Part shown: piece after piece, positions 1 through 64,000 of the stretch | Numbering within the stretch: the stretch's first letter is position 1 | Layout of the letters: the number at the start of each line of letters is the position of its first letter | Assembly (NCBI GenBank): GCA_008632985.1 | Contig: QPGO01000026.1 | Coordinates: 434,001 to 498,000, forward strand | Length of the DNA stretch: 64,000 bases | Direction of reading: 5' to 3' | Origin: Psammoneis japonica | Taxonomy: Eukaryota | Notes under the pieces: generated by a model | Databases searched by the model: none | The model's input: only the letters and a program-made list of their open reading frames with translations | Told to the model about the DNA's origin: nothing | Position numbers and translations under genes: made by a program

Positions 1-939
1 GTGTGCGGTGTCATGGCCCACGCAAGTTTGAATGCCCTCTATATAATACACCAAATAGTGTCCATGATTATTTAAAAGCTTTATGTGAAAATTGGTTTGA
101 TATGGATACCTAGCAAAATTGAGGACGGATAACTAACTAGAGTAGAGGGTGCTGCAATCCAAGCAAAGAGTAGGCATCCCAACTCACCGCGGAGCCTTGA
201 TGCCGTTCCAGGCTCAGATTCATCTTGAGACAAGGATCACGCATGGCCACTTTCATCGTTCCAATATATTATAGTACTCAAGATACGTCGTGAGAAACGT
301 AAAGAAAGATCCCAATGAAATCAAATGCCTTGTTTCGTCCTTCAAATGAAGCTTGTTGGGAAAATGTGGAGCACTAGCTTGCTCATTGATAAACATGAAC
401 GAATCACACTCAAGTCAAATAGATCCGCATAAAATGAATCGGTCCACTTGTGTGCTTCTTCCTTGAGCCTTATGTATGGTGCGTATTGGTGCGTGATGTA
501 TGGTGCGTGTTTACTTGAAGAAAGGAGTGGTGGCATGAGCCTCTTGTCCGACGAATCAGATCAAGCAACGTCAAAGTCCTTAATCATTCCCCAAGACAGG
601 AGTCCAAACAATAATTCCCAAAATCACTATGTGCTCGGAGGTATTGCACAAGCCCGTTACAGTACAGTAGTCAAAACAGCGCTTCTGTCACACAGCATCC
701 GACCCATCGAGAATACGACGAAGGACAACCACGGATTGCGATGACTCTCGGCTGAGAGCGTTGTGATGATTCGACTATTGGTCGAATATGAGAGGTGTCA
801 CCAACAAAAGGGTCGGTGACAGCAGATGGCATTGTTGTGCTCTTGTTGTTGCTTCACCAGAGAGTTGGGAAGATCGCTTCCAAAGTGAGGGTGGGAAACT
901 GCACGCGCAAGCATGCATGAGCACATACACGCGAATTGT

Positions 940-3900
940 GCATGAATTTGCTCTGTGTTGACGCGGATGGTTCAGGACGGTTGGGCTGGGGGGAAACAAG
1001 CTCATGTTTGACAACATGGCCAATTCATCCGGCTCCAAGCATCAACAATGTCTTCACCACAATTGTTCACAAATGGGGAGGGAAAGGCACCTAAAATGGC
1101 AGAGTCGCAAGAGCATCTTGATTGAACACAAATCAATCCACCGATCAGAAGCAAGTCTCAACGCAACCCACGGCAATGGCGCCAAATGCACCAGCATGAT
1201 GTTGCCACTGTTGCAATGAGGACAGCCCCCCACAAACCCACAACTGCCATCATCTCACAGTCTTGATGGTTGGCTGGGTCTTAAAGTCCTTGTTCCTGGC
1301 AGATGATGGACCACCATGACAAAGAATGGTGGCTTTTTGGGGATGCACAAGAACGTCTCAACATGCACACCACCCAGGAAGGAAAAGGAGGCACTCTTTT
1401 TAACCCTGTTCTCATCAATCGCTCTCTGAGTAACTTTTTGGGGAACCTCTAGAGGCTTGCATTTGAAGTGAGTGTGATGTTGACACCGGCAGCCCAAGAC
1501 CGATTCCAGCTCTTGCTGGTGGACAAAGACAATGACTTGTTTTTGTGCCAGGTCATTTCTGCTGTGGTGGTCTGATGCATCATTGTCTTGACCTGCTTTC
1601 TCTTTAAGGTCCATTGTGTCATTTTGCTCCATTGTCTCATCATCATGTGCAGATGGTGGGAAATCAATTTCTTGTGCAGGGAGAAGGTTGCTGTTGCCCA
1701 CTGCTTTAGAGCCAAACAAAACTCTTTGAGATGAGTTGGCTCAGCCAGAGTGTCCATTGCTGGCCCACAGCTGGGTGCTCTCCCTCAGCATTTGCAGCAG
1801 CAGCAGGTTCAAGAAGACATGCAACATTCAAGGAACTTGGGTCATTGACAGTTCTGTCTGCCACCCTGTTGGAGATGACAGGGTCTTGGCCCTTTGTGCA
1901 GCAGACAATGTCCTTTGCAGAACACTTTTCTGCTTGAATTTCGAGCATGGATGCCTTCATCCCCACCCAGTGCACTCACCATGTTCATCATCAATTTCAC
2001 CACTGTGATCAGGGGCTGGCAAATGATCTTCAAGATTGATGAGCAGCTCCATCAAATCATCATTGTGGACCTTAAAAAGGTGAGTGTGAGGAGATGCTTT
2101 GCACAGATCAACTGTGTGAGTGTCTCCTTGGCAGCACTCTCTGCAGTGTGTTGCATGTGACACAGTCAGCCCAACACTCTTGGCAGCAAAGTCAGCCATC
2201 ATGGTCACTTGACTCTTCTCCCTGTCACCCACTGGTGTGCCAGTGTGACACAAATGGATGGCAGCAGCAGCAACAAGAAGGAACTTTGCTTGACCCGTGC
2301 CTTTGGAATTTGTCATCCAAAGTGACAAGCTGCGTGAAGAATGACTCCCTCACGACAGTGTGCTGTGGCATTTTGTTCCTCTTGCAACAAAACCTGGACA
2401 GAAGAACAACACAAAATGCATGAAAGACTTGCCTCCAGCACTGGGTGCTGGCTTGAGGAGTGGCTGGAAATTCATGTGTTTCCAATCTCTTGTTTTGAGG
2501 GAAAGCCGGTGGTGCCAAAAAAAAAAGATCTCATCCAAAACCTTTGACTCTTCCCCATTTTGTTTTTAAGAAGCCTTTTTTCAGAGCAACGAGTTTGCCA
2601 GAGCAAAGTTTCTGCTTCTGGGCATTCTGGAGCAAGGCTGGTGCAGCAACAGCAGTGATGTGCCTTTCCTTGAGGGTGCTGTGCTTGGCTTGCAAAACAG
2701 CCCAGATGAGTGCTCCTTGTGCTGCTTTTGAAACATGCCCCATGCACCTGTCAATGAAACAAACACCAAATGAGCAATGCAGACCTGTCCAAGACAAATG
2801 GGTCAAGAGCAGCACAAAGTGCATGATGGTGGGAAGGCTTTGGTCAGAACCTTCATCTTGAATGACAGAACCTCATCTTGATCATCAAGAAACCGAAGAT
2901 CTCCCATGATGAAAGAAGGAAGGGTGTTGTTTGCCTTTGCTTGGACAGTGGCCAGGTTGGCAGGAGGTGCAGTTATCTCCAAAGGCTTGTCCTCATGCCT
3001 TGCAAAGGAAGTCAACTTCTTCCTCTGTCACCTCCATGACCACAACCACCTGCATGACTGCTTCCATCATCTTGCTGGCAAGTTTGTTCCATGATGACAA
3101 TGATGCGACAACAACGCAGATTGTTGCGCATGTGTGCAAATGCGAGGTTGCAAAAATTGCTGCCTGCGCCAGCAGAAGTCCCACACAAATGCAAGAAAGA
3201 GAGCATGCACCAGCACAATGGTGAAAATTTCAATCTTTGCAAGAACAGATTGATGCAGCAAAAACCTGATGTGAACCTTCTCGGACACACCAGATGTGCT
3301 GTGCCTGATTCAAACAGTGCTCAACACTCAGCTCTGCCAGCTGCATGACAACTCACAAACAAAGTGTTGCACAACAATGTAGACTGACAGAGCAGCAGCT
3401 CATTTGAGTCAACTCAAACCATTGAAAGCTGCACAAACACATGTGATGCAGACAATGACAACCAGGCCAACTGGCCCAGCATTGCACCAAAAACACATTG
3501 TCGCCACCACACAAAATGACACAAAACACAGGGGATGCCCCAACAGCACCCTGCTGCATGCAATGCATTGTGGGAATGTGCCAACAAAGCCAAGGGCTTT
3601 GCACACCCAAGCAAAAATGAAAAGACATGAGAAAGGTGAGAGTGCTGAAGTGCAGTGTGAAAACAAGCAGCTTTCAGAACAAAGCAAGAATGCTGCAGTG
3701 CTTTGGCCTGTCCTTGGCACTCAGATGAATTGACATGAGTTGCTTGAGCAGGAAACACTCCTGTGTGGCAAGGTTGCACAGAGGTGAGCAGAAACAGCAT
3801 CATTGTAAAGTGGTTGCCAAACCAAACATGCAAAACTCAAGAACTTCCCTGCTTTCTTGTGACAGGCACCAACATGGCCTCCCTTGTGTGGCAAATGATG

Positions 3901-6900
3901 ACACCTGCTAAAGCCAGATGTTGTTAAAAGATCAAAACAATGGGAGCCAGACACTGACCAGAGCACAGACACCAATTGGAGCATGACACACAACACCAGC
4001 ACAGCCAAGAGCAACACATGATGATGCCACACAGACAGCAGAAAGTTGACTTTGGGTCTTGCTAGAAGCCCAAATTGCAAAATGCACAAACCAAACTGCC
4101 CATGATGTGCAGCCAATGAAAGAGAGAGTTGATGAGATCAACTTGCATGGTTGTTCTCAGAAATGAGCTGTGTGAGCAACGTGTTGCATGTGTGCTGTTG
4201 CCAAGGTCAAAAGCTGACAAGCCCTGTGTTTCGTCAATGTGTGCTGTTGTCCCCTGCTTTGCCAATTGGCTCAATTGTCAACACAAACATGCCAGCTGTT
4301 GTTGTGCTGCAAATGTGCACAAAGCTCATCATTTCAGCATTGCATGCTCTGCAAGACCAAACTTGACTGAGCCCAGTTTCTGGCTTTGCCAACATTTGCT
4401 CAATTGTCAAATGCTCTTTGACAGTGCTCAACAAGAACTTGTTGAGAACACAGGCTTCTTGTCATGCACAGATCAACTCTGAACAAGAGCAACAACACAA
4501 TTTTTCACCAGACACTTGACATTCTTGACAACATTGTGAGAAGAACCAAGGAGAGGACACTTTGGCAAACTCACCCGATGGACATCCCAAATGCACCAGT
4601 TGATGTGCACAATTTGTCAGCGGCAAGGCAGGCACAGGGCAGGGATGTGCAGCAGGAGGGACATTTGACTTGAAGCATGAGTGACCAAATGACAGGTCTT
4701 CTCAATTGTGTGTTCTTCCCAAAGAATGAGAAGAATTTGCAGCTGCAAGTTGAAGACACTCATCACTTCTTCTGTTGCTTTTGATGGAATCGGGAATTCT
4801 CTTTGTGGATTTCATGACACCACATTGTCTCAGTCACAGATGCATGCTGCAGGCACCACAGTTGAGATTGCTTGGCAGATTGAAGATGGCACCTCTTGCT
4901 CAAGTCCAAAGATTTGACACACTGTGCCATGGAGAATCCAAAAATTAAGTTGATTGATGCTGCAAGCAACAGTGTTGGACTCATTGGCAGCGATTGGGAG
5001 CTGGATGCTAGTGTGGATTTGATGCACACGCAGCATTTGACACAGCACACAGATTGGGATTTAGGATCATCCGTTGCTGACTGGCATGACAAAACACAGT
5101 TTTGACAACAGCCTTGACACAGCTGCCACTGCAGCAGTGCCAGAGTGGCAGTTGACTTGGCAATGAACTCGGCAGCAGTGCTCATTGGCTTTTTGCTGTT
5201 GCACGCACAACATGTGTGTGGCATGCCAGCAGTCATCACAATCATCTGCTCTCTTTCCAGCAGGGCCCTGCTCTGGCAGTGCAATGCTGCAGCTGTCTGC
5301 TGCAAGGGCTGGTGGCCTTTGTGTCAAAGAAGTGCATGAAACCATGCAGAGACATTTTTTCTTGCAGCTTCCTGGACCTCCATGCACCAAGTTTCTGCTC
5401 ACATGCAAGCGGGGCTAAAAGTGGTGCAGTTGGTGAATGACCCTTGCATCCAGCCCTGACATGCATGCCAAAAATTGAAAATCTGCCAAACTTCATCCAA
5501 GATTTACAAAGATGTTGCATTGCTGTGAGAGCACTTGCGGCGCTGCAACTTTCTTTGATGCTGCAAGGCATTCTCACAGCCCATGCTGGAGCTGTCCTCA
5601 AAGATGCAGCAGGGAAGCTCTGTCAAAACGCCTCGTCAATTGACCGCGTTGGCAGTGTGGAGGTGTCTGAGTTGAAAAGGGGGCAGTGGACAAAGGAGAA
5701 TTCTTTGACACCTTTGCTGTTTGCAACGTTCCCCTCTTCTTGCCGGTTTGTCTCTTGAAGGCTGGCTCTTCTTGTTCAGAGTGCTGCCGCCACGTGGTTG
5801 GCCATCGCGCATGTGAACAATGGAGTTGGCACCATTGTCCTGAGTTGGAAGGCATCAACAAAAGATGCTGCACTCAGTTTGACAGTGTGCAACACACAGC
5901 CACTGATGAGAGTCAATGCATCACGGCGACGTGTTGCAGCCTTTAAATGTCACAAAGGGCATGACAAAATGACCTTTTGTCTGCATGCATGCTGCGTTGT
6001 GAATTCACAGCGGAGTGGTTCATCTCGCAACCATCAGGCAGGAGGCCAGGGGTTCGAAACCCTGAGTGGGAGTTGTCTGCAGCAACGTTGATCACTGTCG
6101 AATGCGCAAAACTCTGTGCAGTTCTGCATGTTCCTTCGCACGTGCCCGCACTGTTCCACCAAAACCGTGCAGTGTCAGCACACGTTAGTAAAGAGCCGCA
6201 TGGATGCGTGACGCATGGGGAGGAGTGCAACACACAGCTGCTGATGAGAGCCAATGCATCACGGCGACGTGTCACAGCCTTTAAATGTCACAAAGGGCGT
6301 GACAAAACAACCTTTTGTCTGCATGCATGCTGCAAGTGAGATGGTTGATGCTCCAAGCTCCAAATCCGTTGCCATGAACAAGCCAATCAATGTCATGGGA
6401 CAAGAAAGTGGACCACCCTGCACTGTTCTTGGTGTGGCAAGATCCCTGGTGACCATTGCAATGGCAACTCTCATGGGCGTTGGTGGCATGCCTCAGTTTT
6501 TGCCCTGCTCTGTGTGTGCTTGGAACCAGACAGCCAGGAGAAGTGTCCATTGTTTGGCTGCTTCACTGCACCTGGAACAGGCCATGCCATTCCCAAACCT
6601 CGATGCTGGTGTGACATTGTTGGGACCAAGAACCTTGTCCTCTTCCACAAAGATGAAGAGGTGTGCTCTTTGCAAGCTGCAAACAAGGTTGACACCACAA
6701 GAAAGCATTGTCTTGACATGGAAGTCTGGGCAATTGGCATTGCTGTCAAGCTTGTTGGCAATGAAAGTGTCGCGGACAAAAAGGGAGCTTGACAGGCACA
6801 AATGTGCATCATGTTGTTGCTCTCATCAACTCTGGGAGCTGCATCATTCTGATGAAAGAAGCTTGTTGGCAAGGCCTCGCAGGAAATGGAGATCATGTGT

Positions 6901-7620
6901 GGCTGTTTGTCAGGTCATTGACCATTGTGCTGAAAACAGAAGAGCTGAAATTTGAGAAAGGATCTTGTCTGGACAGAGCAACAACAGGCATTGGTGTGCA
7001 GGAAGTGCAGGAGGATGTGTTGCTTGGACGTTCTTGTTCCAACCAGGCAAAGCATGTTTCTCAACCAGTTCTGTGTTGTTCCGTCTCATCAACACAGGAT
7101 TGGTTGCTCTTGTTGAACATTTTGGTGAATCTGATTGGTTTGATGGGTTCATGGAGGAATTTTTAAAGCTTGGAGAGGACAAGCAAGCTTTGGAGTTTAT
7201 CAATTCTTGCCAACCTTGCAACAACTCCAACGTTCCTCCACAGTCTTTCAAGAAAACAATCCAGTCAGGACCTGGCTTTGTGCATGACACTGTCATTGCT
7301 GTGGTGATGTCTGCATGTCAGACATCCAAGCCGGGTGTCCACTTTGATGGGGAGGGCCACTCAAGTCAGTTGTCAAAAGTTTGTTCAAAAGAATTGTGGG
7401 TCCAATCAAGATTCTGCCTGACATGTCCCCAAGCTGCTTTGGAGATGGCATGCATTGAGTGCAAAACCAAGTTTGTTCTTCCTTCTGAGTTGAAAGATGT
7501 CAAACTCATTTTTCAGAGCATGACAATGGATTGAAGCTGAGTTGTGTGTGTGCCCTGCTTTTTCAGGAGAGAACAGCATCAAAGCACTTTTGCATGCAGA
7601 GCATTTTTTCAAAAAACCAC
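940..7620. other. Degenerate, unclassified TpA- and CpG-depleted block (probable old transposon or repeat remnants)
   Basis: Only about 25 TA dinucleotides in about 6.7 kb by eye. All six frames give short Cys/His-rich, Tyr-poor ORFs with no recognisable intact domain. Confidence 0.6.
5887..6333 (+). repeat. 109-bp direct repeat pair (5887-5995 and 6225-6333)
   Basis: Both copies run gtgcaacacacagc...ctgcatgcatgctgc. They differ only by transitions, including three reciprocal CA/TG swaps. Confidence 0.9.
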
Positions 7621-7628
7621 AAATCAGT

Positions 7629-8548
7629 TGCAGACTTGTTCCAGACTTAGGTGGCGCGCACATGCCCCTTTTCGCAGAAAAAATAATTTTTTATGCTTTA
7701 TTCAACATCGTACATATTTCATTATATTGATCATATAAATTGCTTATAAGTAAAATAAACAGAATAAACTCGAACAAACAAACAGCCAAACCGGCCATGG
7801 CTTTCAGTGACCATGACGGCCCACTTTTTTCAGCCTTATGGAAAATTTAATGTCATGACGAGGACCTCCGTATTTGATATAGTCTAAGGCATCAACAACA
7901 ATAGTGAAAATGCTTGTTACAGGCTGCAGCGCGGCACAATAATGCTAAATCTGTCAGCAACAACAATTGAGCCTCAATTCACTCACAATTTGCCTCTAAG
8001 GACAATTTCTTTGCCATTACCATGTATATTTCCTCAATATATTCGACTGATTGAAGTGTATCAATCGTTTATGCCTTTTAAACAGTGAAAAATGGTCCGA
8101 AGTCGACGCCATTGCGTGGGCTGAGCTACCCTTCTTCTCACGTCGTCCGAAACTTATTAATCAACCTATGTTTTATTCGATCCGTTGAATGATAGTTGTA
8201 TTCGCGCATTTTAACCAAAGATTATTTATGTTATGTTAGAGGTTTAATTTATATATAAGAATAATATTTTATACGTTTCTTCACACATTAAGACATCTAT
8301 AAATCGCTCCTCGGAAAACAGAGCTCTCAACTTACGGTACAATTTAGCGACTAACAACTGAGTCCATCCACAGTTTCGAATACATGGGTACACGCACAAG
8401 ACCTTTCTGTATGTACCCATAACAACACATTTGAAAATTGTTATGTCATTACCATCGAAAATGGTGCCGCAAGTGTGGACCGCGCGTTTCATGCGAAAAG
8501 GGTCATTTTTTCGCGCGTGAGCGCACCCAAGTCTGGAACAAGTCTGCA
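7629..8548. mobile_element. Putative non-autonomous TIR element (~920 bp) with AT-rich interior
   Basis: tgcagacttgttccagactt(a/g)ggtg starts at 7629 on + and at 8548 on -. A weaker inner match is ccttttcgca / tgcgaaaagg. No clear TSD. Confidence 0.55.
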
Positions 8549-8549
8549 G

Positions 8550-11370
8550 TGCACTGCTGGTCCTGAGTTGTCCAACAACTTTTAAAAAATTGTTTGTGTG
8601 ACATCTTGGAAGGAAAGAGGACAAGTGCTCCACAACAAGATGATCACGCAGATGAGGATTTGACAAAGCAGTCCAGGCCTTCTGCTCATGTTGTGCAAAA
8701 CCGCAGCACATGATGTCATGAAAACCTGCTTGCCTGTCTGCAAAAAGCAACATTCTGCTGAAGTGGAGCTCATGATGACCACCTGGAAATGACATTTTGT
8801 CATGCCAGCTGATTGCACTGGTCCTGCTCCCACAGAGCAGAAGATGAAGCAGATGGGCAGTCACCCCACACCAGAGCAGGGAAGAGCCTTGTCATGGACT
8901 TTGTGCTGGACTTGCAAACCTCCACATGAGCAATGAGAAGATCTTTGCTGATGGCCAGAATGACCCCAAGCAAGTGCAGCCATGACAGCAGGAGTGTCAG
9001 CAGCATCAGCAACAATGGAGATGGCAGCAACCACAACAAGGGCAAAGACTGCAGCAGATGTGGCAATGGCAGAGGTGAGCCCAAGCCTGATGATCTTTTC
9101 CCAGGTCCATGGTGCCAAGGACCTCATGCATGACATCGGCGCTGCAACAATTTCAGCAACCCTGTCTGTCAAGGCCCACCAAATCACAGCAGTGGCAGCC
9201 AATGAGGCCAACAACTTGGTGGTCAAGGTGGCCATGATGACAATGGTGGGCATGTTTCTGAAGGCTGAGGTGGTGGTGGTGGGTGCCACGGCAGCCACAG
9301 CAGTGACCAAGGAGGCAACTGCCACTGCCACAACCCAAGTCATGGAGGTGTTGAAAGCTGAGGTGACAATCAAGGTGGTGGCAGCCATCATTGCCGCAAT
9401 GATCAAACCCACCAGGCTCAGAGTCAGGGCAGTGGTTTCCAACAGAACTCCAGCTGGAGCAGTGCTGCCCAAGTGAATGGCTGCAGCCAGGCTTGTGGAG
9501 CTCCTCACATTGAAGCATGCTGCCATTTTGGCCTCATTGGACAAGATCATCTGTGTGAAGGAGGTGTGGCAAGAAACTCATCCAATGGACAGTGTCCTCA
9601 ACACAGCTGGTTGGGGGCTGTGATTGCTCCAAAGATGAGTGCCCCAGCTGCCACATTGTTTTGAAGATTGTGCTGAACTTCATCCATGAAAATCTGTGAC
9701 TCAGGGGCTTCAGATGCTCTCCCTCACTCATTGCAGTTGTCACATCTCCCTCATTTTTGGTTGTTTCCTCTGGAGTGAGTGCTTGCCAAAGCCTGTCAGC
9801 AGCAGTTTCAGCCTGACGGCAAGTGATGACATTGGTTTGCAAGGTTTCAACACATGTTTTCATCTCAATCTTCTCATTGAGTCATGGCTGTGCATTCAAG
9901 TCTTGGACAAAGTGACACATCTCTTGCCAGCAGGACTGAGTTGGGCATTGAAATTTGAGCAAAATTGTCAAATGCCACATGATGCTGCCCGAGGTGAGAC
10001 CATGCCTGTGATGACATTTGGGACCAAACCAATGGAGTGAGAGTGCCATGGCGATGTTCCAAGGCACATGGTCCAAGGCACAAACCAACTCAAGAACAAG
10101 AGCCCCAATTGGGCACAAACTTGTTTGACCACAGTTTGTTGTCAAGAAAGCAGGCTGGCCAAGCTGGAGGAGGAAAGTGCCAAATTTTGGGTTTTGCTGG
10201 TGCGCTCTTGCAAAAAGCTCAAATTGAAATTGGAGAGGCTTGTTGGGCACGGGGTGCAGTCATGCACAGTGTCTGCATGCTGACCTCTGCTGCCTTTTGC
10301 CATTGATGCTTGGCATGAATGAGTTCAGCTCATGACAAATCCTGCAAATCATGAACCCTCTTTTTGGCAGTGCAGTTTTGGAAATGAGCATTGACTCCAC
10401 AAAAGGAGGTTGACTGGCTCTCTCCTTTTTGATCACAGAGAGGTGTGCATTGTCACCAAAACACATGTCATCAGCATGGCAGCAGCAAGTGCACGTGCAC
10501 TCCACAAGAGCAAGAACAGAACTCAAATGGGTGTTGGCTGCAAACAAAAGAGAAGCCACTGTGATGGTCAACAAACACATGGCTGCACAGCAGCATCTTT
10601 TTGTTGTTGCCCAGCCTTTCAACTGAGCAGCAAGGCCTGGGGTTGTTGCACCCAGCTGATTGACCAATGCATGCTGAACAGGCTCTGCCATCTTGAACAT
10701 TTTGTGTTGTTTGGTGTTGCCTTTGAAAGCAGCACATTGAGAAACACGACACTGTGCAAGCTGCCAAGGCAAATCTCCATTTTGAGCCATGGCCTGGATC
10801 TGAGAAAATGAAAGATGACTGAGTTGGCAGTGCTGGCATGAAATTTCATTCAACAGGCTCATTGGTGTGATCAGCTCATCATCATCTGTGGCTGGAGCTT
10901 GATCAAAATGACCCATTGAGAGGTTGAAACGGACTGCACTCATGCCAGGTGAAGGCACTGGTTGCTGCAGTCAAGCAGGTTGTTGCAAGCCAAAGCAGAA
11001 GATCTCACAAAATCACCTGCTGGAGGGTTGTTCTGAACATCCAGAATGGGTTGGATGGCAGCTGACATGGCAGCAAAAAAAGTGGTGGTGCTGGCGTCTG
11101 ACGTCATTTGGATGAGCACGGCGTTGCTTGGGGGCTCTGGTGGCTTCTGCAACAATTTTGAACCAAGCCAGGTCTCTGCAGCACAGAGGAAGTGTGTGGC
11201 TTTGTTGCAGTTCATGCAGCAGAGAGCAAAACAGCAAAGCAGACAACAAAGCAGTGATCAGATTTGCGAGTTTCCAAATTGTCAGCACAAAAACCATGCT
11301 GCTCGACACCAAAAATCAAAGAAAGAAAACACAGGAAGTGACTCGTCTTTGCACTGGAACCAACACAGAT
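8550..11370 (-). mobile_element. Degenerate Ty1/Copia (CoDi-like) remnant with GAG-pre-integrase and integrase fragments
   Basis: Minus-strand fragments HLSFSQIQAMAQNGDLPWQLAQC, PGLAAQLKGWATTKRCCCAA / VFVDHHSGFSFVC and CHADD..FGDNA resemble Copia integrase motifs with Tyr replaced by Cys. Many frameshifts. Confidence 0.7.
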
Positions 11371-11508
11371 GAACATGGTGTAAAAACTTGTCAGGAACGA
11401 GAAGTTCTTGAGTGCATAAAAGAAGAATAAGAAGAGAAGTGAGGCTCCATTCTCATTTTGAACCTTTTTGGAGCTCCAATGGTGTCCGCCCGTTGCGTCA
11501 CTTGATCT

Positions 11509-11728
11509 TGGGGGGCGTCTTTGGAAGTGAGATCGTCGAAGGCGGTCTGATCGCCAGTGCGTTTTGGGGTTTTCCCAGTACATTTTTTTGTAGGGCTACG
11601 CGCAAGAAAACACGTGGGATCTGTCCAGAGGTCCCAAATACCCAATCGCACTGATTGACAGACTGTTTTAGTACAAATTCTATGTACGTAACTTTCTTCG
11701 ACAGTCTCACTTCCGAAGACGTCCCCCA
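11509..11728. mobile_element. 220-bp MITE with ~33-bp TIRs and 4-bp TSD ATCT
   Basis: The left end tggggggcgtctttggaagtgagatcgtcgaag matches the reverse complement of the right end, tgggggacgtcttcggaagtgagactgtcgaag. ATCT lies at 11505-11508 and 11729-11732. Confidence 0.7.
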
Positions 11729-12248
11729 ATCTGTGATTGGTCTTCAGACGTTGATGGCGGTCTTTTGCCGATCTTTGTACATGAATATAGACATTGTCAC
11801 CCGCGTCTAACTGCGGGCTGAAGGTTGAGATCGTTGTCGTTTGATTGTGTTGATGTTGTTGTTCTTGTGGGTATTTCAAGTTGTCGTTCATGACTTCGCC
11901 TTTTTTGACTGTGAGTAGGCCCTCTACTCTCTAGGGCCTAGAGTAGCTAGCTCTCTACTCTAGCTACAAGAGAGGGCCCTCGTAAACGCGGGAGATCGGG
12001 TTTCGAGTTCCCGGTTCGCATTCGACACCGAACATTTATTGCAAATCAGTCGTACTACAGAAGTTAGCAAAAAAAAGGAAGGAAAACAACAATAAGGAAA
12101 ACAAAAAAGTGAAAGCTTGCGAGCACTATACTATGCATTGAACCTTATTTCTCTTTTCGAATCAAAAGTTACTGCAATCAGTTCCACCATCACAAAGAAC
12201 AAGAGGCCTTGAGGATTACATTGAATTAGTGTCTCGGAAGCCCTAACC

Positions 12249-14048
12249 ATGCTTCTCCGCAATATATCATCTCTATCATCACCATGGCGCTCGACAGCAC
12301 GGTTTGCACTGTTAACAGCTTCAATGCTACTGCTTTTTCAGGAGTTGTCTGCCGCATTCGAATTCGTTTGTCCGATAAATGGTCCAGAGGACTCGTCCAC
12401 GGAACTCCAGGCGAAAGACGAAAATGGCCCGGATTTTTCGGCTATCTCCGGATTGGCCTTCTCTTCCATCCAAACAGGACCTTCAGGTCAGCCTGTCATG
12501 TATGCCAACATTGATAGAAGAAATGGCAAAAGGTTGGGTGTTTTCGATTCGGGTTCCGGAGAACGGTTGTTAACGCTGCGCATTCCAAGCCTTCCTTCAG
12601 TCTTTGCTTGGGAGTCTCTTGCCATTGGATCGTGCGGTATTCATGGGGAGGCCGCATCGTGTATCTACATTGGTGATATCGGCGACGGCTATGCAAACCT
12701 AAGCGGCGGGGCAGTATCGGGAAGACAGGGAAACCCGTATCGAATCTACAAGATAAGAGAACCAGTTCTACACAAGTTCCATGACAATGATGCCATTCCA
12801 TCGAAAGATGCGTATGTATTGGAATATGATTACCATCACCCATCATCTCCCACCACATTTGCTGATTGTCAAGCCATGTTTTTGGACCATCAGGGTTGGG
12901 GGGAAGGAGAGAGTAAAGGCGATCTTTACTTAGTTCCCAGGTGGGGCAACGCTCACAAAGAATACAACACGAGGTTGTTTCAAATTCCCGCATCTGCCTG
13001 GGATTTGTCAGAGATTCCTTATTCACCAGCATCTGTTGGGGATTGTCCCAATGGGGGTCATTTATATGGTAAAACGTTTACAATGGCAGACATGACATTG
13101 GACGGAACTCTGATCGCTTTTGGTGGCGCAGCCAGATGCACGGTTATATTTCCGCGATGCCCCGGCGTCAGTGTCGCTGAAGCCCTGACGGGTGACGCCA
13201 AGGGATGCGTAAGATGGCAGCACATCCCTGGCCGAACGAGAACCTTTGCATGGAGTTCGGGTGGAACCCGAAATCTGATCATATCGGAACGCGAAGAGTG
13301 TGACCCTCGAGGCCCGCCCTTAGCCTGGACCACCATGGATTACCATTCTCCAGAAGCAACAATCATAAGGTGCTCGGATAAAGAGGCAAATGCGCGGCCT
13401 GTAAAAATCACGGGACGGTGCCCAACTGTCGTTCCGACAGAAGCCCCGCTTCAATACTATTCTCCAGAAGCAAATGCGCGGCCTGTAAGAACAATCGAGG
13501 GAACAGAAGGGTGCTCAACTGGCATTCCACCTTCATTCTTCTCGCCTCCATTCTCCTCTGTGTTTGCTCACCTGAAGTGTCAGTACTTAGCATGCCTCGA
13601 GGAGTACAAGACAAAGTTTGACTATGCGCCTGAAGGGTTTGCTGAAGTAATCCTTTCCAGATCTGAGGAATACGCAGAGGCCATCAAGAATGCGACGGAC
13701 CGAGGAAACGTCATTGCGTCTGCGGAAATGATAGCTTCGCTACAGCTTTTTCAGTTATATCATGCAGTAGCTCTGAACGAGGGACAGCTAAATGCTCAAA
13801 CGTTTGCTACCTGCGCAGGTAGATTCGGAGCCAAATGCACGCTAGACTTCCTTCAAAAATTGATTATAGTGGTGGCAAAGGAGGATGAGCTCACGAATGA
13901 TGTGAACCTTGCCGAAGCGGACAAGTATTTGGAGCGAGCTAAGGTTTCCCTGCGCGAGAAGAATTGGTGGCTCGCCACCTCCACGGCCTTCTGGGGCATT
14001 GATCTTATCCTCGAAAGGCTTGATGATGATCTCGTCGGCGCTCCTTGA
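12249..14048 (+). CDS. Secreted protein: probable beta-propeller-like N-terminal domain plus helical C-terminal domain
   Basis: Intronless 599-aa ORF with normal composition and a signal peptide (LLLFQELSAAF). Motifs WESLAIG, IYIGDIGD, YRIYKIREP and DCQAMF resemble an uncharacterised bacterial-type propeller family. EANARPV is duplicated internally. Confidence 0.8.
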   Translation: MLLRNISSLSSPWRSTARFALLTASMLLLFQELSAAFEFVCPINGPEDSSTELQAKDENGPDFSAISGLAFSSIQTGPSGQPVMYANIDRRNGKRLGVFDSGSGERLLTLRIPSLPSVFAWESLAIGSCGIHGEAASCIYIGDIGDGYANLSGGAVSGRQGNPYRIYKIREPVLHKFHDNDAIPSKDAYVLEYDYHHPSSPTTFADCQAMFLDHQGWGEGESKGDLYLVPRWGNAHKEYNTRLFQIPASAWDLSEIPYSPASVGDCPNGGHLYGKTFTMADMTLDGTLIAFGGAARCTVIFPRCPGVSVAEALTGDAKGCVRWQHIPGRTRTFAWSSGGTRNLIISEREECDPRGPPLAWTTMDYHSPEATIIRCSDKEANARPVKITGRCPTVVPTEAPLQYYSPEANARPVRTIEGTEGCSTGIPPSFFSPPFSSVFAHLKCQYLACLEEYKTKFDYAPEGFAEVILSRSEEYAEAIKNATDRGNVIASAEMIASLQLFQLYHAVALNEGQLNAQTFATCAGRFGAKCTLDFLQKLIIVVAKEDELTNDVNLAEADKYLERAKVSLREKNWWLATSTAFWGIDLILERLDDDLVGAP

Positions 14049-14349
14049 AGACGACCATGTTTTCGTCCTTCACTTATGATTAGAGGCTGTCAGCGATTTT
14101 AATTTCTTGAGCAGATTTATGATGGTATGGTATCATGGAATGCGCTCCAGAAGTGTTAAGGTGGGGGATGCTGCTAGTAGAGGGTAGTCTCTAGGTACCG
14201 GAATCTATTTCTTTGACACAAAATGCGTATGCATAACATTATGTAGTTTCACATCCATCAAAACGAGAGGGAGCAGCCCTTCTACTGCCGTAGACACTGC
14301 CAGTGCTTTTACCTGCCGGTACATTCTGTCCACGACAAGTCCCCATTAT

Positions 14350-16810
14350 TGGAGATTGTGCACATCAATGCCCTCATTTTTTTTGCTCTTGCCAGCTAGT
14401 CTTGCTCGTGGTCTTCGACTTTTAGGCAAATGTCTTTGGTCACACAATGACCTTCCTTGCTCTAGATGGGCCTTGCACACATTTGGCATTGTTGCAACAG
14501 CCATCTGCCAAGGCACAAAGAAACCTGTGGTGCAGGCTGCTGTTCTCCACCCACAAATCCCCCATGTCCAGAGAGCACGTCATCCCGGCTAAAGTGGCTG
14601 CTGAACCAGCCTCACAAAGGCCTGTGCTTTTGTCACAGCAGCACTTCACACCTCCCATTGCAGCAGGGTTGCAGCTGGCCATCTGGCATGTTCTGTTGGT
14701 GCAAGGTGAACCCAAGGTGTCATCAAGTGGCAGTGGACAAGAGCCTCCCACCGCTGCCAGTGTGCTGCCACCTGGTCCTGAGGCACCGCTGGGAATGCAT
14801 GCATTGCTGTCATTGTCGCAGCAGCACTTCATTGCATTGTGGTCAGACTGGCTGGGATCACAGCTTCCTTTGAGGCATGAGAGTGCATGTCCATCACAGG
14901 GTGCACCTTGATTTCCCAGCATTGGACAGCCCCCCCCCCACCTGGCACCACCATGGCAGGATTGGAAAACAAAACACATGTGCCACACAGGTCATGCACT
15001 TGGGGGCCACAAACAGCATCACCAGCAAGTTGACAAAAACCTTGATTTGGAGTGCCAGCCTGGCAGATGTTGGTGGATGTTGGTGGTGGCATTGCACCGA
15101 CACTTTCCACCATTGTTTTGTTGCATCCTGGGTCTTGATTGCACAATGGCCCAAAATCTCCACCACAAACATTCATGGCTCACAACATCTGCTGCCTTGA
15201 TTGCTGGTGCCAGGTGATCACCAGGCTGCCCACTTGATGTGCAACTGCTGTGGCATTTGAACAATGATGTCGCTGGAAGTGTTTGTTTTTGAGTGTGGTG
15301 TTTGTGGAACTCTGTCACTTCTGGGTCAACAAGTTTGCCTGCACTGCATTTGTTGCAGCCCCTCATGATGTGTCTTGTGGATGTTGTTCAATGTTGACAG
15401 AAGGTCATCATGGCATTTGTGGATTTCAGTTTCAAGTTTGTGCCATTGGCAACTTCTGCCAGCATGTCCTTGAGCTTGGGATCACACACAACAAAATCAA
15501 GCTTGAAAAAATCCATGTTGCACTGTCATTTCTTAGACCTCAGTCTCACACTTGATTGGTGCTTGACCATCTTGTCTGTTGCATGCAGCATCTTGACTCT
15601 GCACACTTCCACAACATCAGTGCAGATGATCATGCCTTCCTCTCTGTTTCTTGCATGTCTCAGGCGGGATGGCTGCAATCCATGTTGCTCCTCTTGTGGG
15701 AGTGTGCATTTGGTCTTGCCTTTTAACACATCCATTGACAGGCCCCAAATGCTGGCCACCATCCTGCCCATGTCTTTGGGTGTGATGGACAAGTTCTTTG
15801 GCTTGTTTGAATGTAAAAACAGCTTGAAATCTCTTGCACTGGAAATCCAGCCTTGCGGCACAGTTTGAGAGCTTGCTCAGCACTTGCTGCCTCCCTCTTG
15901 TTGCAGCCTGTGGCACTCTGTTCCATGGTTGGAGCCACAGTTCTGGGTGCACTCCTGTGCTTCTTGTTTCTCTCATTCTTTTTCATTGACATCATGCTCA
16001 CATGTGAACCACTTTCTTGGATTTCATCGACATGGTCAAAGAATCTCTGGCTTGGTGGTGCAAAATTGTGTGCCCCCAATGTCACTTGCTCTGAACACTG
16101 CAACTTGTTTGCCAGTCTTCTTGTCCAGCAATCAGAATTTGTTTGCCACTCAGTCATCACATCATGTTGTGCAGCACTTGCTCTTCACACTCTTTGAACT
16201 GCTGAGAATGCTTGCCATCACATTCTTCTTCTCTGTTCCAAGTTTGCAGTTTTCATCTGTGGTGTCCATTCCTGTGTTTGTGGATGGATCAACCTTGGTC
16301 TTGGCCAGTTGCACATTTTGTGCCAGTCTCCAGTTTGCTGCCATCATGCTGAGGGCAGAGCCATTGTCAAAGGGGGGGGGGGTGCTGTCATCCACCTCAA
16401 TGTCTTTGTTGGCTTCGTTTGTGCTTGTCTCTGGCCTTTCATTTGCCTGCTGCAACACACACCATGTCATGCTCCTGCTTTGGCCAGAGTGGGTTGATCA
16501 GTCAGATCTGGTGGTGTTGACACCAACGTTGTCTCTGTCCACTGACGAGCGGCTGTCATTCCCATGTTGGACGCAGAGCATTTTTTTTTTAACTCCCAGC
16601 TCTCACCAAGTCTTTTTCCCAAATCAGAGCTCCTGGAGCCTGAGAGCTTGGTTTTGATGAGGCAGAATTTCCTGCAACAACAGCTGCTGCCATTGACACC
16701 CTCAACAAGCAAGAGGATGAAGGGTCAATGCTGCAGGGTGGAGCACTTTACATGGGTGGGATGAGACACATGAAATGCATTGCTGCTGTGACAAGCTGTT
16801 GACCCGCCTC
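14350..16810 (-). mobile_element. TpA-depleted block with a Copia pre-integrase/integrase fragment (~15300-15900) and a Cys/Gly-rich fragment (~14440-15180)
   Basis: ITPKDMGRMVASIWGLSMDVLKGKTKC...IICTDVVEV...MLH resembles the diatom Copia region preceding the integrase core. The rest is unassignable. Confidence 0.55.
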
Positions 16811-16946
16811 CCGTGCACTCACTTCAACGGATAAATTTATATTTAGACCTCTCCAGGCATGTATGTCATAATTGAAATACTCCGACGAGATTCAGTTTTG
16901 GAATCTGCCGCACGCAAAAAATCGAAACGTTCGGCACCGCACCACC

Positions 16947-19900
16947 ATGGTGGGTTATGGGAAGGCGCTCCGTCATTCACGACGGCCAGGATGGGAGGAC
17001 GCTTATCTAGATTACGATGCCCTCAAGAAGCTGTTGAAGGATATGGAAATAAGGATAGAGAGTAAAAACGAAAGAAAGACTCATCAAGACGACTTTTTTC
17101 ATACGTTGCAGTCCGAGATTGAGAAAATCTCTCTGTACGCACTTGCCAAACAAGGATCATTGGCAAAGGACGTTGGAGAACTGCGTTTGAGACAAGAACA
17201 GAATCCAAAGTTTTCCGTTTTCGGCGGTTATTTTACTTGCAATCGAGAATCCATACATCATGCTGTTGCTGCACCGGCGAAGGGGGTGAACGGTTCAGCA
17301 GAGAGGAACGCATCGCCGAGCAGAGAACCTGCTGCACTGCCGCCGCTCGCGCCCAGTCGCCATACCAACGAAGCAAAGCATGAAACGTCATCCATGTCAC
17401 TCCATGAGGTCGACCAGCTACTCGAATCGTATTCCGTATTGGGAGTGGAGGTTCTACATTTGATACGCTTCATTTGCTTCAATGCAATGGGAGTTCGAAA
17501 AATTATCAAAAAGCACGAAAAGCTTTATTCACGTACTACCCTACACGGGATGGATGAGGATCAGGACGAGTTGGACACTACCAAGAATTCGACTTTTATG
17601 GACACAATTGCACTCGAGTCGTCCGTTGGAGGCAGTCGAGCTGGGCCAGATTCTCACTTTCAACAATTGGCAAACTCAGCGTCCATTGCTGCGATTCATT
17701 CCTCCCTGTATGCGGGATTCCTCCAATGCAAAGACACCAAAAACAAACTTGACTCCTCGGTTGGAGCCAAGCCCCAATGTTCCCCAGCAAAGCATCGCCA
17801 CCAGCGATCCTTGTCCCCTTTTTCATTCCAAATGGGTGCAATCATGGACCAAGCACAACCCCCGGCTGCTTCCGAATCAGCCTTGATTCGGCTTGAATGC
17901 GTCATTGAGTGTATTCAGGCCCTGCGAGACCTTGCTCAACACATTATCAACCAACCCTTTAGTGTCTTTTTGTCGAAAAAGGCCATGGTGGTAACAGGAG
18001 GTGGGATTGGTGGATTGGATATAAACACTCAAAAGGCTCTTGCCATGTTGCTGCGATTCCAACCGGATCACGTACTCGCCATGAATGACGAGGATTTATC
18101 GGTTTGGCAGACTACCCGCTTGCAGATGGTTGGCGACGGTCCTACTACTCGATCCCGGGGATTGACCATGGAAAGCGTTGGGATCGAGTGGGAAAGGGGC
18201 TCCAAGTGGGGCGGAGTAAACACGGCCACAATGTACATCAACCTCATGTCGACTCTGTTGTACACGGTATGTTCCATGTTGTTTGAGTTTGTGTATCCCC
18301 TACTCTTGATCTCTGTTGCCATTCAACTTGTCTGTTTTAATTTCTTTGAATGCAGATTAACTACTACATCATCGCCCCTACAGCGAATCACTACGCGATT
18401 TTGCTTGGAACCGACGGTGCATTTGGAGCTACATTGGTCGGTGCCTCATCTTTATCTGCATTGTTTGGAGCCTTCCTCTACTCTGTATGGTATACAAGAT
18501 CATCCTTCCAGTCCGCTCTCTTGTTTTCTGCATTCTGCCCATGCTTGGGGAATCTCCTTTACTCATTAGCCATTTCCTATCATTCCATGCCGGTGGCCTT
18601 GTGGGGCCGCATTTTGGTGGGCTTTGGTTCGGCAGAAGTGATAAACCGACAGCTAATATCCTCCTGTGTGACGTTTTCCACCATGACACAGGCGTGCGCC
18701 TTGTTTGTGGCTGCCGGTGCGGTAGGCATGAGTATCGGTCCGTTGCTTGCAGCCATTCTCGACGAAGTGGCGGGGAGAGATTTGGACGTTGATTTAAGGC
18801 TCCCGGGTATTCCATCCGGAGGAATTATCTATAATCACGCCACGAGCCCCGGGTTTGTCATGGCAATTCTTTGGTTTTGTGAGATTTTGGCGCTCCTCTT
18901 TTTCTTTACCGAACCCGACCGCATAAACGGAGCTGGACATGAATACCAGTCAGAGCAGACGGATTTCGAAGACTCCTCTCATCTAGAGGCATCGAAACGC
19001 TTGCCAGGAAAAGCTATAATCGAAGTCAACGAAACAACGACTTATGGATCAGTGGAAACATTTAAGCTTCAGGGGTCACCATCGAAAGAGTATCAAGCAG
19101 AAGATGATGTAGCTGGGCCATGTTCCTGGGCGAGAGCGATGGTATCGGAGCTAGGCACCATTCGGAAATTGATTTTTAACAACATGGCGCTTCCGGTGAG
19201 TGAATCGTTGATCAACTCGAGAATTTTAACAGACGCCGCTGAAAATTAATGTTTTGCTCTTTCCCGACATGGCGTAGGTGACGCTGCTTCTCTTTGCATA
19301 TATTGAGCTTGTAGATGAAGTTCTCATCTCGTCCTGTTCCATGGTTTGCCGACGTTACTTTGACTGGCACGCCTCACGAGCTGGGTTTTTAATCGCGTCT
19401 CTCGGTGCACTTGTCTTGCCTGCACACTTCGTCGTGGAACGGGCAAGTCACTACTATGAAGAAAGAACCATTATGAAGGTACGCATGCCATGCGGGATGC
19501 AGGCTTGCTATCATTCATTTCCCCCTACTCAATCTCTATTTCATGAACTTTCAGAACTCTATTCTCTTCATTTGTATCAGCCTCTTTGGAATCCTGAATT
19601 ACACAGGATTTTTGTACGACACGGTAGGAATAGGAGTCCAGGTCGTCGAGAACATCGAGTCTGACGAATTGGGCGTACAGACAAAGGCAGGGACTGATGG
19701 AAGATCCTTTGGGAAAGCCTCTTCAACTATTGCATCACTAACGAACAAAGACAACGAGTTCTCATACGACTGGGGCGCTGGCAAAGTTGTGTACATTGCC
19801 TTTCTCTCTGCCATTTTCATGGGCACCATAATTTTAGAAGGTGTGGACACCAGTCTCATGTCCAAAGCGACACCTGCGAAGCTAAACGACACTATGATTA

Positions 19901-20088
19901 ACAGTGGTTTGCTCGCTACGCTGGTTGGAACCCTCGGTCGAGTTGGCGGAGACAGCATGATCACGCTAAGCGCGCTGGTGGACCGGAGTGTTTTTGCCGA
20001 TTTTGTGAATGCGACTTTTCTCCCGCTGATCCCGATGGCACTCATTGGATCCTACCTTGTCCGCAAGTACTACAAGTCATTGGTTTAG
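16947..20088 (+). CDS. SPX-MFS protein (vacuolar phosphate transporter, VPT/PHT5-like); exons 16947-18266, 18356-19195, 19278-19478, 19555-20088
   Basis: N-terminal SPX motifs (MVGYGKAL...WEDAYLDYDALKK; NAMGVRKIIKKHEK) followed by MFS helices (INYYIIAPTA, GRILVGFGSAEVINR). Three GT-AG introns restore one reading frame. Confidence 0.92.
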
Positions 20089-20138
20089 AAGTTTTTAATA
20101 GATGAACAGATTATTGGACCGTTCCTACAAGTTACGAT

Positions 20139-22970
20139 CTAGCTCACAGTGCCGTCAGGTATCGGACTGGTGCAGACACCTGCACTTGTGATAAATGGAC
20201 GATCCAGGAACTCGGGAACTCCATACTTGTTCGTTACGAGAAATGGCGCAAGCTTCTCGAAAACCTTCTTCTTGCCAACCTTATTCTCTCCGAACGGTTC
20301 TTCGCCATCAAAATCAAAGTCAGGAACCTTTACTCGCTCTCCAATCTCGGCATCTACGGGTGGGCTAACGAACTTTACTTCCGTGTGGTCAGCGTTTGAT
20401 GCGCACAAAACCATGCCATGACTGGCAAAGCCAAGCATCTTTCGCGCCTTCAAGTTACAAAGGACCAAGACTTTGCGTCCCTCCATATCCTCAGCTTTCA
20501 TGTAAGGCTTCAAACCCGAAGCAATCTGTCGTGGTTCGTCCTCGCCGACATCAATTTCTTCGCAATAGAGCTTGTCGGCTTCGGGATGTTCCCACACCTT
20601 GTTGATTTTACCCACGCGAATGTCCAAAGCTGTAATGGGCGGACCTTCATATGTATCCTTTGGATCTGCGGCACCAGCAGCCGCGGCAGTTGCTTGAGAT
20701 GCAGAGCTAGATTCTTTTGAAGCCGTACTCTCGGCCTTGGCAGCGCCCTCTTTCTTGGAGGACTTCGGCTTTGGTGCGCGGAACTCCTCTGGGATAGTTT
20801 CGCAGAAACTCTTGAGTCTTTTCAAGCGCTCGTCGAAACCCACGATACCGGCGGCTTCGGCGTCCACCACGGAGTCCTCACTTGTAGCCATTTGCAACAA
20901 CGAAAGCTGTTTGGTCACGTCCTGCCCACTCATTTCTCCGGTGAGCGCTAACCTCACAGGATGGAATAGATGCTTGCCCTTGACTTTGCATTCCTTTGCT
21001 AGACTCTTCATATGAGCTTTATAAGCTTGCGGGTAAGAATAGGCCGAGCCACCCTGCTCGTTATCTTCAACAATACCCTTTCCTTGCGCGTCCTGGAACG
21101 CTTGGAGGGGCTGCGATGGATCCGGAGACGGAAAGTCTCCCGCCTCGACCTGTGCTATGATTTTTTGAGCGAGACCATAAAAGTTACCATCTTGAATCAT
21201 CTTCTTAGCATCGGCGTCTACCACTTCGTCAAAGGAAGCAGGGAGCCCGTATCCTAGCACAGTTTTGGCATTAAGGGCTGCATCCTTTGTCGTTTCCATC
21301 ATTTGCTTGGCAAGAGACGTCGCCGCAAAACACACGTCATCCACACGGGAGTCATCGGCATCAACACCCTCTTTGATCAAACCTTCCCATTGCATTTGAT
21401 CCTTTACGTGCCCAACTAAATCTTCCACAGGCATGGCCTTCATGTGCTGTGAGTTAACCCACTTGAGCTTGTCCATATCGAAAACAGATGGACTTTTCAC
21501 GACACGGTCAATGTCGAAAGATTCGATAAGCTCTTCACGCGAGAAAATCTCGTCCTCCGAACCATCGTTCCATCCCAGAAGAGCCAAGTAGTTAATCATG
21601 GCGTCGGGTAAGAACCCATCTAGCCTGAATTGATCGCAACTCGTGGCACCGTGACGCTTTGATAGCTTTTGTTTGTCCTCTCCCAAGATCAGAGAGCAGT
21701 GCGCATACCGTGGACGCGGAGCACCAAGCGCATCCAAGATGAGCCCCTGTCTGAGAGTGTTGGTCAAGTGCTCTTCCGCTCGCACAACGGTCGTAATACC
21801 CATGGTGGCATCATCCACCGCCACGCAAAAGTTGTAGACCGGAACGCCACTGCTTCTTAGCAAGATAAAGTCACCGACGGTTGCTTCCGCATCCCAAGAA
21901 ACAGTTCCACGCACAGCATCTTCAATCACAATACGTGAGCCGGGAGGCACCTTGAAACGAACGGTAAAGGGTGCGCCCTCGTCAAGTTTTTGTTTTACCA
22001 GCTCTGGATCGGCATCTCTCCAAGTACCATCATAACGAGGTGGGATGCCCGCGGCTTCCTGCTTTGCTTTCATTTCTTCCAATTCTTCCGGAGTGCAAAA
22101 GCATCGATAGGCCTTTCCTTCCTCCAGCAACCTGTTTGCCAAGTCTTTGTACAGCTGGGAGCGCTCCGATTGTCGATACGGACCGTATTTTGCAAGTGGC
22201 ACATCCGGACCCTCGTCCCACTCCAATCCCAACCATTTCAAATCTGCTAGCACCGACTCTTCAGATTCTGTAAAAGCGACAAAGTTGAATTTGAGTAAAA
22301 AATGAGACGCCGCGACAGAGAAATATTTAGATGGGACTACAACACATACCTTTTGTGGATCTGGCCAATCGGTATCCTCAACACGCAAAACGAATCCCGC
22401 CTCTGAATCTTTAAAATCCAACTGGCCCTTTTTCGCCATGAGCCAATTGTACAGGGCAGTCCGTGCTCCACCCACGTGAAGACTTCCTGTTGGACTCGGA
22501 GCAAACCTCATACGGGGTGGGCAATCCTCGACAGACTTTCCCTCCAAAGGAAAGATTCCTTCTTTTGGGAGCAAAGAGGCATCCTCCATGACTTGTTGTT
22601 CTGCCGTGCTACAAAGTGCTCCATCGCTGTAGGTAGGAGCAAGTCCCCGTTTCTTCAAACTCTCCATCATGGCCATGCCAGTATCGGACGTGATGGGAGG
22701 TCTCTTTCGGCGCAAACCGCCACTGCCTGTACCAAAAGCTCTGACCGATGACTTTGTCACAAAAGCCTGCATAATATTACAAACACATTTACGAGCAAAC
22801 GATGCTTTAGAAAGTCTGTTCCACGTGGATGACGACCATCATGGTTTCAAGAAAAAAAGTACTTCTCTGTCAATGAGTCAGAAGAACTTGAAACTTACCA
22901 TGGCCGTACGACCTCTCAATGGCATAACCACTGCTGACAGTATCACCATGGAAGCAATTGACAACCGCAT
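20139..22970 (-). CDS. gltX: Organellar (plastid-targeted) glutamate--tRNA ligase with C-terminal EMAPII/Arc1p-like tRNA-binding OB fold; exons 22970-22899, 22766-22350, 22267-20139
   Basis: RFAPSPTGSLHVGG (HIGH) and KLSKRHG (KMSKS) motifs, with C-terminal LDIRVGKI...HPEADKLY. Exon 1 is a signal peptide that splices to give TAMA-FV (ASAFAP-like). One base appears to be missing near 22368. Confidence 0.93.
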
Positions 22971-23224
22971 TATCGATTGTAATGCACACACACAAACAAC
23001 ACGTTGATTGGCTGTTGGATGAGGAGCAAGGAGAGGAAGGAGGGAACAATAAAAATCAGGCAAGCACCGCACGATGGTGTGATTTTCGTGCGTGATGCGT
23101 CAGGCGAGGCGCCGATGGCCGATGGCAAACTTGAAGTTCAACAAAACAGAAAAGACCCGGATTTGTTGTAGCACTGTAGCTACCACTGCCAGCTACTCTA
23201 GCTAGCCCCAGTCTACTAGAGTGG

Positions 23225-24200
23225 CCACAGTCCAATCATTTTCAGTCGTGCAACTGAGCTGACCAGCCACCCACCGGCGCCCCACCACATGGGCCTGTGA
23301 TGGCAATGCACTCGAGGGAACACCACAAAAGCCAATGTCACGACTCACAGTGCAGTCCACGCCATCATCACAAATGCATTGGGTTTTGCTGTTGCAAAGA
23401 CAAGTGAGTTGATGGAGGTGCTGCAACATCTCTTTGGGGGTCATTTGTGCAACAAGACAAAGAGCAAAATGACTTGAGAGAGAGATGTCAGAGCGGCTCT
23501 CAAAGAGCTTTGCAGAGAGGCATTTTTTGCGTCATCAAAGGGGGGTCAGATGTGCCACAGCTGTGCCAGTGCATGTGCTGAAAGACTGCGGACAAGTTTG
23601 TTCCATTCTGCAGCTGCACAGCTCATGAGAGAGAATCTCGCTGTGAGGGAGGAATGCAACAAACATCTGAAGAAGGGCTTCGGTGTTCTGGAGTGAAGCA
23701 AAAGAAGCACACATGCCACTTGGCAGCAGCCAAAACCACAAGGAGAGTGGCGCTCAAGTTTGCCTGTTGTTTCAACAATGAATTTCACCCATTGGCAGAT
23801 GGCAGAAAAAGACGGGCCTTTGCAGAAATGTGTGAAGAAGACAAGATGGTGCAATGGATGTGCTGCCATGAAAGAGCACACCAGTTGGATCATCATGATG
23901 ATTTTGATGGTTGCGACCAGCACAATGTGCCTGTGCATGAGTGAGAGGTTCTCTGTGGGCTGGAGCCATTGTGGGGTGGCACCAAGCACCACGCCCCGCC
24001 CCCCCTCTGCAATGTCATTCCACAAAAGGAATGGCCCAAAAAAGCCCAGCTCTTGGGCTGCAGATTGGTTTGGATGGACTCAAGGTGACTTTTGAAGTTC
24101 GAACTGTGCTCGACTTGGGCACAAGAATGGACCCCATTCCACTGCTTTCATTGACTTTGAGAACACCTTCCTCCACAAGAGTCTGCAGTGGTGTCAGGGG
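23225..24200. other. Short TpA-depleted unclassified remnant between gene islands
   Basis: Essentially no TA in about 1 kb, with abrupt borders and no recognisable domain. Confidence 0.55.
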
Positions 24201-25000
24201 TGTGCCCCACTAGAAGAAAAGATCCAAGAACGGGTGTCGGGGAATGCACACAAAAGGCATGGAACGATCTAGGATCACTCCAGAATGCTGCACATTGGAC
24301 ATGCTGCATGGTGGTCTAGATGGGTTGTTATGAAACTGAAGATGTCAACAGTCTCAACCGCATCATGCCAGTTAGTCACTAACTCTATGTTATTTATCTT
24401 GTCTCGTCCACTCTCAATGCACCAAAACTCTGAGAGAGGTTCCAGTTGTTGGACGAGAACGATCGAGTGCTCCTCATCTTGTTTGGCACTGACCTCTAGA
24501 GAGAGTAGCGGTAGTGCTGGGCTCGTACATTAGGCCCAACCAATGTGTGAAATCCGTTGCTAGCTACTTGTACCAATGGTGACGTTACGTATAATGGCCT
24601 TGGCGGCTCGACGACGTACGCAGAACGTAGATCATAAGAGATATGCTCATCTCTAAATTGTTTACAATGACTATCGGTTCCAGTGTTTACCGAAAACGGA
24701 GCGTTATCTAAAGTCTTGCTAAAAGAGCATTGTTGCGAGTCTTGGTATTGGGACTTTTGCCAAAGAAGAACCATGAACGGCAAGTCTCTCATCCAGAACG
24801 GTACACTATGGCCTCGTGTGTCTTTCGCCCTCTTGTGTGTATCCGCTCTACTTGTATCTTTAAATTTGTCGGCAGCTGATTCCTCGATTCTTGAAAAAGA
24901 CAGGCATATCCAAGTAATTGATGCCTAACTGCATTCACAGTCGTGGTCGGCCTCGTGGTAAGAAACTCCAAAGATGTAGCTCTCGTCATCACGTCTGTCA

Positions 25001-25710
25001 TCAGTTCGTTTCTGCTTCTTCTTGACTACTTGGTCTCGAGGTAATGGACGACAGAATAATGATCCAAAAAAAGGACACGGCCGCCACAAAGGTGACTCGA
25101 TAGGTTTCTGGTACAATGGAAAACGTCAAACACTGCACGGGTCCCCATAGCACATAGAATTTCTGCAACAAACCATGCTCACAAATATCTTCTACATAGA
25201 GTCCATGGCTTGTTTTGGAGAGTATTGAAAGATGAGTGCCTTGGCAAGATAGGCAATCGGAAGAGTCAATAATGTCGTTTGAATCAACAAATCAAAACAA
25301 ACCTTGGTGAGTACGACTTGGATCGAATGACTGTCACTACCAAACCACAGCGGATACAAGTGATTGTAAATGTATTCTTGTGCCATGCCCTGATACATGG
25401 CACCATACAAGAGAAACGCAGCATTGCGAGCCAATTCAAATCGTTGCGAATCATCCTTGTCATTGTCTCTGTCTTTGATTTGTGCTACATAATCCGCAGC
25501 CGATGCCTTTGTTCCACAGGTAATCGCGGCAGCCGCGTATGGAGAAGCCGTGTAAAAGTCATTGACAACTTGTAGAGTGTCAACAGCCTTGAGAGACGTA
25601 AAAGCTGGAGGAGGAGTAGGATGACGACCAAGAGGGGATGGAGCCTGAAAGGACGAGACGCTTACGGCCGCGGTGATAAGGAGGAGTACGGAAAGAAGAT
25701 TCATCATCAT
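25001..25710 (-). CDS. Mpv17/PMP22 family membrane protein, probably plastid-targeted (1-nt frameshift near 25198)
   Basis: Signal peptide plus SSFQAP, then KASAADYVAQ and RNAAFLLYGAMYQG. After a frame change it continues YVEDI...LWGPVQCLTFSIVPETYRVTFVAAVSFFWIIILS, the typical Mpv17 C-terminus, and stops at 25001-25003. Confidence 0.85.
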
Positions 25711-26572
25711 TGGCACTTGTTGAATCTGTGTAACACTGTATGCTTTGTCGTGTTTTTGCACTTGCAAGATGTGTTTGTGAGAACGTCAAAATGATTGGGC
25801 AGAGTGCGTGATGTCCGTGTCATTGACACGCAAACGATTTACAGTGACGTCAGCTTCTACGTGAGAATCAGTATTGACTCTACGTGCGTTGCCTTCCGAA
25901 GAAATGCACGTCAGCAAATAATGACACGCACATCCAACAGAATTCAAACAGATGGCCACGGAGCCTGTCATTCAAAAGGATACGGACAAGCCTACAAGAG
26001 CAAATTGGTCGCGAATCACGACCCGTGGTCAGTCCCGTGAACGAAAACAAGAGGAGGCCGCAAAGTGACGAACATGCCATGACCATGACACGCAAATAGA
26101 CCGACAGATTGAAGATAGATACTTACTGTGCAGAGGATAGAGCTTGGCTGCTATCATATGCTTTGATTGTTGAGCTAACACTCCTTTTGAAGCTGTGATG
26201 CAATGGCGGGCATAGGGATGTAAAGTTCCGACCGCAAAACGAACTAATCATGTGTTTGTGTGTGTATCACATGATGTGCATGGAGCTCTTTCAATTTTTC
26301 GCCCGTACGACGTGTCCGTTAAGTCGTACCTCAAGGCTCAAAATTTCATCCATGGGTATCGCTTTCTATTTGAAAATTTGAACCATGGGTATAGGACAAG
26401 ATAACATGTGTGAGTCATTTGTTTTCAAGTGAAATGTGTGAAACTCTACGACACAAGTACCGTGCGGTACTTGATGACTTGCAAAAGTTTCAAAAAATGG
26501 ATTCTCGTTTTTTGGAATGCTCACAATTTGCAGTTTTGTTGTTGCATCGAAGCGTCGCATAGTTGAAAAAAG

Positions 26573-27531
26573 ATGAAGTTCTCTGGTTCGATTGCAAAGA
26601 TTTTCGTTGGCTTGTTGTCGGCAGCCGTGCTCCTTGATCATCCTGCTTTCGCTCGTCCCGTCACGTTTTATGCCATGGGTGATGCTCCTTACTCCTTTAC
26701 GGAGCGCAAGGATTTGGAGGTACAGATTGCAAACATGGATAACAAGGTTGACTTTGCCATTCATTTGGGTGACATGCAGGATCGTACCCAACAGTGCAAG
26801 CGATCCAGCTACATTGACGTTGCCACCGCTCTCAATGCTTCAGAGATTCCCATGTTTATCGTTCCAGGTGCGTAGGCCTACCCTTTCACTTTCTTGTGCT
26901 ATTATGTATGTATTGTAACCAAATGTTATGTTTTTCAACTTGCTCATCTCGCTGTTTTCGATTCCAACCAAAAGGTGACAACGACTACTACGACTGCGAG
27001 AATTGGAGGAACGGTTACAGCCATTGGCTCGAATCGTTCGTCAAGTTTGACAATGGCTGGAAAAAGCCCTTTAACGTTCGTCGCCAGGCGGCCAGGCAGG
27101 AGAACTTTGCCTTTACCTTTCAGGACATTCTCTTTGTTGGAATCCATACGCTCGGCACGGGCAAAATCAAGAATGGACGGGAATGGAGGAGTTTGGAGAA
27201 TGCGAATTTACAGTGGACCCGAAACCAGTTCAACATGTTTGGTGACAAGGTCAAGGCGGTTGTCATTTTCAGCCACTCGTACACTCGCAAGACCATGTAC
27301 GAAAAGTATTGGACGGGACTTTCGGATCTGGCAGACCAATACGACTTTCCCTTTTTGTTTATTCAAGGGGATGCTCATCGTTGGGCGATGGATGCCCCGT
27401 TTCGTACCGACAAGATTATGCGTGTCATTGTGGAACGTGGTGGTAGGGAAGACCCGGTCTTGGTTACCGTTGACCCCAACTCTCCCAACAAACCTTTTTC
27501 GTTCAAACGCCGCGGTGTCTCTGGAATGTAG
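26573..27531 (+). CDS. Secreted calcineurin-like metallophosphoesterase; exons 26573-26867, 26975-27531
   Basis: Signal peptide, then MGDAPY, IHLGDM, PGDND (formed across the intron), FSHS and QGDAH metal-binding motifs. Confidence 0.88.
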
Positions 27532-28131
27532 GCTGCGCGCAGTAGTCTTTTCCTGTTGTCGGAAAAAGTTGTGACTAGTGATTAGAAGAAGTGTGAGAGT
27601 ATGGTAGTTCACTTGTGCTCTATAGTATTTTTGTAAACCTCAGAATATGGTCCTAGGTGTCATGTTGTAGCCGCCAAGAAGACTCTACTGTACAGCCAGA
27701 TAGATCTCCATACCGGTGGTGATTTCGAAAGCTTGCTGTCCTGTCGAGTTCTAGTACCTCTAGAACCTTATTTATCACATCTTCTGGTTGAAGTTCTACT
27801 CGCAAAGGTAGAGACACCGCATATTTTTACAGTGTAGAAGGTATTACAGATAGTATTTGTGATGCCTAGTCGACATGCAGAGAGTAAAATGGAGGCAATA
27901 AATTAAAGGACCGTTTTGCCCAAACAATTACTTCACAAAGAGGATAATAGCAACAAATCATACAGAGTGAAAACGATGCTTTTGTTGAGAATTGACTTCA
28001 TTTCCTCGTGTTATAGCTGTGCTACAGTGCTCTCCGTTGATTTGATGTTTTCGATTAACTTGTCACTACTAGAGTAAGAGTTAAGGCCTGAGCTATACCT
28101 GAAGGCTTTCATAGTTCTGAATCGGGGGCAA

Positions 28132-28740
28132 TCAGTAAAAAATCACATTTGCAATCCCCATTACAAAGAGGAACGAAAAACCAATTTCGTTCTTGATCAT
28201 AATGGACGCCGCACCACTTGATGGAAGATCAAAGAGCGGATGACCATTTGGATTGGAACCATCATCCGTAGGAGTAGGGCCACCACGAGTCGTTACAGTA
28301 GTAGTACCATCCGTTTGGATGCACTCTGCATCGCAAGTTATTCCAACACATCCATTTTCCTGATAGACGCCGGTACAGTCAATGGATGCAGACGAATTGC
28401 TGCAATAATTACAGCTAGCGCACTGCCTTCCATCAACCTCAATCATGCAGGAGCACAACGTCAGGTCGCTATCGTAGTTTGTAGGGCACATGGCCGTCAC
28501 GGTACACTGCTGGCCGTTGGTGAGAGTAAAGTCACTCTGACACTTAAAAGTACCATCCACCACTTCACATTCACGAAGGTCGCGTCCGTGGGCGGTCATG
28601 AGAATCACATCTTGGAGGAAACCAGGGGTAACGCGGTCATCTTGAAGACTTGGAGTGGAAAATAGCATGCCGCCCACGTCAGCGCTAGTCGTAAAAGGCA
28701 ACAGAAAAAGAAAACAAAGGGCGTTCTTGAATGAATGCAT
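28132..28740 (-). CDS. Small Cys-rich secreted or surface protein, possibly GPI-anchored
   Basis: 202-aa ORF with a signal peptide, Cys-rich core, Thr-rich linker, and SSGA followed by a hydrophobic C-terminus. Normal Tyr/TA content. Confidence 0.75.
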   Translation of the reverse strand: MHSFKNALCFLFLLPFTTSADVGGMLFSTPSLQDDRVTPGFLQDVILMTAHGRDLRECEVVDGTFKCQSDFTLTNGQQCTVTAMCPTNYDSDLTLCSCMIEVDGRQCASCNYCSNSSASIDCTGVYQENGCVGITCDAECIQTDGTTTVTTRGGPTPTDDGSNPNGHPLFDLPSSGAASIMIKNEIGFSFLFVMGIANVIFY

Positions 28741-29600
28741 CTTGTAATACGGCGATGACGAAACGGTGATCTCTTGTGTGTTGAAAGTAGACCTAGCTTG
28801 CTCCTTTTTGTGACACGATGTGTCGAGGTTTTGGTTGGGAAAAAGAGTTGGAGTCGCATGTATCGTACAGTGCCGTCTCCCATTCTTCTCTTGAATATCG
28901 ATCCCGCCGGATCAAAATGTGACCCTAAAAATTCAGTCGTGCATGACAAGTAGAATTCTACGGAGAATTTGGATGGAGTTTCCTTGACGACTCACCACCT
29001 GAGGAGTAGTAGCACTTGAGTCACCTGACCCTGGCACACTCGAGCTACCAACGTACTAAAATTCAGTGTATCCATAGCATCTGTCTTCCTTTTTCGTCTT
29101 TACGGTCCCCATGATAGCGACGAGGTATCGCGACTTCACGTGACGCAAACTTTCGACTTTCGACAAGGCCAAGAAAAGCACAAAGAGCTAAACCGCTTCC
29201 TAAATCATAATAGAAGAAATAAATTGCGTTGCAGTATCACTTAGTCCTGCTTTAGATTTCTTTTTTCGCTTATGCCTAATAGAACAGTGTAACCCACAAG
29301 TGTGTTCGAGAGCAAGCATTTCATATTATCTTGTGCGTGCAAAAGTGTTGATTCAAAAATTGATAGGATAATATGAACCCAAGCAGGAAATTCTTCCCCG
29401 TTTGCTGACTTGTTTGTGTCCCTGCTCGTACGAGTGAGTCTTGTCAATGTGTGTCTCGCTATTGGAGAGTTAGATTCTTGGTGTGCAGCTAAACTGCATG
29501 AATTTTTGGCGTAATCAGAATAAACCAATCAATCTAACTGCTTCGGAGATACGCAAGGCAATCTTCATTGCTCGTCGTTCTCTCCCTTTCGATAGCATTC

Positions 29601-31594
29601 TCAGTTCTCGCTTGAAGCGGCTGCCCGAACACTGTTGAGAAACCCAACCAGGGCTTCCGCGTCTTCTGCGCCAGTTGCTGGCTCGGCGGAAGATCGGCGA
29701 GGGCGCTTGTCTAGCGGCTGTTGTACCCCGTGATGCAGATCAGAAGCACCAGTTTCCGCAGTGCTTGCCATGGCTGACATTGACTCAGAAGCAACAGCCG
29801 AGGGAATAATACCTTGGGATATTCCGTCGTTGGGATGGAGCAAATTCGGTAGACCAGCAGTCGTCTGCTGGATGATTGGACCTTCGTGAATGAGACGTCT
29901 TACTTCTTTCATCTGGTCCTCAATATCTGGGTTAACCTGGGTATGAGACGGTGCTGAGGGAGGATTCAGCGAGGTACCATCGCCGGAAGACAGCACCGCG
30001 GTGGCTCGATCCAACCAAGAGGCGGTCCTTGCCACATTCTGCTTCATAACACTCCCCGAATTGGTAGAGAAAGAGGTAGTGGAGCCAGCCAAGGTGGCTG
30101 GTGTTCCTGGTTGTGATATTGGCACCTGAACGTTAGAGGCTCGACCAGATGATGCCGCAGCAGCAGCGGCTGACGCCGCAGCTTTTTTGGCCGATTCTCG
30201 TTGTTGCATCTCGAGTCTTCGCCTCCATCTTTGTTCAAGAGCATCGAGCTCAGCCTGTTTGTACAAAGAAGAAGTGCGAATAAGATAAGAGAAGAACGGT
30301 GCAATCTAGTAGAGGCTGGTGACAGCTTGTTGAACAGAGGATACTGACCTGCGCCTTGTCGATAGCTGCAGCATTGCCCGCGCATCGGACAGCCGGATGA
30401 AACACCCGCTTGCCAATACAAGCCGCGCCGGTAAACTTCTTTGTGATCCTCATTGGATCGCAGTGCAACTTTTCAGACAGATAACTCCGCAAAGTAGTAC
30501 CGGCAGGTGCGTTCAAATAGCCAGAATTGAAATCTTGAATGACACGGGCAACGTAGGCTTCTTCCTCCACGGTCCATTTCCCTCTCCTCAAGGGTGCCGA
30601 GGCTTTTTGCTGCAGAGGAGGAGGAGGCTGGGGCGGTTGCACCAAGGACGAAACACTAGGGGAAGTAATGAAGCCATGCGGTACTAAACCCTCTTGGTGA
30701 GGGTTGGTTCGTGCCAACATGGTTGGAATCCCGGAAGATCGAGACGGTGGTTTCTTCTGCGAAAGAGAAAAGGACAAAAGCTCTGATTAGCAGGTATGCG
30801 ACAAACAAAAAGAATCTAGCAGTAGCCCACAAACAACTTACGGTGGAATTATTTGAAGATTCAGTCCAAAGCGTTCCATCATTCGCCGCGCTGCTGCCTA
30901 CAGGTGGCGCAGCTGGTCCCCCCGGAGTCGGTACAGCTGGACTTATTGCTTGACCTACTTCTGGCAACGGTATACTTGAGACGACAGTGTTACCAGAGTA
31001 CGGTACCGGCTCAGAAGCAGGTAGAGTTTTCTTTGGCGACTCTTGAGTTTTGCATCCGGCGGGTGGTTCCACGTTGGTCCCAGGCTTTGCGGTCGCTCCT
31101 GAAGGAACCGCGGTGGGTACAACCACAGGTGCAGCACTTTCCTCTGGTAGTGTCTCTAGTTTCTTTACAGTTTCAACATTCCCACTAGGACCCTCGTCGG
31201 AACACAGAGACGAGCTCGATGACGAGGAGGTAAATGTGAGATTGGAGCCTTTCACAGCGTGCGCCAGCTGCTCCCCTCCCGAGGAGGATTCCCTCCCACT
31301 GCTACACATGCTACTCGTGCGGGCATGGCCATTCAGAGAATCCAAGGAAGATGATGGTGAGTTTGGGGTCCGCTGCTCTCTTATACCATGGCTTTGATCT
31401 TGATGTTTCTGAGTCGAGGCAGCTACTTCCGATCCGTTTGATACACCCGTCAGGGGCAACGCAGCTGTTCCTCGAGTAGCATCTGCGTGAGTCACGGAAG
31501 CTCCCCCATCACTACTATTTGCCACCGACGATGAGAGTGATCCGTCCTCGTTCCCAGAACGTGCCATCATCTCAATTGACCTCTGATGTGACAT
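29601..31594 (-). CDS. Myb/SANT-like domain protein (stramenopile type); exons ~31594-30842, 30756-30349, 30254-29601
   Basis: Conserved block LRRGKWTVEEEAYVARVIQDFNSGYL...TLRSYLSEKLHCDPMRITKKFTG inside low-complexity S/P/A-rich sequence, with two GT-AG introns in phase. The start could be 31570. Confidence 0.82.
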
Positions 31595-32530
31595 AGAAAA
31601 AGAGTAACATGTGAGTTTTCCACGTTGCAATCCGGTTCCCGCGTTTACAATGACGAAAAATTTTGCTCATGAGAAATCTTAACTCACACAATCGCCAGCA
31701 ACTGCTACGGTCTACTCTCAACTGCGACAACACCAACAAGAGGAAGCTTGCCACAACAGAGACAGCAGATGGTCAACAAGATGACACAGTCCTGCTCTCA
31801 TGCGTTCGAAAGGTGCCCCCGTTGAGCAAACAAGTCGCACAACAACAGAATCGAAATGATGTTGTGACTTCAACATCACGGCTACGGCGATTCTGCGTAG
31901 AATTTGTACGGTAATCTCCTTCCCGCAACTTCAACTTTGAAATCCGCGCGTATCACTGATCGATGCACCTCCGACGACGGCCAAACCACCCTCTATCAAC
32001 AGCTGGCAATGACGTCTTGTATCCAATTGATAATTTCCACGTGGAATAAAAAGACACACTACGCACAACAGACAGGCGTTCTATCTTCAACATCAAGTCA
32101 CCCGGACATTCGTGGCACGACTTACCCCACACGCACGTTTCGCGAGTCACACGTGACAAAAGCCGATGCAAACACGCAACAAGACACGAACTCTAGTAGC
32201 CCTAGAGTAACTAGAGTTCAACTCTTCACGCCAAAGGAAGGATTGTAATGGGAACATCTAGACGTAGTTACGCGAAAACGTGGGCTAGCTATTTCTTGGA
32301 TTCGACTCACGTTTGCCAATGTGCCATCGGTAATGTAGACTCCACTCTTTGAAAAAAGTAATAGAGGGCATAGTTTGTTAGAATAATGACGAAGCAACTG
32401 CTTCTCGGCTGTGTCTTTTCAAAAGCTGATAATATGATAGATTCAGTTGAGAGGTCTAAAGTCTAATGTGAGCTTACCACCACTCCACTCCACTTAACAT
32501 AGAGATGCTTCAGCTACATTCACAAACAAA

Positions 32531-34452
32531 CTAACCCCAACCAGAAACCGAAAATTTTGGTAGACGATGCATCATTTCCGCCTTGACAACCATGGGTAGG
32601 GCCTGTCGCTGTACGCTCATGTCTGGATAAAGCGCTGATGCGATTCCTTCCATAATTTCAACCGCAAGAGCCGCATTGATAAAACTCGCCTCTAGCTTGA
32701 CCTTGTGTTTGCACGCTAGATAACAAATATCGGCAATGTAGTCTCCCACCTTTTCCAAAAAGTTCTAAACGCATTCCCAGACCAAGAGTAAAATGAGAAA
32801 AGTGGGAATATCCAAGACACGCAACCACCAAGTAGACAATGACTTACATTTTCTTCATCCATTCTACAGATATTCTCCATTCCAGCCACAAAGAGTTCCA
32901 CATCTAGAGGAGACGCTTGACACTTGCTGGCTGTATCCACCATCAGTTGTCCCGCCAACCTTCCATCTCGGCGCGTCAATGCACCCAAGACTTTTACTAG
33001 ATTAATGTGTTGTTCCGGTCCCATCTCAATCACCAAACCACAATCGAGCAAACCCAACGCGAGTTTGCCTCCTTGCCTTTCGATAATCAACACATTGCCG
33101 GGATGCAAATCACCGTGCACAAAGTCATTGAGAAAAATCATTTTCAACACAGTCTCCACTCCCAACCTCGCCACTTCTTGTCGTTGCGCTGGTGGCGCTG
33201 ACGTGTATTCCATGATTGGCTTTCCATGCATAAAGGTCTCCACCAAGACGTGGGGCGTCGTCAAGTCGTGAAGCGCATGAGGAAAGCAAACGCTATCGTC
33301 CGAACCAAAATCCGTATTGAACCGTTTCAAATGAGCCGCCTCCAGTCGTAAATCCAATTGTGGCAACATGACATTGAGAAATTGATGGACCGTGTCTTGA
33401 ATCGAGAGATAGTCGAGATTCAATCGGGGCAAGGATTCCAAGAACTTTGCAACTTTACCCAAAATGTAAAAATCAACGCACACCTTTTTCCAAATGCCGG
33501 GATGTTGTACCTTGATGGCCAGTTCTGTGCCCTTGGGATGGACGCTCGTATCCTGGAGCAGTTGCGCGTGATAGACTTGAGCAATGCATCCCGAACCAAT
33601 GGGAGTCTTATCGCGAACTTGAACAATCTTTTTTTCATAGTCTTGTCCCAGTGCCTCTTGAAGCATTTTGTCCGTGTCCTTCCAAGCGTGTCCACGAGTC
33701 TCGTCGCGTAGCTGTAACGTAAAAAAAGAAATAGAGATCCAGCAGGGTAAGATTTCACCAGCGGAATACCTTCACTTCTTGCGTTACTTTCTCTCTAGAG
33801 AACTTACCTTTCCAAAATGACTACAAAATTCTGGTGAAAACAAGTCTTGTCGCGTCGTTGCCCATTGCACAAGCTTGATTAGCGTTGGACCCGACTTTTC
33901 AATCGCCCATAGGGCATAATTCCAAGACGCATCATGAGCGGTTTGCGATACAAACGAAAACGGATACAACACAGCCAGAGGTGACGCCAAGGCTGTCAAG
34001 GCCACAACTCGGCGCGTACTCATCCACAGTCGTTGTAACCGCGTGTCACCCAGGGTTTCTTGTAACTCGTCGGTCCAATCGCGCTTTTCAAAATTCTTCC
34101 AAGCATCGGGTTGTGCTAGAAACGTATCGGATTGTTTTTCCAAACCAGCAACTGCGGCATTTCGTGTCGCCAAGGCTGCCGCCGATGCGGCTGCTAATTC
34201 CAATACACGACGAGCATACAAGTAGCTCGAGGCACTTCGATAACGCTGTAATGCGGATTCTTTAAATGGCGATGAAGTAGTAGAAAAGAGTCTGTTGCCA
34301 TAGATACCGTGATAATGTACAGACTTTTTTCCAAGTGGAACAAACACTGAAACCGGTGGAGTTTTAGATGCTAATTTCGACACGTTATGCGTCACTTTAG
34401 AAGTCAAACCACTTGAGGTGCTTAGACGTTGTGATAGATATGCCGACCACAT
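32531..34452 (-). CDS. ABC1/UbiB (aarF, ADCK2-like) atypical kinase, likely mitochondrial; exons 34452-33808, 33711-32848, 32764-32531
   Basis: GPTLIKLVQWATTRQDLF, PIGSGCIAQVY, AIKVQHP, VHGDLHPGN and LDCGL motifs; introns in phase. Confidence 0.92.
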
Positions 34453-34868
34453 GATTTTGATTGCGTTATGAGGCAACCGCCGTCTGTGTCATCGTCGTCG
34501 TTTGTGCTTTTCCTGCGAGTTCTCTCGCTCCGCGTGCTCATTCGCAAGACAGACGGACAGACAGACAACGAGATTAACGGTCGGTCGCGGTCGGTCGGTG
34601 CGCGGTGCCGCGCTGCCGGTTATCGTAAACAGCCTCGTCGCTCGATGACTCCAGCTTGTTCAAGCAATATCTCGACTTGAGCCGATGCTTCCACACAGTC
34701 TTTCCCACCGCTGTTGACAGGGAGTGCATTGTGAAACAGCTGTGTGCATTCACCTCAAGCATTTTGTCTGGAGACGGCATCTTTGCGCTTTCATCGGATG
34801 GTGTGCTCCTGCTGTTCTTGTGATCCTTGCATCCTGCACACTCGCACCAAACAAAGGAGCATGTTTTA

Positions 34869-35449
34869 CACCTAAATCCTGTTCAAATCCTGTCACTCCC
34901 CAGTTTGCTTGAGGAGTCACAGAAACAGATTCGACTTCGGATGGAACGAAGTTCCAGAACATGAGGGGGCGGAGAAGGTCCCAGATTTGGGAGCAACCCC
35001 AATGCTTGCTGAGAATGTCAGCAGGGTTGCGGGAGCCTTCGATGAAGTGGAGCTCAAGGCAACCAGAGGCAATTGCCTCACACACACGGTGGAACGATGG
35101 TGCGGTGTGTCGTTTGTGCAACTTGGAGTGCGGGATGGTGGCACTGTCTACAACCGACTTGTTGTCACCGAACATGTAACTGACATTACGGATCGGGACG
35201 CCAAGGCAGCGCAGGGTGATGCGCAGGTCGACAATCTGCTCAACACAAGTCCTTGCGGCAACAAATTCAGACCCGCAGGTTGCAGTCTCCACGGTGGCTT
35301 GCTTCTCAGAGAACCAATCAGCCGGGAATTTGTTGAGGAAGTGGAGCATTCCCATGACAGAGCGTCCGGTGAGCATGCAATGGTGCAAGTTTGCATTGAC
35401 GCAGTGGGTGGTGGTGACACACTTGCCAAGGGGCGGTGGAGCGTCCTTC
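34869..35449 (-). mobile_element. Truncated copy of the same Copia family as 48100-54967 (RNase H end, PPT and first ~27 bp of the 3' LTR)
   Basis: Near-identical to ~54139-54718 (KDAPPPLGK...ADILSKHWG...ggggagTGACAGGATTTGAACAGG). Confidence 0.92.
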
Positions 35450-35997
35450 GGGTGGGGACCTTGCTGCAGAGGAGCTGCCCCTTGCCAGTCATCTTCACCT
35501 CCATGACTGACTGAGCAGCGATGTGAGGGTCTTTGTTCATCACCCTTGCTGCTGGCTCCTGCAAAGACACAGAGGATTGCTCTCTCAAAATGAAGGGCCA
35601 CCAGCAAATTGTGGCCAGGAACAGTGGCTCTTTTGGGAGTTCTCGAAGGTCCAGCCAACTCGTTTGCACAGAATCCACGCATCATGCGAACAAGGGATTG
35701 GTTTTTTGTTTTTTTCCCCGTGCATGTGCACAGTAAAAAGAAAAATGAAGCAGTTGTTGCGTTTTGTTGATGCTTCAAACAACGACGATTTCGAACAACA
35801 ATTGTTCAGAACATTCACGTGTCTGCGTGAACCAAAGATTTAAGAACAAAAACTCTTGTCAGCCAATCAGAATGCCCAGAATCATCAATCGTGGCGACTT
35901 GTTTTCTTTCTCACGAAAGACCGTAATGACTAAAACAAAGAAAAGCATTCTACACCTAAGAACAACAATTGTTTCACAGATCAGAAACCAGACTACG

Positions 35998-38267
35998 ATG
36001 CGTTTCAACGCCTTCCTTTTGCTGTCTATCACCGCTGCTGTGAGGGCTCAAGGTGCGCAACAGAGCTGGTCAGCAACAGTTGCCTCGTTGATTGATTCTT
36101 GACAACTCGTGGAAAGACATGTTGGCCACGCCCTTGTGATTTTCCTGAGGCTGCAAGTGCAACTTCTCAATCTTCTCATCTAACAACAGCTGTCCGATGC
36201 GCAGGCAACGGCCACCCCCAGATGCATTGCAAAGAGAGGGAGCAACGCGCGAGGTTCCCCGAATGTAACAAAGATGTGTCGATCGACGATGGCTCATTCG
36301 ACCCTGATGGCTTTCCCCTGAAGTCCCCAGTCCAAGAGCCTTCAGGACCCCACCTCCTGGGGACCACCTTGGTGACACTTGCCGTCACGGACAGAGAAGG
36401 CTTGACCAACACATGCAAAAAAGAGGTGACGATCACTCAACCGAGGAATGGCTTCTGCCCGACCGGCAAGCCACCTGTCATGATCTGCAAAAACAGGGAA
36501 GAAAGAGCTCAACTTCCAAACTGCACCAGGGATGTTTCGATCGATGACGGATCCCATGATCCCAAAGGGGGACAAGTCCGCCTACAACAGTGGCCTGAAG
36601 GGCCCTGCGGCATTGGAACCACGAACGTGACTCTTACGGCCACGGATGAAGATGGATCAACTGACACATGCAACGGAGCCGTGACGGTGCGATTTATCCC
36701 AGGCTGCCCCAACAAGCCTCCTGTTGCCAGATGCATCTTCAAAGTCAAGAATTCTAGGAACCACCCCGCCTGCAACGCATTTGCCTCCATTGACAACGGA
36801 TCGTTTGATCCCGAAGGTGACAGCATCACCAAAACCCAAGCGCATCGACCACCCTGCAAAGTCGGTCTTACCTTCGTGAACCTTGTTGTCACTGATGCCA
36901 GGGGTGCAACCGACACATGCAGGTCTGGCGTTTTTGTAAGAACGACAGATCCTCGATGCGTTCCTCCTTTTCCCATCGGAAACACGCCTCCTGTTTCTAG
37001 ATGCCAAAACAGGCTCATCAGGGCTCGGAATCCCCCTGCATGCCACGCGGTCACATCCACAGATGATGGGTCATTCGATCCTGACGGCGATCCCATCACC
37101 CTCGTTCAGATTCCTGCACCGCCACATGCCGCCGGAATGAGTTACCCGGTGACCCTCATTGCGACGGATTCGAACTTGAACAGCGCTGTGTCTGCGTGTA
37201 GAGTGACCGTAGTGGAGGGACAGGGCTGTCGCCCCCCTGTCGCCAGATGTCAAGACAGGTTTCGAACAGCGAAGAATCCACCAGCCTGCAACGCATTTGC
37301 GTCCATTAACTCCTTTTCCTTCAACCCTGACGGAGGACCTCTCACCAAAATTCAAAACCCTGCACCACGCTGCGGCATTGGCACTGCAGCGGCAGAACTT
37401 GCCGTCACTGATGCCAACGGTCACACTGACACATGCAATGCAGATGTGACAGTGAGAGGGGGATGAGGCTGCAAACCTCCTGTCTGCAAATGCAAAGACG
37501 TGACAGGCATCGCTGGTGACCCCCCGGACTGCAATTGTCCAGCATCAATTGATGACGGGTCCTTCGCCCGTGGAGGAGCTCCTCACACCACGACGCAGGT
37601 GCCTCCGAAACCATGCCCCATCGGCCCAAGCAAAATCGTGTCCTTGATTGTCACCAATTCTATTGATGGACAAACGGCCACGTGCTTGTGCAACGTGGAG
37701 GTTCTTCGGGGCGACAGGTGCACCGAAAACAGAACTCCCCATGCAATGTGCAAAGACGTGACCGTCACCGCGAACAACCCCCCAGAGTGTAATTCTCCAG
37801 CATCGATTGATGACGGGTCCTTTGACCCTGACGACGATCCGACAAGCTGCTCTCAGAACCCTCAAGAACCCTGCCCCATCGGTGAAACCCAAGTGACTCT
37901 TACCGTCACCGATGACAAGGGAGCAAACGATGCGTGTGCAGGAAAAGTGGTGGTTCTTCGAGGCGAGCAATGCATCAAAAACAATCCTCCCGTTGCAAAA
38001 TGTAAGAACGTGACAGTCGTTGCTGACAATCCTCCCTTTTGTCATTCTCCAGCATCGATTGACGGTGGGTCCTGTGACCCCGATGAGGGCGATCATCTTA
38101 GCCAGTCCCAAGACCCTGTTGGACCCTGTGGGATTGGTGACACGAGAGTGATTCTTGTCGTTGCAGATGACAAAGGGCACTCGGACTTGTGCTGCGCATG
38201 GGTCACTGTGGAAGAGGGGCTCGATTGTCATCACTGCATCGAGGAAGGCACCGAGCCGCCTGTGTGA
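35998..38267 (+). pseudogene. Hypermutated host gene: secreted protein with 8 tandem ~85-aa HYR/PKD-like Ig repeats; exons 35998-36052, 36190-38267; in-frame TGA at 37464-37466
   Basis: Signal peptide MRFNAFLLLSITAAVRAQ, then a GT-AG intron with a ctaac branch point. Repeats follow PPVxxC...SIDDGSFDPxGD...Px[C/H]xxG.T.V.L.VTD...C...V.V. ORFs 36099-37466 and 37500-38267 share one frame. About 1 Tyr in ~690 aa. Confidence 0.8.
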
Positions 38268-38786
38268 GAAGCAGAAGTGAAGGCAGAGAGATCGTGAGAG
38301 AGAGTGTGCGTGTGTGTGTGTAAGTCCATGTCTGCGGTCTGCACATTCAAACACATTGCATGACAGCACTCACACATTCTGCTGGGAAGAAGAACACACC
38401 TTCATGTGACTCCGAGGACTGGAAGGACGCAACAACCATTTTCAGGTGTGATGCACCCAACCAGAATTTGGCTGCATGACAAAAAGATTGCATTGAACTC
38501 AGCGTTGTTTTGAGATGACGGTTTGGAATGCCCATCACGTGGACGCAATGATGATTTCAAGTTGAGCCGTGGAACGGTGCTGGACAAATGTTTTGGAACT
38601 TACACAAAGCTTTGGCAAATGGCTGAACACGCGCGCGTTGCATTGGAAGAAGCCCTCGATGGATCGTTTGTCATCTTAAGACTTCAGTTGGCTTCTCGAA
38701 CTTCCAAGTCCTTCCCTTTTTGGCAGTCATTTGATGCAGGCAGTCAACCCTCTCCATCGGAGAGTAGACAGCGAACACAGCTGGAA

Positions 38787-38790
<4 letters not shown>

Positions 38791-38817
<27 letters not shown>

Positions 38818-38836
38818 AAGCAGAGAGAGAGAGAGA
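38791..38836. repeat. (GA)n microsatellite
   Basis: Interrupted GA run visible directly. Confidence 0.9.
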
Positions 38837-39629
38837 CGCCACCATTTTGTCACGATTCAAGGTGCTGCTCCTGCTGACACCGACTCCTCATCATTGCTCG
38901 TGAAGGCGTGTGGACGCCATTTTTTGGCTCACACATTGAAAAATCGGATTCACCTGACGCGTTGGGTCGGCATCCAAGTTGACAATTATTTTTGCAACAG
39001 ACATGGGTCCGCCTGCATCGTCGGTTCAGTGACACCTGATTGAAACAACTCCCTTTTTCCCCTTGAATCATGCATTTCTCCAACAAACTTTAAAGATTTG
39101 CCCAAAAATCCGGCATCAACCCATGCTGGATGAAATCTTCTTCGGATGGGCCCAGTCCACCACTTGCTCCGAATCGCATGACCAGCATTGGACTTTCAAT
39201 GCTGGCCGCACCCAGAGATGGATCTGGCAATGAAGAGCCGAGTCTTCACCTTTTTCAGCTTGAGCAACAGCTTTTACAAGAGAAGCACGATTGTGGAGGC
39301 ATGACGGTTCACAGGATGATCAGAGAGATTCTCGGACAGAGAGCCTTAGCCAGAGCATGCGGAAGATGCCATGGATGTTTTCATTGTTTGCGCATCGAGA
39401 CGCGAGACGGAAGAGGCCACCACGCTTGGCCTTGAGGCCTCATTCCGATTTGGGGCCATGCGGAGAATGCCGCACATTGCAGCACATCATCACCTTGCCG
39501 TGTGGCAGCAAAAGAAGCAACAAGCAACAAGAGCCGGACAGTGGGCTGTGCTGGGCTGTTCACACCGCAGAGCGGAGCAGCAGATTGATGTTGCTGTGGT
39601 CCCCGCCCCACCGTGCGGTGCGACTTCTG

Positions 39630-41870
39630 TCTGTCTGTCCATGTGGAACATCCCCACCATTGGAACAAATTGTTTGAGCTTGTGGCTCAACAGCAGTTGT
39701 TGACATGTTTTTGGCTTGTTTTGGTCCAGGATTGAGTGCTGAGAAGATTGTAACTTCTCTGGGCACCCAGTGTGCCAGACATTGTGGATTTGTGTGCTGC
39801 AAGTTGTCTGGCGGAGCTCGCCAGCCAGATTCTGGCGCAAGGACAGCTCACAACTTCAGCCAGCAACTGTGTTTTCATTTGACAAAATGCTGCATTGCTG
39901 CTTGCCAGTGCAGAGTCCATGCTCAATCCTCTGCATGAGCTTCACTCTGGAGTGGACATCCAGGTGACATGTTGGAAGATGCCTGGAGCTCCGCGCACAC
40001 GCGAGCTCTGGCTGGTCATGTCGTCATCAACCAGCCAGCGCAACCTGACCCATTCTGCACTTCCATTTGGGATGCCCAAGCTGGATCATCTGCCTCTGGC
40101 TCTGACATCATGTGCAGGTTCCACCAGCACTTTTGGCTGTTCAACCCGGCTCCACAGCTGATTGTCAGATCATTGGATCTGCCATGTGTGCTGCTGGCAC
40201 TGATCCATCCCATGTGGCTCTTTCCCCTCAGACTGAGTGCAGCTCTCCAAGCTTGCATTCTCCAGTTGAGAATGTCCCAGATGATTGGTTGGTGTTGACA
40301 GCTTCCAGCAACCTGGGCCACATGGTGAAGGATCCTGAAGCTGTCAAGGATCTGCCTCCCCGCGATCCTCCTCCACCCTCCCACAATGACAAGGGCCCTC
40401 CTCCTCTGCCTCCTCAGGACATCAAGGATGACAACAACAACTTGGCACCACCCATTGCAGCACACTGTGCAAGCAATCTGATGATGAGCCTGATGACAAG
40501 GGCAACATGCTGCAATCCAATTGGCAAGCCATGTGCACCCTGGTCTCAGTGCTTGCACCATTGCTGCGTCCACAAAGAAGAAAGATTGGAGGGATCAGTG
40601 CAAGCCTCCTGTCCTCACAAATGGTGATTTGTCAGCAGGTGTCTCCAATTGCGTGGCATTGACTGGGGGCAAGCCCAGGGCTGACTGGTCTGGTCTTGAC
40701 CCATCTGCTGCTGAATGTGCTGGCACAGTCATTGCCCATTGCCCACAACCAGTGCCACTGTCATCACATTGGTGTGGTCCAGATGGCCCAGAAGAGCAAT
40801 GTCCACCACACCACAGGTCTGTCAACCTGCTTTGCCAATCAACAAGGAGACCAGCTGGCACTCAAAAAAATGTCTTGGCTTGTCTCAAGGACTGTGACAT
40901 GGATGCCATGACTTGCCTGCCCAATCCTGAGGACTCTGGCATGATGAATGACAAGATGCCACATCACTGGCCACTTGCTTGCACCACACCAAGTCAAGTG
41001 CCACTGCCTTGATTGCACCCCAGCATCTCAAATGTGACTTCTGCAATCATGCTGGCACATCCAACATGCCATGTCCTTCTTCAAAGCATTGCTGGACCCA
41101 ACTCTCTGCCACCAAGCTTGACCCCAAGCTTGATGACACCACTTTGTCCCCCCCCCCCCAGGTCTGGAAGGTGCTCATCTTCAGCCTGCACAGCCCATCC
41201 ATTGATTGCTTCAACAAGAAGCTCAAAAAGGACTTTGAGAAGCTCAGCCCTCCCTGGCATCCTGGTCAGGATCTGTGTCTTCTCACTGAGGACTGCAAGG
41301 AGAAGGCAAAGGAGTCAGCAAGCATGGCCAACAACTGCACACCAATCATTCTCTTGCCAAGAAGTGGTGCTAAATTGCCGCAACATTGTTGCCACACCAA
41401 AGTCAAGTCAGCTGATCAGCCAGCTGACTTTCTTGTCAAGCTTTTGACCAGAGAGCTGTTTCCTGCCAACAGAAAGAAAGTTTGGGGTTGGTGAATTGTT
41501 GGGGTTTCTTTGTTCATTTGCCACATGTTGCGGCCCTTGAGCCAAGACTGGAGAAGCACTGGGAGATCAGGGTGTTGAACTTCTTGCCCCAAATTGTAAG
41601 AGCATTGGCTTTTTTCTCTCTTGACAAAAATTGTTGGTTTGCAACCCCCCACAATCTGCAAATGAGAGGGAGAGCTGAGCATCATCTGTCTGGCAACCCA
41701 ACTTGTGTCCATCTGTCCATGTGTGACATCCCTGCCAAGCTGGGCCAAATTGTCAGAGCTTGTGGTGGCTCTCCTTGGCTGTGTGTTTTGCAAATGTTCC
41801 AAAGATGTTTTTTGGCCTGTTTTGGTCCAGGATTGATTTTTGAGAAGATGGCAACTCCTCCAGTGCACTG
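39630..41870 (+). mobile_element. Internally deleted, degenerate Copia element with diverged LTR-like direct repeats
   Basis: Similar segments at ~39633-39760 and ~41712-41860 (ctgtccatgtg...tttggc(t/c)tgttttggtccaggattga...tgagaagat). Gag-like fragments TGGKPRADWSGLD and PGQDL; RNase H-like end DQPADFLVKLL...RKKVWGW*. Confidence 0.65.
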
Positions 41871-42549
41871 AATGGCATGGATCCATGTGCAAATGAAAAT
41901 GTGCAGAAGCAGTGCTGTGACTTGCGGTCCAAAGAAATGACAGCACACACAGCATTTCGTTGTGGGCACATTTGTCGCTTGCCGGAGAAAAGCACTTCTT
42001 GACTGAACACTGCATCACTGCTTGACAGCACAGAGTCTGTGCTCGATCCTCTGTCTCTGATGAGGCCTCACTCTGGAGTGGGCATCCTGTGCCTTTGGTT
42101 CCTGCTGTTGCTTCGTGTTCTCTCTGCGTGCTCATTCAGATGCCTGTAGACAGACAGAAAGACCACGAGGCACAGAATTGGAACCAATGCACACACGAGA
42201 CACTGACAAGAAGACACCATGCTGGCCATCAGTTCAGAGACGGCGGACACTGAACACCACCAAGTGCCACCGGAAAACTCAAAAACTGACATCATGTCGG
42301 GTAGGTAAAGTAGATTTTGGCCATTTTACGAGAAAAATGAAGTAGATTTTTTACTTGTTTCTACTGGCTTTCTACAGGAAATCTCAGTATAGTCTGCACG
42401 TCACTCCGAAGAATGAAGAAAAGCACATTCAACCTGTTCTGCATAGGGTCTTAATCGCGCGATAGCGCGCATGACCACCTAGATTTTCTTGCACCAGGAG
42501 CTCGTTTTCTGACAAATAAGTAGTTTTCAGGTAAGTAGAAGTAGATTAA

Positions 42550-43083
42550 CACGGGATCCACGGGTGCACCCGGGAATTGCGGGATGAAAGGGGAAAGGGG
42601 CAAATGGGAATGTTGGGAAAGTAAGGGGCTATTGTTGTGCCTTAAGGGTCCCTTTAGTGAGCCGAACACGCACATTTGTCATCTGAACATCATAGGTCCG
42701 TCTTATGGGGGGTGTCAAAATGTTGTGACGGGACGCGTCTTGAGGATTAATCGATATATAATATATATGGCTATGAAGGTTATATAAAGTTGAAAAACGT
42801 ACGTGCGCGTTTTTTATGTGTGTCGTTTTCAGATTTATATAATATTAATGGTCAAATATATAATATATAAAATTATTCCTCGAGACCGCGTCTGCTCTCA
42901 CAATTTAACGACCCCCGAAAGGACGGACCTACGAGGGTCAAATCGGCAACAAGCGTGTTTGGCTGACTAAAGGGTCCCTCAAGGTAAAATAATAGCATGT
43001 CACTTTTCCACCATTCACATTTGCCCCTTTCCCCTTTCATCCCGCATTTTGCAGATTCCCCTGGTGCATCCGCGGATCCCGTG
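42550..43083. mobile_element. piggyBac-like foldback MITE (534 bp) with TTAA TSD and long imperfect inverted arms
   Basis: TTAA(42546-49)-CACGGGATCC...GGATCCCGTG-TTAA(43084-87). The arms align over about 200 bp (gcgggatgaaaggggaaaggggcaaatg; ccctttagt.agcc.aacacgc; taggtccgtc). AT-rich centre. Confidence 0.85.
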
Positions 43084-43235
43084 TTAAGTAGATTTCGAGC
43101 TATTTAGCAAGAAAACGTCATGATGTCAGTCTTTGATTTTTTCGGTGGCACTTGTGAACACTGAACTTTTGTTTTTGTTTTTGCCTGCTGTCTTGTAAGC
43201 TCGAAGCGTCATTTTTTAAAAAATGTGTTGTGTTC

Positions 43236-45524
43236 ATGTTGGAGCCAAACGACAAGGACGTATTGTTTGGAAGAGGCAGGGGCTCACGAGAACACCCTGG
43301 AAATTTCGAGTTTCAAAGGCTTGTTCGGCGCCACAAGAAGGCCTATCAGGATGCGGATAGTCGGAGTGAGAAAAACAATGTGGCGCTGCTAGTTGTTGAT
43401 GCAATTTACAGGCAAAAGGGGCGCTTCTTGGAAGTATCTGAAACGGGTGAATGGAAACTAGCAAGTTCAGAGAAAGCCCTCAAAAAGACAAAGCATGCAT
43501 TGAGAGACAAGCAATCTTATTGCTTAGATGATGACGATGTGTTCCGTCAAGAAGAATCACACTCATTTTCTGCTGCAGAGGCCGCCAAAATCCAGAGACC
43601 CGTTCTTGAAGAGTATCGTTGCTACAATGTGTTACATCAGCTTGGAATCTTGATGCCACCGCAACCTCCGCAGCAGCCGAAAACCTTTCCTTTACCGAGT
43701 GTAGCGGCTGTGGCGCAGAGCGCTTCGACGCCGCTGATGCACACGACTATGGCACAGATTCATGGCCCGCTATCTCGACCCTCTGCGTTCGCTGCTCTCA
43801 TGTCTCCACCTATGGAGGCAAGGTGTTCTCAACCAGCACCCCCAAGCCACCTTGTGACACGACAGCCTTACCACCCATCACCAAGCTCGTTAATGCAAGC
43901 CGTGTCTTCAGAGTCGACTCAAGAGATTCTCAAACTATCTCTACCCCACCAGAAGTCAGCACAAAGCCCTTCAAAGTCTTTTAGGGATGCTGGAAAATTT
44001 CGTATTAGGGATGCAGCAAGTTCAAGTTCTCAGAGTAAAAAGTCGGAACCTTCAGACTCACTTGTTGAAAGTTGCGTTAAAGCGGTTCAAGAAGAACCAG
44101 AACAAAAAGAACCAAGGCATGTCACACACAAGGAGGCAAAGATGGCTTGTGTTATTGCTAAAGACAGTTCTGACACAGCTAAAGAGCTGCAGAGAGGCAT
44201 TTATGAGGAAGCAAATCTGCCTTCTATTAATGCTGAAGACGATTCTGGTACTTCAAAAGAACCAGCGAGAGAGATGATTCCTCATGAGGAGGTAACGATG
44301 CCATGTATTGTTCCTAATGACGATTCTGATATTGCAAAAGAACCGCGGAGAGATATTTCTAATCGTCGTTTTGGAGGGGGCACCCTTTCAAAACTATTTC
44401 GCAGCCTTGATGAAATGCAGATGCTTCATGATGCCACTATTAATAGTAATGTCCCCGACGATCAGCATCAGAACGAGCGTAAAGACAGTAGAGCCCATGT
44501 CATTCCTCCCGAATCTTACGAGTCTCTGACGAGTCAAGATATTGCTGCTGCCGAATTCTTGGTTACGGCCTTGACGGAAGCTTCTGTAAACCACCAAAAA
44601 GAAGAGGATTTTACCGTTACGGAAGAAGAGCAACGCACCGCCACACAAGATCTTTTTGGAAAGTTGCGTATATCATCGACGCCCCCTCCAAAAAAGCGAA
44701 TAAAATGGTGCAACAGCACGAGTAATATCTCGTATTTGTTGGCGGAATTAAAGAATCACCTGGATTCGATACCGGCAAACGAGAAGAGCGCCTGGTTGGA
44801 GGCACAGAGCAAGGCTCGTGACATTGAGATAAATGATCAACGACTTGAATTGTTTTTGAACCGAGAAGATATGGACCCAGAGAGAGCAGCACGACGTTTC
44901 GTCAACTATTGGGAAGAACGACGAAAATGGTTTGGATCCGACAAGTTCACATTGCCGATGACTTTGGATGGGGCTGTGAGGGACGATACAGCAGCTCTTG
45001 AGGCAGGGTTGTTTCGACTGCTTCCTTACTTGGATACTTCGGGGCGACAGTTGATGCAAGGTTTTGCACGCATGCACAACCGTAATGGATACAATACCGA
45101 GAACATGACGCGGGCATATTGGTACATGAGCGAAGTGGTCGCCCAGCACCCAGACGCTGCAGAGGGCATTGTTCGCTTAGTATGGATGAAAGGGGCGTCA
45201 CTGTTTGACACGGACCTTGAGCTTGAATGGAATGTTTCGAATCTCGACGAAACGGCTCTTCCCGTGCCGATTCGCGGATCACACGTGTTTTGCCTGCCGT
45301 ACGTCATATCAAAGCTCTTGAAACCAATTGCGCTTGCACAGCAGCCCAAGAGTATTCGTTCCCGGATTGTTGTGCATGATGTAGCCGAAGCAAAGGTTGT
45401 GGAGACGCTTTCGCGTTATGGCGTTTTCAGAAATATGATTCCAATTGACATGGGCGGAACCTGTGAGTACAACCACAAGGAATGGTTAGAGCACAGAAGG
45501 GCAAAGGAGATGGTGACGGCATGA
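43236..45524 (+). CDS. DUF6824 (diatom-expanded) N-terminal domain plus CRAL-TRIO/Sec14-like C-terminal domain protein
   Basis: N-terminal PNDKDVLFGRG...HPGN...GRFLE...W...KTKHALRD and C-terminal FLNRE...AARRFVNYWEER...D.SGRQL...IPIDMGG. Intronless, normal composition. Confidence 0.88.
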   Translation: MLEPNDKDVLFGRGRGSREHPGNFEFQRLVRRHKKAYQDADSRSEKNNVALLVVDAIYRQKGRFLEVSETGEWKLASSEKALKKTKHALRDKQSYCLDDDDVFRQEESHSFSAAEAAKIQRPVLEEYRCYNVLHQLGILMPPQPPQQPKTFPLPSVAAVAQSASTPLMHTTMAQIHGPLSRPSAFAALMSPPMEARCSQPAPPSHLVTRQPYHPSPSSLMQAVSSESTQEILKLSLPHQKSAQSPSKSFRDAGKFRIRDAASSSSQSKKSEPSDSLVESCVKAVQEEPEQKEPRHVTHKEAKMACVIAKDSSDTAKELQRGIYEEANLPSINAEDDSGTSKEPAREMIPHEEVTMPCIVPNDDSDIAKEPRRDISNRRFGGGTLSKLFRSLDEMQMLHDATINSNVPDDQHQNERKDSRAHVIPPESYESLTSQDIAAAEFLVTALTEASVNHQKEEDFTVTEEEQRTATQDLFGKLRISSTPPPKKRIKWCNSTSNISYLLAELKNHLDSIPANEKSAWLEAQSKARDIEINDQRLELFLNREDMDPERAARRFVNYWEERRKWFGSDKFTLPMTLDGAVRDDTAALEAGLFRLLPYLDTSGRQLMQGFARMHNRNGYNTENMTRAYWYMSEVVAQHPDAAEGIVRLVWMKGASLFDTDLELEWNVSNLDETALPVPIRGSHVFCLPYVISKLLKPIALAQQPKSIRSRIVVHDVAEAKVVETLSRYGVFRNMIPIDMGGTCEYNHKEWLEHRRAKEMVTA

Positions 45525-48099
45525 TGGATGCCAGTGAAATTGCGTGTAACTGGGAGTTTCATCTGCTCCTGTACATTCTGGACTCAATGTATAACAGAAA
45601 ACGAGCCGTTCTGTTCGCATCTGTCACATTAGTAAATACCTCCTTCTGGGTAGGCCCTGGAGATTAGCTAGCGAAACGACGAGACATAATGCGCAAAAAG
45701 AAGCATAGACTATAACAGCACCATGGATCTTTCGACACCGCTACGAAATATGAGAATCAATCGTCCGCATCACCAACAATCATGCACGGTAGATGATGCA
45801 TTTAGCAACTCCAAGAATTGTTTGAGACGTCAAGGCATTGAATGAATAGAGCCAAGATGTCGTTGTTTGTGAAAAAACAACAGCATGCTCCGTTGAAGGT
45901 GACAGAATGCGGGAACAAACTGGTGTGAAAGACTGACACAGATGATGATGGTGCTGCAGTCAGCACTAACAGCCAACAAATCCACTGGAGCAGCTGGAGG
46001 TTGTGAGTTCAGCAAAGACTTGGCGCAACCTGCAAAGAGCAGAACCTCCTTTGACAGAGGGGCACTGGTCTCCATTCCACATGAAACAAGGATTCAAGCT
46101 GCCAGAGTTGCAGCTGCTGCCATCCACACAACTGAGACAACCCGACTTAATGTGTGCCTTCATTTTGCTGATGGGGATTTTTTGCTTGCAGTTGACCTGG
46201 CTGGGAGCACTTCACTTGACCAAGCCTTGGCCCACATCAACTGAAGTGCTGGTGTTGCAATTTCCTGCACAGCACACCATTGCAAAAATCCTTGAATGAG
46301 TGTCCAGATGGAATGTGCTTTTTGTGCACAGCTGCAGTGGATTGTGCACATGATTGTGAGTGGGGGGTGGGGTGCTGGGTGGAGAATGAGGGCAGCATCA
46401 TGGCTTTGCAAAGTGAACCATGTGTCACCAGCTCAGGAGGTGAAGTTTGCATTGGAGGCAAGATGCATGGCAGAGCTGGCAAGATGTGGCTGGGTGGGAG
46501 AAGTCTTTGACAGAGGCTTGTGCAGGTGCAAAGAGCAAGCCTCAGCTTTGGGTAAAACAAAACCCACCGAGTGCCATTTTCTGTGCAGTTTTCAGCTCCA
46601 GACATTTTTGTCACCCCCCACTGGAGCTCCATTTTCTTGGCATTTGGTGGTCATTTGTCGCTCCAGTGACCAAACAAAAATTTGCTGTGTTTGCACATGT
46701 TGCTCCTCACATGCAAAGAACACTGCCATTGTGCATCACAAAACAAAAAGTGCTGGGTCACTTGCAGGCTTCTTCTGCAATTGGTGGCAGCGGCACTGAC
46801 GATGACAGCTGAGATGCAGAGAAGAAGTCACAATGCAGCACACATCTGTTGCCCTTCTGCTGAGTGCTTTGTTTCTGTCTGACTGCTCTTTTGCAGTCCT
46901 TTGATGGTGTTTTTCAACTCATTGTTCTCACCACACTTGTCTTGCGGTGGTTGAAACTCAACAAAAAATAACTTCTGCAACATGGCTGTGCTGAGCTCAA
47001 TGCATTGCATCATTTTTTGCCATCTGACAAGCTGCAAATCTTTCAATGTCATGGTTTGAAAGATTGTGATTGTCAACATGTCTGTTTTATTTTGGTTGAA
47101 GACAAACAAACACTTCTTTTGCTGCGCCACCATTGCTGCTGCTGTGTTCAACATTTTTCATTTGTCAGCTGGAGCAGTGGCTGAAGAGGCTTTGCCGCTC
47201 ATCTTTTTTTGAGGTTGCTGCTGTCACATGCTCACTGGGCTGCAGTTGTTGCACAATGCAAGTGCTTGTTTCGCACATTTGAATTTGCTGGTTGTGCCCC
47301 CACCTTTGCCCTTGTGTTTGATGGTGTGCTTGGCATTTGCATTTGTCATCTTTGGAGCAGCCAAAGAGACTGTTGCTGCCAGCTCATTTGTGCTGACAGC
47401 ACTGACTCTGGAGCACAGCTGTCATGCAGTGCAAAAATTTCCACAAAATGTTTGGCAAGCAACTTCAAGGAGTTGGGCAAAACATTGTGTCACTCTTGCA
47501 GTTGAGGTGTTGCAACAAGCCATTTCTGCAGCAAAAGCAGATTCTTCCATTTTGCTCAAGGCAATGATGCTGGGAATGTGTTTGGTGCCAGTTGTCAAAT
47601 TCAACAGCTCTGCACACATTGAATCAATGAATGGTCATTTTGAGAAGCACAAATCAAGTCCAACATGGTGCACAACACCTCTGAAGGACACAATTGACCC
47701 ACAAGAGCTGCAGACACATCTTGTGATTTGTGATTTGTTTGACATGACATCACATGAAGCACGGTCTTTGTGAGTTTCTGCAAAAGCTTGAGGATGAAAA
47801 GAAAATGGCTCTGCGTGGCACAAACTTTGGTGGTGGTTGCCATGGTGGAAGGAGAAGCAGTGCCTGGAGCAATGGAGAGGGCATTGTTGGTGCTGGCATT
47901 CTCAGAGGTGCCATCTGAGGGAGTGGCTGCTCATCCTTCAGTGTGAGCTGGGGGCAGGGTTTCCTTGGAAAGCACAATTCTTTGCTGCAACAATTTCTGT
48001 TTCTGCCAAAGCCAGTTCTGTGCTTGTGTTGGCAGCCAACTCCAGATTGATTCCCAGTTTTGACCACAGCACATTGCAGTGAAAATTGAGGAGAAGGAC

Positions 48100-48375
48100 T
48101 GACAGGATTTGAACAGGATTTGGGTGCGCGCGAAATGTCGCGCGCTGCCCAGTTTACCGCGCACAGTTTTGTGTGCTTTAGCTCCGCGCGTTCGCGCGCG
48201 ATGTAGTTTGCTTTTGAGCCACAAGGCTCACAAGAACAACAACAGCAGCCCGATTGTGCCGACTCACACGTCTTTCGGCTCCTGCAACGGTCTCTGAGCG
48301 GAGACTCATCTGCCATTTAGACAGCAGCAAGGAGTTGTTGTTTGAATTCTTGCCATTTGCCTTCAATTTCTGTCA
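48100..48375 (+). repeat. 5' LTR
   Basis: Colinear with 54692-54967, with about 20 differences, all transitions. Confidence 0.97.
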
Positions 48376-49293
48376 GATCAACAGTCTTGCTCATTGTCAA
48401 CCCATTGAGCAACCGCCATCATCGTTGTTGATCTGCCGATGACGCTGTCTCAATTCTGCGTGGACCTCTGCATGTGTTCTATGTACATCGGCAAGTCTGC
48501 GCGCATTCAACACCAGGGCATCGGCAGGAAGTTAACGTCACCGTCAAGTCTCCTTGCCGCTGGATGTCTGGATTGATTGTGCTGCCTTTGATCGCTGGAG
48601 ACATGCATTCAACGGTCACATCCAAGTCTGTCCTTGATCCTCATCCCTTGATGTGCCCATTCAATGGCCAACGGTCAAGAACCCCACATGTTCAAGGATC
48701 TTCATCGCTGAAGACATGTGTGTGCACACATCTTCACGGCCAAGAACTTGTGCCCACTCTTCGGACTGCGGTTTTGCTGCCTCTCTACAAGCACACCGAG
48801 TCCATTGCACCTGATCCACCCCGGACTGCTGGTGCTCTGCAGTTCCACTGGGTCCACGAGGACGACTGTGAGAGCAAGCAGCCGTGATTGCAGCCTGTGT
48901 TGGGGCGAGGGTGCTTTCCTGCGTTTGTTCGTTCGTCCACAGCACCTGACACCTGCGTCAACTGGCCAGCCTGATTGGGAAATCCAACCGACATAAAATG
49001 AGAATGGTTCGGGGGTCTTGTCCACCTCTGGTCAGCTCACCTGCAGGGGCTCGCAAGCAACCCAAAGCACCACCAGCTGCGGGTTCGGACGTGCCGGCAC
49101 AACTCTGCGGACCGGATGGGAAGTTTGGCACTTGACAACGAACGGGACAGCACAGCCCGGCGACTTCTGATTTTAAGGCAGCTCAAGATTTCAAGTCAAG
49201 TCCATTTCAAGTCAAGTCCATTCTCACCCAAGTTTCAAGTCCACCTTCGCTTCCCAACAAGAATTGCTCATCCTGACACCACTTTTGTCTGCC

Positions 49294-52200
49294 ATGGTTC
49301 TCACTCGTCAGAAACAAACCGATGGTTTCAAGCACGTTGTTGGAACCGTGCTTGCCCAAGGTGCTGGGAGCCCCCTTCATTTGGCTTTGGCCCAAGACGG
49401 CACGGACTCGCATCAAGAACCATCCACGTTCATGCCGTCCCAAATCGACTCGCTTGAGTGCGACAACGGCACTAATGTGATCCCTTTGCCCCGCGGTTAT
49501 AAGAACATGTTAGCAGCTCCAGTCAGTCTGTACATTGTCAAAGCACACGAAGGTCTTGACGTTGCCAATGACTCCTCGTTGTTCACGCATGACGAGCTCC
49601 TTGCCCACCACCTCAGCCCCGACTGCATGTCCTCTGTGTCCATCGGCAGCTCACCCCTCGCACCTCCGCATGTCACCAACCCGACCAAGGCACGCGACCC
49701 GGTGCGAGACTTCAAGCGAGGCATCAAGTGTGATCCCACCACTTTCACGGCTCTCAAATCCGACAAGCAGTGGCACACTTGGCACACCTCACTTGTGGCA
49801 CAAGCCCATGCCCAAGACGTCGAGTGCATTCTAGACTCGTCGTACAAACCGACCAGCCCCGAAGACAAACTGCTCTTTGCTGAACAGCAAAAGTGCATGT
49901 TTGCCGTCTTCGAACGCATCCTTCTCACCGACAAGGGCAAGGCTCTCATCCGCGAAAATGTGGGGTCTTCTGATGCCCAGACCGTCTGCCGCGCCTTGTC
50001 CGAGCATGCGCTTGCCTCCACCCGCGCATCTGTCGAGTCCTCCACCTTGCTCACGCACCTTGCCACCGCACGTCTTGGTGATGGCACTTGGAAAGGTCCA
50101 ACCCACGGGTTCATCCTTCATTGGCAAGACCAGTTGTGCAAGTGCGAGGCACTCATCCCGGCCAGTGACCACTTCTCTGAAGGACAGAAGCGCGTCATGC
50201 TCGAGAATGCCGCACACCCTGTCGAGGAACTCCGTGCTGTCAAGAACCAAGCTGATCAGCATCGTACGCAGAGTGGCAAGAGCCTCACATGCGATCAATG
50301 CTGTGGCTTGCTCCTCTCCGCGGCAGCTCAGTGCGACAACACGTTTCAACCCAAGACGACACCTCGAGCTCCCCGACGTGCCATGTGCGCACACGACGTC
50401 TGCTCCGAGGAACCATCCGACGATGTGTTCTACGACATTGACAGCAACATTGACGTCCTTCAGGCCAATGCTGCCCACACCCGTGGTCCCAGCCTCACCG
50501 GCGACCAATGGAAACGTCTCCCTCCCGACCACCAACGGATTTGGGATTTGTTGCCCCATTCCTCCAAGGCGATCATCCTTGAGCATTCTCGCCCGCCTCC
50601 CCGCAACCCGCGAGCCAGCAACTGCCATGAGTCCATTGCGGCCAACCTTCACGACCAATGCCTTGGGAGTGATGGTGATGTCAACTTGTCCAACACGACT
50701 CCTGCTGCCTCTGGTGATCCCGCTCCAAATGTGGGTGCCACTTTGGATGATCCCATCCTGGCGCACCTCACCAAGCGCAAGCCACTGCCACCCGGTGATC
50801 TGCAACGTCTGTTGTCTCCTGACCAAGCCCCCAACGCTGGTCGACCGGGGCCATCCGCCGCTCCCTCCACCCCGCCAGCTTCTGCCGATGACACAGAACT
50901 TAACGGCCGCACTTGCCGTCGCGCCAACAACCACAATGTCATTCACTCTGCCTCTGCTCATCGCTCCACATGCACTGGTGCTCCAGTCGATCGTGGGGCC
51001 AACGGCGGCATTGCTGGCGACGACGTTTGCATCATTGCATGCACCTCTTGCCAAGTCGACGTTCAGGGCATTGACGACCATCAATTGGTGGACATCCCCA
51101 TTGTCGCCACTGGTGCCGTCATTGAGACCCAGCGTGGTCCCGTCATCGCCATCCTCCATCAGCATGCATGCACGGGAAAGGGCAAGACCATCCATTCCTG
51201 CGGCCAGCTCGAATGGTGCAAACAGGATGTCAACGATTGCTCTGTCAAGGTGCCCAACGGCTTGCAACGCATTGCCACTCCTGATGGCCATGTCATCCCC
51301 ATTGACATCAAGGGCGGCCTGCCCCATGTTGCCATGCGACCTTACACTGACGCCGAATGGGACACCCTGCCCCATGTCATCCTCACCGGTGATGACACAT
51401 GGGATCCTTCCGTCCTTGATCACTCTGTCACTGACGACGACCAGTGGTGCGACGCGATCTCTGACCCACAGGACGATCCCACTGCCAACCCATTTGACGA
51501 ATGCGGCAACTGCCGTCATCGTGTCGTTGTCAACGAGACCATCATGTCCGCTTCCTTGTCTGCCGATCACGCGTCCGCCCTCGATGATCATCTCATTCCG
51601 AATGACGACGTGTTCTGCGAGTGTCATCCACACGCAATTGACCCCAAGGACAACGACGTTCCGCCCCCAGAGCGCACTGTGCAGCCCAAGGACCCCCCCT
51701 TCGAGTCTCTTTGGCCCTGCTTTGGCTTCCCACCTGCCGATGCGGTCCATCGCACTTTTGACTGCACCACGCAGTGCGCCCGCATGCCCGCCGGTACACA
51801 CCTTAAGAAGGCCTGCAAATCACCCAACCCCGCCCTTGATGTGCACCGCCGCAACGAGCCTGTCGCCACTGACACCGTTCATGCCGACACCCCGGCCGTC
51901 GACTCTGGTTGCACCAGCGCCCAACTGTTTGTTGGCACCGAGTCTGCCGTCACTGACGTCTGCGGCACCAAGACGGACAAAGAGTTTGTCAACACACTCG
52001 AGGATCAGATCCGGGAGCGTGGTGCCCCATCCAAACTCATTGGCGACCGTGCTCAAGTTGAGATCAGCAACAAAGTGCTCGGGATCCTACGAGCCCTCTT
52101 CATCTCCAGCTGGCAAAGTGAGCCTCACCAGCAACACCAAAACTTTGCCGAGCGTCGATGCCAGACCATGAAGCGCATGGCGAACACTGTCATGGATCGT

Positions 52201-54744
52201 TTTGGTTCGCCCGCCCACACATGGCTGCTGGCGCTCATGCATGTGTGCTTCACACTCAACCATGCAGCGTCCCCATGTCTCCACTGGCGCACGCCCCTCG
52301 AGACTCTCACTGGCTCCACCCCAGACATCAGCCCATTGCTTCGCTTTCACTGGTGGGAACCCATGTGCTTCCACCTCGATGACTCCGATTGGCCGCCCGA
52401 ATCCCGTGAGTTGCGTGGATGCTTTGTTGGCATTGCTGAGCACGTCGGCCACCAGATGACATTCAAGATTCTCTCTGACGAGACTCAGAAGATCCTCTGC
52501 CGGTCCAACGTGCGCTCTGCTGCCACCGATCCTGCCGTTCGAAACCTGCGTCTTGATCCTCCTGATGGGGAGCCACCTGAACCCATCATCAAATCTTGCC
52601 ATGACGACAATCCCGTTGATTCTCCTGATGGGGAGATCAGGACACCCAAGATGCCAGTTTTCGACCCGCAAGACATCATCGGACGCATCGTGTCACACGA
52701 AGGACCTCTGAAGCCTCATGACCCAACCTGGAAAGGCTCAAGCTACAACATCATGCTTGAATGGGAAAGTGGGGAGATCATGTCCGAGCCTCTTGCCATG
52801 ATCGCCAAGGATGACCCCGTCACCTGCGCCATCTATGCACGAGAGAACGGACTTCTTGACACGGATGGCTGGAAGTGGTTCCGCGCCATCGCGAGGCGCC
52901 AAAAGAAGCCACTTCGCATGGCCAACCAAGCCAAGCTTTGCTCCTTCCACACTGCACCTCACTGCAAGTGCGGATGCGAAGTTCCCCGGAACTGCAAACA
53001 CGCCATGTCACTAGACGAACGCAACGGCAACCGCAAATGGGGAGACGCAACTAATCTCGAGATGGACCAACTCGAGGAATACGAAGTCTTCCATGACTGC
53101 GGGCCCTTCGAGTCTTCCACTCCTCCTGCGGGACACAAGAAGATACGAGTGCACCCAGTGTACGACGTGAAACACGACGGTCGCCACAAGGCACGACTCG
53201 CAGCCGATGGGCACCTCACGGACGCACCTGTCGACAGTGTCTGCTCCGGAGCAGTCTCCCTCCGTGGCCTCCGGCTGATGATTTTCCTGGCCGAACTCAA
53301 CGAGTTGGAGACATGGGCCACCGACATTGGCAATGCCTGCCTTGAAGCCACCACCAAGGAGAAGCTCTACATTGCAGCCGGACCCGAATTTGGCAAACTC
53401 GAAGGACACATCCTTGTCATCCACAAGGCCCTGTGTGGACTGCGCAGCTCCGGTCTCCGCTGGCACAAGCGCTTTGCCGACTGCCTGCGAGCTGAAGGCT
53501 TCTTCCCCTGCCGCGCCGAACCCGACATTTGGATGCGCAGGAACGGCGACCACTGTGAATGCATTGCCATTTATGTGGATGACCTCGCCATTGCTGTGAA
53601 GGACCCTCAATCTTTCGTCGATGCTCTCACGGAAAAGCACAAGTTCAAGCTCAAGGGTGCGGGACCCATTGAGTTCCATCTGGGTTGGGACTTTTCCCGG
53701 GATCCCGATGGCACCTTGTGCCTGTCTCCGCGCAAGTGCATCAAGCGCATGGTCGACAGCTGCACCCGACTGTTTGGGGAGAAACCCACCACCAACGCCC
53801 TGTCACCTCTGGAGAAGGGTGACCACCCCGAACTGGACACTTCCGAACTGCTGGAGCCCGATGGCATTCACAAGTTCCAGTCCCTTGTTGGTTCACTCCA
53901 ATGGGCAGTGTCTCTTGGTCGAATTGACATTGCCACGGCCGTCATGTCACTCTCTAGCTTCTGAGCCGCGCCCCGTCAAGGCCACTTGGATCGTGCCAAA
54001 CGCGTCTGTGGGTGCCTCTCCAAGATGCGACACGGTGCTCTCCGCGTTCGCACGGAAGAGCCCGACCATTTGGATCTCCCTGCTCCGGCCTGTGAACGGA
54101 TGCATTCCGTGTACGGCGAAGCAGAAGAGATGATCCTGAAGGACGCTCCACCGCCCCTTGGCAAGTTCGTCACTGCCACCCACTGCGTCGATGCAAACCT
54201 GCACCATTGCATGCTCACCGGACGCTCTGTCATGGGAGTGCTCCACTTCCTCAACAAATTCCCGGCTGATTGGTTCTCCAAGAAGCAAGCCACCGTGGAG
54301 ACTGCAACCTGTGGGTCTGAATTTGTTGCCGCAAGGACTTGTGTCGAGCAGATTGTCGACCTGCGCATCACCCTGTGACACCTTGGCGTCCCAATCCGCA
54401 ATGTCAGTTGCATGTTCGGTGACAACAAGTCAGTTGTAGACAGTGCCACCATCCCACACTCCAAGTTACACAAGCAACACACCGCACTGTCGTTCCACCG
54501 TGTGCATGAGGCAATTGCCTCTGGTTGCCTTGAGCTCCAAATCATCGAAGGCTCCCGCAACCCTGCTGACATTCTCAGCAAGCATTGGGGCTGCTCCCAA
54601 ATCTGGGACCTTCTCCGCCCCCTCATGTTCTGGAACTTCATTCCATCCAAAGTCGAATCTGTTTCTGTGACTCCTCAAGCAAACTGGGGAGTGACAGGAT
54701 TTGAACAGGATCCAGGTGCGCGCGAAATGTCGCGCACTGTTTAG
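49294..54744 (+). pseudogene. Copia gag-pol polyprotein, hypermutated (TGA stops at 53962-64 and 54376-78)
   Basis: PR (VDRGANGG), IN (VATDT...D...SEPHQQHQNFAERR), a chromo-like segment, RT (KARL.ADG, DIGNA, KALCGLRSSG, YVDD) and RH (DA..., GSEF, GDN, ADILSK). About 11 Tyr in 1566 aa. Confidence 0.93.
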
Positions 54745-54967
54745 TTTGCCGCGCACAGTTTTGTGTGCTTTAGTTCCGCGCGTTCGTGCGTGATGCAGTT
54801 TGCTTTCGAGCCACAAGGCTCACAAGAACAACAGCAGCAGCCCGATTGTACCGACTTGCACGTCTTTCGGCTCCTGCGACGGTCTCTGAGCGGAGACTCA
54901 TCTGCCATTTAGACAGCAGTGAGGAGTTGTTGTTTGAATTCTTGCCATTTGCCTTCAATTTCTGTCA
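54692..54967 (+). repeat. 3' LTR
   Basis: Matches the 5' LTR; preceded by the PPT and followed by the TSD. Confidence 0.97.
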
Positions 54968-55501
54968 AGGACACAGGGCTGCTGGAGAGAGAATTTTTTG
55001 TGCACACAGTGGAGAAATTGACACTCTGGTGGTTGTGAAAGTTGAGCACAGCACAACATCAGCATGACAGCAGAGCAGAGAACAAATGCAAGCTCCAACA
55101 AAAACGACCAAGCTTGCATGCGTGCACCATTTTTCAAGCAAAAAAGATGACATTTCCACTGCCAGCAACATTTTGGCAAAATCACAACTCAAGTGCACCT
55201 GAAAAATGCAATGTTGTTTTGTGTGCACCTGCACACTTTGATTTTGGGAAGAAATGTTGAAGCAGCTCATTTTGGCCAAATTTGAAAAATGGGCCATTTG
55301 ATGAATGGAGACCTGGACATTTAAAAAATGGGGGGGACAGTGCTGTGCTGCATGCGAAATGCCGAAAAATTCCAAATCTTTCAGCGTTGCACCACGCGAT
55401 GTGCCGAGTGAGGTCAAATGATGCAGAGGTGCTTTAGAGACCACAAGCTTCAAACAACTAAAAAGAATCTGCCATCAAAATTGCTGAAAAGCAGCTGCTG
55501 T

Positions 55502-56128
55502 TTACATCACAGGCTTGTGCATGAAATTGGCCTGAAATCCAAAGGTGAGCCAGATGTCACAAGCTCGTTGCACGTCTGCGGTCGAGTTGACCTTGATGCC
55601 GCACTTGACGCATCCTGACAACTTCGAGACACGGACAGCCCATTCATCACCCGACCTGTCTGCTGCCACTGATGATGACTGAAACACTTCACATGCATTG
55701 AATTTACGATCATTCTGAGAAAAAATCAGCTGCAGCACAAACTGGCGTCCACTCTGCCATGCTGCCTGCGTGGATCGGCAACCTTGATCTGGGAGGTTGA
55801 GGAAGGACATTCTGCCATCTTCCTCTTGGAATTTCTGCTGCACCTCAAGCAGTCCACTTTTGTTGAAACAATCTGAGTCTGACACTGCTCCCGGGTAAAT
55901 TTCAAGCATCCCCATCCAACCGCAGGGTTGGATGTACACACCTCCCTTGCCCACACATCCCCCACAGCAATTGGAGTGAGTCAGGCACTGCAACTCAGCA
56001 TCTGATGGCTTGCCTGCCACCATTTTCACAAGGTGTTCCAGTGTTGTCATGGAACACAGTGCGCTTCCCTTCATGTCACCCAACCCATTTCTCACTCCGC
56101 AATTTTTCATCTTCAGCAACAGTTGCAT
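55502..56128 (-). pseudogene. DDE_Tnp_4-type transposase fragment
   Basis: KPSDAELQCLTHSNCCGG..GKGGVYIQPCGW...GAVSDSDCF...DQGCR...DRSGDEWAVR matches the Harbinger/ISL2EU pattern (T-Y-S-x-YY, G.VSD, D.GY, R...ERA) with Tyr changed to Cys/His. Confidence 0.8.
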
Positions 56129-56819
56129 GCCTCGGCCAGTTGCTGCGCGCCACCTTGACTGCTGCCATTTTTGATGCCAGCACCTTTTTCACAACCTTTG
56201 GCGTGGTGCTGCACTTGCTGGTGAGGCTGCTGATTGAAGCAACTGTTCTGTTCCATGCAAACTCGAAGCATGCATGCCATTCTTCATGCCAAGTGAGCGA
56301 GCCAGTTTCTCATGGCATGACTTCCAGCTGCTGTCCTTCTCATCAATTGGGGCCAGTGCAGCAGGATGTGTCGGCATGGTGGTGACTCGATGCATTCGAT
56401 GAGCAAGTTCACTGTTCTTGCAACGCCCGTTTCCGAAACAGCAAATCTTGCGCCCTGTGTGACGCTTGTGTTGCTTCTTCTTTTGCTTCTCCCTTTTGCT
56501 CCTCGTCATCACTCTACCCCTGGCCCTTTGCACCGACTTGGCAGCACCTTTTTGCTTTGCGGGTCTGCTGCGACTGCCCGATGCCTCTAGAACCGCAGCA
56601 ATGATGTCCCTTTGCACCAACGAATCATCCAAACACAAGCAGACGGCACTTGCCTCGGATCGCTCCCGCAGCAGTCAACAGCCGGCTGTTTCCCTAAAAT
56701 GGTCAAGGCTCTTGTGATCGATTTGCGTGAGACCAATTTCATCCTTTTGAAGATCTGTCAAGCAATCCACAGCAGCCGCCATTAAAGACCAATTGGGAAT
56801 CCCAATGGGAACCGCACTC

Positions 56820-57780
56820 AAAGCCGCATCGTCATTCGTTGTTTTGTTTTGTTGTCTTCACCTTTCATCACTTTCTGCACATGCTTGATCGATTTCTGCG
56901 ACAGATCAAAGCACCGACAGTCTCTCGGCAGTTTGTACACATGCCCCGCCGGAGGTGGTTTGGGTGTCATTTTGGATTTCTCCGTTCCAACAGTGCAATC
57001 ATTGAGCAGCTCTCGCATCGTTTTTGACTCGTCAATGGTGGCACAATGCTTTGTTGGATTCATGACCGTTCCCAGCCGTCGCAAGTCATCAACAAGACTT
57101 TCCTTCATCTCACTGTCAAGAGCTGGCTCTGCATTGCCCCATCATGCAGCAAGCTCATGGAGAGCATGTGCTGCAAGACCGTCCAACAACAACTGGGACA
57201 ATTTTTGCATGGCCGCCGGAACATGAACATCAACCACGCGCTCAGCACAGTGACTTCCTGACTTGCAATCACAGCTGCAACAAACCAGGCCTTCTTCTGG
57301 CGCAAACGCAAAACTGGATCGTTTCCTTGCAGATCTCTCCTTGGCAGTGACACTGGACTCAAGCCGGTTGATCTTCTCCTTCAACTCAGCCACCTGACCT
57401 TGCGGGAGCTCTGGATCTTGAGTCTTGTCCGTTGGAGCCAACAAATGTTTTCGCAACTGCATGGCATCAATTCTGGCTTGCTCTGATGCACAATGGCAGC
57501 CTTCTTCAAATGGTGTCGTGACATCAAGTTGTCAATCACGACAACGACGTCTACACTGGCGGCTGCAAATGGTGCAACAAAATCAACCATGGACTGCACA
57601 GGGCCGCTTGTGCAATGACTGCATTTCCGAGAGAGCCAGTTGGCATCAATGTACAAATGCGGCATTGCTCTACCTTGCACCGTTGCTTGGTGCCTCAGAA
57701 TGGTGCACAAGTCACCAAAGGATGTTCCATCTTTCTCGAGAAGGAAATGCAGCAATGATCGGCAACCTTTCATGCCCGTG
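56820..57780 (-). pseudogene. Second ORF of the DNA transposon: PIN/XPG-N-like nuclease remnant
   Basis: (M)GMKG at the start, then LYIDANWL and VVVVIDN..SRHHLKKAAI, resembling FEN1/XPG-family N-terminal motifs. Frameshifted. Confidence 0.5.
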
Positions 57781-58745
57781 GCGGATGAAGTGGTGCTCTG
57801 GCATGCTGCACAGTGACAAGACGAGATGACACAATCACACGCAACAAAGCTGATGGTTCATTGAGGTGAATGATTTGAATCGGCTGAGAATTTTTTAAGT
57901 TTTTTCTGCGCGTGCGCACTGTCCCCCGTTTTTTAAATGTCCAGGTCTCCATTGTGTGCACCCGCACACATCCCCCCCTGGAGCCAGAGGTGCAGTGTTT
58001 GGACACTTGGCAGAGGCTGATGAGAGGGGACACAATGGGAGATGCCCTGTGTGCTGAGAGAGTGAACATGGGCTCAGCCAAGGGAGCCAAAAAAGAAGTG
58101 CCTGCACACTTTTTCCTTCACTTGCCCCTTGCTTCTTCTGAAGCAGCAGCACTTGCTGCCAGCAGCACCAGTCTCATGAGCAGCCCCCAGTTTGATTGGT
58201 TGCACCGCTCATGATCAAACACACTTTTTGCGCAACTGGCACACTTTGGATGGACAAATTGCACTCCCAGCACTCATCCTTTTTTTGAACATGATGATGT
58301 CGTGTGTGAGTCACTTTGTTCCACAGCTCTTGCTCTCAAGCTGCACAAAGCAAGTCTGTGGTGCATGCGCTGGGTTCACTCCACAAGCTCCAGCTCTAGA
58401 AGCCACTTTGTCAGTTCTGTGCTGAGCCTTGTGCGCAGCACAGCCTCTGCACGGAGAGGATCTCCCACACCTGGGCAACACTGTGCATCACGTCCAATTG
58501 CTTGTGTTTCGCATGTGCTCATTGCTCATCATTGGGAGCCCCATTTTGATGGGTTGTTTTTCTTCAATTTTAAATGATGGCCATTGGAAAGCGGCACAGC
58601 ATTCTTGTTGCGGCCGTGCGACACTAAGTCTCACAGTCTGGTTGTTCGGTTCTGAGTGCTCATTGCCTTCTGTGTCTACTGGCACGAGAACTTCGTTAAG
58701 TCATTCTGACAGGGCAATGCCATTGAGTCCATCCCAAATGTCTTT

Positions 58746-59848
58746 ATGAGATATTTTTTAGACACTCCAGTCCACAGAAAAAAGAAAACGAGAACTCGCA
58801 ACCCCGCGCCCCCGGATACGGATGGATACAGACACGGAACGGAGCTTTGGGTTCATGATCCAGCGAGTGACACAACGGAAATAGCCAAGGACATTCGTCC
58901 AGGTCGCGATAGTTCGGTCCCAGAGTTTTTCACACCTTTGAATGGCAAGCTGTACTTTCGTACCCGGATAGACGAGCACGGAGAGGAGCTTTGGGTATAC
59001 GATCCTGTTGTTGGAAAAGCGCAAATGGTGCGCGATATTTTCGTTGGCAAAAAGTCGTCCGATCCAGCGTTTTTAACTCCATTGGATGGAAAGCTCTTTT
59101 TCAGTGCAAACGATAAAAAGACATGGATTTGAGCTTTGGGTCACGATCCATTGCGCCAGAAAACGGAAACATTGCTGGATCTCCAACCGGTTGATTCGTC
59201 TTCTTCTCCGCGTTTGTTGACCCCCATACGGAAAACAACAAACTGTACTTTACTGCCGATGATGGCCAAAGGCGTAAGCGTTTTTGTGCTGGAGCTGCTG
59301 CAGAACGATCGTGACGGCGACGGTGTCCAGGATAACGTGGACAACTGCCTGTCGGTGGCCAATGCGGATCAAAAGGATGCCGACGGCGACGGCATTGGAG
59401 AGGCTTGTGATATTTGTCCTTTTGAATCCAACCGTCTGCAAGTCATTAGCAAGCGACCCATGGGCCGATTCCGGATTCGTTCCAAGCCTCGATACAAGTT
59501 CTCATTGTGCCCATCCCACTTGAAGAGTAAAGCCACGGACACCAACGTTTCGAGGCTCTGGCTTTAAAGATTCGGTTAAAGAATTGTGCAAACGAGTTGG
59601 TAACGGACGATCTGGTTGGACTCGAGCCAACGGTGCATCGCATTGTAAAACTTGGCTTTGACGACAGGATTTGGTACACAAATGCCCAACTGCGTCTCTT
59701 TCCAAAGCAAGGCAATTGGGTGTTCAAACCTGAACTATGGCACAAGAACAGTCTTGATGGAGCGGGTTGCTACTTGGCAGAAATCAAGATTCGCCTGCCC
59801 GATGGACGAGGGGTCGTATACGCAAGCTCGCCGATTTATCTAAACTAA
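58746..59848 (+). pseudogene. Truncated tandem paralog of the ELW-repeat/TSP3 gene at 60564
   Basis: Three ELW repeats, a TSP3 repeat and the same C-terminal domain, spread over several frames. No signal peptide. Confidence 0.8.
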
Positions 59849-60563
59849 GACGACGATCTTTGGTTGGCAGATCGTGAGGTGGAGGAATCGGTCTCTCCAC
59901 TTGGGCTTTTCACTTCAATCACCCGCGCTCGAATTTCCGTGACGTCGCGGTTTTTGGTCTTGTGTCGTTTCCCATTCACCATCTTGAGCAGCTACAATAA
60001 GTTGCAAAGTCAAATGAGATTAGTAGTGTCGTGTGCGACGTGCGCGCGAGCTGAGAAGATTAGTCTTGCGTGCGTCCGTGGAATAGAGGATGGACGCAAA
60101 CATTGCTGCATTGCAGTAGGGGGCAGGCTATGGCACAATGAAACACTAAAGCAAGAATGCGAGAACTTGACGGTCCAAGTCATCTCACAATTTTCATCAA
60201 CCGTCGTTCGGCGTTTGGCTCATCGAAAAAGAAAAGGCACCGCGAATGTCATTTCGAAGGGCAATTGCAAAATGTCCTTAGAGACTTAGAGACTCAGTCA
60301 AACAAAAACCAGAACTCGCAACCCCCCAACCTGACCGCAATGCGAACCAAGGGATTACACACTAAAGTCAACGAACTCTCCTTGAAGCAAATCACACCAA
60401 CCAAGAAGAACTGTAAACAGCATTACACGTGCTACGGCAAAGTGACACCCAAACTCAAGAATATACGAGGATTCGACAGTCCACACCATCTCACAATTTC
60501 CTTTGCACCACAAAATCGCAAATTGTCTTTAGTCGTTGCTTTGGAACAACATAGTCAAGAAAC

Positions 60564-62561
60564 ATGACTGTACTCGGCTTGCTCTGGGGCTTGTCATACC
60601 TCATTGTTTTGTTTTGCAGCTCGGTCAACGCGAAAAACATTCGTGGAAAGACCTCCAGTGGAGGAATTCCGTCGTCGCTGGAGGACGAATTTGCTCCTCT
60701 AAGAAAAACGAGGACTGGCTACAATGAGGAGAGCCAAGTCAATGTCAATCGTGAGTTGGCAGAACGTAATCTAACGTCATCCTACTCCATCCGAGAGATC
60801 ACCGGGATAGTATTTCATATGCGTAGAACGGGGGTACCAATGGAGGGAAAGACTTATTTTCAATATGATGATGGAAAGCATGGAGAGGAGCTTTGGGTGC
60901 ACGATCCAGTAAGTGACACTGCGGAAATGATAAAGGATATTACTCCCGGTAGCGGCTCTTCAAATCCACGGTATTTCACAACCATGGATGGAAAGCTGTA
61001 CTTTCGAGCGACTGACGGAAAGCACGGTAGGGAGCTTTGGGTACATGATCCATTGAGTCAAACCACGGAAATGGTAAAGGATGTCAATCCTGGCAGCGGC
61101 TCTTCAGATCTAGCCTATCTGATGCCCATGTATGGAAAGCTGTACTTTCAAGCGACTGATGGAAAGCAAGGTTGGGAGCTTTGGGTACATGATACATTGA
61201 GTCAAACCACCGAAATGGTAATGGATATCAATCACGGTCACAAAAATTCGTTTCCATCGGAGTTGACGCCCATGTATGGAAGGCTGTACTTTCGAGCGAG
61301 TGATGAAAAGCATGGTTCTGAGCTTTGGGTACATGATCCATTGAGTCAAACCACGGAAATGGTAATGGATATCAATCCCGGTCGCAAAGATTCGTTTCCA
61401 TCGGACTTGACACCATTGGATGGAAAGCTGTACTTTCATGCAACTGATGGAAAGCATGGTTACGAGCTTTGGGTTCATGATCCATTGTCTCAAACGACGG
61501 AAATGATAAAGGATATCAATCCCTATTCATCCTTTCCAACAAATTTAACGCCAATGAATGACAAGCTGTATTTCAGTGCTAATGATGGAGAGCTTGGAGA
61601 AGAGCTTTGGGTTCATGATCCATTGACTCTAACGACGGAATTGGTAAAGGACATACGGCCCACGGGCAGGCGTTCGGATTCGAATCCAAGTTTGTTCACG
61701 CCCATGGATGGAAAGCTGTACTTTAGAGCTTATGATGGAAAGCATGGAAGTGAGCTATGGGTTCACGATCCATTGAGTCAAACGACGGAAATGGTAAAGG
61801 ATATCAATCCCCGTAGGAACTGGTCGGATCCATCGTGGTTGACTCCAATGAATGGTAGGCTGTACTTTCGAGCAAATGATGGAAAGCATGGAACTGAGCT
61901 CTGGGTACATGATCCCTTGAGCCAAACGACGGAGATGGTAAAGGACATCTGGCCCGGCAGCGGGTTGTCGGATCCACAGCGATTGACACCAATAGATGGT
62001 AAGCTGTATTTCCAAGCTCATGACGGAGCAAGCGTTAAGTATTTCGTGTTGGAACCAATTCATAATGATCTCGACGGTGACGGTGTGCCAGATAATGTGG
62101 ACAACTGCCCGTTGGTCCCCAATGCAAACCAAGGTGATCACGACGGGGACGGTGTTGGAGACGCCTGCGACGAAAAGTGCCCCATTCAAGTCGTTGCCAA
62201 GAGACCCATGGGCCGAGTCCGAATCCGCTCCAAACCAAGATTTAAGTTTTCTTGTCCCCCGTACTTGACAAAAAAAGCAGTGGACAGCAGCAAAGCTCTT
62301 GTTTTAAAGTTTCGATTGAAGGACTGCAGCAATGAGCTGGTCACGGATGCCGAACCCGAGTTGATGCGTATTGTAAAAGTTGGTAGCACACTCGTCAAGG
62401 ACACCGGCTTGCCGGGTGAAAAACTGAAGAAGAAGAAAGGAAACTGGGTCTACAAAGTAGGAAGTCCTAAAAAGCTTGGTGGTGCGGGATGCTATGTGGC
62501 GGAATTCAAGATTTCCAATGGCGGAGGAGGTTTCGCATATGCCAGCGCGTCGTTTTTGTAA
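60564..62561 (+). CDS. Secreted ELWxxDGT-like repeat (8 x ~48 aa) beta-propeller protein with thrombospondin type-3 Ca-binding repeats
   Basis: Signal peptide; GKLYFxAxDGKHGxELWVHDP units; [35 protein letters not shown]. Intact 665-aa ORF. Confidence 0.9.
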
Positions 62562-62603
62562 TCTCGAATTAGATTAAAACTCTATAACAGTTTCTCTCCA
62601 GCA

Positions 62604-63560
62604 TTATTCAATTTTTTCAAAATGTCGCTCTCTCAAAACAAGTACAGTACTTATTCTATGCAGCACTTGATCGCCGGCTTGTAACGGGGGAGCGTACGCA
62701 GCGTTCCCGTCACATACGTTCTCCCGGTCCCACCGCGATAACTTTGCCCTCGTTTGGATGCTGCTTGGTGGTATTACTGGGCAAAATGATTCTGCCGGCC
62801 GCTTCATCGGCGGCACATTGTACTCTAGTGACCACAGCAGAATAAATATATGCACGAGAAGTCCAACGTGAGCGCGTACAGATACAGTTACCTGGTGATC
62901 TTTGCCCACTTTTTGCTCTAAGACTGGGAGAGCTTTTTGAAATTCAACCAGTGCTTCATGGAAATGCCTGGTGCTGTAAAGGGCCAAACCGACATTGTCA
63001 TGAGAGATCGCGGTCTGTCTACGTGATCATGAGTCTTGAGAAACTCCTCTCTAGGGCTACGCGATGGTCACGCTTACTCAGTAGAACCAATGTTGTTGTA
63101 GCTTGTCGCAGTGTGACAGTGACAATGGCCCATAATGTCTTCAAAAGTTGCGTTTGCCGTGCGAAATTGCCAAAGAAATCCATCGATGATACGGTTCAAT
63201 ATGATGTAGACTCGGTCGGCCTCTTCAGACGCCTTCCCATCTTGGACTTGGGTGTTGGCAAACGCCTTGTTGAGAATCCATCATGCCCGCACCATTCTCG
63301 TCATTTAAAGGCTCATTTACAAAATTATCTTTTTGAGCTGGTGACATGGCAACAATCACGTCACAGTGTTCTTCTCCAAGCTTGAACACAATTTCAAAGA
63401 CACACCAGATGTGGGTCTCAGTCAGATAGAAAGGTGTCTCCCACGGTGACATTGTGCCTGTGACGTGACCAATTCCAAGCAACTCGGCTTTCAAATGTTC
63501 ATCCACAAATGGTTCACCTCAGCAGTGCCGACCTTGGATTGCTGGGACGTTCCTTTATGA
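62604..63560 (-). pseudogene. Fragmented member of the diatom TPR ('kinesin light chain'-like) family
   Basis: Fragments GIGHV..TMSPWETPFYL...WCVFE...CDVIVAM, KIQDGKASEEAD and the TPR-like EALVEFQKALPVLEQKVGKDH. Multiple frameshifts; the 5' part is TA-depleted. Confidence 0.6.
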
Positions 63561-64000
63561 CTTGATGTTGTGATTGATGCAGAAACAACATCATTTCCCA
63601 ATGTCTTTGATGAATGCCCCTGGAGTGGTTTAGATGAGGATCATGCTGAATGGAAGGAAAATGTCCCAGCCAAACTCATGATGTCTCCACAAGTGTCAGA
63701 AAATCCTCATGCCTGTGAGAAGGATCCGGGCCATGCTCAGGTGGCTTGCGTTGCGTTGCTTGATGCCACCAGCAAGTCCAATGCTCATGACACCCTTCAG
63801 AATCTCCCAGAGGCTTGACAGACCAGTCATCATCTTTGGAAGACATGGAGGGCATGGCAGAAGGAGCAGACAAACAAGCTCTCTGCTGGGCCCATGCTGA
63901 CCGACTCTTGTCAGCAACTGGCAAAATGGCAGACGTGTCGGTTGACCTTTTTCAATGTGACATGAACAGGTGTTTTGCAGGCAAAGATTTCCAGCCAGTG

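Follow-up and report, generated by a model that had tools for sequence, protein, structure and literature searches.

The 64,000-nucleotide stretch of Psammoneis japonica DNA analysed here (the window) contains a Ty1/copia LTR retrotransposon whose two LTRs have diverged from each other, and the question raised by this locus is when those differences arose and what produced them. The element was assigned to Ty1/copia from its paired repeats with TG...CA ends, its 5-bp target-site duplication and its RVT_2 domain, which is the only Pfam domain found in the element and likewise the only one found in the intact homologue P0003 (Table 1). A PDB sequence search with P0003 gave 0 matches. The short purine run GGGGAG directly abuts the 3' LTR, and no primer-binding site was identified in the element. 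Diatom Ty1/copia elements are alike in RVT_2, 5-bp duplication and short LTRs, and in having ~1860-aa polyprotein relatives that are abundant in aquatic metagenomes; unlike them, the copy at 48100-54967 is dead, having two stops, a 73-codon deletion and the loss of most of its tyrosine codons.

Table 1 Features of the element and its surroundings (positions within the window)
Feature	Positions	Strand	Basis or remark
Truncated second family copy: 3' internal part and first 27 bp of LTR	34869..35452	-	Matches 54135-54718
Left flank, stripped of TA and CG, sharp edge near 45970	45970..48094	.	4 TA, 12 CG between 45970 and 48100
Left target-site duplication AGGAC	48095..48099	+	Same 5 bases outside both LTRs
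Ty1/copia LTR retrotransposon	48100-54967	+	Two LTRs, target-site duplication, RVT_2
5' LTR, 276 bp, TG...CA ends	48100..48375	+	Direct repeat, 93 % identity
gag-pol reading frame, broken, single frame, ATG at 49294	49294..54690	+	Translation; full-length alignment with ~1860-aa homologues
In-frame internal deletion site, ~73 conserved residues missing	52682..52683	+	Gap relative to 78 homologues
RVT_2 (Pfam), copia-type reverse transcriptase domain	53125..53754	+	E = 1.3e-22, residues 1288-1497 of P0001
In-frame TGA stop, CGA>TGA (CpG decay)	53962..53964	+	Arg in 77/78 homologues
Second in-frame TGA stop	54376..54378	+	Arg in 72/78 homologues; CGC still in 584-bp fragment
3' LTR, 276 bp, TG...CA ends	54692..54967	+	Direct repeat, 93 % identity
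Right target-site duplication AGGAC	54968..54972	+	Perfect match to left copy
Right flank, same stripped block continued	54973..55350	.	1 TA, 2 CG in ~380 bp

The first-pass annotation had taken the perfect duplication and the absence of a frameshift as signs of a young element. The duplication is indeed perfect, with AGGAC on both sides, and the coding region does hold a single frame from 49264 to 54690, but the ORF is not intact, as it carries the two TGA stops, both derived from CGA at conserved arginine codons, and lacks the 73 residues, at which point (52682) loose ends in sequencing runs X1 and X4 show extra sequence in other copies. An open frame is a weak argument for youth, since loss of TA removes the stops TAA and TAG and is unable to produce a new one, so that dead elements keep long open frames.

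Alignment of the LTRs gave 20 differences in 276 bp (7.2 %; K2P 0.078), consisting of 20 transitions, 0 transversions and 0 indels, which bears out the first-pass count, and the five examples quoted there were located at LTR positions 57, 105, 159, 166-167 and 229-230. The probability that 20 of 20 differences are transitions is 3e-4 at a 2:1 ratio, and 0.10 at the transition share of 89 % that the family itself displays. Steps of the types TA, CG, TG and CA hold 15 of the 20 differences, compared with 144 of the 276 positions (Fisher p = 0.04), and the step classes are TA/TG (2), TA/CA (2), CA/TG (3), CG/TG (3) and CG/CA (2), with 18 CG and 2 TA steps common to both LTRs. Five differences fall outside these steps, three of them being T's that adjoin a mutated TpA; LTR positions 83 and 143 are explained by neither TpA nor CpG change. 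In the LTR pair TA would be expected to give about 2.4 reciprocal CA/TG sites and CG about 0.15, and two of the three observed are assigned to TA by rate arguments alone. The proposal that TA was resolved in both directions holds, but a quarter of the LTR differences (5/20) are CpG decay instead. Because the LTR pair is bounded by an intact 5-bp duplication, the differences arose after insertion, as had been proposed, and with 0 transversions and 0 indels beside a divergence of 7.2 %, the expected inflation of a clock-based age is upheld: LTR divergence greatly overstates the age of the element.

The direction of change was read from 78 homologues with 696 conserved columns. The 35 conserved tyrosine columns are now occupied by 19 Cys, 8 His, 1 Trp and 2 Phe, with 5 Tyr kept, and AT>GC changes are concentrated on TpA, with A>G at codon position 2 in 19/35 cases after T versus 3/184 after any other base (Fisher p = 5e-15), and T>C at codon position 1 in 8/35 cases before A versus 3/55 otherwise (p = 0.02). 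Both products, TpG (Tyr>Cys) and CpA (Tyr>His), are thus present in the coding region, as they are in the LTR pair. At coding sites, TA rather than CG stands behind most TG and CA, as the first-pass annotation had supposed: 27-28 steps trace back to TA in tyrosine codons, compared with 11 that trace back to CG in arginine codons. Methylation-type CpG decay is also present, since 11 of 52 conserved Arg CGN codons have a CpG-type change (41 CGN kept) and CG is depleted in older blocks of the window. Of the TAs that survive in the element, 10 % are followed by T, a share that is 29 % among 10 intact relatives (p = 0.001) and 7 % in the older stripped blocks. This 3'-neighbour rule holds alike for either strand, which is what a sequence-specific agent would give. 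A sense-strand bias was considered from the excess of Tyr>Cys over Tyr>His (19 vs 8, p = 0.05), yet interior TG (529) is not above CA (617), the 3'-neighbour rule could account for the excess, and no strand bias is claimed.

The observed/expected ratio of TA in the element is 0.13, that of CG is 0.83, and the GC content is 0.57. Among 80 related metagenome loci the median TA ratio is about 0.70, and one of the 80 lies below the value of the element. Host ORFs in the window have TA ratios of 0.48-0.66 in 8/9 cases and a normal tyrosine content, the exception being a HYR-domain ORF at 36096-37466 (TA 0.19). A 1-kb map resolved blocks with sharp edges, some without TA and CG and others without TA alone, so the depletion is confined to blocks and host genes are spared. 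TA and CG are dense up to 45967, just outside the stripped block that forms the left flank of the element, and the older stripped blocks have TA ratios of 0.0-0.05 and CG ratios of 0.07-0.13. Of 74 ORFs from stripped blocks searched against Pfam, 73 had no family match and the single match was HYR. In some of the related metagenome loci (for example L034, L026 and L075) CG is reduced to 0.03-0.05 yet TA remains at 0.61-0.82, and this loss of CG without loss of TA makes the two processes separable.

The second family copy, a 584-bp fragment, is 94 % identical to the element, with 35 differences of which 31 are transitions. The sequence at 34869-34895 had been described as a third copy of the LTR; it does have T-T-A where the LTRs have T-T-G and C-C-A, but these 27 bp are the tip of the 584-bp fragment. 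Five reciprocal CA/TG sites between element and fragment were polarised by conserved codons: one is a Tyr codon (TA ancestral), one an Arg codon (CG ancestral), two, at a conserved Lys and a conserved Leu, exclude CG, and one is undecided.

Variation across the family was taken from sequencing reads; four runs, all of one study and with no RNA run listed among them, contain the stretch. In run X1 the family as a whole had transitions at 383 places and transversions at 45 (89 % transitions). Family states were available for 40 listed places of 438 variable ones, including 1 of the 20 LTR sites, and among the 32 listed places where the 48100-54967 copy leaves the family majority, nine are CG>TG/CA and seven are TA>TG/CA. 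Of the listed family-polarised AT>GC changes, 8/18 lie away from TpA, and either the process is not strictly limited to TpA, unlike that of the alga Bigelowiella natans, or the majority states are misleading. When a 177-aa reverse transcriptase piece was searched against the protein collection for near-identical copies, the best match reached 74 % identity, and that collection therefore lacks the organism's own copies.

It is highly probable that a post-insertion process converting TpA to TpG or CpA, together with slower CpG decay, explains the LTR pair. The copia element would have inserted into non-gene DNA already nearly emptied of TA and CG, after which two context-specific transition processes would have acted on the double-stranded element and struck each LTR independently. 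The fast process would amount to A>G on either strand of the palindromic TA, at times with a change of the adjoining T/A as well (TTA>CCA), whereas the slow one, about 7 times slower per site, would convert CpG to TpG or CpA by decay of the cytosine-methylation type; together they would cover 18 of the 20 LTR differences. Reciprocal CA/TG pairs would then record one TA at which the two LTRs were struck on different strands. The sequences show the spectrum of the changes, their direction, their confinement to blocks that leave neighbouring genes untouched, and their timing after insertion. From this pattern we infer that the TpA process is enzymatic and directed at silenced or foreign DNA, and the most likely chemistry would be DNA adenine deamination, as has been proposed for B. 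natans, in which A becomes inosine and is read as G. More tentatively, and with the balance leaning against it, diatoms may defend their genomes with a DNA adenine deaminase that is targeted to blocks and perhaps descends from ADAT2/TadA. Such a defence would convert TpA where mobile DNA is silenced, with T-A-T preferred and T-A-A spared, and would operate alongside CpG methylation. As far as is known, the natural target of ADAT2/TadA, a tRNA enzyme, is always an adenine after U.

A different chemistry with unchanged signature and targeting would be a modified thymine of TpA, for example of the hydroxymethyluracil type, that mispairs with G and gives T>C. As TA is palindromic, the outcome would equal that of adenine deamination, with the same products from both strands, and in sequence alone A>G on one strand looks the same as T>C on the other; hydroxymethyluracil in dinoflagellates is said to favour TpA and TpC, which counts for this reading. 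Nothing observed in this organism points to such a base, however, and we regard this chemistry as unlikely. Import of the LTR differences from LTRs elsewhere in a very large family, through gene conversion or recombination, so that they represent family polymorphism, would fit the summed LTR depth in run X1 of about 3000x the flank (depth is not copy number), the presence of the TTTAG variant of the 3' LTR in other copies too (loose ends at 48147 and 48153), and the clustering of differences counted from the alignment (6 adjacent pairs vs 1.4 expected). This origin is nevertheless very improbable, because it leaves unexplained why transitions at TA/CG steps make up 89 % of the family polymorphism itself, the TTTAG found in other copies is the TA-bearing, ancestral state, the G at 54834 is private to the 3' LTR (A in all other contigs covering that place), and the duplication is intact with 0 indels.

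Neutral substitution and CpG methylation decay in an ordinary old element would account for the 5/20 differences between CG and TG/CA and for both CGA>TGA stops. Such ageing is contradicted by the data and exceedingly unlikely to be the whole explanation, given 20 differences without a transversion or indel, 27 conserved tyrosines changed to Cys/His versus 11 Arg changes, and a TA ratio of 0.13 while CG stands at 0.83. Fungal-type RIP, ADAR-like RNA editing before integration and sequencing or assembly artefact each yield transition-only patterns, and we give practically no credence to any of them. RIP acts by C>T, mostly CpA>TpA, which creates TA and raises AT content, whereas here TA is erased in the direction TA>TG/CA and GC rises. 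ADAR favours U before the edited A, according to a preprint (Mettrop et al., bioRxiv 10.64898/2026.01.13.699255), but hyperediting fixed by retrotransposition would mark both LTRs alike and on one strand, whereas the two LTRs here are not alike, and the sense strand carries T>C as well as A>G changes. An artefact is opposed by the host ORFs, with their retained TA and normal tyrosine content, and by the flank contigs of run X1, which have 0 differences from the window, although the best read run may consist of the very data from which the assembly was made and so gives no independent proof on this point.

The post-insertion TpA process has its closest precedent, as the preprint reports it, in B. 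natans, where DNA of giant viruses and virophages that has integrated into the genome undergoes hypermutation specific to TpA (Mettrop et al., bioRxiv 10.64898/2026.01.13.699255). In mutation-accumulation lines the integrated viral DNA changed by TpA>TpG/CpA alone, and did so at ~1000 times the base rate. The likeness extends to A/T>G/C transitions at TpA giving TpG or CpA, to restriction to blocks of foreign DNA with the remaining genome normal, and to clusters poor in TpA and rich in CpA+TpG; transposon-type Pfam domains are reported there as enriched among TpA-depleted CDS. The cases differ in that de novo events were measured in B. natans, while the process here is deduced from sequence, and in that the host is a chlorarachniophyte (Rhizaria) there and a diatom-like stramenopile here. 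The targets reported there are viral inserts, compared with an LTR retrotransposon of roughly 1000 copies; depletion there is mild (Rho 0.45 in the NCLDV region), compared with 0.13 in the element and 0.0-0.05 in older blocks; every event described there is at TpA, whereas here some neighbours and non-TpA sites change too; and the coupled CpG loss present here is undescribed in the available text of the preprint. For diatoms, a literature search at title and abstract level brought up no account of TpA hypermutation. RIP in Neurospora and other fungi is alike in that mobile DNA, once inserted, is disabled by hypermutation consisting of transitions alone, and it inflates LTR-based ages according to one report (PMC4522978); dependence on duplication belongs to RIP, and no claim of it is made here. 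CpG methylation decay of transposons matches the CG>TG/CA changes (11/52 Arg CGN, 5 LTR differences, both stops) and the near absence of CG from older blocks, but covers a minority component only.

If the process is real, P. japonica would represent a second, very distant lineage in which a mutator attacks the TpA steps of mobile DNA, and the process would then not be one alga's curiosity. If a deaminase defence were true of both a stramenopile and a rhizarian, it would be an old way of protecting genomes, widespread among eukaryotes, and would mirror fungal RIP. Dating by LTR divergence is unreliable in such genomes. Both strands of stripped DNA yield spurious ORFs, so that the calling of genes and of intact elements is misled, and stripped copies evade homology searches, as the 73 stripped-block ORFs lacking a Pfam family illustrate. 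The LTR pair itself provides an internal clock for the relative speeds of the two processes.

The element at 48100-54967 is a Ty1/copia LTR retrotransposon. The five bases AGGAC lie, identical, outside both LTRs, and the single reading frame between them contains a reverse transcriptase of the copia type (Pfam RVT_2, E = 1.3e-22) and can be aligned end to end with aquatic-metagenome polyproteins of ~1860 aa at 50-71% identity. The absence of frameshifts described in the first-pass annotation was borne out, but the frame is not intact, as it has TGA stops at 53962 and 54376 and an in-frame loss of 73 well-conserved residues at ~52683 (52682-52683). The missing sequence is present in other family copies in the sequencing runs, which show loose ends at exactly 52682. 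The positions of the element's parts and of the compositional states are listed in the table.

Features of the element and compositional states of the window
Feature	Position	Description	Basis
5' LTR	48100-48375	276 bp, starts TG, ends CA	repeat search and pairwise alignment
3' LTR	54692-54967	276 bp, starts TG, ends CA	repeat search and pairwise alignment
Single reading frame between LTRs	49264-54690		translation
Normal state	gene blocks		1-kb map
TA-only loss	23-24 kb, 35-40 kb, element, 55.35-58 kb		1-kb map
TA and CG loss	1-7, 9-11, 15-17, 40-42, 45.97-48.1 kb	TA O/E 0.0-0.16	1-kb map

Comparison of the two LTRs over their 276 positions gave 20 differences (7.2%), every one a transition, and no indel, as had been noticed earlier from examples that were all found again; at a transition to transversion ratio of 2:1 such a result has a probability of 3e-4. 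Fifteen of the differences fall inside TA, CG, TG or CA steps (TA/TG 2, TA/CA 2, reciprocal CA/TG 3, CG/TG 3, CG/CA 2), three more are T's immediately 5' of a hit TpA (TTTA vs CCCA; TTA vs CCA), and two, at LTR positions 83 and 143, match neither pattern. The steps common to both LTRs include 18 CG and 2 TA. The reported third copy at 34869-34895 exists, but it is the end of a 584-bp fragment, a truncated second family copy at 34869-35452 on the minus strand, which matches 54135-54718 of the element with 35 differences, 31 of them transitions.

The direction of change was determined by aligning the read-through translation of the element (stops as X) with 78 full-length homologues, using the 696 columns with at least 80% agreement among them, and the element departs from the homologues at 100 of these columns. 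Conserved Tyr (35 columns) is now Cys in 19, His in 8, Trp in 1 and Phe in 2, and is still Tyr in 5. At codon position 2, A>G changes were found at 19 of 35 positions preceded by T and at 3 of 184 preceded by any other base (Fisher p = 5e-15). Conserved Arg (55 columns) retains CGN in 41, with CpG-type changes at 11 (Cys 5, Trp 2, His 1, Gln 1, and TGA 2, which accounts for both stops). Since changes were found in both the Tyr and the Arg columns, TpA loss and CpG loss are both real; the fraction lost is ~80% for TpA and 21% for CpG, which makes the rate per site about 7 times higher for TpA. The possibility that CG was ancestral at most TG/CA sites was checked and does not hold, with 27-28 sites derived from TA and 11 from CG.

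The coding sequences of the element and the 584-bp fragment have five reciprocal CA/TG sites. The proposal that one ancestral TA was resolved both ways is upheld at position 54379, which is Tyr in 76 of 78 homologues, CAC in the element and TGC in the fragment. A CG ancestor is excluded by conserved Lys and Leu at 54279-80 and 54488-9, position 54505 (Arg in 76 of 78 homologues) had a CG ancestor, and the fifth site could have had either ancestor. In the LTR pair, the one reciprocal site overlapped by the fragment is polarised directly; one LTR site reads T-T-A in the fragment, T-T-G in the 5' LTR and C-C-A in the 3' LTR. A simple two-class model of the LTR pair gives ~2.4 expected reciprocal sites from TA and ~0.15 from CG, and for the other two sites a TA ancestor is preferred, the likelihood ratio being roughly a few hundred.

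The element has an observed/expected dinucleotide frequency (O/E) of 0.13 for TA and 0.83 for CG, and eight of nine host ORFs have values of 0.48-0.66 and 0.83-0.96, respectively. The low TA is not native to the family, because the median TA O/E of 80 related copia loci from metagenomes is ~0.70 and only one locus lies below the element. Mapping of the window at 1-kb resolution gave three states with sharp edges, and the element is embedded in an end-stage block that extends ~380 bp to its right. The simplest reading of the three states is a time series in which TpA is lost first and CpG later.

The changes are context-specific and confined to blocks. They occurred after insertion, as originally proposed, because the LTRs of one element differ from each other; RNA editing before integration would have given identical LTRs and was rejected. 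Both strands were acted on, since TG and CA are both produced. RIP runs in the direction opposite to the observed TA erasure, and CpG decay alone accounts for a minority of the changes only. In the best-supported model, drawn from sequence patterns, TpA in silenced foreign DNA would be attacked by a putative enzyme, and the simplest chemistry would be deamination of adenine to inosine. A modified thymine mispairing with G would leave the same sequence-level outcome as adenine deamination.

The surviving TAs form a non-random set. When both strands are scored, T follows the A in 10% of the TAs left in the element, compared with 29% in 10 intact relatives (p = 0.001); in the older stripped blocks the share is 7%. 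A in that position rises to 28% in the element and 44% in the older stripped blocks. The first triplet to go was T-A-T and the last T-A-A, symmetrically across strands. Survivors in the stripped blocks of the window compared with spared DNA number 0 vs 68 for ATAG, 1 vs 74 for ATAT and 1 vs 84 for GTAT, and TTAA is over-represented (24 vs 51); this scarcity and excess indicate a T-A-T preference. TA erasure removes TAA and TAG and never creates TGA, and the six frames of the element contain 266 TGA and 46 TAA or TAG. Many long overlapping ORFs are present on both strands of the element (e.g. 49831-51801, minus, 656 aa), and long frames are open on both strands because TAA and TAG were erased by TA loss. 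An open frame, previously taken as a sign of youth, is therefore not valid as one, and such overlapping ORFs are a trap for gene callers.

In sequencing run X1, 13,464 contigs fall on the element, with a summed depth of ~47,000-116,000 in the interior, ~250,000 in the LTRs and 74 in the left flank. These depths suggest a copy number on the order of a thousand, although summed depth is itself no copy number. Places varying among copies comprise 383 transitions and 45 transversions. Among the 40 places listed of 438 variable ones, the element departs from the majority at 32, by 12 GC>AT changes (9 at CpG), 18 AT>GC changes (7 at TpA) and 2 transversions. Eight AT>GC changes in these listed departures lie outside TpA and form the chief evidence against strict confinement of the process to TpA.

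The TA-loss signature exists outside the Psammoneis window too. L013, a related copia fragment of 1319 bp from an environmental assembly, has a TA O/E of 0.05, and 42 steps that are TA in its closest relative L008 (88% identical) are TG or CA in L013, with 1 in reverse. The homologous protein P0107 has Cys or His at 14 of 55 Tyr columns, compared with at most 4 in the other 77 full-length homologues, and three proteins among 120 short hits (P0165, P0198 and P0218) have them at 4-6 of 8 Tyr columns. Five related metagenome loci (L034, L026, L075, L035 and L077) have a CG O/E of 0.03-0.18 and a TA O/E of 0.48-0.82, and this CG loss without TA loss in other organisms indicates that the two processes are separable.

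The TpA process in the window is of a kind only very recently described. The sole report of this signature found in the literature searched is a 2026 preprint on Bigelowiella natans (10.64898/2026.01.13.699255). Of the 231 mutations that its mutation-accumulation lines gained in two integrated viral regions, 230 were A>G or T>C, without exception at TpA, and the rate was ~1000 times background. The process is of the same kind, but the window carries a long-term footprint of it; the host belongs to a distant lineage, the DNA affected is a high-copy retrotransposon, TA depletion is far deeper and TpA loss is coupled with CpG decay. Inflation of LTR age by hypermutation is already recognised for fungal RIP (PMC4522978). 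The LTR pair has a K2P distance of 0.078 with no transversions or indels; when TA/CG/TG/CA steps are masked, 5 differences in 132 positions remain, or 2 without the T's beside hit TpAs. Read as a clock, raw LTR divergence would overstate age several-fold at least, as had been predicted, the inflation factor being imprecise. The first-pass observation is confirmed and its interpretation supported, with amendments on the ORF, the CpG share and the third copy.

The block at 55355-58000, immediately to the right of the end-stage flank, has a TA O/E of 0.08-0.10 and a CG O/E of 0.4-0.66, which places it at the element's stage, and the 8 ORFs of 110 aa or more that it contains gave no Pfam match. 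An ORF with a HYR domain (36096-37466, plus strand, E = 1e-10) lies inside a TA-only block, has 0.2% Tyr, 5.5% Cys and a TA O/E of 0.19, and may be a host-like gene or pseudogene caught by the process. Gene content gives the host a diatom-like appearance. The genes of the window are long ORFs without interruption. The nearest clusters of the glutamyl-tRNA synthetase ORF (20139-22838) are mostly Bacillariophyta, and a neighbouring ORF carries DUF6824. A tandem array at 60836-62032, with ~144-bp spacing and 72-77% identity, lies within ORF 60555-62561, which matches the thrombospondin type 3 repeat, and related repeats are present at 58833-59607.
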